A stretch of 64,000 nucleotides of DNA, from the NCBI GenBank assembly GCA_038217075.1, contig JBBQPR010000004.1:13487-77486 (forward strand), given 5' to 3'. Within the stretch, counting starts at the first letter, position 1, and each line of letters begins with the position of its first letter. The stretch is from Sphingomonadales bacterium (GTDB lineage Bacteria; Pseudomonadota; Alphaproteobacteria; Sphingomonadales; Sphingomonadaceae). The notes under the pieces are model-generated. The model saw nothing but the letters and a program-made list of their open reading frames with translations. It searched no databases and was not told where the DNA came from. A program made the position numbers and the translations under genes. Positions 1-64,000 of the stretch are shown in pieces.

Positions 1-1
1 T

Positions 2-115
2 GCGGCCGACTATCGACGGTTGCGCGCCACCCTGCCGCAATTGAACGTGCTCGGCGGCTGTTGCGGTACGGATTGCCGCCACATCGCCGCCATCGCCCGC
101 GCATGCACGGCCTGA
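2..115 (+). CDS. 3' end of homocysteine S-methyltransferase family protein (truncated by window edge)
   Basis: Frame 2 reads ...LPQLNVLGGCCGTDCRHIAAIA..* with the Zn-binding GGCCGT motif; TGA at 113-115. Confidence 0.75.
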   Translation, partial: AADYRRLRATLPQLNVLGGCCGTDCRHIAAIARACTA

Positions 116-176
116 CCAGGCCTATGCCCGCCGACCGCGCTTGCGTTGCGCGGGGACGGGGTTACTTGTCGCTCTC

Positions 177-1325
177 ATGACTACCCATGCCATCATCGTT
201 GCGGCCGGCAGCGGCCTTCGCGCCGGTGGCGGGGTGCCAAAGCAATATCGCAACCTGCTAGGCGCACCGTTGCTCCGGCACGCTGTCACCCATTTGCAGG
301 CCCATCCCGGCATCGATAGCATAAGCGTGGTCATCAATCCTTCTGATCGCGCGCTATATGACTCGGCGGTCGCCGGCCTGGCCCTTCCCCCACCCACCGC
401 TGGCGGGGAGACACGGCAACAATCCGTACTGAACGGCCTGGAGGCGCTGCTGGACGGCCCGCCGACGCTTGTCCTCGTTCATGACGCAGCGCGGGCCTTT
501 GTTCCCCCTCAACTGCTCGACGCGCTGCTCGGCGCCTTTGACGATTCGGCCAATGACGGCGCTGTGCCCGGCCTGCCCGCCATCGACAGCCTGCGCCGTG
601 GCAGCACGCATTATGAAACGACTGTTGATCGGGACGGCCTGTTCCGCGTGCAAACCCCGCAGGCCTTCCGATATCCCGCGCTGCTCGCCGCGCACCGCGC
701 CGCTGCACATGGCGCCACCGATGAACTGGGCATCGCCATGGCCGCCGGGCTGCGCGTTGCGATCACCCCCGGCGATGAACGTGCTTTCAAGGTGACGGAG
801 CCCGATGATTTTGCCAAAGCCTCGGCAATGAACAGCCCTGCCATGTCCTCGCGCGCCGCCAGCGGCTTTGATGTCCACCGTTTCGGCCCCGGCGACCATG
901 TCTGGCTGTGCGGCGTGCAGATACCGCACACGCACGGCCTCATCGGCCATAGCGACGCCGACGCGGCGCTCCATGCCCTCACCGATGCGCTGCTCGGCAC
1001 CATCAGCGCCGGCGATATCGGCGATCATTTCCCGCCGAGCGATCCAAAATGGCGCGGCGCCGCCAGCGATCAGTTTCTATCCCATGCCGCCAGGCTGGTT
1101 CGGGATGCGGGCGGCATCATCGATCACGTCGATGTGACGATTATCTGCGAACGACCAAAGGTCGGGCCGCACCGCCCGGCCATGCGGGCCCGCATCGCCG
1201 AAATCCTCGGGATCGGCATCGCGGGCGTCAGCGTGAAGGCGACCACGACCGAGGCGCTTGGCTTTACCGGCAGAAATGAAGGGCTCGCCGCACAAGCCAT
1301 CGCCAGCGTGCGTTTGCCTGTATAA
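177..1325 (+). CDS. ispDF: Bifunctional IspD/IspF (MEP cytidylyltransferase / MECDP synthase)
   Basis: AAGSGLRAGGGVPKQY, VLVHDAAR and QTPQAF (IspD); GFDVH, GHSDAD, GDIGDHFP and KATTTE (IspF). Confidence 0.96.
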   Translation: MTTHAIIVAAGSGLRAGGGVPKQYRNLLGAPLLRHAVTHLQAHPGIDSISVVINPSDRALYDSAVAGLALPPPTAGGETRQQSVLNGLEALLDGPPTLVLVHDAARAFVPPQLLDALLGAFDDSANDGAVPGLPAIDSLRRGSTHYETTVDRDGLFRVQTPQAFRYPALLAAHRAAAHGATDELGIAMAAGLRVAITPGDERAFKVTEPDDFAKASAMNSPAMSSRAASGFDVHRFGPGDHVWLCGVQIPHTHGLIGHSDADAALHALTDALLGTISAGDIGDHFPPSDPKWRGAASDQFLSHAARLVRDAGGIIDHVDVTIICERPKVGPHRPAMRARIAEILGIGIAGVSVKATTTEALGFTGRNEGLAAQAIASVRLPV

Positions 1326-1334
1326 GGCTTAGGG

Positions 1335-1856
1335 ATGGATCCCGAACTCATCACCACCGCTATCCGCGTTCTCGATGCCAATCGCGCTGCGGGCAAGACC
1401 ATCGCCACCGCGGAATCCTGCACCGGCGGGCTCGTCATGGCCGCACTGACCGAAATCGCCGGCGCGTCAGACGTCGTGGACCGCGGCTTCGTCACCTATT
1501 CCAACGAGGCCAAGATGGAGGCCATCGGCGTCAACCAGGATATTCTGGAAACATTCGGCGCCGTTTCGATAGCGGTTGCCTGGGCGATGGCACAAGGCGC
1601 GCTGAAGCACAGCCATGCCGATGTCGCCGTCGCTGTCACCGGTGTCGCCGGGCCGGGCGGCGGCAGCGAGAAAAAGCCCGTTGGCACCGTCGTCTTCGCC
1701 CGGGCGATGCGCGGCAGCGACCCCGACGCGGTGGTCGCTGATGTGCGGCATTTCGGCGATCTTGGCCGCAGCGAGATCCGCCGGCAGGCGGCGCTGGTGG
1801 CGCTCGAATTGCTGATGCCCGATTTGGTCGGCACCGGCGGCGCGCCCGAAGCCTAG
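1335..1856 (+). CDS. cinA: CinA C-terminal / NMN amidohydrolase (PncC) family
   Basis: AESCTGG, GFVTYSNEAK, GAVS, TGVAGPGGG..KPVGTV; usual position after ispDF. Confidence 0.92.
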   Translation: MDPELITTAIRVLDANRAAGKTIATAESCTGGLVMAALTEIAGASDVVDRGFVTYSNEAKMEAIGVNQDILETFGAVSIAVAWAMAQGALKHSHADVAVAVTGVAGPGGGSEKKPVGTVVFARAMRGSDPDAVVADVRHFGDLGRSEIRRQAALVALELLMPDLVGTGGAPEA

Positions 1857-2668
1857 TGCCGGCGTTGCCTCAGGCCCGCCCCGTGCGGCTGATCGGGCTG
1901 CCGACCGACAGCAATTCCAGTTTCCTGCGCGGCACGGCCGCGGCCCCGGCGCGCATCCGAGCCCAACTTTTCTCGTCTCACGGCAATCTGGCCACCGAAA
2001 GCGGCCGGGTGATCGACGGCGACATCGAAATGCGCGATGGCGGCGATCTGCCGCTCACCGAAACCGTCGGTGACGATGCAATGATCCGCACCGCCGTCGC
2101 CGCCGCTCTTGCTGCCGGCGAAGCCCCGCTGCTGCTCGGCGGCGATCACGCCATCACCTTCCCGATCATGCAGGCCATTGCCGCCCATCACGGGCCAGTC
2201 GACATCCTCCACTTCGACGCGCATCCCGATCTCTACGATGATTTCGAAGGCAATCCGCGCAGCCATGCCTCGCCGTTTGCACGCATACTGGAGGCCGGAC
2301 TGGCACGGCGATTGGTGCAGGTAGGCATCCGCACGCTGAATCCGCATTGCCAGGTCCAGGCCCAACGATTTGGTGTTGAAATCGTCCCGATGCGCAATTT
2401 TGCGCCCGCCAGCGTTCCCACGCTCGCTGGCCCTGTCTATATTTCGCTGGATCTGGACGGGCTTGATCCTGCCTTTGCGCCGGGAGTTTCACACCATGAA
2501 CCGGGCGGCTTGAGCGTTCGCAACATTCTTGACGTGCTAGCGCTCGTCGATGCGCCGGTAATCGGAGCCGATATCGTTGAATATAATCCGACCCGCGATA
2601 TCAACGACATGACGGCGGTCGTCGCCGCCAAATTCGTCAAGGAACTTGCGGCACTGCTGGCCCGTTGA
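1856..2668 (+). CDS. Agmatinase / arginase (ureohydrolase) family protein
   Basis: GGDHAIT, HFDAHPD, SLDLDGLDP..APG Mn-binding motifs. Confidence 0.9.
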   Translation: MPALPQARPVRLIGLPTDSNSSFLRGTAAAPARIRAQLFSSHGNLATESGRVIDGDIEMRDGGDLPLTETVGDDAMIRTAVAAALAAGEAPLLLGGDHAITFPIMQAIAAHHGPVDILHFDAHPDLYDDFEGNPRSHASPFARILEAGLARRLVQVGIRTLNPHCQVQAQRFGVEIVPMRNFAPASVPTLAGPVYISLDLDGLDPAFAPGVSHHEPGGLSVRNILDVLALVDAPVIGADIVEYNPTRDINDMTAVVAAKFVKELAALLAR

Positions 2669-3122
2669 TCGCCGGTACGCTGCCGGCCGGTGGCCCGTAG
2701 ACTCGCTCGGCGCGCGTTTCAAAGGCACCTACCATGCGCTTGAAGGCCTCCCCGAAAAACATCCCGGCGAGCCGTTCGAACATCTTGTTCCTGAATTCGA
2801 AATCCACCGAAAAATCGATCTCGCAACCGCCGTCGGCCGTCGGCTCGAAATACCAGTCATTGTCCAGATGCTTCAACGGACCGGAAATATATTCGACATG
2901 CAGATGCCCGGGCCGGTCCAACCGTACCCGGCTGGTAAAGCGTTCCCGCACCATTTTGAAGCCGACGATCATGTCGGCCGTCACCACATTGCCCTCGGTC
3001 TTCAATATGCGCAGCCCCTGCACCCAGGGCAGAAATTCCGGATAGCGGCCAATATCGGCCACCAGGTCGAACATCTGTTCAACGCTCCATGGCAATCGCC
3101 GCGTTTCGGTGTGCCGCGGCAT
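2637..3122 (-). CDS. ratA: RatA/PasT/COQ10 START-domain protein
   Basis: MFDLVADI..YPEFLPW, FTSRV, GPLKHL.N.W.F, AFE.RA; downstream of lipA. Confidence 0.9.
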   Translation of the reverse strand: MPRHTETRRLPWSVEQMFDLVADIGRYPEFLPWVQGLRILKTEGNVVTADMIVGFKMVRERFTSRVRLDRPGHLHVEYISGPLKHLDNDWYFEPTADGGCEIDFSVDFEFRNKMFERLAGMFFGEAFKRMVGAFETRAERVYGPPAGSVPAINGPAVPQVP

Positions 3123-3186
3123 CAGCCGTCAATCACCGGAAAACATCGCATTACCGGGCCAAACCCCATTGCCGCACCAACTGCCA

Positions 3187-4125
3187 TCAAGCCCGCGCCA
3201 TTTGCGCCCGCGCCCGCCGCTTCTGCTGCATTTCGGCAAAATCCTTGCCGGCGTGGTAGGATGACCGGGTCAACGGCGATGCGGCGACCTGCAAGAACCC
3301 CTTGGATCGCGCCACGGCTGCCAGCGCTGCAAACCGCGCCGGGGTGACGAATTCGGCAACCTTGGCATGGCGCGGTGTCGGTTGCAGATACTGCCCAACG
3401 GTCAGGAAATCGACGCCTGCCGATCGCATGTCGTCAAAAACCTGATGCAATTCCTGCTCGGTCTCGCCCAGTCCAACCATCACGCCCGATTTGGTAAACA
3501 CCTGCGGGCTGAGGCTCTTAACCTGATCGAGCAACCGTAGCGAATGATAATAACGCGCGCCGGGCCTGATCGTGGGGTACAGGCGCGGCACGGTTTCCAG
3601 ATTATGGTTGTACACGTCCGGGCCGGCCGCAACGATGGTCTCCACCGCCACCTTCGCCTTGTTGCGGAAATCCGGCGTTAAAATCTCGATGGTCGTCTGC
3701 GGCGCCGCCGCCCGCAATTCCTCGATAACGCGAACGAACTGCCCCGCCCCGCCATCGGGCAGATCGTCGCGATCGACCGAGGTGATGACGATATGCTCCA
3801 GCCCCAGCGCAGCAGCCGCTTCGGCAACATGGCGCGGCTCCAGCCTGTCCACAGGCCCCGGCATCCCGGTCTTCACGTTACAAAATGCGCAGGCGCGCGT
3901 GCAGGTATCGCCCAGGATCATCACGGTCGCGTGCTTCTGGCTCCAGCATTCGCCGATATTGGGGCAGGCAGCCTCCTCGCAAACTGTGTTCAGGTTCAGG
4001 CTGCGCATCAGCTTGCGGGTTTCGGCGAACGCCGCCGAGGTGGGGGCACGCACGCGGAGCCAATCGGGCTTGCGCGCCCGCAACGGCTGGATGAGGTTGA
4101 CATCAACGGCAGGATTTTCATTCAT
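3187..4125 (-). CDS. lipA: Lipoyl synthase
   Basis: [33 protein letters not shown]; start at MNENP is my estimate. Confidence 0.97.
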
Positions 4126-4205
4126 CCGCACGAGATAGCGATTGCCGCCGCATATGCCAATCGTGCGCACGTGACGCAGCCGGATTCAACTGCTACCAAC
4201 CGGCC

Positions 4206-4859
4206 ATGCCCGAATTCAAGATTCTCATAGACGGATACCGCCGCTTTCGTAGTTCGGCCTATGTCGAGCAGCGGCAGCGCTATGATGCTCTTGCCAACAA
4301 GGGCCAAGATCCCAAGGTGATGATTATCGCCTGCTGCGACAGTCGCGTCGATCCGACACGTGTTTTCGATACCGAGCCGGGTCAGGCGTTCGTACTGCGC
4401 AATGTCGCCAATCTGGTGCCGCCCTATCAGCCGGATGATGCCCAGCATGGTGCCTCTGCGGCAATCGAATATGCCGTCACCGTGTTGAAGGTGCATCATA
4501 TCGTGGTTTTCGGCCATGCCCATTGCGGCGGCATCCAGGCTTCGCTCGACGGCACATTCGACAATGCGGCACATGGCAGCGGCGGTTTCATCGGCAGTTG
4601 GATGTCCATGATCGAACCGGCGCGCGACCGTATTCGCGCCGCGGCGGCCTTATCCGCCGACATCGACGCCGCCCAGGCGCTCGAGCTTGAGGCAATCCGC
4701 ATCAGCATTGCCAATCTGCGCAGCTTTCCGTTCGTTGCTGCAGCGGAGGCTGCTGGCGAAATGCGCATTCACGGCACTTTGTTCGACATTTCGGACGGAC
4801 TGTTGCGTGTGCTGGATGTCGAAAGCGGCCGCTTCGAAACGATTGGTATCGATTGGTAA
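4206..4859 (+). CDS. Beta-class carbonic anhydrase
   Basis: CCDSRV, RNVANLVP, GHAHCGG. Confidence 0.93.
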   Translation: MPEFKILIDGYRRFRSSAYVEQRQRYDALANKGQDPKVMIIACCDSRVDPTRVFDTEPGQAFVLRNVANLVPPYQPDDAQHGASAAIEYAVTVLKVHHIVVFGHAHCGGIQASLDGTFDNAAHGSGGFIGSWMSMIEPARDRIRAAAALSADIDAAQALELEAIRISIANLRSFPFVAAAEAAGEMRIHGTLFDISDGLLRVLDVESGRFETIGIDW

Positions 4860-4860
4860 T

Positions 4861-5250
4861 TTACGGCTTGGGTGGCGCATCCCACAACCGGCCGCGCGGA
4901 TCATTGGCCCCGGCGCGCTGTTCCACCCAGCGCTTGTGCCGTTGAAATCCACAACCCGATTGGCCACCGGCCCCCGATGCCGAACACGAACCGTTCCCGC
5001 CGGCGTCATAGTCAAACAGCCCGTTGCGCTCCCGCGATACGCTGACATTATGCGGGTCGCCGGGATCGGGTTCGTTCGGCAAAGGCAGGCGATAGGGTGA
5101 TTTGGGCGGATCGCCATCGGCGCATACGACGATCTCGCCCGGTTTTGCCTTGGGGCAAAGTGCGCTCAGCTTCGGCGGAATCGGCAGCGTGTCGCCCGCA
5201 ACAGGTGCCAGCATCCATGCAAGAACCGCCGCTGCAATCACCCGCGCCAA
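4861..5250 (-). CDS. Small exported Cys-containing hypothetical protein
   Basis: Signal-like N-terminus; CP..PGEIVVC, YRLP, GSCS..GAGGQSGC; abuts the lpdA stop. Confidence 0.7.
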   Translation of the reverse strand: MARVIAAAVLAWMLAPVAGDTLPIPPKLSALCPKAKPGEIVVCADGDPPKSPYRLPLPNEPDPGDPHNVSVSRERNGLFDYDAGGNGSCSASGAGGQSGCGFQRHKRWVEQRAGANDPRGRLWDAPPKP

Positions 5251-6645
5251 TCAATAATGCAATGCACGACCATAGGCATCAAGCACGCTTTCATGCATCA
5301 TTTCCGAAAGCGTTGGATGCGCAAACACCGTGTGCATCAATTCCTGCTCGGTCGTTTCCAGCGACCGCGCGATCACATAGCCCTGGATCAATTCGGTCAC
5401 TTCGGCGCCGACCATGTGCGCGCCAAGCAATTCGCCCGTCGCCGCATCGAATACGGTCTTCACAAAGCCCTCGGCCTCGCCCAGCGCAATCGCCTTGCCG
5501 TTGCCGATGAACGGGAATTTGCCAACCTTTACCTCGAGTCCTGCCGCCTTGGCCTTGGCCTCGGTCATGCCGACGCTTGCCACCTGCGGCCGCGAATAGG
5601 TGCAACCCGGAATCCCCGCCTTGTCGAGCGGATGTACGTGCATCCCGGCGATGGTTTCGACCGCAATTATGCCCTCGTGGCTGGCCTTGTGCGCCAGCCA
5701 GGGCGCGCCCGTCACATCGCCAATCGCCCAAAGCCCGGGCACGTTGGTGCGGCCAAAACCATCGTTGACGATATGGCCGCGATCGGTGGCGACGCCCAGT
5801 GCCTCCAGCCCGATATTTTCGGTATTGGGCACGATGCCGATGGCGACGATGACATGCGAAAATGCGAGGGTTTCCGCCTTGCCGTCCGCCGTGGTGATGG
5901 TTGCCTTCACCTCCGCCGCGCCTGGCGTCACATCGCTCACCTTGGCACCGGTCAAAATCCGCATGCCCTGCTTGGTCAGCGTCTTCTGCATGAAAGCCGA
6001 AACTTCCTCATCCTCAACCGGCAGCATCCGGTCGAGCATCTCGACGATCGTGACCTCGGCGCCCATGTCCCTGTAGAAACTGGCAAATTCAACGCCGATC
6101 GCGCCGGAACCGATCACCAGCAACCTCGTCGGCATTTCGGGCGGCACCATGGCGTGGCGATACGTCCACACCCGCTTGCCGTCCGCCGCCACGCCGGGCA
6201 GGTCCCGCGCCCGCGCCCCCGTCGCCACGATGACATTCTTCGCCGCCAGCACCCGCGTCTGATCGCCCGTCGTCACCGTCACCTCGGTCGCCGCCGTCAG
6301 GCTGCCAACCCCCTCGACAACGGTAACCTTGTTCTTCTTCATCAGGCCCTTGACGCCTGAATTCAGCTGCCCCGCTACCTTGCGCGACCGCTCGGTAATC
6401 TTCGCCAGATCGAACGAAACCCCCGTCGCCGCCAGCCCATAGGCGTTGGCATGGGTCATGTAATGATAGATTTCGCTCGTCCGCAGCAGCGCCTTGGTCG
6501 GGATACATCCCCAATTGAGGCAAATGCCGCCAAGCCGCTCGCGCTCGACAATGGCAACTTTCATGCCCAGCTGCGATGCCCGGATGGCGGCGACATAGCC
6601 ACCGGGACCAGACCCGAGGATTACGAGATCGAAGGTTTCAGTCAT
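5251..6645 (-). CDS. lpdA: Dihydrolipoyl dehydrogenase (E3)
   Basis: GSGPGGY, GGICLNWGCIPTK, HPTLSE. Confidence 0.97.
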   Translation of the reverse strand: MTETFDLVILGSGPGGYVAAIRASQLGMKVAIVERERLGGICLNWGCIPTKALLRTSEIYHYMTHANAYGLAATGVSFDLAKITERSRKVAGQLNSGVKGLMKKNKVTVVEGVGSLTAATEVTVTTGDQTRVLAAKNVIVATGARARDLPGVAADGKRVWTYRHAMVPPEMPTRLLVIGSGAIGVEFASFYRDMGAEVTIVEMLDRMLPVEDEEVSAFMQKTLTKQGMRILTGAKVSDVTPGAAEVKATITTADGKAETLAFSHVIVAIGIVPNTENIGLEALGVATDRGHIVNDGFGRTNVPGLWAIGDVTGAPWLAHKASHEGIIAVETIAGMHVHPLDKAGIPGCTYSRPQVASVGMTEAKAKAAGLEVKVGKFPFIGNGKAIALGEAEGFVKTVFDAATGELLGAHMVGAEVTELIQGYVIARSLETTEQELMHTVFAHPTLSEMMHESVLDAYGRALHY

Positions 6646-6678
6646 GCCAATTCCTTGCGCTCTCTCCCCGCACGGGCG

Positions 6679-8019
6679 TCACGCGACCAACGCCAGCGGC
6701 GCCTCGATCAACGCCTTGAACGCCGCCATCAATTCCGCCCCATCGGCGCCATCGATGGCGCGGTGGTCAAAACTGCCGGTAACCGTCATCACCGTCGCGA
6801 TCGCCAGCGCATCGCCCACCACAAAGGGCCGCTTTTCCCCCGCGCCCACCGCCAGGATCATGCCCTGGGGCGGGTTGATCACAGCGTCGAATTGCTTGAT
6901 GCCATACATGCCCAGGTTGCTGACCGACGCCGTGCCGCCCTGATATTCGTGCGGCTGCAATTTGCCGTCCCGCGCCTTTTCGGCCAGCGCCTTCATCTCG
7001 GTCGCGATCACCGACATCGGCTTCATATCCGCACCCACGATGATCGGCGTGATCAACCCCGAAGGCGACGCCACCGCCACCGAAATATCGGCACGGGTGT
7101 AACTGACCAGCGTTTCGCCGGCAAAGCTGACATTGGCCTTGGGGCACTGCCGCAGCGCCAGCGCCAGCGCCTTGATGACCATGTCGTTGACGCTCAGCTT
7201 GATCTTGCGCGGTTCCAGCGCGGCGTTCAACTCGCCGCGCAGCTTCAACAGCGCATCGATCCGCACATCGTTGGTCAGGTAGAAATGCGGCACAGTCTGC
7301 TTGGCCTCGGTCAACCGCCGCGCGATCACCTTCCTGACATTGCCCAGCTTTTCCTCACTGTGCGGAATATCGCTGAACGGCGGCCCGAACGCAGGCGCCG
7401 CCGCCTTCTTGTCACCGCCGGGCACGGGGGCGGGCGTCGCATCGCCGGCAACCGGAGCAGCCTTGGCCGCCACAGGCTTGCCAACCGCCGCCTCGACATC
7501 GGCGCGCACAATCCGCCCGTTGGGGCCAGAGCCAGCCACCGCCGCCAGATCAACCCCTTGCAGGGCCGCGATCCGCTTGGCCAACGGCGTTGCGATGACA
7601 CGCGAAGCCCCCTCGCCCCGCGCCGCAGCCGGCTCATGCACAGCAACCGGAATGACCTCTCCCCCTGCGCCAGAGGTCGGACTCGGCTCTTGGCGAGCAA
7701 GCGCAGGGGGCTCAACCGTCGCCGCACCAGGCGCAGCCTTCGGCGCTGGCGTAGCTTTCGACGCTGGCGCAGCCTCCTCGCCTTCACCGCGCAACCGCAT
7801 GATTACCTGCCCGACCGGCACGCCCTCCGCCCCTTCGGCGACAACCAGTTCGGCGACCACACCCTCGTCGATCGACTCAACCTCCATCGTCGCCTTGTCG
7901 GTCTCGATCTCGGCGAGCACATCGCCCGATTTGACCGCATCGCCAACCTTGACGACCCATTTCGACAGCGTGCCGGTCTCCATGGTTGGCGACAGCGCGG
8001 GCATGGTGATGTCGATCAT
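6679..8019 (-). CDS. pdhC: Pyruvate dehydrogenase E2 dihydrolipoamide acetyltransferase
   Basis: [14 protein letters not shown] lipoyl domain, GSGPNGRI E3-binding domain, DHRAIDG; ATG overlaps the pdhB stop. Confidence 0.95.
7654..7710. repeat. REP-like palindrome embedded in frame in the pdhC linker
   Basis: Perfect 10-bp inverted repeat CCCCCTGCGC (7661-7670) / GCGCAGGGGG (7701-7710), plus GACCTCT/AGAGGTC arms resembling the element at 52465. Confidence 0.45.
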
Positions 8020-9386
8020 TTGTAGCAAACCTTCTTCGCCGCGCTCACCACATCCTCGACCTTCAGCAGCGCGGCTTTCTCCAGATTGGCGGCATAGGGC
8101 ATCGGCACATCGACATTGGTCACCCGCAGCACCGGTGCATCCAGATCGTCGAACCCATGCTCCATGCAGACCGCAATGATCTCGCTCGAAATCGAGCAGA
8201 CCGGCCAGCCTTCCTCCACCACCACCATGCGGTTGGTTTTCTTCAAAGATGCCAGAACCGTCGCCGTATCCAACGGGCGCAACGTGCGCAGGTCGACGAC
8301 TTCGGCCTCGATGCCTTCCGCTGCCAGCGTCGTCGCTGCCTCCAGCGCCACACCAACGCCGATCGAATAGCTGACCAGGGTCACATCCTTGCCAGCCCGC
8401 ACCACCGCCGCCTTGCCGATCGGCACGACCACATCATCGCTCTCGGGCACATCGAAACTCTGCCCATAAAGTAGCTCATTTTCCAGGAATACCACCGGGT
8501 CCGGCGAGCGGATGGCGGCCTTCAGCAGCCCCTTGGCATCGGCGGCACTATAGGGCGCAATAACGATCAGGCCGGGCACGCTGGCATACCAGGGGCCATA
8601 ATTCTGGCTGTGCTGCGCCCCCACCCGCGATGCGGCGCCGTTCGGCCCGCGGAACACGATCGGGCACCGCATCTGGCCGCCGGACATGTAATTGGTCTTG
8701 GCCGCAGAATTGATGATGTGGTCGATGGCCTGCATGGCAAAGTTGAAGGTCATGAACTCGACAATCGGCTTCAACCCACCCATCGCCGCGCCCGCACCCA
8801 GCCCGGCAAAGCCATATTCGGTGATCGGCGTATCGACGACACGGCGCGGCCCGAATTCCTCCAACAGCCCTTGCGTCACCTTGTAGGCGCCTTGATATTC
8901 GGCGACTTCCTCACCCATCACGAAGACTTCAGGCGTGGAACGCATTTCCTCGGCCATGGCATCACGCAACGCCTCGCGCACCGTCTGGCGCTTGGTCGGG
9001 CCGTCATATTCGGCGACCGCTATCGGCTGAACAACAGGCGCCGGTGGCGCTGCGGGACTGGCCGTTGGGGTTGGCTTCGGCGTCTCGGCAACAACCGGCG
9101 CGGCAGCAGCGGGCTCGGGCGCAGCGGCAGGCGCAGCCAGCGTCTCCCCCTCCCCCAAAATCGTCGCGATCAACGTGCCGACCGGCACCCCTTCCGACCC
9201 CGCCGCAACGTGCAACCTGGCCACCACGCCGCCGTCGTCAGCCTCCAGTTCCATCGTCGCCTTGTCGGTCTCGATCTCTGCCAGCACATCGCCCGGTTTG
9301 ACCGTATCGCCTTCCTTCACCAGCCACTTGGCCAGCGTGCCTTCTTCCATGGTCGGCGACATGGCAGGCAGCTTGATTTCGGCCAT
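8016..9386 (-). CDS. pdhB: Pyruvate dehydrogenase E1 beta with N-terminal lipoyl domain
   Basis: IETDKA lipoyl domain; [26 protein letters not shown]. Confidence 0.96.
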
Positions 9387-10456
9387 CAGTAGGTTCCCAC
9401 CAGCACGTCGGTATAAAGCTCGCTCAGGTCGGGCTCCGGCGCATCTTCGGCAAAATCGGCGGCGGCGGTCACGATATCGCGGACTTCCTTGTCGATGGCC
9501 TTCAAGCTGGCTTCATCGCCATAACCCGCTTCGATGATCTCCCGCTTGGCATGCTCGATCGGATCGGACTTTTCGCGCATCGCCTGGACTTCCTCGCGGC
9601 TGCGATATTTGGCGGGATCCGACATCGAATGGCCGCGATAGCGATAGGTCTTCAATTCCAGCAACAACGGCCCCTTGCCGGCACGAACCCATTCCACCGC
9701 GGTTTCGGCAGCGCCGCGCACCGCCAGCACATCCATGCCATCCACCTGCAACCCCGGCACCCGGAAACTTTCACCGCGGCGGTACAGCAAATCCTCCGAA
9801 CTGGCGCGGTTGACGCTGGTGCCCATGGCATACTGGTTGTTTTCAATGACGAAAATCACCGGCAGCTTCCACAGCTCGGCCATGTTGAAGCTTTCATACA
9901 CCTGGCCCTGATTCGAAGCGCCATCACCGAAATAGGTCACCGCGATGCCGCCATCGCCCTTGTACTTGTGCGCAAAGCCCAGCCCGGTTCCCAGCGGCAC
10001 CTGCGCCGCGACAATGCCATGGCCACCATAGAACCCGTGTTCGACGCTGAACATGTGCATGGAGCCACCCTTGCCCTTGGAGATGCCGGCCTGCCGTCCT
10101 GTCAGCTCCGCCATCACCGAATTGGCCGGGATCCCGGCAGCGAGCATATGGCCATGGTCGCGATAACCGGTGATAACCGAATCGGTGCTGTTCAATGCCG
10201 ATTGAATGCCCACCACAACGGCTTCCTGACCGATATACAGGTGGCAAAATCCGCCAATCATTCCCATGCCATACAGCTGGCCGGCGCGTTCCTCGAAGCG
10301 CCGGATCAGCAGCATCTGGCGATAAAATTCGAGCAGCTCTTCCTTGTTAGGCTTGTACCTTATCGGTTCATCAGGTCTTTGCCAGCTACCCACCGGGGAG
10401 GGCTTTGCGGCGGAACCTGCCTTCGAAGCGGGTTTTGGTGAAGCGGATCGAGCCAA
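9386..10456 (-). CDS. pdhA: Pyruvate dehydrogenase E1 alpha
   Basis: [19 protein letters not shown] motif, [11 protein letters not shown]; TTG start with GGAGG RBS. Confidence 0.97.
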
Positions 10457-10524
10457 GGTAAAGCCTCCGGGTTGTCCGGACGGTATAGGAGCCTTGCAGC
10501 AGCCGCCACAAGCCCAAGACGGCG

Positions 10525-10848
10525 CTATTTATCGTCCAGCGGAACGATCACCTCGTCCGATTTGACGACGTTCAGGTTCTGGCGGACCAGCTCATCGGCA
10601 AGATCGGGATCAACCTTGTGCGGGTCCAGCATTTTCACCTTCCGGCCAACCGCCGCCTTTGCCTCCGCACTTTGCGTCGCCTGTTTCTCCAGCGTGACGC
10701 GCTCAGCCTTATAGGCTTTCCAGGCGATCACGCCCGTCGGCCCGCCAATGGCATGCGAGACAAAATAACCGATCAACAAGATGCATATGGCCGGCAGCGC
10801 CGCGCGACGTAGATAGCCTGCAATGCGGGTGCTGTTCTGCATCGCCAA
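10525..10848 (-). CDS. ftsB: Septum formation initiator FtsB/DivIC family
   Basis: TM helix, G.TG, coiled coil, DPDLADELVR..L....DE; usual position upstream of pdhA. Confidence 0.85.
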   Translation of the reverse strand: MAMQNSTRIAGYLRRAALPAICILLIGYFVSHAIGGPTGVIAWKAYKAERVTLEKQATQSAEAKAAVGRKVKMLDPHKVDPDLADELVRQNLNVVKSDEVIVPLDDK

Positions 10849-10992
10849 TCGATACCGGCGGCGCGATTCCGGGGCAAGCAGGTTTTGGCGCCAACCCGCG
10901 TACCCCCGATAATGCAGGGCGTGGTTTGCACCAAAAGCCCTGCTATGGCATCGCCATCAACATAAAACACGATCATCTCGGGGAGAGAGCCA

Positions 10993-13029
<2,037 letters not shown>

Positions 13030-13035
13030 GGCGCA

Positions 13036-20523: not shown

Positions 20524-22583
20524 CAGACTCGCGCCCGATCCTTTGGCGCCAGGTACAGCGCCTCACCCGGCTTGGCACCGAATGCCGCATACCAGCCATC
20601 CAGATTGCGCACGACATTCGGGCGCACATGACCCGGGGTATGCGGATCGGTGGTCAACCCGCGCAGCAGGGCCGCGTCACGATACTTCTGCCGCCACACC
20701 TGCGCAAAGCCCAGGAAGAAGCGCTGGTCACCGGTAAACCCATCAATGACCGGCGGTGTCTTGCCGTCCAGCGCCTTGTGATAGGCGTCGAACGCAACGG
20801 TCAGCCCGGCCAGATCGGCCATGTTCTCGCCCAGCGTCAGTTCGCCGTTCACATGGGTGCCCTTCAACGGCTCATACCCGGCATATTGCGCCACAACCTT
20901 GTCGGTCAGCGCCTTGAACCGGGTAATATCCTCCGCCGTCCACCAATCCGCCAGCTTGCCGTACTTGTCGAACTTGCGGCCCTGATCGTCGAAATGATGG
21001 CTGATTTCATGGCCGATCACAGCACCGATGGCACCATAATTCACCGCGGCATCGGCATTGGGGTCAAAGAACGGCGGCTGCAGGATGGCGGCCGGGAACA
21101 CGATCTCGTTCCACAACGGGTTGGCATAGGCGTTCACCGTCATCGGCGTCATCTGCCATTCGCTGCGGTCAATCGGCTTGCCGATCTTGTCGAGATTGCG
21201 CTGATATTCATAGGCGCGCGACCGGAATATGTTGCCCAGCGCATCGCCGCGCACAACCTCGAACTTGCTGTAATCCTGCCACTTGTCGGGATAACCGATC
21301 TTTGGCGTGAACGCTGCCAGCTTGGCCCGCGCCTGTTCCTTGGTCCTGGGGTCCATCCAGGTCAGATTTTGCAACCGTCCATCCATGGCGGCGATGATGT
21401 TCTTCACCAGCTCATCGGCCTTGGCCTTGGCCGCCGGCGGGAAATATTGCGCGACATACAGCGCGCCAACTGCTTCGCCGAGCACCGCCGATGTCGAATC
21501 CGTCGCCCGCTTCCAGCGCGGCTGGTTTTCAGGCTGTCCGTTCAGCACGGTGCCGAAAAACGCAAAATTCTCATCGACCATGGCCTTGGTCAGATAGGGC
21601 GCTGCCGACGACAGCAGGCGGAACGTCATGTAATCGCGCCACAATTGCATTGGCTCGCTGGCCACCAGTTTGGCGATGCCGGTCACCGCGCTTGGCTGGG
21701 CGATGATGATCTCTTTCTGGCCTTGAAGCCCCTGCGCGGTCAGCAACGCCGCCCAATCGACCCCCGGATAGGCACCATCGATGGCATCGCGGCCAACCGG
21801 GTTATAGATCTTCTCGACCTGCCGCTGCTCGACCTGGCTCCAGTGAACCATGGCGATCTTCTTTTCCAGATCATAGATGCCCTGCGCCTTTGCCGCCGCA
21901 TCCGGAATGCCGGCAAGCGTCAGCATCTTGGCAATGTGCGTCAGATATTTGGCGCGCACTTCGGCGAACTTGGGGTTCTTTTCATCCAGGTAATAATCCC
22001 GGTCCGGCAGGCCCAGGCCGCCCTGCCCGATATAGGCGGACAGGATATCGGGGTTCTTCAGATCGCCGAAAATCGCGGCGCCCAGCGGCATGTCCATGCC
22101 TTCACGGGTCATCCTGCCAAAGGCGCTGGCAAGGCTGGCGCGATCGTTCACCGCGGCAATGGCATCCAGCATCGGCTTGACCGGCGCCAGCCCCTTGGCC
22201 TCGATGCCGGCTTCATCCATGAAACTGGCATAATAATCGCCAACCTTCTGGGCATTGCTGCCGGCCTCGCCACCCTTGGCAGCGGCGGCCTCGATGATCG
22301 TCCTTGTGCGTTCCTGGCTCAGGTCGCGCAGCTTGGTGAACATGCCGAAATTCGATTTGTCGGCCGGAATCTCCAGCTTCGACAGGTACGTGCCATTGGC
22401 GAACCGGCCCCAGTCATCGCCCGGCGCAACGCTGCGGTCCATGCCGCTTTCATCAAAGCCGAACTTGCCGATATCCGGCTTGGATGTTGCCATCGAGGAA
22501 TCGGCGGCGATGGCGGCGGTTGCCGGCAAGGTAAATGCCATCATCGCAAGCGCAGAGGCGCGCAACAGGATCGAACGAGACAT
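20520..22583 (-). CDS. Exported M13 family metallopeptidase
   Basis: Signal peptide; VNAY, GHEISHHFD, GENMAD, HTP. Confidence 0.93.
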   Translation of the reverse strand: MSRSILLRASALAMMAFTLPATAAIAADSSMATSKPDIGKFGFDESGMDRSVAPGDDWGRFANGTYLSKLEIPADKSNFGMFTKLRDLSQERTRTIIEAAAAKGGEAGSNAQKVGDYYASFMDEAGIEAKGLAPVKPMLDAIAAVNDRASLASAFGRMTREGMDMPLGAAIFGDLKNPDILSAYIGQGGLGLPDRDYYLDEKNPKFAEVRAKYLTHIAKMLTLAGIPDAAAKAQGIYDLEKKIAMVHWSQVEQRQVEKIYNPVGRDAIDGAYPGVDWAALLTAQGLQGQKEIIIAQPSAVTGIAKLVASEPMQLWRDYMTFRLLSSAAPYLTKAMVDENFAFFGTVLNGQPENQPRWKRATDSTSAVLGEAVGALYVAQYFPPAAKAKADELVKNIIAAMDGRLQNLTWMDPRTKEQARAKLAAFTPKIGYPDKWQDYSKFEVVRGDALGNIFRSRAYEYQRNLDKIGKPIDRSEWQMTPMTVNAYANPLWNEIVFPAAILQPPFFDPNADAAVNYGAIGAVIGHEISHHFDDQGRKFDKYGKLADWWTAEDITRFKALTDKVVAQYAGYEPLKGTHVNGELTLGENMADLAGLTVAFDAYHKALDGKTPPVIDGFTGDQRFFLGFAQVWRQKYRDAALLRGLTTDPHTPGHVRPNVVRNLDGWYAAFGAKPGEALYLAPKDRARVW

Positions 22584-22693
22584 GACTACTCCCAAGGCTT
22601 CTGAATGGCGCCGTATTAGTGCGTCAACACACGTCCTGCAAGTCCCTGCCTGCAAGTCCGTAAACGACCGGAAATCACCGCCCGGCCACCACT

Positions 22694-23907
<1,214 letters not shown>

Positions 23908-24066
23908 TGGTCCGCCCGGCACCCCCCACAAATTGCGTGTTGCCCAAAAGACTCGCCACCCCTTTCTTCTCCCCTGCTTTCCCCCTCATGTTCGCGGCAG
24001 TGGTCGGGGATGGGAGAACCCCAAATCACCGCAACACCCCCGCAACACCGTTCAAAACCCGGCCAA

Positions 24067-24672
24067 TCACCCTGCCAACCGCGCCCGTACCGGCGCAAAA
24101 CTGCGGCGATGGTGCGCCGTGACCCCCAGCGCCGCCAGCGCCCGCGCATGTTCGGCGGTGCCATAACCGCGGTTGCGCCCCCAGCCATAACCCGGACATT
24201 CGCCATCCAACGCCACCATCAATCGGTCCCGCGTCACCTTGGCGATGATGGACGCCGCCGAAATCGACGCGCACACCGCATCCCCGCCGACAATCGCCGT
24301 CGCCTTGTGCGCCCAGCGCGGCAACCGATTGCCGTCGACCAGCACGTGATCGACCAGCACCCCCAACGTCGCAACCGCCCGCTCCATGGCCAGCATGGTG
24401 GCCCAGTGGATGTTGAGCGCATCGATCTCGGCAACGCTGGCCATGCCCACGCCAACCGTCGCACAGCCCATCAATTCACCGTGCAATCGCTCCCGCACGG
24501 CTGCCGAAAGCTGCTTTGAATCATTCAATCCGGCGGGATAACGCCGCCTGTCCAGCACCACCGCAGCCGCCACAACCGGCCCCGCCCAGGGGCCACGCCC
24601 GGCCTCATCCACCCCGGCGACCACCCCGGACACGCGATTTTCCCACCCGAATTGGTCGGCTTTCCCCGTCAC
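24067..24672 (-). CDS. rnhB: Ribonuclease HII
   Basis: [33 protein letters not shown]; GTG overlaps the thiD TGA. Confidence 0.95.
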
Positions 24673-25457
24673 GGAAGCGGATAAAACCCCAACGGCCCAT
24701 GCCCATCGCCAAAACCCGGCGCCCGCGCAATGCCCTGCGACACGAACGCCCGCGCCTGCACAACCGCTGCCTCCATCGAAAGCCCCGCCGCCAGCCCGCA
24801 GGCCAGCGCCGATGCCAGCGTGCAACCGGTGCCATGCGTGTGCCGCGACGCAATGCGCGGCCCGGTGAATGCCGTGTGCCCGCCGCGCGTCACCAGCCAA
24901 TCGGTAATCACATCACCCGGCAAATGCCCGCCCTTGGCCAACACAGCCCGCGGCCCACGATTGAGCAGTTCCTGCGCCGCCAGCAACGCATCGGCCGCAT
25001 CATCGACATCGGTTTCACTCAGCACCGCCAGTTCTGGCGTGTTCGGCGTCACCACCGTCGCCAGTGGCAACAATCGCTCGACCAGCGCCCACACCGCCTC
25101 GTCATCGATCAGGCTGGCGCCCCCCTTGGCCACCATCACAGGATCAAGCACGATCGGCACCCGCAACCCCGCCAGCACGTCGGCCACCGCGATGATGGTT
25201 TCCACCCCGCCAATCATGCCGATCTTGACCGCATCGACACCCAGATCATCGATACAAGCCCGCATCTGCGCCGCCACGATCTCGGCCGGCACCGCATGAA
25301 TCGCCGCAACCCCCAGCGTATTCTGCACGGTCACCGCCGTCACCGCGGTCATCGCAAAACCGCCCAGGCAGGTAATCGTCTTGATATCAGCCTGAATCCC
25401 GGCCCCGCCACCGGAATCCGAACCGGCCACGACCAGGATACGCGCCGGATCAGCCAC
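24669..25457 (-). CDS. thiD: Hydroxymethylpyrimidine / phosphomethylpyrimidine kinase
   Basis: [37 protein letters not shown]. Confidence 0.95.
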
Positions 25458-25680
25458 GATACTTGCGCTCCACCGCCGCCGGATGGCGCGCCAATGCCGC
25501 CCCTGCCCGCAACGGCCGCGCCTGAAACCCGCCGCCACAATTCGGGCAGACCCCCGCCAGCGACCCCGCCACGCAGTCCGCACAGAATGTACACTCGAAC
25601 GAACAGATCATCGCACCCGCCATATCGGCCGGCAGGTCGGCGCCGCAGCGTTCGCAATCGGGCCGCATTTCCAGGCTCAC
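25450..25680 (-). CDS. DUF1272 family Cys-rich protein
   Basis: [28 protein letters not shown]. Confidence 0.88.
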
Positions 25681-27008
25681 GCCGCCACCACCGCGGCGCA
25701 GATATCCTCGACCACCGCCTTGACCAGCGCCTTGTTCTCGCCCTCTGCCATCACCCGGATCACCGGTTCCGTCCCGGATTTGCGGATCAACAGGCGCCCG
25801 GTGCCGTGCAACCGCGCCTCACCATCCGCAATCGCAGCCTTAACCTTGTCATCCTCCAAAGGTTTGCCGGTAAACCGCACGCTTTTGAGCAATTGCGGCA
25901 ACGGATCGAACAGGTGCAGCACCTCGCTCGCCGGCTTGCCCGCCGAAACCAGCGCCGCCAATACCTGCAATGCCGCCACCAACCCGTCGCCCGTCGTCGA
26001 ATGATCGGCCAGGATCAAATGCCCTGACTGTTCACCACCGATGTTGAACCCGCCGGCGCGCATCGCCTCCAGCACATAACGGTCACCCACCCCGGCGCGC
26101 TGCAGCGTCAGGCCGCGCCCCGACAGCCAGCGTTCCAGCCCCAGGTTCGACATCACCGTCGCCACCAGGCCGCCGCCGCGCAACGTGCCCGCATCCTGCG
26201 CCTGCCCCGTCACCAGCGCCATCAACTGGTCGCCATCAACGATCTGGCCACGCTCATCGACCACGATCAAGCGGTCGGCATCGCCATCCAGCGCGATGCC
26301 GATATCCGCGCCGGTCTCCAGCACGCGCATCTGCAACGCCCTTGGATGGGTGGACCCGATATCGTCGTTAATGTTGAAACCATTGGGCTTCACGCCAATC
26401 GTATCAACTTCGGCGCCCAATTCCCACAAGGCTTCGGGCGCCACCTTGTACGCGGCGCCATGGGCGCAATCGAGCACCACCTTCATGCCATCAAGCCGCA
26501 GGTGTTCCGGAAACGTATCCTTGGCAAAATGGATATACCGCCCCTGCGCATCGTCGATCCGCCGCGCCCGGCCAATGGCGCGCGGCGCCGCCAACGCCAC
26601 GTCGGCGTCGATCATCGCCTCGATTTCGGCCTCATCGGCGTCGGAAAGCTTGTAGCCATCGGGCCCGAACAGCTTGATGCCATTGTCGTGGAACGGATTG
26701 TGGCTCGCCGAAATCATCACGCCCAGGTCGGCACGCAGCGACCGCGTCAGCATCGCCACCGCCGGCGTCGGCATCGGCCCCAGCTGAATCACGTCCATGC
26801 CGACCGAGGTGAACCCCGCGGTCAACGCCGATTCCATCATATAGCCCGACAGCCGCGTATCCTTGCCGATCACCACCCGGTGCTTGTGCGTCCCGCGCAG
26901 GAACCGCGTCCCCGCCGCCTGGCCCACTTTCATGGCAATTGCGGCCGTCATCGGCGCCGTGTTGGTCAGGCCGCGGATACCGTCCGTGCCGAAATATTTG
27001 CGACTCAT
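25677..27008 (-). CDS. glmM: Phosphoglucosamine mutase
   Basis: [33 protein letters not shown]. Confidence 0.97.
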
Positions 27009-27105
27009 GGCTGTGCATTATCCTTCAAACCGACGGCTGTTTACGCCAGCCCGATTGGCTTGTCGAAGCCCGGCGGCTAGACTGGTGAAAACAAGGAGTT
27101 TCCCC

Positions 27106-28110
27106 ATGAAAATGCGCTCGCTCGGCTCGCAAGGCCTCACCGTTTCGGCAATCGGCCTCGGCTGCATGGGCATGGCCGGCGTTTCGGGCCAGGCGGCGAT
27201 GTACGGCACTGTCGACATCGCCGAGGCCAACGCCACGCTGCATCGCGCCCTCGATCTCGGCATCAATTTCTTTGATACGGCAGAGGTTTATGGGCCGTTC
27301 CTCAACGAAGAACTCATCGGAAAGGCGCTTGCCGACCGTCGCGACAAGGCGATCATCGCCACGAAATTCGGGTTCCGGATTCGGGATGGCAAGGTTGCCG
27401 GCGTCGATTCCAGCCCCGCCAACGTCCGCGCCGTTACCGAAGCCAGCCTGAAACGGCTCGGCACCGACCATATCGACCTTTTGTACCAGCACCGCGTCGA
27501 TCCGAATGTGCCCATCGAAGACACCGTCGGCGCCATGGCCGCGCTGGTAAGGGAGGGCAAGGTCCGCTTCCTCGGCCTGTCAGAGGCCGGCGCCGGCACC
27601 CTGCGCCGCGCCCATGCCACCCACCCGATCAGCGCGCTGCAAAGCGAATGGTCGCTGTGGGAACGCGGCGTCGAGGATGAAATCTGGCCAGTCTGCCAGG
27701 AGCTCGGCATCGGTTTCGTGCCCTATTCGCCGCTCGGCCGGGGTTTCCTTACCGGCACCCAGCCCCGCGCCGAAGATCTGCCGGATACCGATTATCGCAA
27801 GCGCGATCCGCGTTATCAGGGCGAAAACTATGATCGCAACATGGCCGCTGTCGCCACCGTGCAGGCCATCGCCGCAGCCCATGGTGCGACCGCCGCGCAG
27901 GTGGCGCTGGCCTGGCTGCTGCACAAGGGCGACAGCATCGTGCCGATCCCCGGTTCCAAACGGCGCGTCACGCTGGAAGACAATGCCGGCGCCGCGAACC
28001 TCGCGCTCTCCGCTGCCGATATGGCAACGCTTGATGCCGCGCTGCCGCCCGGCACCACCGCCGGCGATCGCTATGGGTCGGCGGCCATGATGGCGATGGT
28101 TCGGCTCTAG
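27106..28110 (+). CDS. Aldo/keto reductase
   Basis: GLGCMGM, DTAEVY, ATKFG, YQHRVD, YSPLGRG, PIPG; AAGGAG RBS. Confidence 0.93.
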   Translation: MKMRSLGSQGLTVSAIGLGCMGMAGVSGQAAMYGTVDIAEANATLHRALDLGINFFDTAEVYGPFLNEELIGKALADRRDKAIIATKFGFRIRDGKVAGVDSSPANVRAVTEASLKRLGTDHIDLLYQHRVDPNVPIEDTVGAMAALVREGKVRFLGLSEAGAGTLRRAHATHPISALQSEWSLWERGVEDEIWPVCQELGIGFVPYSPLGRGFLTGTQPRAEDLPDTDYRKRDPRYQGENYDRNMAAVATVQAIAAAHGATAAQVALAWLLHKGDSIVPIPGSKRRVTLEDNAGAANLALSAADMATLDAALPPGTTAGDRYGSAAMMAMVRL

Positions 28111-28120
28111 AACCCGGCGT

Positions 28121-28933
28121 TCAGGGAAGCGCCGGGGCAAGCACCAGACAGCGATCACGCCCCGACAGATCACGGTGCAAAACCGGCGCAAAACCCGCCG
28201 CCTTCGCCAGTTCGGACACGGCGGCAGCCTGCCCGGAGCCGATCTCCAGCACGGCAATGCCGCCCGGATTGAGCAGGCCGGGCAGTTGCGGCACCAACAG
28301 GCGATAGGCATCCAGTCCCTCCGGCCCGGCAAACAACGCCGATGCCGGTTCATGGTCGCGCACGTCCGGGGCCAGATCGGCATCGGCCTCGACATAGGGC
28401 GGGTTGCACAGGATCAGGTCGAAGCGCTGCCGCAGCCCCTGACCCCAATCGCCATTCGCGAACACCGCGCGGTGGCCAAACCCCAGCGCCCGGGCGTTGC
28501 CAACCGCCACCGCCAGCGCCGCCGGGGACGCATCGACGCCCAGCCCCCGGGCGCGCGGCCATTCCGACAGCGCCGCGAGCAACAGCGCGCCGGAACCCGT
28601 GCCAAGATCAAGGATGGTCGCCGGCGCGCGGTCCTTGCAGGCCGCCACCGCCGCTTCGATCAGCGTTTCGGAATCGGGGCGCGGTATCAGGACATCGGGC
28701 GTCACCCGCAGCGGCAACGACCAGAATTCGCGGCTGCCGATGATGTAGGCGACAGGCTCACCAGTGGCACGGCGCGCGACCAGCGCCTCAAACGCCGCCG
28801 CATCGACGTCGATCTCGGCAGGGCCAGCCATCAACGCCAGCCGATCGACCCCCGCCAGATGCGCCAGCAACACCTCTGCATCGAAACGATCGATGCGCCG
28901 GCCGGCAGCGAGCAACGCCTGGGCGGCGTTCAC
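28121..28933 (-). CDS. prmC: Release factor glutamine methyltransferase
   Basis: LIPRPDSE, LDLGTGSG, NPPY; follows prfA. Confidence 0.95.
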   Translation of the reverse strand: MNAAQALLAAGRRIDRFDAEVLLAHLAGVDRLALMAGPAEIDVDAAAFEALVARRATGEPVAYIIGSREFWSLPLRVTPDVLIPRPDSETLIEAAVAACKDRAPATILDLGTGSGALLLAALSEWPRARGLGVDASPAALAVAVGNARALGFGHRAVFANGDWGQGLRQRFDLILCNPPYVEADADLAPDVRDHEPASALFAGPEGLDAYRLLVPQLPGLLNPGGIAVLEIGSGQAAAVSELAKAAGFAPVLHRDLSGRDRCLVLAPALP

Positions 28934-28964
28934 AGGCCGGCGCTCGCCCCAGCGCCCGCCATCG

Positions 28965-30029
28965 TCAACCCAGTTCCGCCAGGCGCGCGGCCTCATCCTC
29001 GGAAATCAGCGCCGACACCATCTCCTCCAGCCCGCTGCCCTCCATAATCTCCGGCAGGCGGTGCAACGTCAGGTTGATGCGGTGGTCGGTAACGCGGCCC
29101 TGCGGGTAATTATAGGTGCGGATACGTTCCGATCGATCGCCCGATCCAACCATCGCCTTGCGGTCCGCCGATCGGGCCTGATCGACCTTGCTGCGTTCAA
29201 GATCATACAGTCGTGACCGCAGCACCTTCATCGCCTTGGCCTTGTTCTTGTGCTGCGATTTCTCGTCCTGCTGCTGCACGACCAGGCCCGACGGCAAATG
29301 GGTGATGCGCACCGCACTGTCAGTGGTATTGACCGACTGTCCGCCGGGGCCGGAAGAGCGAAACACGTCGATGCGCAGGTCCTTGTCGTCGATCTGCACA
29401 TCGACTTCCTCGGCTTCCGGCAGCACGGCGACCGTGGCAGCGCTGGTATGGATGCGCCCCTGGGTCTCGGTGGCCGGGACCCGCTGCACCCGGTGCACGC
29501 CGCTTTCGAATTTCAACCGGGCGAACACGCTGTCGCCGGTGACGCTGGCGATGATTTCCTTGAAACCGCCCATTTCACCCTGCGATGCCGACATCAGTTC
29601 CACCCGCCAACCGCGCGTCGCTGCATAGCGTTCGTACATGCGATACAGGTCACCAGCGAACAGCGCGGCTTCGTCCCCGCCGGTCCCGGCGCGGATTTCC
29701 AGCATCGCCGGCTTGGCATCGGCGCTGTCGGTCGGCAGCAATTTCAACGCCAGCACCCGCTCGGCTGCCGGCAATTGATCTTCGATGGCCTCAAGCTCCT
29801 CCTGCGCCATCGCATACATTTCGTCGTCGGCGGTGATGGATTTCAGGCTTTCCGCCTCATCGCGCAGCGATCGCAGCGCCGCCGCGGCCTCCACGACTGG
29901 CGTCAGTTCGGCATAATCCTTGGAAAGCTGCACGAATTTATCGGCGGCAAGCGACGGGTTGCCCATCTGGGCAGCAAGGTCGGCATGGCGGCGCTCTATT
30001 TGCGCGATCCGCTCGGGCGAAATCCTCAT
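28965..30029 (-). CDS. prfA: Peptide chain release factor 1
   Basis: [15 protein letters not shown] (PxT), GGQ, RTYNYPQ. Confidence 0.97.
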
Positions 30030-31291
30030 CCCTTCAGGCCGCCGCCCGCCAGCCGCGCCTGGATCGCAGACACCGCTTCTTCCATCTCCAGCGGCAATTG
30101 TTCGCCCGATCCGAGGTCACGCACGGTCACGATACCCTTGCCAACCTCGTCATCGCCGATCAACACGGCGATCCGCGCGCCTGATTTGCCGGCACGCTCC
30201 ATCTTCTTTTTCATATTGCCGCGCCAACCCTGCTCGGCCGCAACCCCGGTCCGCCGCAACGCCGCCAGCAGCGACAGCGCCACCGTTTCCCCGGCCGCGC
30301 CCATCGCCACCACCGCCACGTCCACCGGGGTTACCGCCGGCGCCGCTGCCAGCATCGCCAGCCGCTCGATTCCCCCGGCCCAGCCCACCGCCGGCGTTTC
30401 GGGGCCGCCCATCGTGCCGATCAACCCGTCATAGCGACCACCGCCAATCACCGTGCCCTGCGCGCCCAGCGCCTCGGTCACGAATTCGAACACCGTGTGA
30501 CGGTAATAATCCAGCCCGCGCACCAGCCGTTGATTGGCCGCCCATGCGACGCCGGATGCCTGCAGGCCCTTCTGCAACGCTTCATAGAACACGCCGGCCT
30601 CGCTCGTCATGAAACCGTCGATGCTAGGCGCCGCCGCCACCAGCGCCTTGTCGGCCGCATCCTTGCTGTCCAGAATCCGCAACGGGTTGGTGGCCAGACG
30701 GCGCTTGCTGTCCTCGCTCAACGCATCGGCGTGCGCTGCAAAATGCGCCGCCGTCGCCGCGCTCCACGCCGCCCGCGTTTCCGGGTCGCCCATGGTATTC
30801 AGTTGCAGCGTCACGTCACCCGCAACGCCCAATTCGTTCAACAGTTGCTGCGCCAGCGCGATCACCTCGACATCGGCGGCCGGTTCGGCGGCGCCAATCA
30901 CTTCGGCATCCAACTGGTGAAATTGCCGGAACCGGCCCTTTTGCGGCCGTTCATAGCGGAACAGCGGCCCCCAGGTCGCCACCTTCACCGGGCTCAGTTG
31001 TTGCCAGCCATTCTCGATATAGGCCCGCGCAATGCCGGCGGTGAATTCCGGCCGCAGCGTCAGCGAATCCCCGCCGCGATCCTCGAACGAATACATTTCC
31101 TTCGACACAACATCGGTGGTTTCACCAAGCGACCGCGAAAACACCGTCGTCGATTCAAAAACCGGCACTTCGATACGGCCAAAGCCATACAGCCGCCGCA
31201 CACGGTCGAATGTCGATACGACATGGTCGAACCGGGCGGCCTGTTCGCCGATCATGTCCTGGGTGCCGCGAGGGCGCTGCTGCGTGGTCAT
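30026..31291 (-). CDS. hisS: Histidine--tRNA ligase
   Basis: [40 protein letters not shown]. Confidence 0.97.
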
Positions 31292-31422
31292 ATGGCGCCT
31301 GCGATAGGCGACAAGCGACCGATTGTCACCAGCGCACACCTTGCCGCACCATGGCAGCATCCGGGCTCGCCGGCTGGACAGTTCGGCAACCGCTTGGCTA
31401 TCAGGGTCGCAAAGGGGAACCC

Positions 31423-33375
31423 ATGTTCAGATCAATCCTGCTGTCCGGCGCATCGGCGCTGCTCGTCACCGCTGCGTCAACCTTGCCCGCCAGCTCGGCA
31501 TCGGCCCAGGTCGTGCGTTCGATGCCACAACAACTGCCGATCACAGACACCATCCCCGCGCCGCAGGACATTGCCTTTCCCGGCACCATGGTGCTGCGCA
31601 TTGATGCAACCGACACCGTGCGCGGTATCTTCAAGGTGCGCCAGAGCATCCCCGTCCCCGCCGCCAGCGCGAGTGCACCGATGACGCTGCTGTTTCCCAA
31701 ATGGCTGCCGGGCAACCATGCACCACGCGGCGAATTGTCAAAGGTCGCCGGGCTGGTGATCAGCGCCAATGGCAAGCCGCTGGTGTGGAAGCGTGATGTG
31801 ATCGACGTTTACGCCTTCCACATCGACGTACCGGCCGGCACCACCGCGCTCGATGTGCGGTTCGATTTCCTGTCCGCCACGGCGGGGGATCAGGGCCGCA
31901 TCGTCGCCACCGCCGACATGATCAGCCTGCAACCCAATTCGGTCTCGCTTTATCCCGCCGGCTATTACACCCGCCGGATTCCAGTGACGACCAGCATCAC
32001 CTGGCCAAGCGGCTGGCAGGCGTTCGGCGCGCTGCGCAAGACGGCAACCAGCGGCGACACGGTTGCGTATGAAACTACGGATTATGAAACATTGGTCGAT
32101 TCGCCCTTCATTGCCGGTCGCTGGGGCCGCCAGTGGGATCTTGGCCAGGGCGTAATGCTCGATGTCATCGCCGATGCGCCGCGTTTTCTGGACGCCAAGC
32201 CCGATCAGATCGATGCCCATAAACGCCTTGTCGATCAGGCACTAAAGCTGTTCGGCGCCCGCCATTTCAACCATTATGATTTCCTCGTCACCATGAGCGA
32301 CCAGCTCGGCGGCATCGGGCTTGAGCATCATCGCAGCAGCGAAGACGGCGTAAACCCCGGCTATTTCACCGAATGGGACAAGGGCCCCGGTCGCCGCAAC
32401 CTGTTGCCGCACGAATTCACTCATAGCTGGAATGGCAAATACCGCCGCGGTGCCGATCTGTTCACCGCCAATTACAGCATGCCGATGCGCGATTCGCTGC
32501 TCTGGGTCTATGAAGGCCAGACGCAGTTCTGGGGTTATGTGCTCGGCGCCCGGTCGGGCCTGTTCACCAAGCAGGAAACGCTGGATTCGCTCGCCGCCAT
32601 CGCCGCCAGCCTGAACGAACGCCCGGGGCGGAGCTGGCGCTCGCTGGATGACACCACCAATGATCCCGTCATCGCCGCGCGCGCGCCAAAGGCCTGGCTC
32701 AGCCAGCAGCGCAGCGAGGATTATTACAACGAAGGCCTGCTGATCTGGACCGAGGTGGACAGCATCATCCGCCGCGAAACCAATGGCGCCCGCGGCATGG
32801 ACGATTTCGCCAAGGCCTTCTTTGGCGTCAACGATGGTGACTGGGGCATCAACACCTATGATTTCGACACGCTGGTCAAAACGCTGAACGGCGTCACCCC
32901 CTATGATTGGGCCGGTTTCCTGAAGACGCGGCTGACAGAAAAGGCCAGCAGCGCACCGCTCGCCGGCTTCACCGCCTCGGGCTACAGCCTGGTCTACACC
33001 GACACCCCGACGCCGACCTTTGCCGACCAGATGCGCAACCGCAAGATCAACGATCTCAGCTATTCGGGCGGCATCGTCATTGGCAAGGAAGGCCGCGTCG
33101 ATCAGGTCATGTGGGACAGCGCCGCCTTCGCCGCAGGGCTGACGGTGGGCGACACCCTCATCGCAGTAAACGACAAGCCGTTCAGCGACGATCTCATCAA
33201 GGCCGAAATCGCCGCTGCGAAGGGCGGCAGCGCGCCCATCCGGCTGCTCGTCCGCACCAGCGACAGGTTGCGCGCCGTTACCCTCGATTGGCACCAGGGC
33301 CTGCGCTATCCACGATTTGTGAAGAATACCAAGGACGACGGGCCGCTCGACAAGCTGCTGGCACCGCGTCCTTGA
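31423..33375 (+). CDS. Exported M61 glycyl aminopeptidase with C-terminal PDZ-like domain
   Basis: Signal peptide; GGIGLEH, HEFTHSWN, LWVYEG. Confidence 0.92.
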   Translation: MFRSILLSGASALLVTAASTLPASSASAQVVRSMPQQLPITDTIPAPQDIAFPGTMVLRIDATDTVRGIFKVRQSIPVPAASASAPMTLLFPKWLPGNHAPRGELSKVAGLVISANGKPLVWKRDVIDVYAFHIDVPAGTTALDVRFDFLSATAGDQGRIVATADMISLQPNSVSLYPAGYYTRRIPVTTSITWPSGWQAFGALRKTATSGDTVAYETTDYETLVDSPFIAGRWGRQWDLGQGVMLDVIADAPRFLDAKPDQIDAHKRLVDQALKLFGARHFNHYDFLVTMSDQLGGIGLEHHRSSEDGVNPGYFTEWDKGPGRRNLLPHEFTHSWNGKYRRGADLFTANYSMPMRDSLLWVYEGQTQFWGYVLGARSGLFTKQETLDSLAAIAASLNERPGRSWRSLDDTTNDPVIAARAPKAWLSQQRSEDYYNEGLLIWTEVDSIIRRETNGARGMDDFAKAFFGVNDGDWGINTYDFDTLVKTLNGVTPYDWAGFLKTRLTEKASSAPLAGFTASGYSLVYTDTPTPTFADQMRNRKINDLSYSGGIVIGKEGRVDQVMWDSAAFAAGLTVGDTLIAVNDKPFSDDLIKAEIAAAKGGSAPIRLLVRTSDRLRAVTLDWHQGLRYPRFVKNTKDDGPLDKLLAPRP

Positions 33376-33473
33376 CCGCCATGGCGGACCGCGCAAACGC
33401 GCCGCCGTCAACGCATCGGCATGGACGAATCGCGCCCGCTCGACTACGCCGCGCCGCATCACAGGAGTAGCAC

Positions 33474-34058
33474 ATGCGCATCGACCAGATCCCCATCGGC
33501 GTGAACCCGCCCCATGATGTCAACGTCGTCATCGAATGCCCGCTGGGCGGCGAGCCGGTGAAATATGAACTCGACAAGGCATCGGGCGCGCTATTCGTCG
33601 ATCGCATCCTGCACACCGCGATGCGCTACCCCACCAACTATGGCTTCATCCCGCACACGCTGGCCGAGGATGGCGACCCCATCGATGCGCTCGTCGTCGC
33701 CCGCACGCCGTTCGTGCCGGGCTGCATCAGCCGCGTGCGCCCGGTGGGCGTGATGCTGATGGAGGATGACGCCGGCGGCGATGCAAAGCTGCTCTGCGTG
33801 TCGGTCAACAAGGTCCACCCCTATTACGCCGACGTCCATGAACACACCGATCTGCCCGACATCCTGCTACAGCAGATCGAGCATTTCTTTACCCATTACA
33901 AGGATCTGGAGCCAGGCAAATGGACCAAGTTCCTCGGCTGGGAAGGCCGCGTCACCGCCGAACGGCTGATCGTTGAATCGATCGAACGCTATAATGCGGC
34001 CGAAAAGGGCGCATCGGTCCCCGCACCACGCGAACACCCCGGCGCGCCGCGCGGCTAG
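33474..34058 (+). CDS. ppa: Inorganic pyrophosphatase
   Basis: KYELDK, YPTNYGFIP, DGDPID, FF..YK.LE. Confidence 0.96.
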   Translation: MRIDQIPIGVNPPHDVNVVIECPLGGEPVKYELDKASGALFVDRILHTAMRYPTNYGFIPHTLAEDGDPIDALVVARTPFVPGCISRVRPVGVMLMEDDAGGDAKLLCVSVNKVHPYYADVHEHTDLPDILLQQIEHFFTHYKDLEPGKWTKFLGWEGRVTAERLIVESIERYNAAEKGASVPAPREHPGAPRG

Positions 34059-34063
34059 TCGCG

Positions 34064-34183
34064 GCGCCGCGAGCGCGCATGGTGCAACCTTGCGCGCCGA
34101 CAGGCGCAAGACCGGCCGGCGGGCCAGCGCGCGCTCCTGCGCGCTGAACCCGTCCGACGCCAGCCGCGGCTTTGCCGCGGCGC
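34064..34183 (+). repeat. ~105-120-nt multi-hairpin intergenic repeat, copy 2
   Basis: Homologous to 13036-13140 with compensatory stem changes; starts just after the ppa stop. Confidence 0.85.
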
Positions 34184-34238
34184 TTCTCCCAAACCATGGT
34201 GCAGTCTTGCGGAGACAGGTCCGGTCGCGGCGCTTCGC

Positions 34239-34709
34239 CTACCCCGCCGCGAGCCGCTTCAACGCATCGCCGTCCACCCGCATCGCTATCCATTCCGCCT
34301 GCGGCACGGCCCCCAGCGATTTGTAGAACCCGATCGCCGGCGCGTTCCAGTCGAGCACCTGCCACTGGAACCGCCCGTAATCCCGCGCCACGGCAATCCC
34401 GGCCAGATGCACCAGCAACGCCTTGCCAATGCCCAGCCCCCGCGCCGCGGGCCGCACGAACAAATCCTCCAGGTAAAGCCCGCCCTTGCCTTCCCAGGTC
34501 GAAAAATTGGTGAAGAACAGCGCAAAACCAACTGCCGCCCCGTCATGCTCGGCGATCACCGCCTCCGCCATCGGCCGCTCACCGAACAATGCGCGGTGCA
34601 AATCCGCCTCGCTTGCCTTTACCGCATCGGGTTCGCGCTCATACACCGCAAGCTCCACGATCATGGCGCGGATGTCTGGAATATCGGTGGGTGCGGCGGG
34701 ACGGATCAT
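34239..34709 (-). CDS. GNAT acetyltransferase (SSAT-like)
   Basis: ELA.YE, FSTWEG..GLYLEDLFV.P..RG.GIG, WN.PAI.FY. Confidence 0.9.
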   Translation of the reverse strand: MIRPAAPTDIPDIRAMIVELAVYEREPDAVKASEADLHRALFGERPMAEAVIAEHDGAAVGFALFFTNFSTWEGKGGLYLEDLFVRPAARGLGIGKALLVHLAGIAVARDYGRFQWQVLDWNAPAIGFYKSLGAVPQAEWIAMRVDGDALKRLAAG

Positions 34710-34815
34710 GGGCGCAATGACCATCACCGGCGGCCAAGCGCAAGCCTGATCATACCCAGCCGCTAGCCAGATCGAATATTTCCGCGATACGGTTCCAAAA
34801 GGCGCGAAGCCCCGT

Positions 34816-35217
34816 TCAAACCGCAGCCGTCGTGGCCAGACGCTCAAAGATTGCGACGAACGCCGCGGGTGTTGCCCGCTCCATCGCGCCGTCCTCTACT
34901 TCGCTCGCGCTCCACATCCAGCTTTGCGCCGGGTCGTCGCGCATCGTCCATTGCGGGAACAATCGATCTTCCACCAATTGGCTGCTCACGGTCGTCACCG
35001 CCAGATGGCGATTATCCCGCCTGATGCGTGCAAAACAGGCATCGACCGCATCGCTCGGCCCTTCCAGCAACTGCAAATAGACATCGGCACGCACGATCAA
35101 GGCACCGGTCAGGCCATCGCGCAAATTGTTGCGGCGCGCCTGCATCAAGATGCCCGCCAGCATCTGCTCATCAAAACCAAAGGGCTGGGACCAATAAATC
35201 AGCCGCTGCACCGTCAT
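34816..35217 (-). CDS. Stand-alone BLUF blue-light sensor
   Basis: LIYWS, RRNN...LTGAL, QLLEG, RI..D.RH, RLFP.WTM. Confidence 0.9.
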   Translation of the reverse strand: MTVQRLIYWSQPFGFDEQMLAGILMQARRNNLRDGLTGALIVRADVYLQLLEGPSDAVDACFARIRRDNRHLAVTTVSSQLVEDRLFPQWTMRDDPAQSWMWSASEVEDGAMERATPAAFVAIFERLATTAAV

Positions 35218-35320
35218 CGCTCTACCCCATTCAATCCCGGGAACCACCATGGGGCAACATTGCCGGCATAACCAGCGTCTACATCGCCCTCAGCAAGGTA
35301 ACCGCCACCTGCCCGGAATT

Positions 35321-35668
35321 TTATTTGCCGCGCCGCTTGGGTGCCTTCGCCCGAATTGCCGCCGCCAACGCCATTTCACCCCATTCGCGCATGATCTCCG
35401 GGTCATCATAGGCAGCATCCGGCGCCCGCCGATAGGACATCGCCATCAACTGCCCGGCCTTGTCATAAACGAGATGGTCCAGCCCTTCGGCATCGAACGC
35501 CGCCGCATTGTCGGCATCGGCCTTCAGGTACAAAATATCGCTGCCGAAAAAGCCGATGTTGAAACCATCGACGCTCACCCCGGCCCCGCCGAACATCCGA
35601 CGGATGCGCACCACGCCGAGCGGTTCAAGGCTTTCGCGCAGATAATCCCAAAGCCCGGGCTCGCTCAC
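35321..35668 (-). CDS. TfoX/Sxy N-terminal domain protein
   Basis: RRMFGG.G, LYLKAD, MSY..P. Confidence 0.85.
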   Translation of the reverse strand: MSEPGLWDYLRESLEPLGVVRIRRMFGGAGVSVDGFNIGFFGSDILYLKADADNAAAFDAEGLDHLVYDKAGQLMAMSYRRAPDAAYDDPEIMREWGEMALAAAIRAKAPKRRGK

Positions 35669-35892
35669 GATCCTGCGTCGGGGCTTGCTTCGGCGCCCCC
35701 GTCCGACAGCCCCCCGTCCGACAGCTGTTGGCGTAGCAAAAGCCCGACCCCAACCAACAGCCAGGCGACCAGCAACGCCGCCATCGCCTGCGGCCACAGC
35801 CGGTCAGGCGCGGTGATCAACCAGACGAGCGCCAAGGTCTTGGCAATGCCGACACCTGCCCAGGGCAGCAATGCCAGAACGCGCCCGATCAC
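35665..35892 (-). CDS. Small membrane protein
   Basis: Two hydrophobic segments; 4-nt overlaps with ispG and the TfoX gene. Confidence 0.6.
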
Positions 35893-37028
35893 TCGGCCGC
35901 AATCGCCCCCGCCGCCAACTCCGCTGCCGTCTTGATGGCTTCCAGTTCGGCAGCCTTCTTCTCGACCAGCATGACGATGTGATCGACCATCTTCTCGCTT
36001 TCGATGACATGGTCGGTAATGCCGGACAGGAACACCATGTGCCGGCCATTGCCGCCACCGGTCAGCCCGATATCGGTCTCGCGCGCTTCGCCGGGGCCGT
36101 TGACGACGCAGCCGAGCACCGACAGCGACAGCGGCGTCGTGATATGCGCCAGGCGCGTTTCCAGCGTTTCGACGGTCTTGACCACATCAAAGCCCTGCCG
36201 CGCGCACGATGGGCACGAAACCACCCGCACGCCGCGCGCCCGAATGCCCAGCGATTTCAGGATGTGATAGCCAACCTTCACTTCCTCGACCGGATCGGCG
36301 GACAGGGACACGCGAATCGTATCGCCGACCCCGGCCCATAGCAGCATGCCCAGTCCGATCGACGATTTCACCGTGCCGCCCTGCAAGCCGCCGGCCTCGG
36401 TAATACCCAGATGCAGCGGATAATCGCAGACTTCGGCAAGCCCATTGTAAGCCGCCACGGCAAGGAACACGTCCGACGCCTTCACCGAAATCTTGAACTC
36501 GTGGAAATCCTCGTCCTGCAGCATTTTCATATGCTCCAGCGCGCTTTCGACCAGCGCCTCCGGGCAGGGTTCACCATATTTTTCGAGCAGATGCTTTTCC
36601 AGCGAGCCGGCGTTGACCCCGATGCGGATCGAACAGCCATTGGCCTTGGCCGCCTTCACCACTTCCTTCACCCGTGCCTGCGAGCCGATGTTGCCGGGGT
36701 TGATGCGCAGGCAGGCAGCACCCGCATCGGCGGCCTCCAGGCCGCGCTTGTAGTGAAAATGGATGTCCGCAACGATCGGCACATTCACGGCGCGCACGAT
36801 GGTCTTCAACGCGGCGGTCGATTCCACATCGGGGCAGGACACCCGCACGATATCGGCACCGACGTCCTCGCAAGCGCGGATCTGGTCGATCGTCGCGATG
36901 GCATCGCTGGTCAGCGTATTGGTCATGGTTTGCACGGCAATCGGCGCATCGCCGCCCACCGGCACCTTGCCAACCATGATCTGCCGCGATTTACGGCGCA
37001 CGATGTCACGCCAAGGCCGAACGCTCAT
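35889..37028 (-). CDS. ispG: HMBPP synthase
   Basis: [41 protein letters not shown]. Confidence 0.97.
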
Positions 37029-37178
37029 TCTTCTGCTCTCCGATACAGGCCGCATATACAGCCGCAAACGCCGCCGTCCAACCCTGCGGCACAATCTGTG
37101 GTGCCGCCGACGCTTCAGCAGCGCGTCGCCAGAATCCACAGGGTGCACCGGGGCCGGCGCGCGGCTATGGTTGCACCC

Positions 37179-37970
37179 ATGATCAGTATCCCCGCCGCCA
37201 CCGTCATCCTGTTGCGTGATTCGGCCGACGGGCCTGAAATCCTGATGGTCCAGCGCGGTGAAAATCTCGCCTTTGCCGGCGGCGCCATGGTATTTCCCGG
37301 CGGCCGTGTCGACGATGCCGATGTGGTTACGGCGCGCGATCCCGAACTGGCCACCGGTTTTGCAGGCCTGGATGACGACGACGCCGCCGCCCGCATCGCC
37401 TGCTGCCGTGAAGCGCTTGAGGAAACCGGCGTGCTGTTGACGTCGGGCGACGCCCCCGATCCCGATGCCCTCGCCCAATCCCGCGCCAATCTTTCGGCCG
37501 GGCCGGAAATGGCCGAAGCCTGCAGCTTTGCGGCCATGCTCGCAGCGCTCGGTCACACGGTGGCAGCAGACCGCTTCATTCCCTTCGCCCGCTGGGAACC
37601 GCCCGCCGCCGCCGCCATCAAGCGCCGTTTCGATACGCGATTCTACCTCGCCGACGCCGGCCACACCGCCAGCGCCGCCATCTCGCCCGATGGCAATGAA
37701 GCCGTGGCGATCCATTGGACGACCGCCGCCGCCGCCCTGGCGCGGGAGGCCGAAGGCAATGCGGCGCTGGTCTTCCCGACCAAGTGCAACCTGCAACGCC
37801 TGGCGCAATATCCCGATGTCGCAGCGATCATGGCCGCCGCTGCGTCGCGCCCGCCGCCCTATATCCAGCCCGAATTCGTCAAGCGCGATGGCAAGATGTG
37901 GCTGACCATTCCCGAAGGCTGCGATTATCCTGTGACGGAAGAGCCAATCGACGCCGTGCGCCGGGAATAG
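37179..37970 (+). CDS. NUDIX hydrolase
   Basis: FPGGRVD...[15 protein letters not shown]. Confidence 0.88.
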
Positions 37971-37976
37971 CGACGC

Positions 37977-38303
37977 TCAATCAATAAGTTTGGCGCGAAA
38001 ACTCTTGATCGCGCTCCACGCGCCATAGCCAATCAAAACGCCCAGAAATGCCCATACCCAGGTCGGAATGTCATGCCCGACGATGGCGAGATAAAGATAG
38101 GCGGACACAAAGCAGAAACCGGCCGCCAAAATTGGCAGCACCGCCGATTGCCGCGCCCGCAACCGCTTCACCGCCAGCCCGGTAAAAAAGATGAAGAAAG
38201 GGATCGCGCCGATATAAATCGCGCCGAAAACCACCGGGTTGACGCCATATTGCGCCCCCAGCCCCATCACCCAATCCAGTGCAGCCTGTATCGTTTCCAT
38301 CAT
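37977..38303 (-). CDS. Hypothetical membrane protein
   Basis: About three TM segments (YGVNP.VFG.IY, SAYLY); ATGA overlap with the upstream gene. Confidence 0.75.
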   Translation of the reverse strand: MMETIQAALDWVMGLGAQYGVNPVVFGAIYIGAIPFFIFFTGLAVKRLRARQSAVLPILAAGFCFVSAYLYLAIVGHDIPTWVWAFLGVLIGYGAWSAIKSFRAKLID

Positions 38304-39187
38304 GCTTCCAGCCACAATTCGGCCACCGCCGAAGCGCCAAGATAGGCGACCAGCAATTCTGCCTCACCGGCAACCGGCGTTTCACCGGCCAGGTGCCAAA
38401 CTTCACCGATTGCAAAACCAGCATCGCCAAAACGACCTTCGCCGCCGGCCACCGCGACCCACAGCACTTGATCGTCAACCGGGCGAAGCCGGCCGGCACC
38501 CCCCACCCGCACCCGTTCCAACACGAACGCCGGCCCCTCGACCAAAAGTTCACGGCCCTTGCCGGGCGATCGCAATAACGACCGCCGCTGAACGGGCTCG
38601 GCACAGGCAACCGCCAGCCCCTGTTCGAGATGCAGCGGCCGACCGCGGCCATAATCGAACAGCCGGTAGGTAACATCGAGGTTCTGCTGAAATTCGAACA
38701 AGGTTACACCGGCGCCGATCGCATGGATCGTCCCGGCTGGCGCAAAGAACACATCGCCCGCCGCGCAGGCGTGCCAGTGCAGCATATCGACGATCGAACC
38801 GTCGATCGCGGCGGCGCGCAGCGTGGCAGCATCGGCGGGTGCACGCAGGCCCAGGCCGATCGTTGCGCCCGGTTCGGCCGCCAACACGACCCACGCTTCA
38901 TCCTTGCCGCAGTTTTCACCGGCGGCCCGCGCCGTCGCCGCATCAGGGTGGACCTGCACAGACAGCCGCTGGCTGGTGAACAGCGTCTTCACCATCAACG
39001 GCAGGTCGGCCACGCCGGGCAGATGGTGGTGAATCTCGCCGATGGCATCGCCCGATACGGCCTGATCCTGTTCCGCCGGTTCGACCCCCAGCCCCCAGGC
39101 GCCAAGCCGGCGGCGCCCCCAGGGCTTGGCAACCGGCTCGGGCGCCATGCGCCGCGCCGTTGCCATCAAGCCAGTCTGCGTTGCCAT
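38300..39187 (-). CDS. Class I mannose-6-phosphate isomerase
   Basis: KPWG, LSVQVHP, K.EAW, GTIHAIG, EFQQN.DVTYRL.DY. Confidence 0.9.
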   Translation of the reverse strand: MATQTGLMATARRMAPEPVAKPWGRRRLGAWGLGVEPAEQDQAVSGDAIGEIHHHLPGVADLPLMVKTLFTSQRLSVQVHPDAATARAAGENCGKDEAWVVLAAEPGATIGLGLRAPADAATLRAAAIDGSIVDMLHWHACAAGDVFFAPAGTIHAIGAGVTLFEFQQNLDVTYRLFDYGRGRPLHLEQGLAVACAEPVQRRSLLRSPGKGRELLVEGPAFVLERVRVGGAGRLRPVDDQVLWVAVAGGEGRFGDAGFAIGEVWHLAGETPVAGEAELLVAYLGASAVAELWLEA

Positions 39188-39347
39188 CCGAACCCGTCAC
39201 TCACGCCGCTACAGCCGGCTGTCTAGCGCGAAAGCATCAACAAGACCAAGCATATGAATTTTTCGACAGCCGCCCGGTGTTCAGCAGGGGGACAGGCGTG
39301 TCATGCGCGTAGAACAGACACCAACCGCCATGAAAAGGAGCGCGATC

Positions 39348-39659
39348 ATGCGTCTGACGACAATCCTCATCATCAGCCTGCTTGGCGGGACCGCCGCCGC
39401 CGCGTTGCAGTCGGAGGTGCCGCCGCCCGCCGTGGCCACCACGATTGCGCCCGCAAAGGATGACCGACGCAGCGAAGCAATGGCGCAACTTGCGCGGGCA
39501 GACGCCGACAAGGACGGCAAATGGAGCAAGCTGGAATGGCTCGCCGCAGGCCGACGCGAGCGCGGCTTCGACTATCTCGATGCCGATCACGACGGGTTCG
39601 TGACGCCCGCCGAGCTAAAGGCCGGCATGGCGCAGCTGCGGGCGTCACGCGGCAACTGA
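39348..39659 (+). CDS. Exported EF-hand protein
   Basis: AAGGAG RBS; signal peptide; DADKDGKWSKLE and DADHDGFVTPAE loops. Confidence 0.85.
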   Translation: MRLTTILIISLLGGTAAAALQSEVPPPAVATTIAPAKDDRRSEAMAQLARADADKDGKWSKLEWLAAGRRERGFDYLDADHDGFVTPAELKAGMAQLRASRGN

Positions 39660-39720
39660 TGCGGCCGCAATCGGTATTGGCCGGCGCGCGCCGCCGGCCA
39701 TTGAAAACCTGAATGTAAAT

Positions 39721-41367
39721 CTAAAGACCCGCGCTCAATTCCTTGATTTCCTTGTTCAGGATGCGATCGTTGTCGGCATAATCGACCGGGCAATCGATCA
39801 ACTGCACCCCCTTGGCATTCAGGCAGGATTCGATCAGCCCCGGCAACATTTCGGCGCTCGTCACCCGATGGCCGGTCGCGCCATAGCTTTCGGCATATTT
39901 GACGAAGTCCGGGTTGCCATAGGTCAGGCCCCAATCCTTGAAGCCCATGTTCGCCTGTTTCCAGCGGATCATGCCATAGCTGTTGTCGTTGAGGATCAGC
40001 ACGGTGATGTTGAGTTTCAACCGCACCGCCGTTTCCATTTCCTGGCTGTTCATCATGAACCCGCCATCGCCGCAAATCGCCATCACCTTGCGTTCGGGAT
40101 AGACCATGCTCGATGCCATGGCGCTGGGCAGCCCCGCCCCCATCGTCGCCAGCGCATTGTCGAGCAGAACGGTATTCGCCTGATGCGCCATATAGTTGCG
40201 GGCAAACCAGATCTTGTAGACGCCATTGTCAAGGCAGATGATCCCGTCTGACGGCATCGCCTTCCGGATCTGGTCGACCAGATATTGCGGATAGATCGGG
40301 CACCGCATGTCACCAATGGCGGCTTCCCGGTGCGCCACCTCCGCCGCCCGCGCCGCCAGCATGCCGGCAAATTCCCAACGGCCCTGCGGCATGATCTCTT
40401 CCTTGATCTGCCACACCGCATTGGCGATATCGCCGATCACCTCGATCTGCGGGAAATAGACCGGATCAACCTCGGCCGATTTGTTCGACACATGGATCAC
40501 GGTGGCGCCGCCCGTCGCCATGAAGAATGGCGGTTTTTCAATGACATCATGGCCGATGTTGACAATCACATCAGCCTTGCGGATCGCCGCATGGACGAAA
40601 TCGCCCGACGACAGTGCGGCGCAACCGAGGAATTTGGGGTGGCGTTCGTCGATCACCCCTTTGCCAAGCTGCGTCGTCAGGAACGGGATGCCGGTCTTGT
40701 CGATCAACTGGTTCAGCATCCGCGACGTCATCGTGCGGTTGGCACCGGCCCCCACCACCAGGATCGGCGATTTGGCGCCTTCTATGGCCCTGATGGCCTC
40801 CTTTACCGCCTTCGAATCCGGCACCGGCCGGCGCGCGTAGCTGGGCGCAATCGGCGTCGCATCGGTCGGGTCGTGCGCAATGTCCTCGGGCAGTTCGAGG
40901 TGCGTCGCGCCCGGCTTCTCCTCCTGCGCCAGGCGCATCGCCTCCCGCACCCGCGCCGGAATATTGTCCGCCGACGCCAGCTGGTGGGTATATTTGGTGA
41001 TCGGCCGCATCATGTCGACCACGTCCAGGATCTGGAACCGGCCCTGCTTGGATTTCTTGATCGGTTTTTGCCCGGTAATCATCAGCATCGGCATGCCGCC
41101 CAGAAACGCATAAGCGGCCGCGGTGACGAAATTGGTCGCCCCCGGGCCCAATGTCGCGACGCACACCCCGGCCTTGCCCGTGTGGCGGCCATAGGTGGAG
41201 GCCATGAACCCGGCGCCCTGCTCGTGCCGCGTCAGGATCAACTTGATCTTGGTCGATCGCGACAGGCTGTCCAGAAAATCCAGATTTTCCTCGCCCGGCA
41301 CACCGAACACATATTCGACGCCCTCCCCTTCGAGGCATTGCACCAGCAGATCGGATGCCTTGGTCAT
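39721..41367 (-). CDS. Acetolactate synthase large subunit-like TPP enzyme
   Basis: FGVPGEE, RHEQGA, GPGATN, GDGGF...N. Confidence 0.9.
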   Translation of the reverse strand: MTKASDLLVQCLEGEGVEYVFGVPGEENLDFLDSLSRSTKIKLILTRHEQGAGFMASTYGRHTGKAGVCVATLGPGATNFVTAAAYAFLGGMPMLMITGQKPIKKSKQGRFQILDVVDMMRPITKYTHQLASADNIPARVREAMRLAQEEKPGATHLELPEDIAHDPTDATPIAPSYARRPVPDSKAVKEAIRAIEGAKSPILVVGAGANRTMTSRMLNQLIDKTGIPFLTTQLGKGVIDERHPKFLGCAALSSGDFVHAAIRKADVIVNIGHDVIEKPPFFMATGGATVIHVSNKSAEVDPVYFPQIEVIGDIANAVWQIKEEIMPQGRWEFAGMLAARAAEVAHREAAIGDMRCPIYPQYLVDQIRKAMPSDGIICLDNGVYKIWFARNYMAHQANTVLLDNALATMGAGLPSAMASSMVYPERKVMAICGDGGFMMNSQEMETAVRLKLNITVLILNDNSYGMIRWKQANMGFKDWGLTYGNPDFVKYAESYGATGHRVTSAEMLPGLIESCLNAKGVQLIDCPVDYADNDRILNKEIKELSAGL

Positions 41368-41406
41368 GGTCCTGTCCCCTAATCGCGCGGGCAAATCGCC
41401 CACAAT

Positions 41407-41889
41407 TCAGTCTGCCTTGGCCTTCAACCGCCCCATCGCCCGGGCCCGTTCACCAACCGCGTCCTTGATGGTGCCGGCCCGGCCCATCCCCCAGGCCGGC
41501 ATGTTGTTGTAAACATTCTCATACCGGCCGGGCTCGATCAGATACGTCTCGTGCCAGATGCCGACATCACCATTGCTGCCAACCGCCTTGTTGAACGCGG
41601 CCCAGGCCGGCAGATGCGCCTTGTCGCGCGCCGAGGCATAGGCCTCCAGCGCCTCATAGCTACGCCAATATTGCACCAGCATGGTACTGCGCAGGCCGAA
41701 ATGGCTTCGGGCGTGCAACAGCCCCAGCGACGGGTCCTTTCCCAATTCGATCAACATGCGCGGCATGGCGGTAAACACCGGAATCCAGGCCCAGAATTTC
41801 CACCAGCGGTTGAGCCGGATGCCGATCAGGAACAGCACGAACGGCCCATCGATTTCGGCACATACCCGCCTGTCGATGATGCCGCTCAT
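41407..41889 (-). CDS. DUF4188 family protein
   Basis: FLIG.R.N, MP.ML.EL, QYWRS, HLPAW, VGIWHETY, YENVY.NMP. Confidence 0.85.
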   Translation of the reverse strand: MSGIIDRRVCAEIDGPFVLFLIGIRLNRWWKFWAWIPVFTAMPRMLIELGKDPSLGLLHARSHFGLRSTMLVQYWRSYEALEAYASARDKAHLPAWAAFNKAVGSNGDVGIWHETYLIEPGRYENVYNNMPAWGMGRAGTIKDAVGERARAMGRLKAKAD

Positions 41890-41915
41890 GTCGCTATCCT
41901 CCGGGGCGCCGCCCC

Positions 41916-43274
41916 TCAGACCACCCCATAGGCCAGCATGGCGTCGGCAACTTTCTTGAATCCGGCGATGTTGGCGCCCTTCACATAGTCGATATAGCCC
42001 TTGCCATCGCTGCCATATTCGGCGCACGACGCATGAATATTAGCCATGATATCAAGCAGATGCTGCTGAAGATCGGCTTCCTTCCAGGAAATGCGCGCCG
42101 AATTCTGGCTCATTTCCAGGCCCGACACCGCAACACCGCCGGCATTTGACGCCTTGCCCGGTGCGAAAAGGATCCGCGCCGCCTTGAAGACGTGCACGCC
42201 ATCGAGATCGGTAGGCATGTTGGCGCCTTCCGAAACCGCGATGCAGCCATTTTTCAAAAGCGTCCTGGCCTCCTCGCCGTTCAACTCATTCTGGGTGGCG
42301 CACGGCAGCGCCACGTCGCACGGGACACCCCATGGCCGCGCGCCGTCGCCATGGAAGGTCGCGCTCTTGAATTCGGCCGCATATTCGCTGATCCGGCCGC
42401 GGCGATGGGTCTTGTGCTCCTTCACCCAATTGATCTTGTCCTGGGTGATGCCGTCCGGATCGTGGATGAAGCCTTCCGAATCCGAAAGCGTGACGACCTT
42501 GCCGCCAAGCTGCACGATCTTTTCGGCGGCATGGGTGGCGACATTGCCCGAACCCGAAATCACCGCGGTCTTGCCTTCGACCGAATCGCCCTTTGTCTTC
42601 AACATGTTCTGCAGGAAATATACAGCGCCATAGCCGGTTGCCTCGGTGCGGATCAACGAACCGCCCCATTCCAGCCCCTTGCCGGTCAGAACGCCGGTGA
42701 AATTGCCGGTAATCCGCTTGTACTGGCCGAACATGAAACCGATTTCGCGCCCGCCAACACCAATATCGCCCGCCGGCACATCGACATCGGCGCCGATATG
42801 ACGGTAAAGTTCCGTCATAAAAGACTGGCAGAACCGCATGATTTCATTCACGCTCTTGCCCTTGGGATTGAAGTTCGATCCGCCCTTGCCACCGCCCATC
42901 GGCAAGCCGGTCAGTGCGTTCTTGAACGTCTGTTCGAACGCCAGGAACTTCAACACGCTTTCGGTCACCGACGGGTGGAACCGGATGCCACCCTTGTACG
43001 GCCCGATGGCGTTGTTGTTCTGCACGCGCCAGCCGCGCTGCACGCGGATGTTGCCCTTGTCGTCTTCCCAGCAGACACGGAACGAGATCACCCGGTCCGG
43101 CTCGGCGATGCGGCGCAGGATCTGGGCTTCGTGATATTTTACCTTGTCGGTCATGAAGCCGAAAATATCCTCGGCAACCTCGGTCACCGCCTGCACGAAC
43201 TCCGGCTGCCCGGGATTCCGCTTCGTCACCCCCTCGATAAAACGTGGCAGATCGACATGTTCGCTGATGGCCAT
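41916..43274 (-). CDS. gdhA: NADP-specific glutamate dehydrogenase
   Basis: GPYKGGIRFH, GGGKGG, VPAGDIG, EATGYG, GSGNVA, EGANMP. Confidence 0.96.
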   Translation of the reverse strand: MAISEHVDLPRFIEGVTKRNPGQPEFVQAVTEVAEDIFGFMTDKVKYHEAQILRRIAEPDRVISFRVCWEDDKGNIRVQRGWRVQNNNAIGPYKGGIRFHPSVTESVLKFLAFEQTFKNALTGLPMGGGKGGSNFNPKGKSVNEIMRFCQSFMTELYRHIGADVDVPAGDIGVGGREIGFMFGQYKRITGNFTGVLTGKGLEWGGSLIRTEATGYGAVYFLQNMLKTKGDSVEGKTAVISGSGNVATHAAEKIVQLGGKVVTLSDSEGFIHDPDGITQDKINWVKEHKTHRRGRISEYAAEFKSATFHGDGARPWGVPCDVALPCATQNELNGEEARTLLKNGCIAVSEGANMPTDLDGVHVFKAARILFAPGKASNAGGVAVSGLEMSQNSARISWKEADLQQHLLDIMANIHASCAEYGSDGKGYIDYVKGANIAGFKKVADAMLAYGVV

Positions 43275-43479
43275 GATAATTCCCCCCAGAGATTCAGGCA
43301 TGCGAGCGCGGCAAATCGCCACGACTCGGCAAACCTAACCCATTCTCCGGGAAGCGTAAGGGGAAAAATCAAAAAACCATGGCGCTTCTGGTTCCGATGG
43401 ACTCGGAACCGCGCTGCAGTTTCTTGTTATGTCGCGCTTTTCTCAATCACGAAATCAAGCTATCCGGCTCGAAAACGCT

Positions 43480-44262
43480 CTATTGCATGAACCATCCATG
43501 GCTGACGACAATGGATTGGCCGGTCAGCGCATTGGTCGGAAAGCCGGCAAGGAACACCGCAGTCCGTGCCACATCGTCAACCGTCGTGAACTCGCCATCG
43601 ACTGTTTCCTTCAGCATGACGTTCTTGATGACATCGGCGTCGCTGATGCCGAGTTCCTTGGCCTGTTCCGGAATCTGCTTGTCCACCAAGGGCGTGCGGA
43701 CAAAGCCGGGGCAGATCACATTGGCGCGCACGCCATGTTTCGCGCCTTCCTTGGCGACAACCTTGCACAGGCCGATCAGGCCATGCTTGGCGGTGACATA
43801 GGCACTTTTCAGCACCGATGCCTCCTTGGAATGCACCGATCCCATGTAGATGACGCTGCCGCCGCGGCCCTGCTTGTACATCTGCCGCACGCAAGCGCGG
43901 GTGGTCAGGAACGCACCATCGAGATGGATGGCCAGCATCTTCTTCCAGTCGGAAAACTTATAATCTTCGATCGGCGCGACAATCTGGATACCGGCGTTGG
44001 ACACCAGTATATCGATGCCGCCGAACTTTGCGATCACGGCTGCGATACCCGCTTCAACCTGCTCCTCGCTGGTCACGTCCATCGCCACGCCGATGGCGCG
44101 CGTGCCGGTCGGGTCGAATTCGGCGGCGACGGCATTGGCACCATCGATGTTCAGATCGGCGATCGCCACCATCGCGCCATTTGCCAGGAATTCCTTGGCG
44201 ATATCCTTGCCGATACCGCTCGCCGCGCCGGTCACAACCGCCACCTTGCCTTGCATTTCCAT
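43480..44262 (-). CDS. bdhA: 3-hydroxybutyrate dehydrogenase
   Basis: [17 protein letters not shown]...[17 protein letters not shown]. Confidence 0.92.
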
Positions 44263-44264
44263 GT

Positions 44265-45008
44265 TCAATCCTTTGCCAGATAATCGTGAACGACATGGCC
44301 TAGCCCCAGCGTAAGGTCGGCCAGAATATGGGTGGCGCCCAGAATTTCGAGCACCGGCAGTTCGGCAACCGGCGCCAGCGCATGGCTGATCAGCGTCAGC
44401 GCCGCGGGTCCGGTCCAGGCGCCCTTCAACTCGATATCGGTCAACGCATATTCGACGATTTCGCAGATGCGCGGGCTGCCATCGACATGCGGGATGATCT
44501 TCAACAGGAAATTGGGCGCCTGCATCCCGGCCAGCACCGCCGCATGGTCGGCCTGATGATGCTTGTAACCCATCGACGCCATCGCCACCGGCACGCCGTG
44601 ATAATCCAGCCGCCCGACCAGCGCATCGATATTGGCGACCAGCGACGGCGCGGCGAGTTTTTTGGGAAAGCCCCACAACTCCCGGCCCCCGGCGATCGGC
44701 GGATGATCGTTCAGGAACATGCAGTGCGTATAACTGCCCTTGCGGCCTTCAAAGCTGACCGGGATGACCTGGCCGGCTTCGGTGTAATCGCCAAAACCGG
44801 TTGAATCGGGCATCCGGATGAATTCGAACTTGACGATCGGATCTGTGATTTCCAACGGCTCCGGCACCAGCGCGCGCAGTTTTTCCGGGTCGGTGCGATA
44901 GCTGATGATCAGATATTCGCGGTTGACGAACCGATACGGCCCGGGCGGAAACGCCGGGCTTGTCAACGGCATCGCAAAGGCATTGGCGACCACATCGGCG
45001 ACCTTCAC
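44265..45008 (-). CDS. adc: Acetoacetate decarboxylase
   Basis: [31 protein letters not shown] (Schiff-base Lys). Confidence 0.92.
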
Positions 45009-46165
45009 GCGCGCTTTCCCTTGTTTACATCGGGCTTGCCGGCGTTGTGCGCAGCGCCCCGGCTCAGATCATAAACAACGGTCCCCAACTGCATGGGCTC
45101 CGTCAGCCAGGTGGCATCATGGACGGTATTTTCGACATCCTGCACCCCGGCCAGCCAATGTTCGGCCATGGTCGCCCGGCTGAATTCATAGTCCTTGGCC
45201 TGCCCTTCCCATACCTTGTCGCGATAGATCAGCTGGGCAATGGTGATCCGGCTTTCATGGGCAATACTGGCCAGGGTGCGAACCTCTGGGCTGTCCCGCA
45301 ATTCCGCCGGCAATTTTGCGACCAGGCTGTGAAACGCCGCCCTCGCCCGGTTCAATCTGACATGGCTGTCGGTGTTCATCCGGGTTCGGCTGGAAAAACG
45401 GATATCCTTCACCCGCTCATCCGCTTCGGCAATCGTCTGCGGCATCGGCCCGCGCGACGGGAACAGATCGACCTGAAAGATCATCAGATCGCAGCGCGGC
45501 GCCATATCGAGCACATATTCGAGCGGCGTGTTCGAAACCAGCCCGCCATCCCACCAATATTCGCCATCGATTTCCACGGGCGGAAATCCAGGCGGCAGCG
45601 CGCCCGATGCCATGATATGTTCGGGGCCAAGCCGCTCCTTCGCCGTGTCGAAATAACGAAAATTGCCGGTCTCGACATTCACCGCGCCGACCGACAGCCG
45701 GGTCGGACCATTGTTGAGCAGATCCCAATCGATCAACCGCTCCAACGTCGCGCGCAACGGCGCCGTGTCATAATAACCCAGCGGCCCTTTCAGCCATGGC
45801 ATCACCGGCGGCCAGACCGGCTTGAAAAACCCCGGCGCCCCCTGTGACATCGTCATCGCCGCCGCCGCTTCATTCCATTGGCGACGAAAGCCGTCGCCCA
45901 GCATCGGCGCCGCAGATGTGACGCCAGAGGTCACCAGTTCCCAAAACTCGGTCAACCGCTCGACACGATGGCCAACCGGGTTGCCGGCGATAATCGCGGC
46001 GTTGATGGCACCAATCGAAATGCCGGCAACCCAGTCAGGGCACAGATCGGCTTCATCCAGCGCTTCGAAGACGCCGGCCTGGTAACTGCCCAGCGCGCCG
46101 CCACCCTGCAACACCAGCACGCAATGGGCTTTGTTCGCATCTTCGACGTCGGCACCCATCGTCAC
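45005..46165 (-). CDS. Patatin-like phospholipase / esterase
   Basis: GGGALG, GISIG, DGG, KDYEFS. Confidence 0.9.
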
Positions 46166-46286
46166 GCTACTCCACTATTTCGCAATCGCAGCATAACGGA
46201 TCGCGCCGGCAGGTGACAGGCCAAACCCGCCGCCACGGCCGCTTGTTACCGCGAATTACAGCTTGCCGGCGCGCGTGACGGGCACC

Positions 46287-46736
46287 TCATTCCTCGACCT
46301 GTATCAGTTCGACATCAAAGATCAGCGTCGCGCCAGGCGGAATATCGGCCCCGGCGCCACGATCGCCATAGCCTGCCGACGCCGGAATGATCAGCGTGCG
46401 CTTGCCGCCGACTTTCATGCCAACCACGCCCTCGTCCCACCCCTGGATGACCTGGCCATAGCCAAGCGGGAACGCAAAGGGCTGGCCACGGTCGCGCGAC
46501 GAATCGAACTTCATGCCGCGCTTGCCATCGACATACAGCCAGCCGGTATAGTGCACGGCGACATATTTGCCGGCCATCGCCTCCGCACCCGTGCCGATTT
46601 CGACATCGCGCACGCTGGTCCCGCTGGGCAGCACGACCGCAGGCGGCGTCGGCACCGTCGTCACCGCGGCGGCCGGCGCACTCGCCAACATGGCCGCTGC
46701 TGCGGCTGCCATTGCAACGCCTGGAATCGCGCTCAA
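46287..46736 (-). CDS. Exported FKBP-type peptidyl-prolyl isomerase (likely has its own internal start)
   Basis: VHYTG.L, FDSS.DR..PF.F.LG...VI.GWDEG, AGYG..G....IPP.ATL.F.VEL; AGGAG (46744-46748) 7 nt before TTG 46736; alternative ATG at 46754. Confidence 0.85.
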   Translation of the reverse strand: MSAIPGVAMAAAAAAMLASAPAAAVTTVPTPPAVVLPSGTSVRDVEIGTGAEAMAGKYVAVHYTGWLYVDGKRGMKFDSSRDRGQPFAFPLGYGQVIQGWDEGVVGMKVGGKRTLIIPASAGYGDRGAGADIPPGATLIFDVELIQVEE

Positions 46737-47540
46737 ATCCTGTCTCCTGTCCATCTCCACCGCCGGGGACAACCCGAGCCGGTGCCTGAAAAATCCGATC
46801 GTCCGCGTTTCCGCTTCTTTACCAGGCCCGCTTTCGGGAAGATGAATGGTCAGCACCGAATGCGGCGCCATGCCGGTATCCTTGCGGGCATCTTCGTCCT
46901 TCAGGTCGATCCGTTCGAACCGGGCACCGAATTCATCGGCATAACGATCGAACCGTGCATCGGGCACAAAGGCATCGCTGGCATAGCGCAGGCCCAACAG
47001 GCTCAGATCCTCGTTTTCAAACCGCGCCCGCGCACAGGCGATCTCGTGTTCCGAAACGTCGATCGCGCCCTTCTTGCCACCCCGCAGCGGCAAGGAAGGC
47101 TGCGACAGCACCGGCGCGATTACCGCCGGTTCGGTCATCATCGCCAGCGCGAAGCCGCCGGTAAAGCACATGCCGACCGCGCCCACGCCCGGCCCGCCGC
47201 ATTCGGCATGGGCATGGCGGGCGAGCGCGCGCAGCCAATCGACAATCGGGCTGGATTTGCCGCCCGACCAAACGCTGAATTCCCGGCGGATGCAGATGTT
47301 GGTGATGATGGTGCGCAAGGCATAGGCCTTGGTCGCGGGCTTGCCCGGCGTGCCGAAAAGGCTGGGCATGAACACGGTCATGCCGGCATCGACCAACCGG
47401 TCGGCGAATTCGACCACCAGCGGGTGCAGGCCCGGCACCTCATGAATGACGATAACCGCCGGCCCGCTGCCGCGCCGATACACCGGCCTTGTAAACGGTT
47501 CGGCGGTGAAATTGGAAAGCTGGTAATCGTGCAACGGCAT
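46287..47540 (-). CDS. Dienelactone hydrolase family domain (47540 to ~46770) continuing in frame, with no stop, into an FKBP
   Basis: HEVPG, GMCFTGG nucleophile elbow, D.FVP, HSVLT, FFRHRL; the reading frame continues to the FKBP. Confidence 0.8.
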   Translation of the reverse strand: MPLHDYQLSNFTAEPFTRPVYRRGSGPAVIVIHEVPGLHPLVVEFADRLVDAGMTVFMPSLFGTPGKPATKAYALRTIITNICIRREFSVWSGGKSSPIVDWLRALARHAHAECGGPGVGAVGMCFTGGFALAMMTEPAVIAPVLSQPSLPLRGGKKGAIDVSEHEIACARARFENEDLSLLGLRYASDAFVPDARFDRYADEFGARFERIDLKDEDARKDTGMAPHSVLTIHLPESGPGKEAETRTIGFFRHRLGLSPAVEMDRRQDLSAIPGVAMAAAAAAMLASAPAAAVTTVPTPPAVVLPSGTSVRDVEIGTGAEAMAGKYVAVHYTGWLYVDGKRGMKFDSSRDRGQPFAFPLGYGQVIQGWDEGVVGMKVGGKRTLIIPASAGYGDRGAGADIPPGATLIFDVELIQVEE

Positions 47541-47786
47541 CGCTGTGTCCCCAACGACCGCCACGGCCGCTTTCGCCAATGGATATCCCGCCATGGCGCA
47601 GCCGTCACCAGCGTAAATCGGCCCGAGCCGGGCCGTCAGCTTTTGTGTGCCCCCTGCCACAACAACCTGCTTCCGCTTACCGCAATATTGCCGCATCATT
47701 ACGGGCAAGGGCAGTCGTATATGCCCAGCGTCAGACAGGAACCGGTGCGGCAGCCTCGGCATGCGCCGGCAGGGGAGAACATCGTC

Positions 47787-48776
47787 ATGCAGACCACACG
47801 CAGGCAAGCCATCGCCGGCATCGCCGGCATCGCCGCCACCACCATGCTCGCCGGCCGCGCCGCCGCCGCCGTGACGCCGAAACTGGGCAGCACATCAAAG
47901 ACACTCTATTGGGTCGCCAGCGTCACGCCGTGCGACAAATCCGGCAAGTTCGATCCCGGCGCGATGGCGTCGATCATGCAATGGCACAAACAGGCCGGCG
48001 CCGATGGCGTTGTCATCCTTGGCACCTCGGGCGAATTCCCGTCATTCTCGGTCGCCGAACGCAAGCTGGTCGCCGAAACCGCCTTCAAGCACCGCAACGG
48101 CCTCAACATCATCATCGGCCCCGGCACGTCGAACAGCCCGGAAACCATCGATCTGGCGAAGCACGCAGAGGCCAATGGCGCCGATGGCCTGCTCGTCATC
48201 CCGCCCTTTTATTTCAACGCGCCGCCGGTCGAAGGCCTCACCGATTACTACAAGCGCCTGTTCGACAGCGTCGGCACCCCGATCAACCTCTACCATATCC
48301 CCGGCACCAGCGAGGTACCGATCAGCATCGAATTGCTGAAGAACCTGTCCGGCTACCCGCAACTCGCCGGCATCAAGGATTCGAGCGGCAATGCCGAAGG
48401 CTATACCGCCTTTGTCGAAGCCATGCCGGCGCTCAACATGCGCTGCGGCACCCAGAACAACCTGGAGATCGCGCTGAACCACGGCATGGGCACCATCCTC
48501 GCCGATGGCAATAATTTCAGCGCAAAATGCGCCGATATCTTCAAGGCCTATCACGCCGGCGACGATTGGAACGCCGCCATCGGCCGGCTGCGCGCCGCCC
48601 AGAAAATCATGCGGGAAACCAACGCCGGCGCCAACACCTATGCCGCCATGAAATATGTGCTGTCGCTGGAGATGGGCGGGCCGGAAATGTACGCGCGCAC
48701 CCCCTATCCGCAGCTCACCGATGAACAAAAGGCCTCGATCAGGGCGGGCCTCGCACGGGTCAAGGCGCTCGCCTGA
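47787..48776 (+). CDS. DapA/NanA-family class I aldolase/lyase with Tat signal peptide
   Basis: TTRRQAI + hydrophobic core + AAA; GTSGE, PPFYF, LYHIP, GIKDSSG (catalytic Lys); GGGGAG RBS. Confidence 0.85.
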   Translation: MQTTRRQAIAGIAGIAATTMLAGRAAAAVTPKLGSTSKTLYWVASVTPCDKSGKFDPGAMASIMQWHKQAGADGVVILGTSGEFPSFSVAERKLVAETAFKHRNGLNIIIGPGTSNSPETIDLAKHAEANGADGLLVIPPFYFNAPPVEGLTDYYKRLFDSVGTPINLYHIPGTSEVPISIELLKNLSGYPQLAGIKDSSGNAEGYTAFVEAMPALNMRCGTQNNLEIALNHGMGTILADGNNFSAKCADIFKAYHAGDDWNAAIGRLRAAQKIMRETNAGANTYAAMKYVLSLEMGGPEMYARTPYPQLTDEQKASIRAGLARVKALA

Positions 48777-48814
48777 ACGGGGCGAAGGCGATCAGCAAAC
48801 GGGGGTCCGGAACG

Positions 48815-50881
48815 ATGAAACTGCACAACAACAAGATCGCGCTCGCCATGCTTTTGCTGGCCGCCAGCCCGGCGGCATTGGCGCAAATCAACGGCGCGCC
48901 CGCCGCCCGCAACACCGGCCCCGGCACCATGAACTGGCCGACCTATAATGCCGATCTCGCCGGCAGCCGTTATCTGCCGCTCGATCAGATCAACGCCGGC
49001 AATTTCAAGGATCTGGAGGTCGCCTGGCGCTTCAAGACCGACATGTTCGGCAGCCGCCCGGAATACAAGCTCGAAGGCACCCCCCTCGCCGTCGATGGCG
49101 TTGTCTACATGACAGCGGGCACCCGCCGCGCCGTCGTCGCGCTCAACGCCGTAACGGGTGAACTGCTGTGGTCCTACAGCCTCCACGAAGGCAAGCGCAG
49201 CGCCGTGTCCCCCCGCGCCCTGTCCGGCCGTGGCCTTGCGTATTGGACGGACGGCAGCAAGCGCCGCATCCTCTACACCACCATCGGCTACCGCCTGATC
49301 AGCCTCGATGCCGACACCGGCCAGCCCGATCCGGATTTCGGCGATCATGGCAGCATCGACCTGAAACAGGATTGGGACCAGCAGATCGACGACCTGACCA
49401 CCGGCGAGGCCGGCGCCCATTCCGCCCCCGCCGTTTCCGGCAACACCATCATCATCGGCGCCGCCTTCCGCGAAGGCTTCACCCCGATCAGCCGCAACAA
49501 TACCAAGGGCTATGTCCGCGCTTTCGACGTGCGCACCGGCAAACGCCTGTGGACCTTCCACACCATCCCCAAAAAGGGTGAATTCGGCTATGAAACCTGG
49601 CTGCAGGGCTCGGCCGAAACCACCGGCAACGCCGGCGTCTGGACCCAGGTTTCGATCGATCCCGATCTCGGCCTTGCCTATCTCAACGTCGAATCCCCAA
49701 CGTCCGACTTTTTCGGCGGCCGCCGCCCCGGCCCCGGCCTGTTCGGCAACAGCATCGTCGCGGTCGATCTGAAAACCGGTGCCCGCCGCTGGCATTACCA
49801 GCTCATCCACCACGAAATCTGGGATCTGGATAATTCATCGGCGCCGCTGCTGATGAACGTCAGCGTCGATGGCAAGCCGCGCAAGGTCGTCGGCGTGCCC
49901 TCCAAACAAGGCTTTTTCTACGTCCTCGATCGCGCCACCGGCGTCCCCGTCTGGCCGATCAAGGAAACCAAAGTGGCGAAGGGCAAGGTGCCGGGCGAAT
50001 GGTATTCACCAACCCAGCCCATCCCGACCAGACCCGCCGCCTATGGCCGCAACGGCTATAGCGAAAGCGATCTCATCGATTTCACGCCCGAATTAAAGGC
50101 CAAGGCGCTCGCCGTCGTCAGCCGCTACGATCTTGGCCCGGTCTACACGCCGCCCATCGTTTCGACACAGGCCAAGATCGGCGTCATCAACAATTGGGCA
50201 CAGGGCGGCACCAATTGGCCCGGCGGCTCCTTCGATCCCGAAACCGGCATCGCCTATCTTTACGCCTGTGGCACCTGCATCTCCTCGACCGGGCTCCAGC
50301 CCGGGCCGAAATCGCTGACCGATCTCGATTGGGTCGTCGGCGTCGATGGCCAGCCGGTCAGCATGATCAAGGGCCCCGGCGAGGGTGCCGGCGCCGACAG
50401 CCCGGCAACGGCACCGCCCAGCGCCGGCGCCGGGCCACCGCGCCTCGCGGTCGATGGCCTGCCGCTGATGAAGCCGCCCTATGGCACGATCAGCGCCATC
50501 GACATCAACACCGGCACCATCAAATGGCAGATCGCCCATGGCGAAACGCCGGATTTCGTGCGCAACAACCCGGCGTTGAAGGGCCTCACCATCCCCCGCA
50601 CCGGCCAATCGACGTACCAGATCGGCACGCTGGTCACCAAATCCCTCGTCATCGCCGGCGAGAACCAGGTGACCACCACCCCCGATCACCCGCGCGGCGC
50701 CATGCTGCGCGCCTATGACAAGCAGACCGGCGCGGAGGTCGGCGCGGTGTTCATGAACGCCCCGCAAAGCGGTTCCCCGATGACCTATTCGGTGAACGGC
50801 AAGCAATATATCATCGTTGCAACCAGCGGCGGCATCAGCTCGGGCGAATATGTCGCCTATACGCTGCCCAACACCCGATGA
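48815..50881 (+). CDS. Soluble periplasmic PQQ-dependent dehydrogenase (glucose/quinate DH-like)
   Basis: Signal ending ALA; RY.PL.QI, GTPL, RGLAYW, G.VRAFD..TGK.LW.F, HHEIWDLD, GG.NWPG, PMTY. Confidence 0.9.
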   Translation: MKLHNNKIALAMLLLAASPAALAQINGAPAARNTGPGTMNWPTYNADLAGSRYLPLDQINAGNFKDLEVAWRFKTDMFGSRPEYKLEGTPLAVDGVVYMTAGTRRAVVALNAVTGELLWSYSLHEGKRSAVSPRALSGRGLAYWTDGSKRRILYTTIGYRLISLDADTGQPDPDFGDHGSIDLKQDWDQQIDDLTTGEAGAHSAPAVSGNTIIIGAAFREGFTPISRNNTKGYVRAFDVRTGKRLWTFHTIPKKGEFGYETWLQGSAETTGNAGVWTQVSIDPDLGLAYLNVESPTSDFFGGRRPGPGLFGNSIVAVDLKTGARRWHYQLIHHEIWDLDNSSAPLLMNVSVDGKPRKVVGVPSKQGFFYVLDRATGVPVWPIKETKVAKGKVPGEWYSPTQPIPTRPAAYGRNGYSESDLIDFTPELKAKALAVVSRYDLGPVYTPPIVSTQAKIGVINNWAQGGTNWPGGSFDPETGIAYLYACGTCISSTGLQPGPKSLTDLDWVVGVDGQPVSMIKGPGEGAGADSPATAPPSAGAGPPRLAVDGLPLMKPPYGTISAIDINTGTIKWQIAHGETPDFVRNNPALKGLTIPRTGQSTYQIGTLVTKSLVIAGENQVTTTPDHPRGAMLRAYDKQTGAEVGAVFMNAPQSGSPMTYSVNGKQYIIVATSGGISSGEYVAYTLPNTR

Positions 50882-50906
50882 CAGCGCCTTCAGGACCCCT
50901 TCCCCA

Positions 50907-51362
50907 ATGAACCGCACCACCATCCTCGCCGCCACGCTCGGCACCATCCTCAGCCTTGCGGGCGGCGCCGGGCTCGCCCAACCCGCGCGTTCGGTCTGGG
51001 ATGGCATCTACACCGCCGAACAGGCCGATCGCGGCGCTGCGGCCTATGTTCAAAGCTGTGGCCAATGCCATGGCGTGACGCTTGGCGGCACCGGTGAAGC
51101 CCCCGGCCTGACCGGCGGCGAGTTCGTCTCCCATTACGATCAATTGACCGTCGGCGACCTCTTCGACCGCATCCGCACCACCATGCCGCAAAGCGCGCCG
51201 GCGACGCTCGCCCGCGATCAATATGCCGACATCCTGGCGTTCCTGCTCAAATCCAACGGCTTTCCCGCCGGCAGCACGGCGCTCGACAAACGCAGCGAAG
51301 TGCTGGCCACCATCGCCCTGCAGGCCCAGAAACCCACCGGCGCCAGCCAGGCCGGAAACTGA
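50907..51362 (+). CDS. Monoheme cytochrome c
   Basis: Signal peptide; YT..QA.RG, CGQCH, MP axial Met. Confidence 0.9.
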   Translation: MNRTTILAATLGTILSLAGGAGLAQPARSVWDGIYTAEQADRGAAAYVQSCGQCHGVTLGGTGEAPGLTGGEFVSHYDQLTVGDLFDRIRTTMPQSAPATLARDQYADILAFLLKSNGFPAGSTALDKRSEVLATIALQAQKPTGASQAGN

Positions 51363-51378
51363 CAGAAAGGCCACTGCG

Positions 51379-52461
51379 ATGCCCGACAAACGCCTGTTGC
51401 TGATCGCGCTGCTCGCCCTTGCGGCGCCCGCCTTCAGCCTCGCCTCTGCCCAGCAGCGCGGCCCCACCTACACCGTCGATCAACTGCCGCCGCCGGGGCC
51501 GCTCAAACCCGACCCCAACGCCTATCCCAACCCCTACAAACTCGAAACCGGCTTTCTGAAAATGCCCGCCGGCCGCACCATGGGCTCGACCAGCGCTGTT
51601 GCGCTCGACAGCAAGGGCAATATCTGGGTGGCCGAACGCTGCGGCGCCAACAGTTGCGCCGACAGCCCGCTCGATCCGATCATGATGTTCGATCCCCAGG
51701 GCAATTTCGTCCGCGCCTTTGGCGGCGGCATGATGCTGTTCCCGCACGGCTTTTCGATCGACGCCGGCGATAATGTCTGGGTCACCGATTCCCGCGTCGC
51801 CAACGGCCGCGGCGGCCAGGTGTTCAAGTTCAGCCCCGATGGCAAATTGCTGCTCACCCTCGGCAAGGCCGGCGTCGCGGGCGGCTCCCCCGATGCCTTC
51901 ACCGAACCCAATGCCGTCATCGTGGCGCGCGACGGCAGCATCTATGTCGCCGATGGCCATACGCCGGACAAGGGCAACGCCCGCATCGCCAAATTCGACG
52001 CCAGCGGCAAATTCCTGCTCGATTTCGGCAGCCACGGCCATGGTCCCGGCCAGGTCGAAGTGCCCCACGGCCTCGCCCTCGATTCAAGCGGCCGGGTCTT
52101 CGTCGCCGATCGCTGGAACAACCGCGTCTCGATCTTCTCGCCCACCGGCAGGTTCATCACGGCATGGACCCAGTTCGGCCGGCCCAGCGGCATCTTCATC
52201 GATGCAAGGGACCGGCTGTATTCCACCGATTCCGAATCCCGCAACCCGGTCGGCTATGGCTACAACCCCGGTTGGCACCGCGGCGTCCGCATCGGCAGCG
52301 CCCGCACCGGCAAGGTAAGCGCCTTCATCCCCGATCCTGACCCGATGCCCGATGCCGGCGCCACCAGCGGCGGCGAAGGCCTGTGGGTCGCCCACGATGG
52401 CACCATCTACCTCGGCGAAGTCAAGGAACGCGCTATCGTCCGCTACCGCCGCCAGCACTAG
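51379..52461 (+). CDS. Exported NHL-repeat beta-propeller (PAL-like)
   Basis: Signal peptide; repeated P.G..D..G..V.D blades (FPHG, PNAV, VPHG, RPSG). Confidence 0.85.
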   Translation: MPDKRLLLIALLALAAPAFSLASAQQRGPTYTVDQLPPPGPLKPDPNAYPNPYKLETGFLKMPAGRTMGSTSAVALDSKGNIWVAERCGANSCADSPLDPIMMFDPQGNFVRAFGGGMMLFPHGFSIDAGDNVWVTDSRVANGRGGQVFKFSPDGKLLLTLGKAGVAGGSPDAFTEPNAVIVARDGSIYVADGHTPDKGNARIAKFDASGKFLLDFGSHGHGPGQVEVPHGLALDSSGRVFVADRWNNRVSIFSPTGRFITAWTQFGRPSGIFIDARDRLYSTDSESRNPVGYGYNPGWHRGVRIGSARTGKVSAFIPDPDPMPDAGATSGGEGLWVAHDGTIYLGEVKERAIVRYRRQH

Positions 52462-52464
52462 CGG

Positions 52465-52523
52465 CCCCCCTCTCCCGCCCGCGGGAGAGGTCGAGAGGCG
52501 CGCCTTCGCGCCCCGGGTGAGGG
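52465..52523. repeat. REP-like palindromic element between convergent genes
   Basis: CCTCTCCCG-cccg-CGGGAGAGG hairpin, GGCGCG-cctt-CGCGCC hairpin, GGGTGAGGG tail. Confidence 0.7.
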
Positions 52524-52527
52524 TGTT

Positions 52528-53751
52528 TTACCCAGCCGCCAGCGCATCCACCCATTCGATCTGCCGCGGCAAGCAAACCCGCTTCAAATCATAATGCGTC
52601 ACCGCATGCCGCCGCGCCGCCGTCCCCAACGCCCGCCGCCGCGCCGGATTTTCGAGCAGGTCGCACACCCTGTCCACCAATGCGCCGCCGTCAAAAAACG
52701 GTAACAACAGCCCGGTCTCGCCATCCGTGATCACTTCGGTCACTGGCCCGGTGTCGCTGGCAACGATGCCGCAACCCACCGCCATCGCCTCGATCAAACT
52801 CCAGGACAAAACGAACGGATAGGTGAGGTAAACATGCACCGTCGACATCTGCAGCACCGCCCGATAATCGCGATACGGCAACCAACCCAGAAAATGCACC
52901 CGCGACCGGTCGATCCTGCCCTCCACCTCCGCCAGATATTTGCCCCGCCATGTCTCGCCGTTGGGCGGCGGCGGGCCATAGCTCACCTCCCCCCCGCCAA
53001 CGATCAGCACATGGGCGTTGGGCCGCCGCGCCAGCAGTTCGGGCAAGGCCCGCATGAACACATGATAGCCGCGATATGGCTCAAGGTTGCGGTTGACGAA
53101 GGTGATGATCTCGTCACCCTGCTTCAGCGCTGTCGTCGGCCCCACCTGCATCGCCACGCCCGCCCCCGGCCGCATGACATCGGTGTCGACGCCTTCATGA
53201 ATGATCGAAATCCGGTCGCGAAAAGGGATGGGAAACCGGTCCGCCTGCCAGGCGGTCGGCGAAATGGCGGCGTCGGCCATGTCGAAATGCAGGCGGAGCG
53301 GCGCGCTGCGGATCTGCAATCGGGCCGCCGCATCCAACCTGTCTTCGATCGGAAATTCCGGGTCAAAACCGATTTCGGGACTGTCACCAGCATAGAAATA
53401 CTCGCAATACAGCCCCAACTTCGCGTCCGGCCATAACTGCTTCAAAAACAGGGCTTCACCCCAGCCCGGATGCGCGACGATGACATCGGGCACGAAACCC
53501 TGCCCATGAAGTTCGCGGGCCGATTTCAACGTCGCATGGGCCCGGATCACCTTCGCATCGAAATCGCGCGACCAGGGGTGGCCATTGGTGGCGATGCGAT
53601 GCTCGGCCTTGCTGCGCACATAAGTCACGCCAGGCAGCGCGGGTGCCGCGTTCATCCCCATCGCCACCACCCTGTCACCGCGCGCCGCCAGCGCCGGTGC
53701 CAGATGGCGGAATTGCCCGGGGAAATTCTGGTGCACGAACAGGATATTCAC
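52528..53751 (-). CDS. Glycosyltransferase family 4
   Basis: ILFVHQNFPGQF, HPGWGE, RNLEPYRG, YLTYPFVLSWS.IEAM. Confidence 0.92.
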   Translation of the reverse strand: MNILFVHQNFPGQFRHLAPALAARGDRVVAMGMNAAPALPGVTYVRSKAEHRIATNGHPWSRDFDAKVIRAHATLKSARELHGQGFVPDVIVAHPGWGEALFLKQLWPDAKLGLYCEYFYAGDSPEIGFDPEFPIEDRLDAAARLQIRSAPLRLHFDMADAAISPTAWQADRFPIPFRDRISIIHEGVDTDVMRPGAGVAMQVGPTTALKQGDEIITFVNRNLEPYRGYHVFMRALPELLARRPNAHVLIVGGGEVSYGPPPPNGETWRGKYLAEVEGRIDRSRVHFLGWLPYRDYRAVLQMSTVHVYLTYPFVLSWSLIEAMAVGCGIVASDTGPVTEVITDGETGLLLPFFDGGALVDRVCDLLENPARRRALGTAARRHAVTHYDLKRVCLPRQIEWVDALAAG

Positions 53752-54017
53752 GCGCGCACCCCCCTTCCCCCACAGGTCACACCATCTGACAGCGTGAGCC
53801 CGCCACAGCACCCCCGGTCAATGGCTGGCGGCGCACCTGCCTCGCAATTGCCTGCAGACACTACCCAATATGCGCCGTCGTGCCATCCAAATAGCCAGCC
53901 GCCTATCCGCAATCCTGCCAGCGCTGGCCCTCGATTTAGGACATTCTGGCAAAGAAATGATTCCAGATTCGCGCCTGTTGCTGCGCGAGCCTTCGGCAAT
54001 GCCTTTTGGGGAAGCCT

Positions 54018-57000
54018 ATGACGACCGGTGCCTATGATCGCTTTGGCGGTGAGTTCCTCGTCAACACGACGATTGCGGGCGCCCAACTCGATTCCGCGCT
54101 CACCGCGCTTGCCGGCGGCGGCTTCGTCATCAGCTGGACCGACAACAGCGCATCGGGCGGCGACACCAGCGGCGCCAGCGTCCGCGCCCAGATGTACGAC
54201 GCCAACGGCACGGCGGTCGGCGGCGAATTCCTCGTCAACACCGCAACATCCGCCGGCCAGTTGCAACCCAGCATCACCGGCCTTGCGTCGGGCGGCTTCG
54301 TCGTCAGCTGGACCGACAACAGCACCCAGGGCGACACCAGCAGTTCCGGCATCAAGGCGCAGATCTATGATGCCAGCGGCGCTGCGGTCGGCGGTGAATT
54401 CGTCGTCAACACCGTCACGCAACTGGCCCAGTCCCAGCAAAGCATCACCGCCTTGTCGTCCGGCGGCTTTGTCGCCACCTGGACCGATGCCAGCGGCCTG
54501 AAACCGGACAACAAGGGCACCGGCATCAAGGCGCAAGTCTTTGATTCCACCGGCCACAAGATCGGCGCCGAATTCCTCGTCAACACCACCATCACCGGCA
54601 GCCAGCAATTCTCGTCCGTCACCGCGCTCGCAACGGGCGGCTTTGTCACCACCTGGACCGACGGCAGCGGCCAGAACGGCGACAACAGCGGCAACGGCGT
54701 CAAGGGCCAGATCTTCAATGCCACCGGCATGAAGGTCGGCACGGAATTCCAGGTCAACACCATCACCGCGCAAACCCAGGACCAATCGAGCGTCACCTCG
54801 CTCAGCAACGGCAATTTCGTCGTCACCTGGCGCGATCTCAGTCAGGTCGACGACACCAGCGGCGCCGGCGTCAAGGCGCAGATCTTCAGTTCAAACGGGC
54901 AAAAGATCGGCGGCGAATTCCTCGTCAACGCCATGCAGATCAACACCCAGGACAATCCGACCGTTACCGGCCTGGCCGGCGGCGGCTTCGCGGTCAGCTG
55001 GCGCGACAACAGCGCGCTCATAGGCGACAGCAGCAGCTTCGGGGTGAAAATCCAGGTCTTCGACGCTGCGGGCAGCAAGGTCGGCACCGAATTTCTCGCC
55101 AATACAACCACACAGAACAGCCAGGAACAGCCCAGGATCACCGCCCTCGCCTCTGGCGCCATCGTCGTAAGCTGGACCGACTACAGCCAGCAGGGCGGCG
55201 ATTCGAGCGGCACCGGCATAAAGGCGCAGATTTTCGCCCCCAGCAGCCAGTCGATCACAGACATCGCGATCAGTTCGACCATGCTGGCCGAAACATCGGT
55301 GCAGAACCTGTCGGTCGCGACGCTCAGCGCCAATGGCGCGCTCAATGCCGCGCACAGTTATCAACTGGTCGATGATTCAACCGGCGGCGCCTTTGCCATC
55401 ATCGGCGATCGGCTCGTTGTCATCGACAGCACGAAACTGGATTACGAAGTCTTCCAGAACGCCGATGTGACCGTGCGCGCCACCGACAATTTCGGCAATG
55501 TTTTCGACAAGATCATCAGCCTCGAAATCACCGATTCCGTCATCGAAGCGCGTTATTCCGGCAGCGCCGACATCCTTGAAAACACCGCCACCAGAAACAA
55601 CCAGCAATCACCCGCGGTCGCATCGTTGGGCGCCGGCGGCTATGTCGTCACCTGGTCCGACAACAGCGGTTTCGGCGGCGACACCAGCAGCAACGGCATC
55701 AAGGCGCAGTTGCACGACGCGCAGGGCAACCGCATCGGTCTCGAACTGTCGGTCAACACCACCATCGCCGGCAGCCAGGACCATCCGGCTGCCGCGTCGC
55801 TGGCATCGGGGGGCTTTGTCATCACCTGGGCCGACGCCAGCGCACAGGGCGGCGACACCAGCGGTTATGGCATCAAGGCGCAAATATACGATAGCGCCGG
55901 CGGCCGGGTTGGCGGCGAATTCCTCGTCAACACCGCCACCGCCGGGGCCCAGAACGCCCCCAGCGTCGCAACATTGGCAACAGGCGGCTTCGTCGTCACC
56001 TGGACCGACGCCAGCCAGACCGGCGGCGATACCAGCAGCACTTCGATAAAGGGCCAGGTCTTCGATGCGCTGGGCAGCGCCATCGGCACGGAATTCCGCG
56101 TCAATTCCTCGACGCTGAATGGGCAGGACAGTTCATCCGTGACCGCGCTCGACAGCGGCGGCTTTGTCGTCACCTGGCGCGATAACAGCGGACAGGGCGG
56201 CGATTCCAGCCGGGACAGCGTCAAGGCGCAATTGTTCGACGCCAGCGGCAACCCTGTCGGCGCCGAAGTGCTGGTCAACACCGAAACCGCCAACAGCCAG
56301 CAGGTGCCGGTCGTCGCCGGGCTGGATACCGGCGGTTATGTCATCGTCTGGGCCGACAGCAGCGGCAGCGGCGGCGACAATGATTATTTCGGCATCAAGG
56401 CGCAGATCTACGATGCGGCCGGCAGCCGCGTCGGCGGCGAAATCCTGGTCAATACAACCATTGCGGGCGGCCAGCTCCAGCCAACCGTGACAGCGCTGGA
56501 TTTCGGCGGCTTCGTCATCGGCTGGGCCGATTACAGCGGCGTTAATTCCGAACAGGGCACCGCCGGCATCAAGGCGCAGATGTTCGACGATTTCGGCGAT
56601 CGCGTCGGCAACGAAATCGCCGTCAACACCGAAACGCTTGGTGTTCAAGCCGAACCCCGGATCGCGCTGCTGCCCGATGGCGGCTTTGTCATCGCCTGGA
56701 CGGATTACAGCGGCCAGGGTGGCGATGCGTCCGGCACCAGCGTCAAGACCAAGCTGTTCACGCCCCTGCCCAACCAGGGCCCGCCGCCGCACATCATCGC
56801 CGTAACCGACACGCTCGACGCAACCGAGGACACCCCGGCGCAATTCACCGCGGCCACCCTTACGCTCAACGATCTTGATGCAAGCAACAGCCCGCTCACC
56901 GTCACCGGCGTCTCTGCGGTTTCGGGCGGCAGCGTGGTGCTCAACCCCGATGGCACGATCGATTTCAACCCCGATCCCAATTTCGCCGGGCGCGCCGTGT

Positions 57001-58553
57001 TCAACTATACGGTCGTCGACACCGATGGCTTCACCGCAACCGGGCGAGTCAACGTCAACGTCGCCAACACCAATGATCCGCCGGTCGGCGTCGATGATCA
57101 CATCACCATCACCCAGAACAGCAGCAGCATCGCTGCATCGGCGCTGCTGGCCAACGATATCAACATCGATCCCGGCGACAGCCTCAGCATCACCGCGGTA
57201 TCGGCCGCCACCGGCAACGGCATCGCGCTGACCCTCAACAACGGCAGCATCACCTTCAATCTGGGCAGCGCGTTTGTCGCGCTCGGCGCCGGCCAGTCGG
57301 TCACCGACAGCTTCGCCTATACCCTCACCGACAGCTTCGGCCTCACCTCGACGGCTAATGTCACGCTGACGATCAACGGCCTCAACGATGCGCCGGTGAA
57401 CCTTGCCCTGACGGGTGCCAGCGTCGATGAAAACGCCGCCAACGGCACCATCATCGGCAACCTGACCGCCAGCGATCCGGATGCTGGCGATACCCTCACT
57501 TATTCGCTCACCGACAACGCCGGCGGCCGCTTTGCCGTCGATGCCACCACCGGCGTGCTCAGCGTCGCCGACGGCAGCCTGCTGGATTTCGAAACTTCGC
57601 CCACCCAAACCATCGTCAGCCGCGCCACCGATGCCAATGGTGCGTTCGTTGAAACCAGCTTCGTCATCGCGCTCAACAATCTGCCGGAACCGATGTTCTG
57701 GATGGGCGACAATGGTGCCAACGTCTTTGCGGCGCCTACCAACGATTTCTGGACGATCAGCGGCTTTGGCGGCAACGACACGATCACCGGCAACGCCAGC
57801 AGCGACACGATCTCGGGCGGCACCGGCAATGATGTGCTCGATGGCGGCGCGGGTGCCGATTTCCTATATGGCGGCACCGGCAACGACATCTTCTTTGTCG
57901 ATAATATCGGTGACAAGGTCATCGAATATGCCGGCGAAGGCAGTGATCTCGTCTATTCGAGCGTCAGCTACACGCTCGACGTCAATGTCGAAAACCTGAC
58001 CCTGACCGGTACCGGCGACATCAACGCCACCGGCAACGACACCACCAACACCATCAACGGCAATGCCGGCAACAACATCATCGACGGCGGTGACGGCAAG
58101 GATTTCCTGCTCGGCAATGATGGCAATGATTTGATCATCGGCGGCACCGGCAATGACACGGTGCTCGGCGGCAACGGCAACGATACGCTGATCGGCGGTG
58201 CCGGCGTCGATCAATTGACCGGCGGCGCGGGCGCCGACACCTTTGTGTTCGACAGCCTGACCGTCACAGCCGATCGCGACATCATCAAGGATTTCACCCA
58301 TGGCGTCGACAAACTCGCCTTTTCCGAAGCGACGTTTGCGGCCTTTGCCGGCACACCGACGGGCGATCTGCCCGCCGCGGCCTTCCTCATCGGCAGCCAG
58401 GCAACCACCGCCGATCAGCACATCATCTACAACAGCGGCACCGGTGGGCTGTTCTATGATCCCGATGGCGTCGGCGGCCTCGCCCAGATCCAGATCGCCC
58501 AGATCAACATCGGCACCACCGTCACCTATCAGGACATCCTGCTTATCGGCTGA
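54018..58553 (+). CDS. RTX-type T1SS substrate / adhesin: two 7-repeat blocks, cadherin/Ig-like domains, RTX nonapeptides
   Basis: 14 ~58-aa repeats (GGEFLVNT..Q..P....L..GGFVV.W.D...GIKAQ.FD..G); LDYE/LDFE cadherin motifs; GGxGxD repeats; no signal peptide. Confidence 0.9.
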   Translation: MTTGAYDRFGGEFLVNTTIAGAQLDSALTALAGGGFVISWTDNSASGGDTSGASVRAQMYDANGTAVGGEFLVNTATSAGQLQPSITGLASGGFVVSWTDNSTQGDTSSSGIKAQIYDASGAAVGGEFVVNTVTQLAQSQQSITALSSGGFVATWTDASGLKPDNKGTGIKAQVFDSTGHKIGAEFLVNTTITGSQQFSSVTALATGGFVTTWTDGSGQNGDNSGNGVKGQIFNATGMKVGTEFQVNTITAQTQDQSSVTSLSNGNFVVTWRDLSQVDDTSGAGVKAQIFSSNGQKIGGEFLVNAMQINTQDNPTVTGLAGGGFAVSWRDNSALIGDSSSFGVKIQVFDAAGSKVGTEFLANTTTQNSQEQPRITALASGAIVVSWTDYSQQGGDSSGTGIKAQIFAPSSQSITDIAISSTMLAETSVQNLSVATLSANGALNAAHSYQLVDDSTGGAFAIIGDRLVVIDSTKLDYEVFQNADVTVRATDNFGNVFDKIISLEITDSVIEARYSGSADILENTATRNNQQSPAVASLGAGGYVVTWSDNSGFGGDTSSNGIKAQLHDAQGNRIGLELSVNTTIAGSQDHPAAASLASGGFVITWADASAQGGDTSGYGIKAQIYDSAGGRVGGEFLVNTATAGAQNAPSVATLATGGFVVTWTDASQTGGDTSSTSIKGQVFDALGSAIGTEFRVNSSTLNGQDSSSVTALDSGGFVVTWRDNSGQGGDSSRDSVKAQLFDASGNPVGAEVLVNTETANSQQVPVVAGLDTGGYVIVWADSSGSGGDNDYFGIKAQIYDAAGSRVGGEILVNTTIAGGQLQPTVTALDFGGFVIGWADYSGVNSEQGTAGIKAQMFDDFGDRVGNEIAVNTETLGVQAEPRIALLPDGGFVIAWTDYSGQGGDASGTSVKTKLFTPLPNQGPPPHIIAVTDTLDATEDTPAQFTAATLTLNDLDASNSPLTVTGVSAVSGGSVVLNPDGTIDFNPDPNFAGRAVFNYTVVDTDGFTATGRVNVNVANTNDPPVGVDDHITITQNSSSIAASALLANDINIDPGDSLSITAVSAATGNGIALTLNNGSITFNLGSAFVALGAGQSVTDSFAYTLTDSFGLTSTANVTLTINGLNDAPVNLALTGASVDENAANGTIIGNLTASDPDAGDTLTYSLTDNAGGRFAVDATTGVLSVADGSLLDFETSPTQTIVSRATDANGAFVETSFVIALNNLPEPMFWMGDNGANVFAAPTNDFWTISGFGGNDTITGNASSDTISGGTGNDVLDGGAGADFLYGGTGNDIFFVDNIGDKVIEYAGEGSDLVYSSVSYTLDVNVENLTLTGTGDINATGNDTTNTINGNAGNNIIDGGDGKDFLLGNDGNDLIIGGTGNDTVLGGNGNDTLIGGAGVDQLTGGAGADTFVFDSLTVTADRDIIKDFTHGVDKLAFSEATFAAFAGTPTGDLPAAAFLIGSQATTADQHIIYNSGTGGLFYDPDGVGGLAQIQIAQINIGTTVTYQDILLIG

Positions 58554-58630
58554 TGCGCCGATAGTGGTTCCCGATAGGCCGAACGGGCGTTACCATCGGC
58601 CCCGCCCGGTTGATGCGAGAGGGACAGGCG

Positions 58631-59005
58631 ATGCGCGTGATGGTGTTCGTGAAGGCAACGGCGGACAGCGAGCGCGGCCTGATGCCCACGCCCGAAGCCT
58701 TTGCGGCGATGGGCCGCTTCAACGACGAACTCACCGCGGCCGGCATCCTGCGCGAGGCCGACGGGTTGAAACCGTCATCGGATGGCAAGCGCATCGCCTT
58801 TGATGGCGCCACCCGCACTGTCATCGACGGCCCGTTCACCCCGCCCGATGCCCTCGTCGCCGGCTATTGGATCTGGGACGTCAAGGACATGGACGAAGCC
58901 ATCCAATGGGTGAAACGCTGCCCCAACCCCATGCCCGGCCCCAGCGAAATCGAAATCCGCCCGTTTTATGAAATGGCCGATTTCGAAGGGATATTGCCAA
59001 CGTAG
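58631..59005 (+). CDS. YciI family protein
   Basis: EL..AGIL....GL.PS, DGPF, VAGYW, W.KRCP, EIRP. Confidence 0.88.
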   Translation: MRVMVFVKATADSERGLMPTPEAFAAMGRFNDELTAAGILREADGLKPSSDGKRIAFDGATRTVIDGPFTPPDALVAGYWIWDVKDMDEAIQWVKRCPNPMPGPSEIEIRPFYEMADFEGILPT

Positions 59006-59029
59006 CGGTCGCCATCCAAATTCGCCCCG

Positions 59030-60337
59030 CTATTTCTCCCGGAACGCGTTGTCCCGCAACTTGGTCACCGGGTTCAGAATATAGGACAACACCGAACGCT
59101 TGTGGCCCAACAGATCGACCTCGGCGATCATCCCGGCGCCCACCGGCAACAGCATGCCGTCCCGCGCCTTCAACCCCGCCTGATCGGTCCGCACACGCAC
59201 CTGGAAATGCGTTTCCCCGGTGCGTTCATTCACCACCGCGTCGGGCGAAATCCGCTCGACATGGCCGCTCAACGTCCCGTAGATCGATGAATCATAGGCC
59301 GTCAGCTTCACGATCGCCTTTTGCCCGGTACGCACGAAACCGATATCCGCCGGCCGCACATCGGCATCGATCACCAGCGTATCGCCGCCCGGCACCACCT
59401 CCACCAACGGTTCGCCCGGCCGCACCGATCCGCCGATGGTATTGACCAGCACGCGGTTGACCGTGCCGGCAATCGGCGCGCGCAATTCGGTGCGCTCCAC
59501 CCGGTTTTTCAACGACGGCAGGCTGGCCGATTGGCTGGCCAGTTCCAGCCGCGCCGCCGCCAGCGTATCCACCGCCTGCGACCGATATTTGCCATTGGCG
59601 GCGCGCAGCCCGGCATTGGCCTCGGCAATCGACGCCCGCGCCCGGCTTACGGTTTGCGCCGCCCCCGCCTCGGCGGCACGCGCCTGTGCCAATGCCGACC
59701 GGGCACGATCCAGCGCGATACGCGGCTCGATGCCCTTTTCGACCAGCGGCCCCATCAAATCCGCCTCCCGCGCCGCCTGTGCCCGCGCCTCCTGCCGCAC
59801 CGCCAGCATGCTTTCCGCCTCGGCCAGCGCCCGGGTCGCGCCATCGATCCGGGCGCTCTCGCTCGCCGTCGCTGCCGCCAGATCGACCCGCCGCGCCGCA
59901 TAGACCAACCGTTCCGCCGCCACCGCCGCCGGCGCCGCCGCCGCCAGCCCCGCCGGAAATTCCGGTGCCGCGCCCCGCACTTCCGCCTCCAGCCTGGCAA
60001 TACGCGCCGCCATCGCCGCTGCATTGGCGCTGGTCTTGCCATAATCGCCATCGGCGCTTTGCGGGTCGAGCCGTAACAACACCTGGCCCGCCTGTACGCT
60101 GTCGCCGGGCTTCACCAGGATCGCTTTCACCACCCCGCCTTCCAGGTTGCTGACCACCTGCAACTGCCGCGACGGCACCACCCGCCCGCCGGCCACCGCC
60201 GTTTCGTCGATCTGCGCCAGCCCGGCCCAGCCCAGCATGGCGACGCTGAACCCGGCGATCGACCACAGCAGCACCCTGGAAGCCGTGGAAGGCTCCATCC
60301 GGTCCGGCAACGATTCAACCGTGGTGGCGAGCGACAT
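59030..60337 (-). CDS. Type I secretion membrane fusion protein (HlyD family)
   Basis: G.VVPS...Q.V..LEGG.V, coiled coil, RAP..G.V, DIGFV, AYD..IYG. Confidence 0.94.
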   Translation of the reverse strand: MSLATTVESLPDRMEPSTASRVLLWSIAGFSVAMLGWAGLAQIDETAVAGGRVVPSRQLQVVSNLEGGVVKAILVKPGDSVQAGQVLLRLDPQSADGDYGKTSANAAAMAARIARLEAEVRGAAPEFPAGLAAAAPAAVAAERLVYAARRVDLAAATASESARIDGATRALAEAESMLAVRQEARAQAAREADLMGPLVEKGIEPRIALDRARSALAQARAAEAGAAQTVSRARASIAEANAGLRAANGKYRSQAVDTLAAARLELASQSASLPSLKNRVERTELRAPIAGTVNRVLVNTIGGSVRPGEPLVEVVPGGDTLVIDADVRPADIGFVRTGQKAIVKLTAYDSSIYGTLSGHVERISPDAVVNERTGETHFQVRVRTDQAGLKARDGMLLPVGAGMIAEVDLLGHKRSVLSYILNPVTKLRDNAFREK

Positions 60338-60350
60338 CGGCGAGTCCTTC

Positions 60351-60425
60351 AGAGCGTGATGGCATTAGATGGGGTCGCCCCGCACGGGTTGCCATGGTGA
60401 TCCGGTCTGATGTCATCATGGGCTA
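60351..60425. repeat. Long palindromic MITE-like element inside the T1SS operon
   Basis: About 24-bp stem GTGATGGCATTAGATGGGGTCGCC / GGTGATCCGGTCTGATGTCATCAT with G-T pairs and one mismatch; AGAGC...CTA ends. Confidence 0.6.
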
Positions 60426-62141
60426 GGCCACGGCCATCGATTTCAGCACTTCGTCGCGCGGCCCCGCGGCGACGATCTTGCCCTTGTCGAGAATGATGAT
60501 GCGATTGACCAGCTTCAACATGGTCTGGCGGTGGGTGATCAACACCAATGTGCGGCCGGCCAGTTCGGTATCCAGCCGGGCGATCAGCGCCTTTTCGGAT
60601 TGCGTATCCATGGCGCTGGTCGGTTCATCGAACAACAGGATCGGCTTTTCCGCCACCAGCGCCCGCGCCACCGCAATGGACTGCCGCTGCCCGCCCGAAA
60701 GTCCCTCGCCCCGGTCGGCCAGCCGCAGGTCATAGCCATTGGCGATGCCCCCCATGAAATCATTGGTGCCCGACAATCTCGCCGCCTGCAGCACCGCCTC
60801 GTCATCCACGCCCTCGACCCCCAGCGCGATATTCTCCCGCACCGATCCCGACAGCAGCACAACGTCCTGCAATACCGCGCCGATATTGCCGCGCAGATCA
60901 TCGGGGTGCAGCTGTCGCACATCGGCGCCATCGACCATAACGGCCCCCTCATCGGGCTCGTACAGCCCCAGGATCAGCCGCGCGATGGTTGATTTGCCCG
61001 ATCCGACCCGGCCGATAATGGCGACGCGTTCCCCCGGCTTGATATCGAACGACAGGTCATCCAGCGCCCGCACCGTCGATCCCGGGTAACGAAAGATCAC
61101 GTTGCGAAACGCCACCCCTCCCGACAGCCGCCGGCGGCGCAGCGTCGATGTGCCGGTCGATCCCTCGTCCTCTGCCGTCATGAACCGGTCCAGCGCCTGA
61201 TAAGCCGACCGCGTATGGCTCAAACGGGTCAACAGCGCCGCAATCTGCCCCAGCGGCCCGACGCAACGCCCCGACAGGATCGAGGCCGCGATCAACCCGC
61301 CCATGGTCAGCGAATGATTGGCGATCATCACCACGCCGAAACACACGGTCATCACATAGGTAAGGCTCTGCGCCGTCGTCGCGGCGTTGATGGCAATCGA
61401 CGACACCAGCCGCTGGCGCAGCGATGAATCGGCGTGCTCCGCCACCGCATCCCGCCAGCGCCGCGCCAGCAATGGTCCGGCCTGGCTGGATTTCACCGTC
61501 TCCAAGCCACCAATCGCCTCGACGATCACCCCCTGCTTGGCCATGCCCTGCCCCAGCCCCGCCGCCGCCAGCCGCGCCAGCACCGGCTGCGATGCCCAGG
61601 CCACCCCGATCACCACCGGAATGGCAACGATCGACACCCACACCAGCGGTCCGGCGACCAGCGCGATCACCGCCAGGAACAGCAGGATGAACGGCACATC
61701 GACAATCGCCGCCAACGTTGCAGAGGTGAAAAACTCGCGCAGCGTCTCGAATTCGCGCAGCAACCCGGCAAAGGCCCCGTTCGAACCCTTGCGATCGGCC
61801 ATTCGCATGGTCAGCAACCGTTCGAACAACGCGCTGCCCAGTTGCGCATCGATGTTCTTGCCCGCCACATCGATGAAATAGCCCCTGAGCGATCGCAGGA
61901 TGAAATCGAACACCAGCACGATCAACACGCCGATCATCAGCGCGATCATCGAATCCACCGCATTGTTGGGCACGATCTTGTTGTAAACCGTCATCGAAAA
62001 CAGCGATGTCGCCAGCGCGAACACGTTGATCAGCGCCGCCGCCACCGCCACCTGGACGTACAGCGCCCGGTTGGCCCGCATCGGCCCGGTCAACCATTCG
62101 GCAATCCGGGCGCGGGGAATGGGCAACATCGCACCGGTCAT
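60423..62141 (-). CDS. Type I secretion ABC permease/ATPase (no N-terminal C39 domain)
   Basis: TM domain; GRVGSGKS, LSGGQRQ, FDEPTS, ITH. Confidence 0.94.
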   Translation of the reverse strand: MTGAMLPIPRARIAEWLTGPMRANRALYVQVAVAAALINVFALATSLFSMTVYNKIVPNNAVDSMIALMIGVLIVLVFDFILRSLRGYFIDVAGKNIDAQLGSALFERLLTMRMADRKGSNGAFAGLLREFETLREFFTSATLAAIVDVPFILLFLAVIALVAGPLVWVSIVAIPVVIGVAWASQPVLARLAAAGLGQGMAKQGVIVEAIGGLETVKSSQAGPLLARRWRDAVAEHADSSLRQRLVSSIAINAATTAQSLTYVMTVCFGVVMIANHSLTMGGLIAASILSGRCVGPLGQIAALLTRLSHTRSAYQALDRFMTAEDEGSTGTSTLRRRRLSGGVAFRNVIFRYPGSTVRALDDLSFDIKPGERVAIIGRVGSGKSTIARLILGLYEPDEGAVMVDGADVRQLHPDDLRGNIGAVLQDVVLLSGSVRENIALGVEGVDDEAVLQAARLSGTNDFMGGIANGYDLRLADRGEGLSGGQRQSIAVARALVAEKPILLFDEPTSAMDTQSEKALIARLDTELAGRTLVLITHRQTMLKLVNRIIILDKGKIVAAGPRDEVLKSMAVA

Positions 62142-63541
62142 GGCCTGCCCCCATCGGTCACTTCGACCCCGAACGCCGGCAATATCTCCCCGGTGCGGGC
62201 CAGCAACGTATACCGCGCCACATCGCGTTCGATGGCGCCTTGCAAATAGGTCGACGCCGCCGCCGCAAAATCCTGCTCGACGCGCAATACATCCAGCAGG
62301 CTGCCCCGCGACAGGCGGAACTGTTCCACCGTCACATCCCGGGCGCGGCGATTGGCGCGATAGGCATCCTCCAGCGCCGCCAGATTTCGATCCAGCAACT
62401 GGCTGTCGGCAAGCGCCGCCGTTGCATCACGCTCGGCTTCTGCCTTGGCCTGCTCCTCGTCGAAATGCGCCGCCCGCGCCCGCGCCCGCGCCTGTGCCAC
62501 CCGCGCCGCCTCGGCCCCGCCCAGCCCGAACGACTGGCGCAGCACGAACTGCCCGCGCACGTCATAATCGCGGTTGCGCGCGAACACGTCATACCGCGTC
62601 GCCGTAAACCCCACCGACAGCCGTGGCAGCCGGTCCGCCCCCGTCGCCCGCGCTTCCGCCGCCGCCGATTCCGCGCGCGCCGCCGCCGAAACAACCCCCG
62701 GCGCCGCATGGCTCATTGTCACCGCGGCATCGGTACTCGTCGCCACCGAAGCCGGTGACGACGGCCAGTCGAGCCGTTGCGCCGGCGCCTCCCCGAATGC
62801 CTCGCCAAACCGCGCCCGGGCATCGGCAAGCGCCCGGTCGATCCGCACCGCCCGGCCAATCGCATCGGCAAGCCCGGCTTCGGCCCGCGCCACATCGCCG
62901 CCCGAACCAAGCCCGGCTTGCTCCCGCGTTCGCGTATCCCCGGCAATCGCCTGCAACCGCGACACGCTGGCCCGCGCCATATCGGCCAGCGACTGGAACA
63001 TCAGCACATCATACCAGGCCGCCACCGCCCGTAGCGTCGTCGCGGTCGCCACCCGCTCACTTTCGGCAACAGCCGACCGCAATGCCGCCGAAGCCCCCGA
63101 AATCCGCCGCCCGGTAGCGCCGAAATCCCACAGCAACTGGTCCCCCCGCAGGCTGACATCGGATCGCGACCGTGGCTGCAGGCTTTCGACAATGGCAGTA
63201 TTGGCACCGAAATCCCGCGCCACCGATCGCCCGACCACCAATTGCAGGTCCAGCCGTGGAAACAGCCCGGCGCGCACCTCCGTCCGCCGCGCTTCAGCCT
63301 CATCGGTCGATGCCTCGGCCGAACCGACCGTCGGATGCCGCACCACCGCCGCCCGCACCGCCGCCTGGAATGCGTCGGTCATGTCCTGATGATGCAGAAA
63401 CAGGATCAACGGGTCGGCCGTAAAATCGATCGATTGCGGGTTCTGGCTCGGCATCGGGAGCAGCGGAACCGGTTGCGCACCGGCCATACCACCGGTCAAC
63501 ATCGCAAACAGCCATGGCGCCACACCAAAAACGCCGCGCAT
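62138..63541 (-). CDS. TolC family outer membrane protein
   Basis: Signal peptide; P.L.L, Q.LWDFG, QF....G.LLDVL; in an operon with the ABC and HlyD genes. Confidence 0.88.
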   Translation of the reverse strand: MRGVFGVAPWLFAMLTGGMAGAQPVPLLPMPSQNPQSIDFTADPLILFLHHQDMTDAFQAAVRAAVVRHPTVGSAEASTDEAEARRTEVRAGLFPRLDLQLVVGRSVARDFGANTAIVESLQPRSRSDVSLRGDQLLWDFGATGRRISGASAALRSAVAESERVATATTLRAVAAWYDVLMFQSLADMARASVSRLQAIAGDTRTREQAGLGSGGDVARAEAGLADAIGRAVRIDRALADARARFGEAFGEAPAQRLDWPSSPASVATSTDAAVTMSHAAPGVVSAAARAESAAAEARATGADRLPRLSVGFTATRYDVFARNRDYDVRGQFVLRQSFGLGGAEAARVAQARARARAAHFDEEQAKAEAERDATAALADSQLLDRNLAALEDAYRANRRARDVTVEQFRLSRGSLLDVLRVEQDFAAAASTYLQGAIERDVARYTLLARTGEILPAFGVEVTDGGRP

Positions 63542-63818
63542 CAGGCACAGCGACCCACCGCAATGGCCCGCCGACCTAATCGATAACAACCGTAAACCCA
63601 CCCCTGAACCGTCCCGAATCGATAGCGCAAACCGCCTTCCATGGTCACCAAACCACGCCAGACCGCCGTTTTTGGTATCGCGTTCCAACGGCTTGCATAA
63701 GACACCCGAACGGACATGCTCCGCATGACCCATCCCGGACCCGATTGGCGCGCAGGCGCAGCGAACGCACAACCCGCGCGGTGTCGGCACGATTGCACAG
63801 AATGATGAAGAAAGGCGG

Positions 63819-63894
63819 TGGTGGGTCCAGCGGGATTCGAACCCGCGACCTAGCGCTTAAAAGGCGCGCGCTCTACCGATTGAGCTATGGACCC
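63819..63894 (-). tRNA. tRNA-Lys (TTT)
   Basis: 76-nt cloverleaf GGGTCCA...TGGACCC-A-CCA, anticodon loop CTTTTAA, T-loop TTCGAAT. Confidence 0.97.
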
Positions 63895-64000
63895 ACACTG
63901 CATCGTCGGCGAAACCATGTTCATCGCAACCGCGATTGACAAGATCGCTAACGCGAGGCGCGCGCTTTAGGACGCATTGCGCGCGCGCGCAACTGCCTCG

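Follow-up and report, generated by a model that had tools for sequence, protein, structure and literature searches.

A predicted Tat-exported DapA-family protein encoded with a PQQ dehydrogenase, a cytochrome c and a PAL-like propeller in Sphingomonadales: a possible periplasmic oxidation-and-cleavage module

The window analysed here, a 64,000-nucleotide stretch of a Sphingomonadales genome, carries four co-oriented genes on the forward strand at positions 47787–52461, separated by gaps of 38, 25, and 16 nt; coordinates and gaps read from the sequence matched exactly those of the original prediction. The first gene (47787–48776) encodes a 329 aa paralogue of the DapA/DHDPS family, a class I (Schiff-base) aldolase or dehydratase (PF00701, E 2.7e-44), and the second (48815–50881) a soluble eight-bladed PQQ-dependent dehydrogenase of the glucose/quinate/shikimate type, of 688 aa (PF01011, E 2.4e-167). 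They are followed by genes for a monohaem class I cytochrome c of 151 aa (50907–51362; PF13442 and PF00034) and an NHL six-bladed beta-propeller of 360 aa (51379–52461; PF01436, E 1.1e-21), the latter a PAL-like candidate metal-dependent lyase or hydrolase. Export signals were predicted from the sequence on all four products, one of them Tat and the other three Sec-type, which were judged by eye. The window had also been described as lacking a transporter, and this is correct for the immediate neighbourhood but not for its whole length, as an ABC/HlyD type I secretion pair is located at 59–62 kb. That pair adjoins a giant RTX adhesin.

The N-terminus of the DapA-family protein reads MQTTRRQAIAGIAGIAATTMLAGRAAAA/VTPK (the slash marks the predicted cleavage), and its residues 1–28 (47787–47870, forward strand) correspond to a predicted Tat signal peptide, consisting of T-R-R-Q-A-I-A, an Ala-rich hydrophobic region, and AAA ahead of the cleavage site. 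The twin-arginine leader claimed in the original prediction was borne out by comparison of about 120 orthologues. Arginines R5 and R6 were invariant in 24 orthologues of 41–83% identity, essentially all of the approximately 120 best homologues had a leader of the same kind, and so did more distant clusters (33–50% identity) from Pseudomonadota and Acidobacteriota, with the form TRRxFLG in the acidobacterial loci. Among the 150 best representatives of 50%-identity clusters, 14 showed the RR leader, including all the best-scoring matches, and in the full-length ones the GxxGE motif was located at residues 71–86, compared with around 40–50 in the rest. The check for a true start after the leader, in which case the protein would be cytoplasmic and the apparent Tat signal a translated upstream region, makes such a start extremely unlikely. 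An in-frame Met at residue 20 could serve for it; however, orthologues do not conserve this Met, in contrast to the invariant R5 and R6, and the leader varies in sequence and length yet keeps its signal-peptide character in more than 100 orthologues of two phyla. Moreover, the start of cytoplasmic family members is about 35 residues closer to GxxGE, and the first ATG is preceded by a good ribosome-binding site, a Shine-Dalgarno-like GGGGAG found by direct sequence reading at 47772–47777 of the forward strand, 9 nt 5' of the ATG, which supports 47787 as the start codon. The comparative data thus indicate that the Tat leader is real. Of the export machinery, a tatC fragment was found at the end of a contig.

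The DapA-family protein also keeps GTSGE (residues 79–83), Tyr169, and the Schiff-base Lys197, as had been claimed, and K197, Y169, Y142, and the G79–E83 GxxGE motif are invariant across its orthologues. With the DHDPS-NAL superfamily (DHDPS, N-acetylneuraminate lyase, the KDG aldolases YagE/YjhH, the dehydratase KdgD, and the 5-KDG aldolase GudL, a DapA-like protein described as a putative 5-keto-4-deoxyglucarate aldolase (PMC11775122)) it shares the PF00701 TIM barrel, the Lys of the Schiff base, the relay Tyr, and the GxxGE motif that binds carboxylate. In contrast to them, it has a conserved Tat leader, belongs to a separate clade, and scores under every NCBIfam equivalog cut-off, and it differs from DHDPS in having a Thr at the position of Arg138. 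To our knowledge, the characterised members of this superfamily are cytoplasmic. The PQQ-linked, Tat-bearing proteins grouped as one clade (SH-aLRT 98), which on sequence comparison is discrete and always carries the twin-arginine leader, with Cys49, His170, Thr222, and Asn225 as clade-specific invariant residues. The best PDB sequence matches were DHDPS and YagE (E 1e-33 to 1e-27), and NCBIfam, PDB sequence, and paralogue comparisons did not place the clade specifically with any of the characterised subfamilies. Its sequence does not distinguish an aldolase from a dehydratase. A separate housekeeping dapA (308 bits) was found elsewhere in the same genome, so the gene of the module is not the housekeeping one.

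The invariance of the Schiff-base Lys, the Tyr proton relay, and GxxGE argues that catalysis has been retained, and it counts against an accessory role, in which the folded protein would serve the quinoprotein complex as a subunit or chaperone without catalysis of its own and would need Tat because folding or oligomerisation takes place in the cytoplasm. Pre-folded oligomers suit Tat export and the genes for the DapA-like protein and the PQQ dehydrogenase are closely linked, but the DapA-like gene is missing beside many of the orthologous dehydrogenases, and we consider such a role very unlikely.

The PQQ dehydrogenase has a Sec-type signal peptide (residues 1–24) and no membrane anchor. Its match to TIGR03074 covers only the propeller and, at 350 bits, is below the cut-off of 832 bits, and its identity to E. 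coli Gcd is 28% over the whole propeller. Asp337 (in WDLD), Lys364, and Trp276, invariant in 24 orthologues, align with D466, K493, and W404 of Gcd, which shows the same DxD pattern as the WDLD of the module enzyme. In its eight-bladed propeller, its catalytic Asp, and the Lys and Trp that bind PQQ, the enzyme matches the periplasmic quinoprotein systems (PQQ glucose, quinate, and polyol dehydrogenases of Gluconobacter and Pseudomonas, E. coli Gcd, and the PQQ D-lactate dehydrogenase mLDH), which likewise work outside the cytoplasm and pass electrons to the respiratory chain. The module enzyme differs from these in being soluble, with a Sec-type signal peptide in place of the N-terminal membrane anchor, in its score under the TIGR03074 cut-off, and in its probable acceptor, a dedicated soluble cytochrome c instead of ubiquinone. 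The oxidation of D-lactate to pyruvate in the periplasm by a PQQ quinoprotein (PMC13230246) is a precedent for the conversion of a 2-hydroxy acid into a 2-oxo acid; we found no description of such systems coupled to an exported DapA-family enzyme. A soil clade of soluble eight-bladed GDH-like quinoproteins with the DxD motif (WDLD in the module enzyme), named "PQQ-8beta glucose dehydrogenase", has been described in Acidobacteria and Alphaproteobacteria (Voutsinos et al. 2026 preprint, 10.64898/2026.07.10.737718). That preprint notes a neighbouring monohaem cytochrome c as common; it contains 0 occurrences of aldolase, and the sections consulted describe no PAL-like partner for these dehydrogenases. 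The cytochrome c of the module, which begins with a Sec-type signal peptide and has its CGQCH haem site at residues 51–55 (51057–51071), adjoins the PQQ dehydrogenase orthologue in 16/16 alphaproteobacterial and 35/43 other loci with full flanks. Neither pqqC nor pqqE turned up when this MAG and four complete congeners were searched, with no positive control included; PQQ would then have to be scavenged, which weighs against the pathway preferred below.

The NHL protein, with a Sec-type signal peptide, showed a weak PF08450 (SGL) match beside PF01436, and its orthologues are named PAL family by NCBI and sugar lactone lactonase (YvrE) by JGI. The best PDB match of its AlphaFold2 model (pLDDT 87) was peptidyl-alpha-hydroxyglycine amidating lyase (PAL), also a six-bladed NHL propeller (Foldseek E 2.9e-20; VIA Z 35.9, rmsd 2.5 Å, 288 residues aligned, 27% identity). 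SMP-30/gluconolactonase-type lactonases (XC5397, Drp35, xylonolactonase) have six-bladed propellers too, but their scores, compared by overall fold score and identity, were clearly lower (Z 25–26, 10–16% identity). On the predicted model, both fold and sequence identity thus place the propeller nearest to PAL, a zinc lyase, and not to the lactonases, which modifies the original prediction. Pairing a PQQ sugar dehydrogenase with a lactonase would be a logical combination; given the stronger resemblance to PAL, the sugar-lactone scheme fits less well. The residues invariant in the orthologues include H123, H194, H230, R245, E333, R66, R87, and C88/C93. By arithmetic from the alignment ranges reported by the tools and the residue numbering of PAL, we take His123, His230, and Arg245 to stand at the zinc-binding His585 and His690 and at Arg706 of PAL, and its Tyr654 and His786 (the third zinc-binding His) presumably appear as His194 and Glu333. 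In contrast to PAL, the module protein is bacterial, periplasmic by prediction, without a PHM partner, and frequently part of a fusion with cytochrome c, as in 41 of its 120 best homologues.

The neighbourhood conservation set beforehand as a test was analysed in 80 loci found by the PQQ dehydrogenase, the counts referring to the 16 alphaproteobacterial and 43 other-phylum loci with full flanks. All four genes were present in 16/16 of the former, amid differing neighbours; genomes in which the set was seen include Polymorphobacter, Sandarakinorhabdus, and Sphingomonas quercus, besides metagenomes. In the loci L077, L082, L086, and L091 the genes are rearranged but still clustered, in the order NHL<, PQQ>, cyt c>, DapA<. 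In the other phyla, cytochrome c was found in 35 of the 43 loci, the DapA-like gene in 23, a cupin in 20, and NHL in 7. The gene set is thus conserved across phyla despite rearrangements. The fourth gene was either an NHL propeller or an exported cupin, never both together in the loci examined, with the cupin replacing the propeller in many Acidobacteriota. The four-gene unit originally proposed does co-occur elsewhere, but the gene comparisons reduce its conserved core to the PQQ dehydrogenase and the cytochrome c, with the propeller often replaced and the DapA-like gene frequent but dispensable; its absence from 20/43 other-phylum loci means that the dehydrogenase does not need it. We found no description of this four-gene module in the literature consulted.

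The many loci with the dehydrogenase and the cytochrome c but lacking the DapA-like gene, or lacking both NHL and cupin, would also be expected if these two proteins harvested energy in the periplasm as a general-purpose pair and the others were independent exported fellow travellers with no shared pathway. This we regard as unlikely, since Tat-DapA proteins of down to 43% identity still adjoin an orthologous PQQ dehydrogenase, in varied orders and strands. Beside the 43%-identity protein there are, in addition to that dehydrogenase, a cupin, SGL/NHL propellers, and a fusion of cytochrome c with GSDH. Moreover, 22/23 of the other-phylum loci with the DapA-like gene also have cytochrome c and NHL or cupin, and the propeller–cytochrome fusions mentioned above point in the same direction.

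The neighbours in one acidobacterial lineage, where an M61 glycyl aminopeptidase, an M20 peptidase, and an Xaa-Pro-dipeptidase-like amidohydrolase recur beside the module, give a hint of peptide-derived substrates instead, and in Sandarakinorhabdus a related amidohydrolase is located about 5 kb upstream. With a peptide or amino-acid substrate, dehydrogenation would be followed by an adduct of the alpha-hydroxyglycine type or another hemiaminal, from which the PAL-like propeller, or else the cupin, would free glyoxylate, and the DapA-like enzyme would resemble 4-hydroxy-2-oxoglutarate aldolase or pyrroline-4-hydroxy-2-carboxylate deaminase, which are DapA-family enzymes of hydroxyproline/glyoxylate metabolism. 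The structural match, the identity, and the NCBI naming of the propeller favour this; PAL cleaves a C–N bond and releases glyoxylate (PMC6529398). However, the peptidase genes largely reflect synteny inside a single lineage and are missing from most alphaproteobacterial loci, glucose/quinate-family PQQ dehydrogenases are known to act on alcohols, aldoses, and hydroxy acids and not on amide alpha-carbons, and the DapA-like protein resembles the rhizobial megaplasmid paralogues no more than it resembles DapA (29–34% identity). The Glu presumed at the third zinc-binding His also speaks against it, and overall a peptide substrate seems rather unlikely.

The best reading, to which we give slightly less than an even chance, is the periplasmic oxidation and subsequent cleavage of a sugar-like 2-oxo- or hydroxy-acid as the putative substrate; that the four genes are a genuine operon for such a module is held with the same, not quite even, confidence. 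The soluble PQQ dehydrogenase would oxidise a hydroxyl or hemiacetal of a sugar-like, carboxylated or deoxy-keto substrate, probably imported by the TonB-dependent receptor (~975 aa) often encoded directly upstream of the DapA-like gene in relatives, and electrons would flow through the dedicated cytochrome c to the respiratory chain. The labile product (a lactone, hemiacetal, or hemiaminal) may be dealt with by the metal-dependent, PAL-like propeller, which many lineages have tethered to the cytochrome, or by the cupin that stands in for it across many Acidobacteriota. Finally, the Tat-exported DapA-like enzyme would bind the 2-oxo acid so produced through a lysine Schiff base and cleave or dehydrate it to pyruvate-type products, which would be taken up. 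Of the periplasmic pathway first proposed, the uncharacterised, fully exported, and conserved module stands, but the order lactone, lactonase, aldolase does not: no dehydratase is present to convert an aldonate into a 2-keto-3-deoxy acid, so that order works only with a substrate that is already a deoxy-keto sugar. Candidate substrates that would need no extra dehydratase are 2-keto-3-deoxy aldoses such as 3-deoxyglucosone, 4-deoxy-5-keto-uronates from polysaccharide lyases, and 2-hydroxy sugar acids oxidised at C2. The module would include an exported member of an otherwise cytoplasmic aldolase family, and the gene set is kept by bacteria of several phyla.

The four genes of the module lie on the forward strand: a DapA-family gene (47787–48776, 329 aa; PF00701 DHDPS, E 2.7e-44), a PQQ dehydrogenase gene (48815–50881, 688 aa; PF01011, E 2.4e-167), a cytochrome c gene (50907–51362, 151 aa; PF13442 and PF00034) and an NHL propeller gene (51379–52461, 360 aa; PF01436, E 1.1e-21, plus a weak SGL match). 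These ORF coordinates confirm the original observation of four co-oriented genes separated by gaps of 38, 25, and 16 nt. The signal peptides of the PQQ dehydrogenase, the cytochrome c, and the NHL propeller, judged by eye and by conservation, are of the ordinary Sec type. A promoter and terminator scan gave no signal exceeding the shuffled expectation.

Several other genes of the window were noted. On the minus strand, a 506-aa ORF (46287–47807) pairs a dienelactone-hydrolase-like region (residues 115–228) with an FKBP-type prolyl isomerase domain at the C-terminus; the TTG listed as its start overlaps the start codon of the DapA-like gene by 21 nt, so its real start is probably farther in. 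Grouped at 43480–46165 (minus strand) are a short-chain dehydrogenase, the 5′ end of which is over-extended as listed, an acetoacetate decarboxylase (PF06314, E 9e-90), and a patatin-like phospholipase with DUF3734, a trio that may be linked to ketone-body or polyhydroxybutyrate turnover. Finally, a 1515-aa ORF (54006–58553, plus strand) carries bacterial Ig, cadherin-like, and RTX nonapeptide repeats; listed with it are the minus-strand ORFs 59030–60337, 60423–62141, and 62138–63790, and HlyD-family and ABC-transporter genes adjoin it, an arrangement suggestive of a giant adhesin encoded next to its type I secretion system.

Enzymes of the DapA/NAL family are textbook cytoplasmic proteins. 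The N-terminus of the DapA-like protein of the module reads MQTTRRQAIAGIAGIAATTMLAGRAAAA/VTPK, and a ribosome-binding site, GGGGAG, precedes its ATG by 9 nt. Within its leader (TRRQAIA...AAA), the RR pair is invariant among orthologues, as seen for R5 and R6 in a 24-sequence alignment (41–83% identity). The pattern M-x-[TN]-R-R-[DE]-x-L opens essentially all of the ~120 best homologues (62–97% identity), found in Polymorphobacter, Sandarakinorhabdus, Sphingomonas quercus, and numerous metagenomes; past this start, they show a variable Ala-rich hydrophobic stretch, an AxA-like site, and then a mature N-terminus conserved as P[KR]LGSxxKT[LM]YW. The acidobacterial orthologues carry a canonical TRRxFLG. 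An exhaustive search found the RR leader in 14 of the 150 best 50%-identity cluster representatives, every top-scoring match among them, and in the full-length representatives with this leader the GxxGE motif falls at residues 71–86, whereas in ordinary family members it falls at ~40–50. In addition, a quick maximum-likelihood tree placed the Tat-bearing, PQQ-dehydrogenase-linked proteins in one clade (SH-aLRT 98), with the true DapA of the MAG elsewhere.

This conservation in homologues, alignment, clusters, and tree makes a start codon downstream of the leader very unlikely. The protein has all the features by which Tat export is predicted (an S/T-R-R-x-F-L-K-like motif, a hydrophobic region, AxA, and conservation among orthologues), and the twin-arginine leader originally proposed for it is, as far as the invariant RR pair, the ~120 homologues, the TRRxFLG orthologues, the shifted GxxGE, and the clade can tell, a real one. 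The MAG (83% complete, 136 contigs) contains tatC as one fragment only, at a contig end.

The mature part of the protein is covered over the whole TIM barrel by PF00701 (residues 43–321, profile positions 7–285 of 289). The Schiff-base K197, Y169, Y142, and G79-T-S-G-E83 align with the true DapA of the MAG, encoded on a separate contig (C1), and vary little or not at all among 24 orthologues; Cys49, His170, Thr222, and Asn225 never vary within the clade. Among PDB sequences, the protein comes closest to DHDPS and YagE (E 1e-33 to 1e-27). Against TIGR00674, the 4-hydroxy-tetrahydrodipicolinate synthase proper, the protein scores 133 bits, below the cut-off of 206, and the true DapA 308 bits, above it. 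The substrate-binding Arg of DapA, present in the true DapA of the MAG and presumably corresponding to E. coli R138, which we take to bind aspartate semialdehyde, is Thr174 at the aligned position here. The NCBIfam equivalogs for N-acetylneuraminate lyase, KdgD, HpaI-like, and archaeal KDG aldolases gave 70–100 bits against cut-offs of 278–397. From its sequence, then, the protein is predicted to be a catalytically intact DapA-family member outside all NCBIfam equivalogs, compatible with either an aldolase or a dehydratase. A plasmid search with it returned ordinary paralogues only (≤34% identity).

In a public assembly, the 741-aa protein P0138 has a degenerate DapA-like half (GRTSE for GTSGE, and a leader without RR) that runs into an intact orthologue of the NHL propeller, with neither a PQQ dehydrogenase nor a cytochrome in between, possibly a copy of the module that has decayed or been rearranged.

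The PQQ dehydrogenase matches PF01011 over its full length (profile positions 1–595 of 595) and is 28% identical to the membrane-bound E. coli glucose dehydrogenase Gcd across the whole propeller. D337, K364, and W276 align with Gcd D466, K493, and W404, of which the Asp is catalytic and the Lys and Trp contact PQQ; the three aligned residues are invariant in 24 orthologues. Unlike the Gcd family, the protein has no N-terminal transmembrane anchor, and a cleavable-looking signal peptide stands in its place; its match to TIGR03074 (membrane-bound glucose/quinate/shikimate dehydrogenases), 350 bits against a cut-off of 832, starts at profile position 150, past the anchor. It is a member of an abundant clade of soil bacteria, the soluble “GDH-like” PQQ enzymes. 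A WDxD pattern is present, which is read as a lanthanide motif for the soil “PQQ-8beta GDH” clade in a recent preprint (Voutsinos et al. 2026, 10.64898/2026.07.10.737718); since E. coli Gcd is identical there, the pattern gives no conclusion on the metal. The neighbouring cytochrome c has its haem site at C51-G-Q-C-H55 and scores over the cut-off for both PF13442 (33.8 bits) and PF00034 (25.9 bits). A complex prediction for PQQ dehydrogenase residues 25–688 with DapA-like residues 30–329, both as alignments, gave no verdict (score 0.00), which counts neither way on binding.

The grouping of the four genes recurs in other genomes. In the neighbourhoods of DapA-like homologues, they were found together in the same order with differing flanks in Polymorphobacter fuscus, Sphingomonas quercus, one Sphingomonadales MAG, and two metagenome contigs. 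A Tat-DapA at 50% identity, on a metagenome contig with a module like the acidobacterial loci, is followed by a PQQ dehydrogenase, a cytochrome c, and a cupin. One at 43% identity shows the order DapA, cytochrome c, PQQ dehydrogenase, and another at 43% adjoins the orthologous PQQ dehydrogenase, a cytochrome c–GSDH fusion, SGL/NHL propellers, and a cupin. In locus L018, a fusion (5378–6928, minus strand) of a cytochrome c with a PQQ sugar dehydrogenase of the six-bladed GSDH type (PF07995) adjoins the distant Tat-DapA and PQQ dehydrogenase genes, with SGL propellers and a cupin close by, a richer variant of the periplasmic theme.

A genome search with the PQQ dehydrogenase as query turned up 80 loci in Sphingomonadales, Phenylobacterium, many Acidobacteriota, Udaeobacter, and Limnocylindrales, and genes were counted in the loci with at least 3.5 kb on each side of the dehydrogenase. 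All 16 alphaproteobacterial loci have cytochrome c, DapA-like, and NHL genes, and none has a cupin gene. The 43 loci from other phyla include 35 with cytochrome c, 23 with the DapA-like gene, 20 with the cupin, and 7 with the NHL gene; all but one of the 23 DapA-like loci (22/23) also have cytochrome c and either NHL or cupin. NHL and cupin genes were never found in one locus of this set. These counts leave the PQQ dehydrogenase and the cytochrome c as the conserved core, with the Tat-DapA gene as a frequent, dispensable partner and a fourth slot taken by one of two unrelated exported proteins, the NHL propeller or the cupin. As the cytochrome c stays with the dehydrogenase where the propeller is missing, it is most simply the electron acceptor of the dehydrogenase. 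Some loci of Bryobacterales, Solibacteraceae, and Limnocylindrales are rearranged (NHL and DapA on one strand, PQQ dehydrogenase and cytochrome c on the other, in the order NHL, PQQ, cytochrome c, DapA) and stay clustered, which argues for functional linkage beyond mere inherited gene order.

Within the order of the window, the DapA-like gene turned up in five of the 401 genomes sampled, each of them from the genus of this MAG, which is itself among the five. The operon is also carried by the cultured Sandarakinorhabdus limnophila DSM 17366, S. cyanobacteriorum TH057, Polymorphobacter fuscus, P. multimanifer DSM 102189, and Sphingomonas quercus, so that genetics and biochemistry are feasible.

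The first of the two fourth-slot proteins, the NHL propeller, gave a good AlphaFold2 model (pLDDT 87), for which the top match, by both Foldseek (E 2.9e-20, TM 0.70/0.77) and VIA (Z 35.9, rmsd 2.5 Å over 288 residues, 27% identity), was peptidyl-alpha-hydroxyglycine amidating lyase (PAL). The next VIA matches were other NHL domains (Z up to 31.8, with TRIM NHL domains above lactonases); lactonase structures reached Z 25–26, lower than PAL, and the six-bladed PQQ enzymes CcPDH and sGDH, at Z 23.8 and 21.9, fell far under it. Pfam gave no match of the propeller to PF07995 (six-bladed PQQ, sGDH/AA12), and PF08450 (SMP-30/gluconolactonase/LRE-like) scored 33.8 bits over the whole protein against a cut-off of 26.3, yet no single stretch passes. 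The names given to orthologues differ, PAL family at NCBI versus sugar lactone lactonase at JGI. Invariant in the propeller are H123, H194, H230, R245, E333, R66, R87, and the Cys pair in RCGANSC. The active site of PAL consists of a three-His zinc site, a catalytic Tyr, and an Arg; by arithmetic from alignment ranges, H123 and H230 presumably fall at two of the zinc His and R245 at the catalytic Arg, and the third His would correspond to E333 and the Tyr to H194, a mapping that is suggestive at most.

In 41 of the 120 best propeller homologues, the cytochrome c and the propeller form single proteins of 465–516 aa, in which a variable Ala/Pro-rich linker separates the two domains and there is no inner signal peptide; loci L003, L047, and L099 are of this kind and have no separate cytochrome gene. 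Such a recurrent tether implies that the propeller would work near the dehydrogenase–cytochrome pair, and the frequency of the fusion makes a redox role of the propeller conceivable. The cupin (242 aa) has a hydrophobic helix at its N-terminus, and its cupin-like motifs conserve His and Glu; it had no NCBIfam match, an ESM Atlas feature search returned only generic cupin and AraC_binding clusters, and its AlphaFold2 model (pLDDT 45) was too poor for a structure search.

The likeness to PAL also suggests a different substrate class, in which the pathway would centre on peptides or glyoxylate instead of a sugar acid. Peptidase genes beside the module speak for it too: one acidobacterial lineage has an M61 glycyl aminopeptidase, an M20 peptidase, a BNR protein, and a Xaa-Pro-dipeptidase-like amidohydrolase there. 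These neighbours are mostly within-lineage synteny, and we rank the peptide or glyoxylate pathway below one for sugar acids. In the window itself, M61 glycyl aminopeptidase and M13 peptidase genes (31210–33375, plus strand, and 20520–22655, minus strand) lie 14–27 kb upstream of the module; the M61 family adjoins the module in some Acidobacteriota, but its presence so far away in the window is probably a coincidence.

As for uptake, a ~975-aa TonB-dependent receptor is encoded directly upstream of the DapA-like gene in ~10 alphaproteobacterial loci, its place being taken in one locus by an MFS sugar-type transporter; no such receptor gene is directly upstream of the module in the window. A role of the receptor as a PQQ or lanthanide importer was set aside as less probable, given its generic plug and barrel matches in NCBIfam and its size, which we take to be much bigger than that of PqqU-type receptors. 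Regarding the cofactor, no pqqC was found and no pqqE was above cut-off in the MAG (G000) and in four congeners that are 99–100% complete (G358, G356, G205, and G183), a negative result without a positive control; no genome in an 81-genome sample of the order or among 14 controls exceeded the pqqC cut-off. All five genomes encode the PQQ dehydrogenase, which suggests, if the absence is real, that the hosts depend on external PQQ.

The export signals, the conserved catalytic residues, the conserved linkage, and the cytochrome c–propeller fusion together form the basis of a possible pathway for sugar acids. The PQQ dehydrogenase would oxidise a hydroxyl or hemiacetal, reducing the cytochrome c; the PAL-like propeller, or the cupin, would handle the labile product; and the DapA-like enzyme would form a Schiff base with a 2-oxo acid, followed by cleavage or dehydration. 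The order first envisaged, from aldose through lactone and aldonate to the aldolase, breaks down at a gap, as it has no dehydratase making the 2-keto-3-deoxy acid. Two cases would leave no gap. The substrate could already be a deoxy-keto sugar (3-deoxyglucosone, or 4-deoxy-5-keto-uronate from polysaccharide lyases), yielding KDG or 5-keto-4-deoxyglucarate, or the dehydrogenase could oxidise a 2-hydroxy acid at C2. Both halves of the pathway have precedents, namely the conversion of D-lactate to pyruvate by a periplasmic PQQ quinoprotein (PMC13230246) and the DapA-like GudL, reported as a putative 5-keto-4-deoxyglucarate aldolase (PMC11775122).

Tentatively, and as a picture that we consider possible rather than probable, the module would form a periplasmic assembly in which the cytochrome c, often tethered to the propeller, docks on the PQQ dehydrogenase, and the labile oxidation product goes directly to the propeller, from which a Tat-exported class I aldolase takes it over, so that respiratory electrons and pyruvate-type fragments are drawn from deoxy-keto sugars or unsaturated uronates, in a system widespread in soil Acidobacteriota and freshwater sphingomonads. 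If true, it would be the first pathway with a DapA-family Schiff-base enzyme breaking a C–C bond outside the cytoplasm. No relevant paper came up when the literature was searched for DapA-family enzymes that are exported or act in the periplasm, or for the present set of genes, and the word aldolase does not occur in the soil PQQ preprint (10.64898/2026.07.10.737718).

Judging from its leader and active-site residues, the putatively Tat-exported class I aldolase-family enzyme is the unusual element among periplasmic quinoprotein oxidation systems. A discrete DapA clade whose Tat leader is invariant and which is genetically tied to a quinoprotein dehydrogenase in at least two phyla points to extracytoplasmic C–C cleavage or dehydration. 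If the PQQ synthesis genes are truly missing, the hosts would rely on scavenged PQQ. The conserved partners, in turn, offer concrete handles for finding the substrates of the soil “GDH-like” PQQ dehydrogenase clade.
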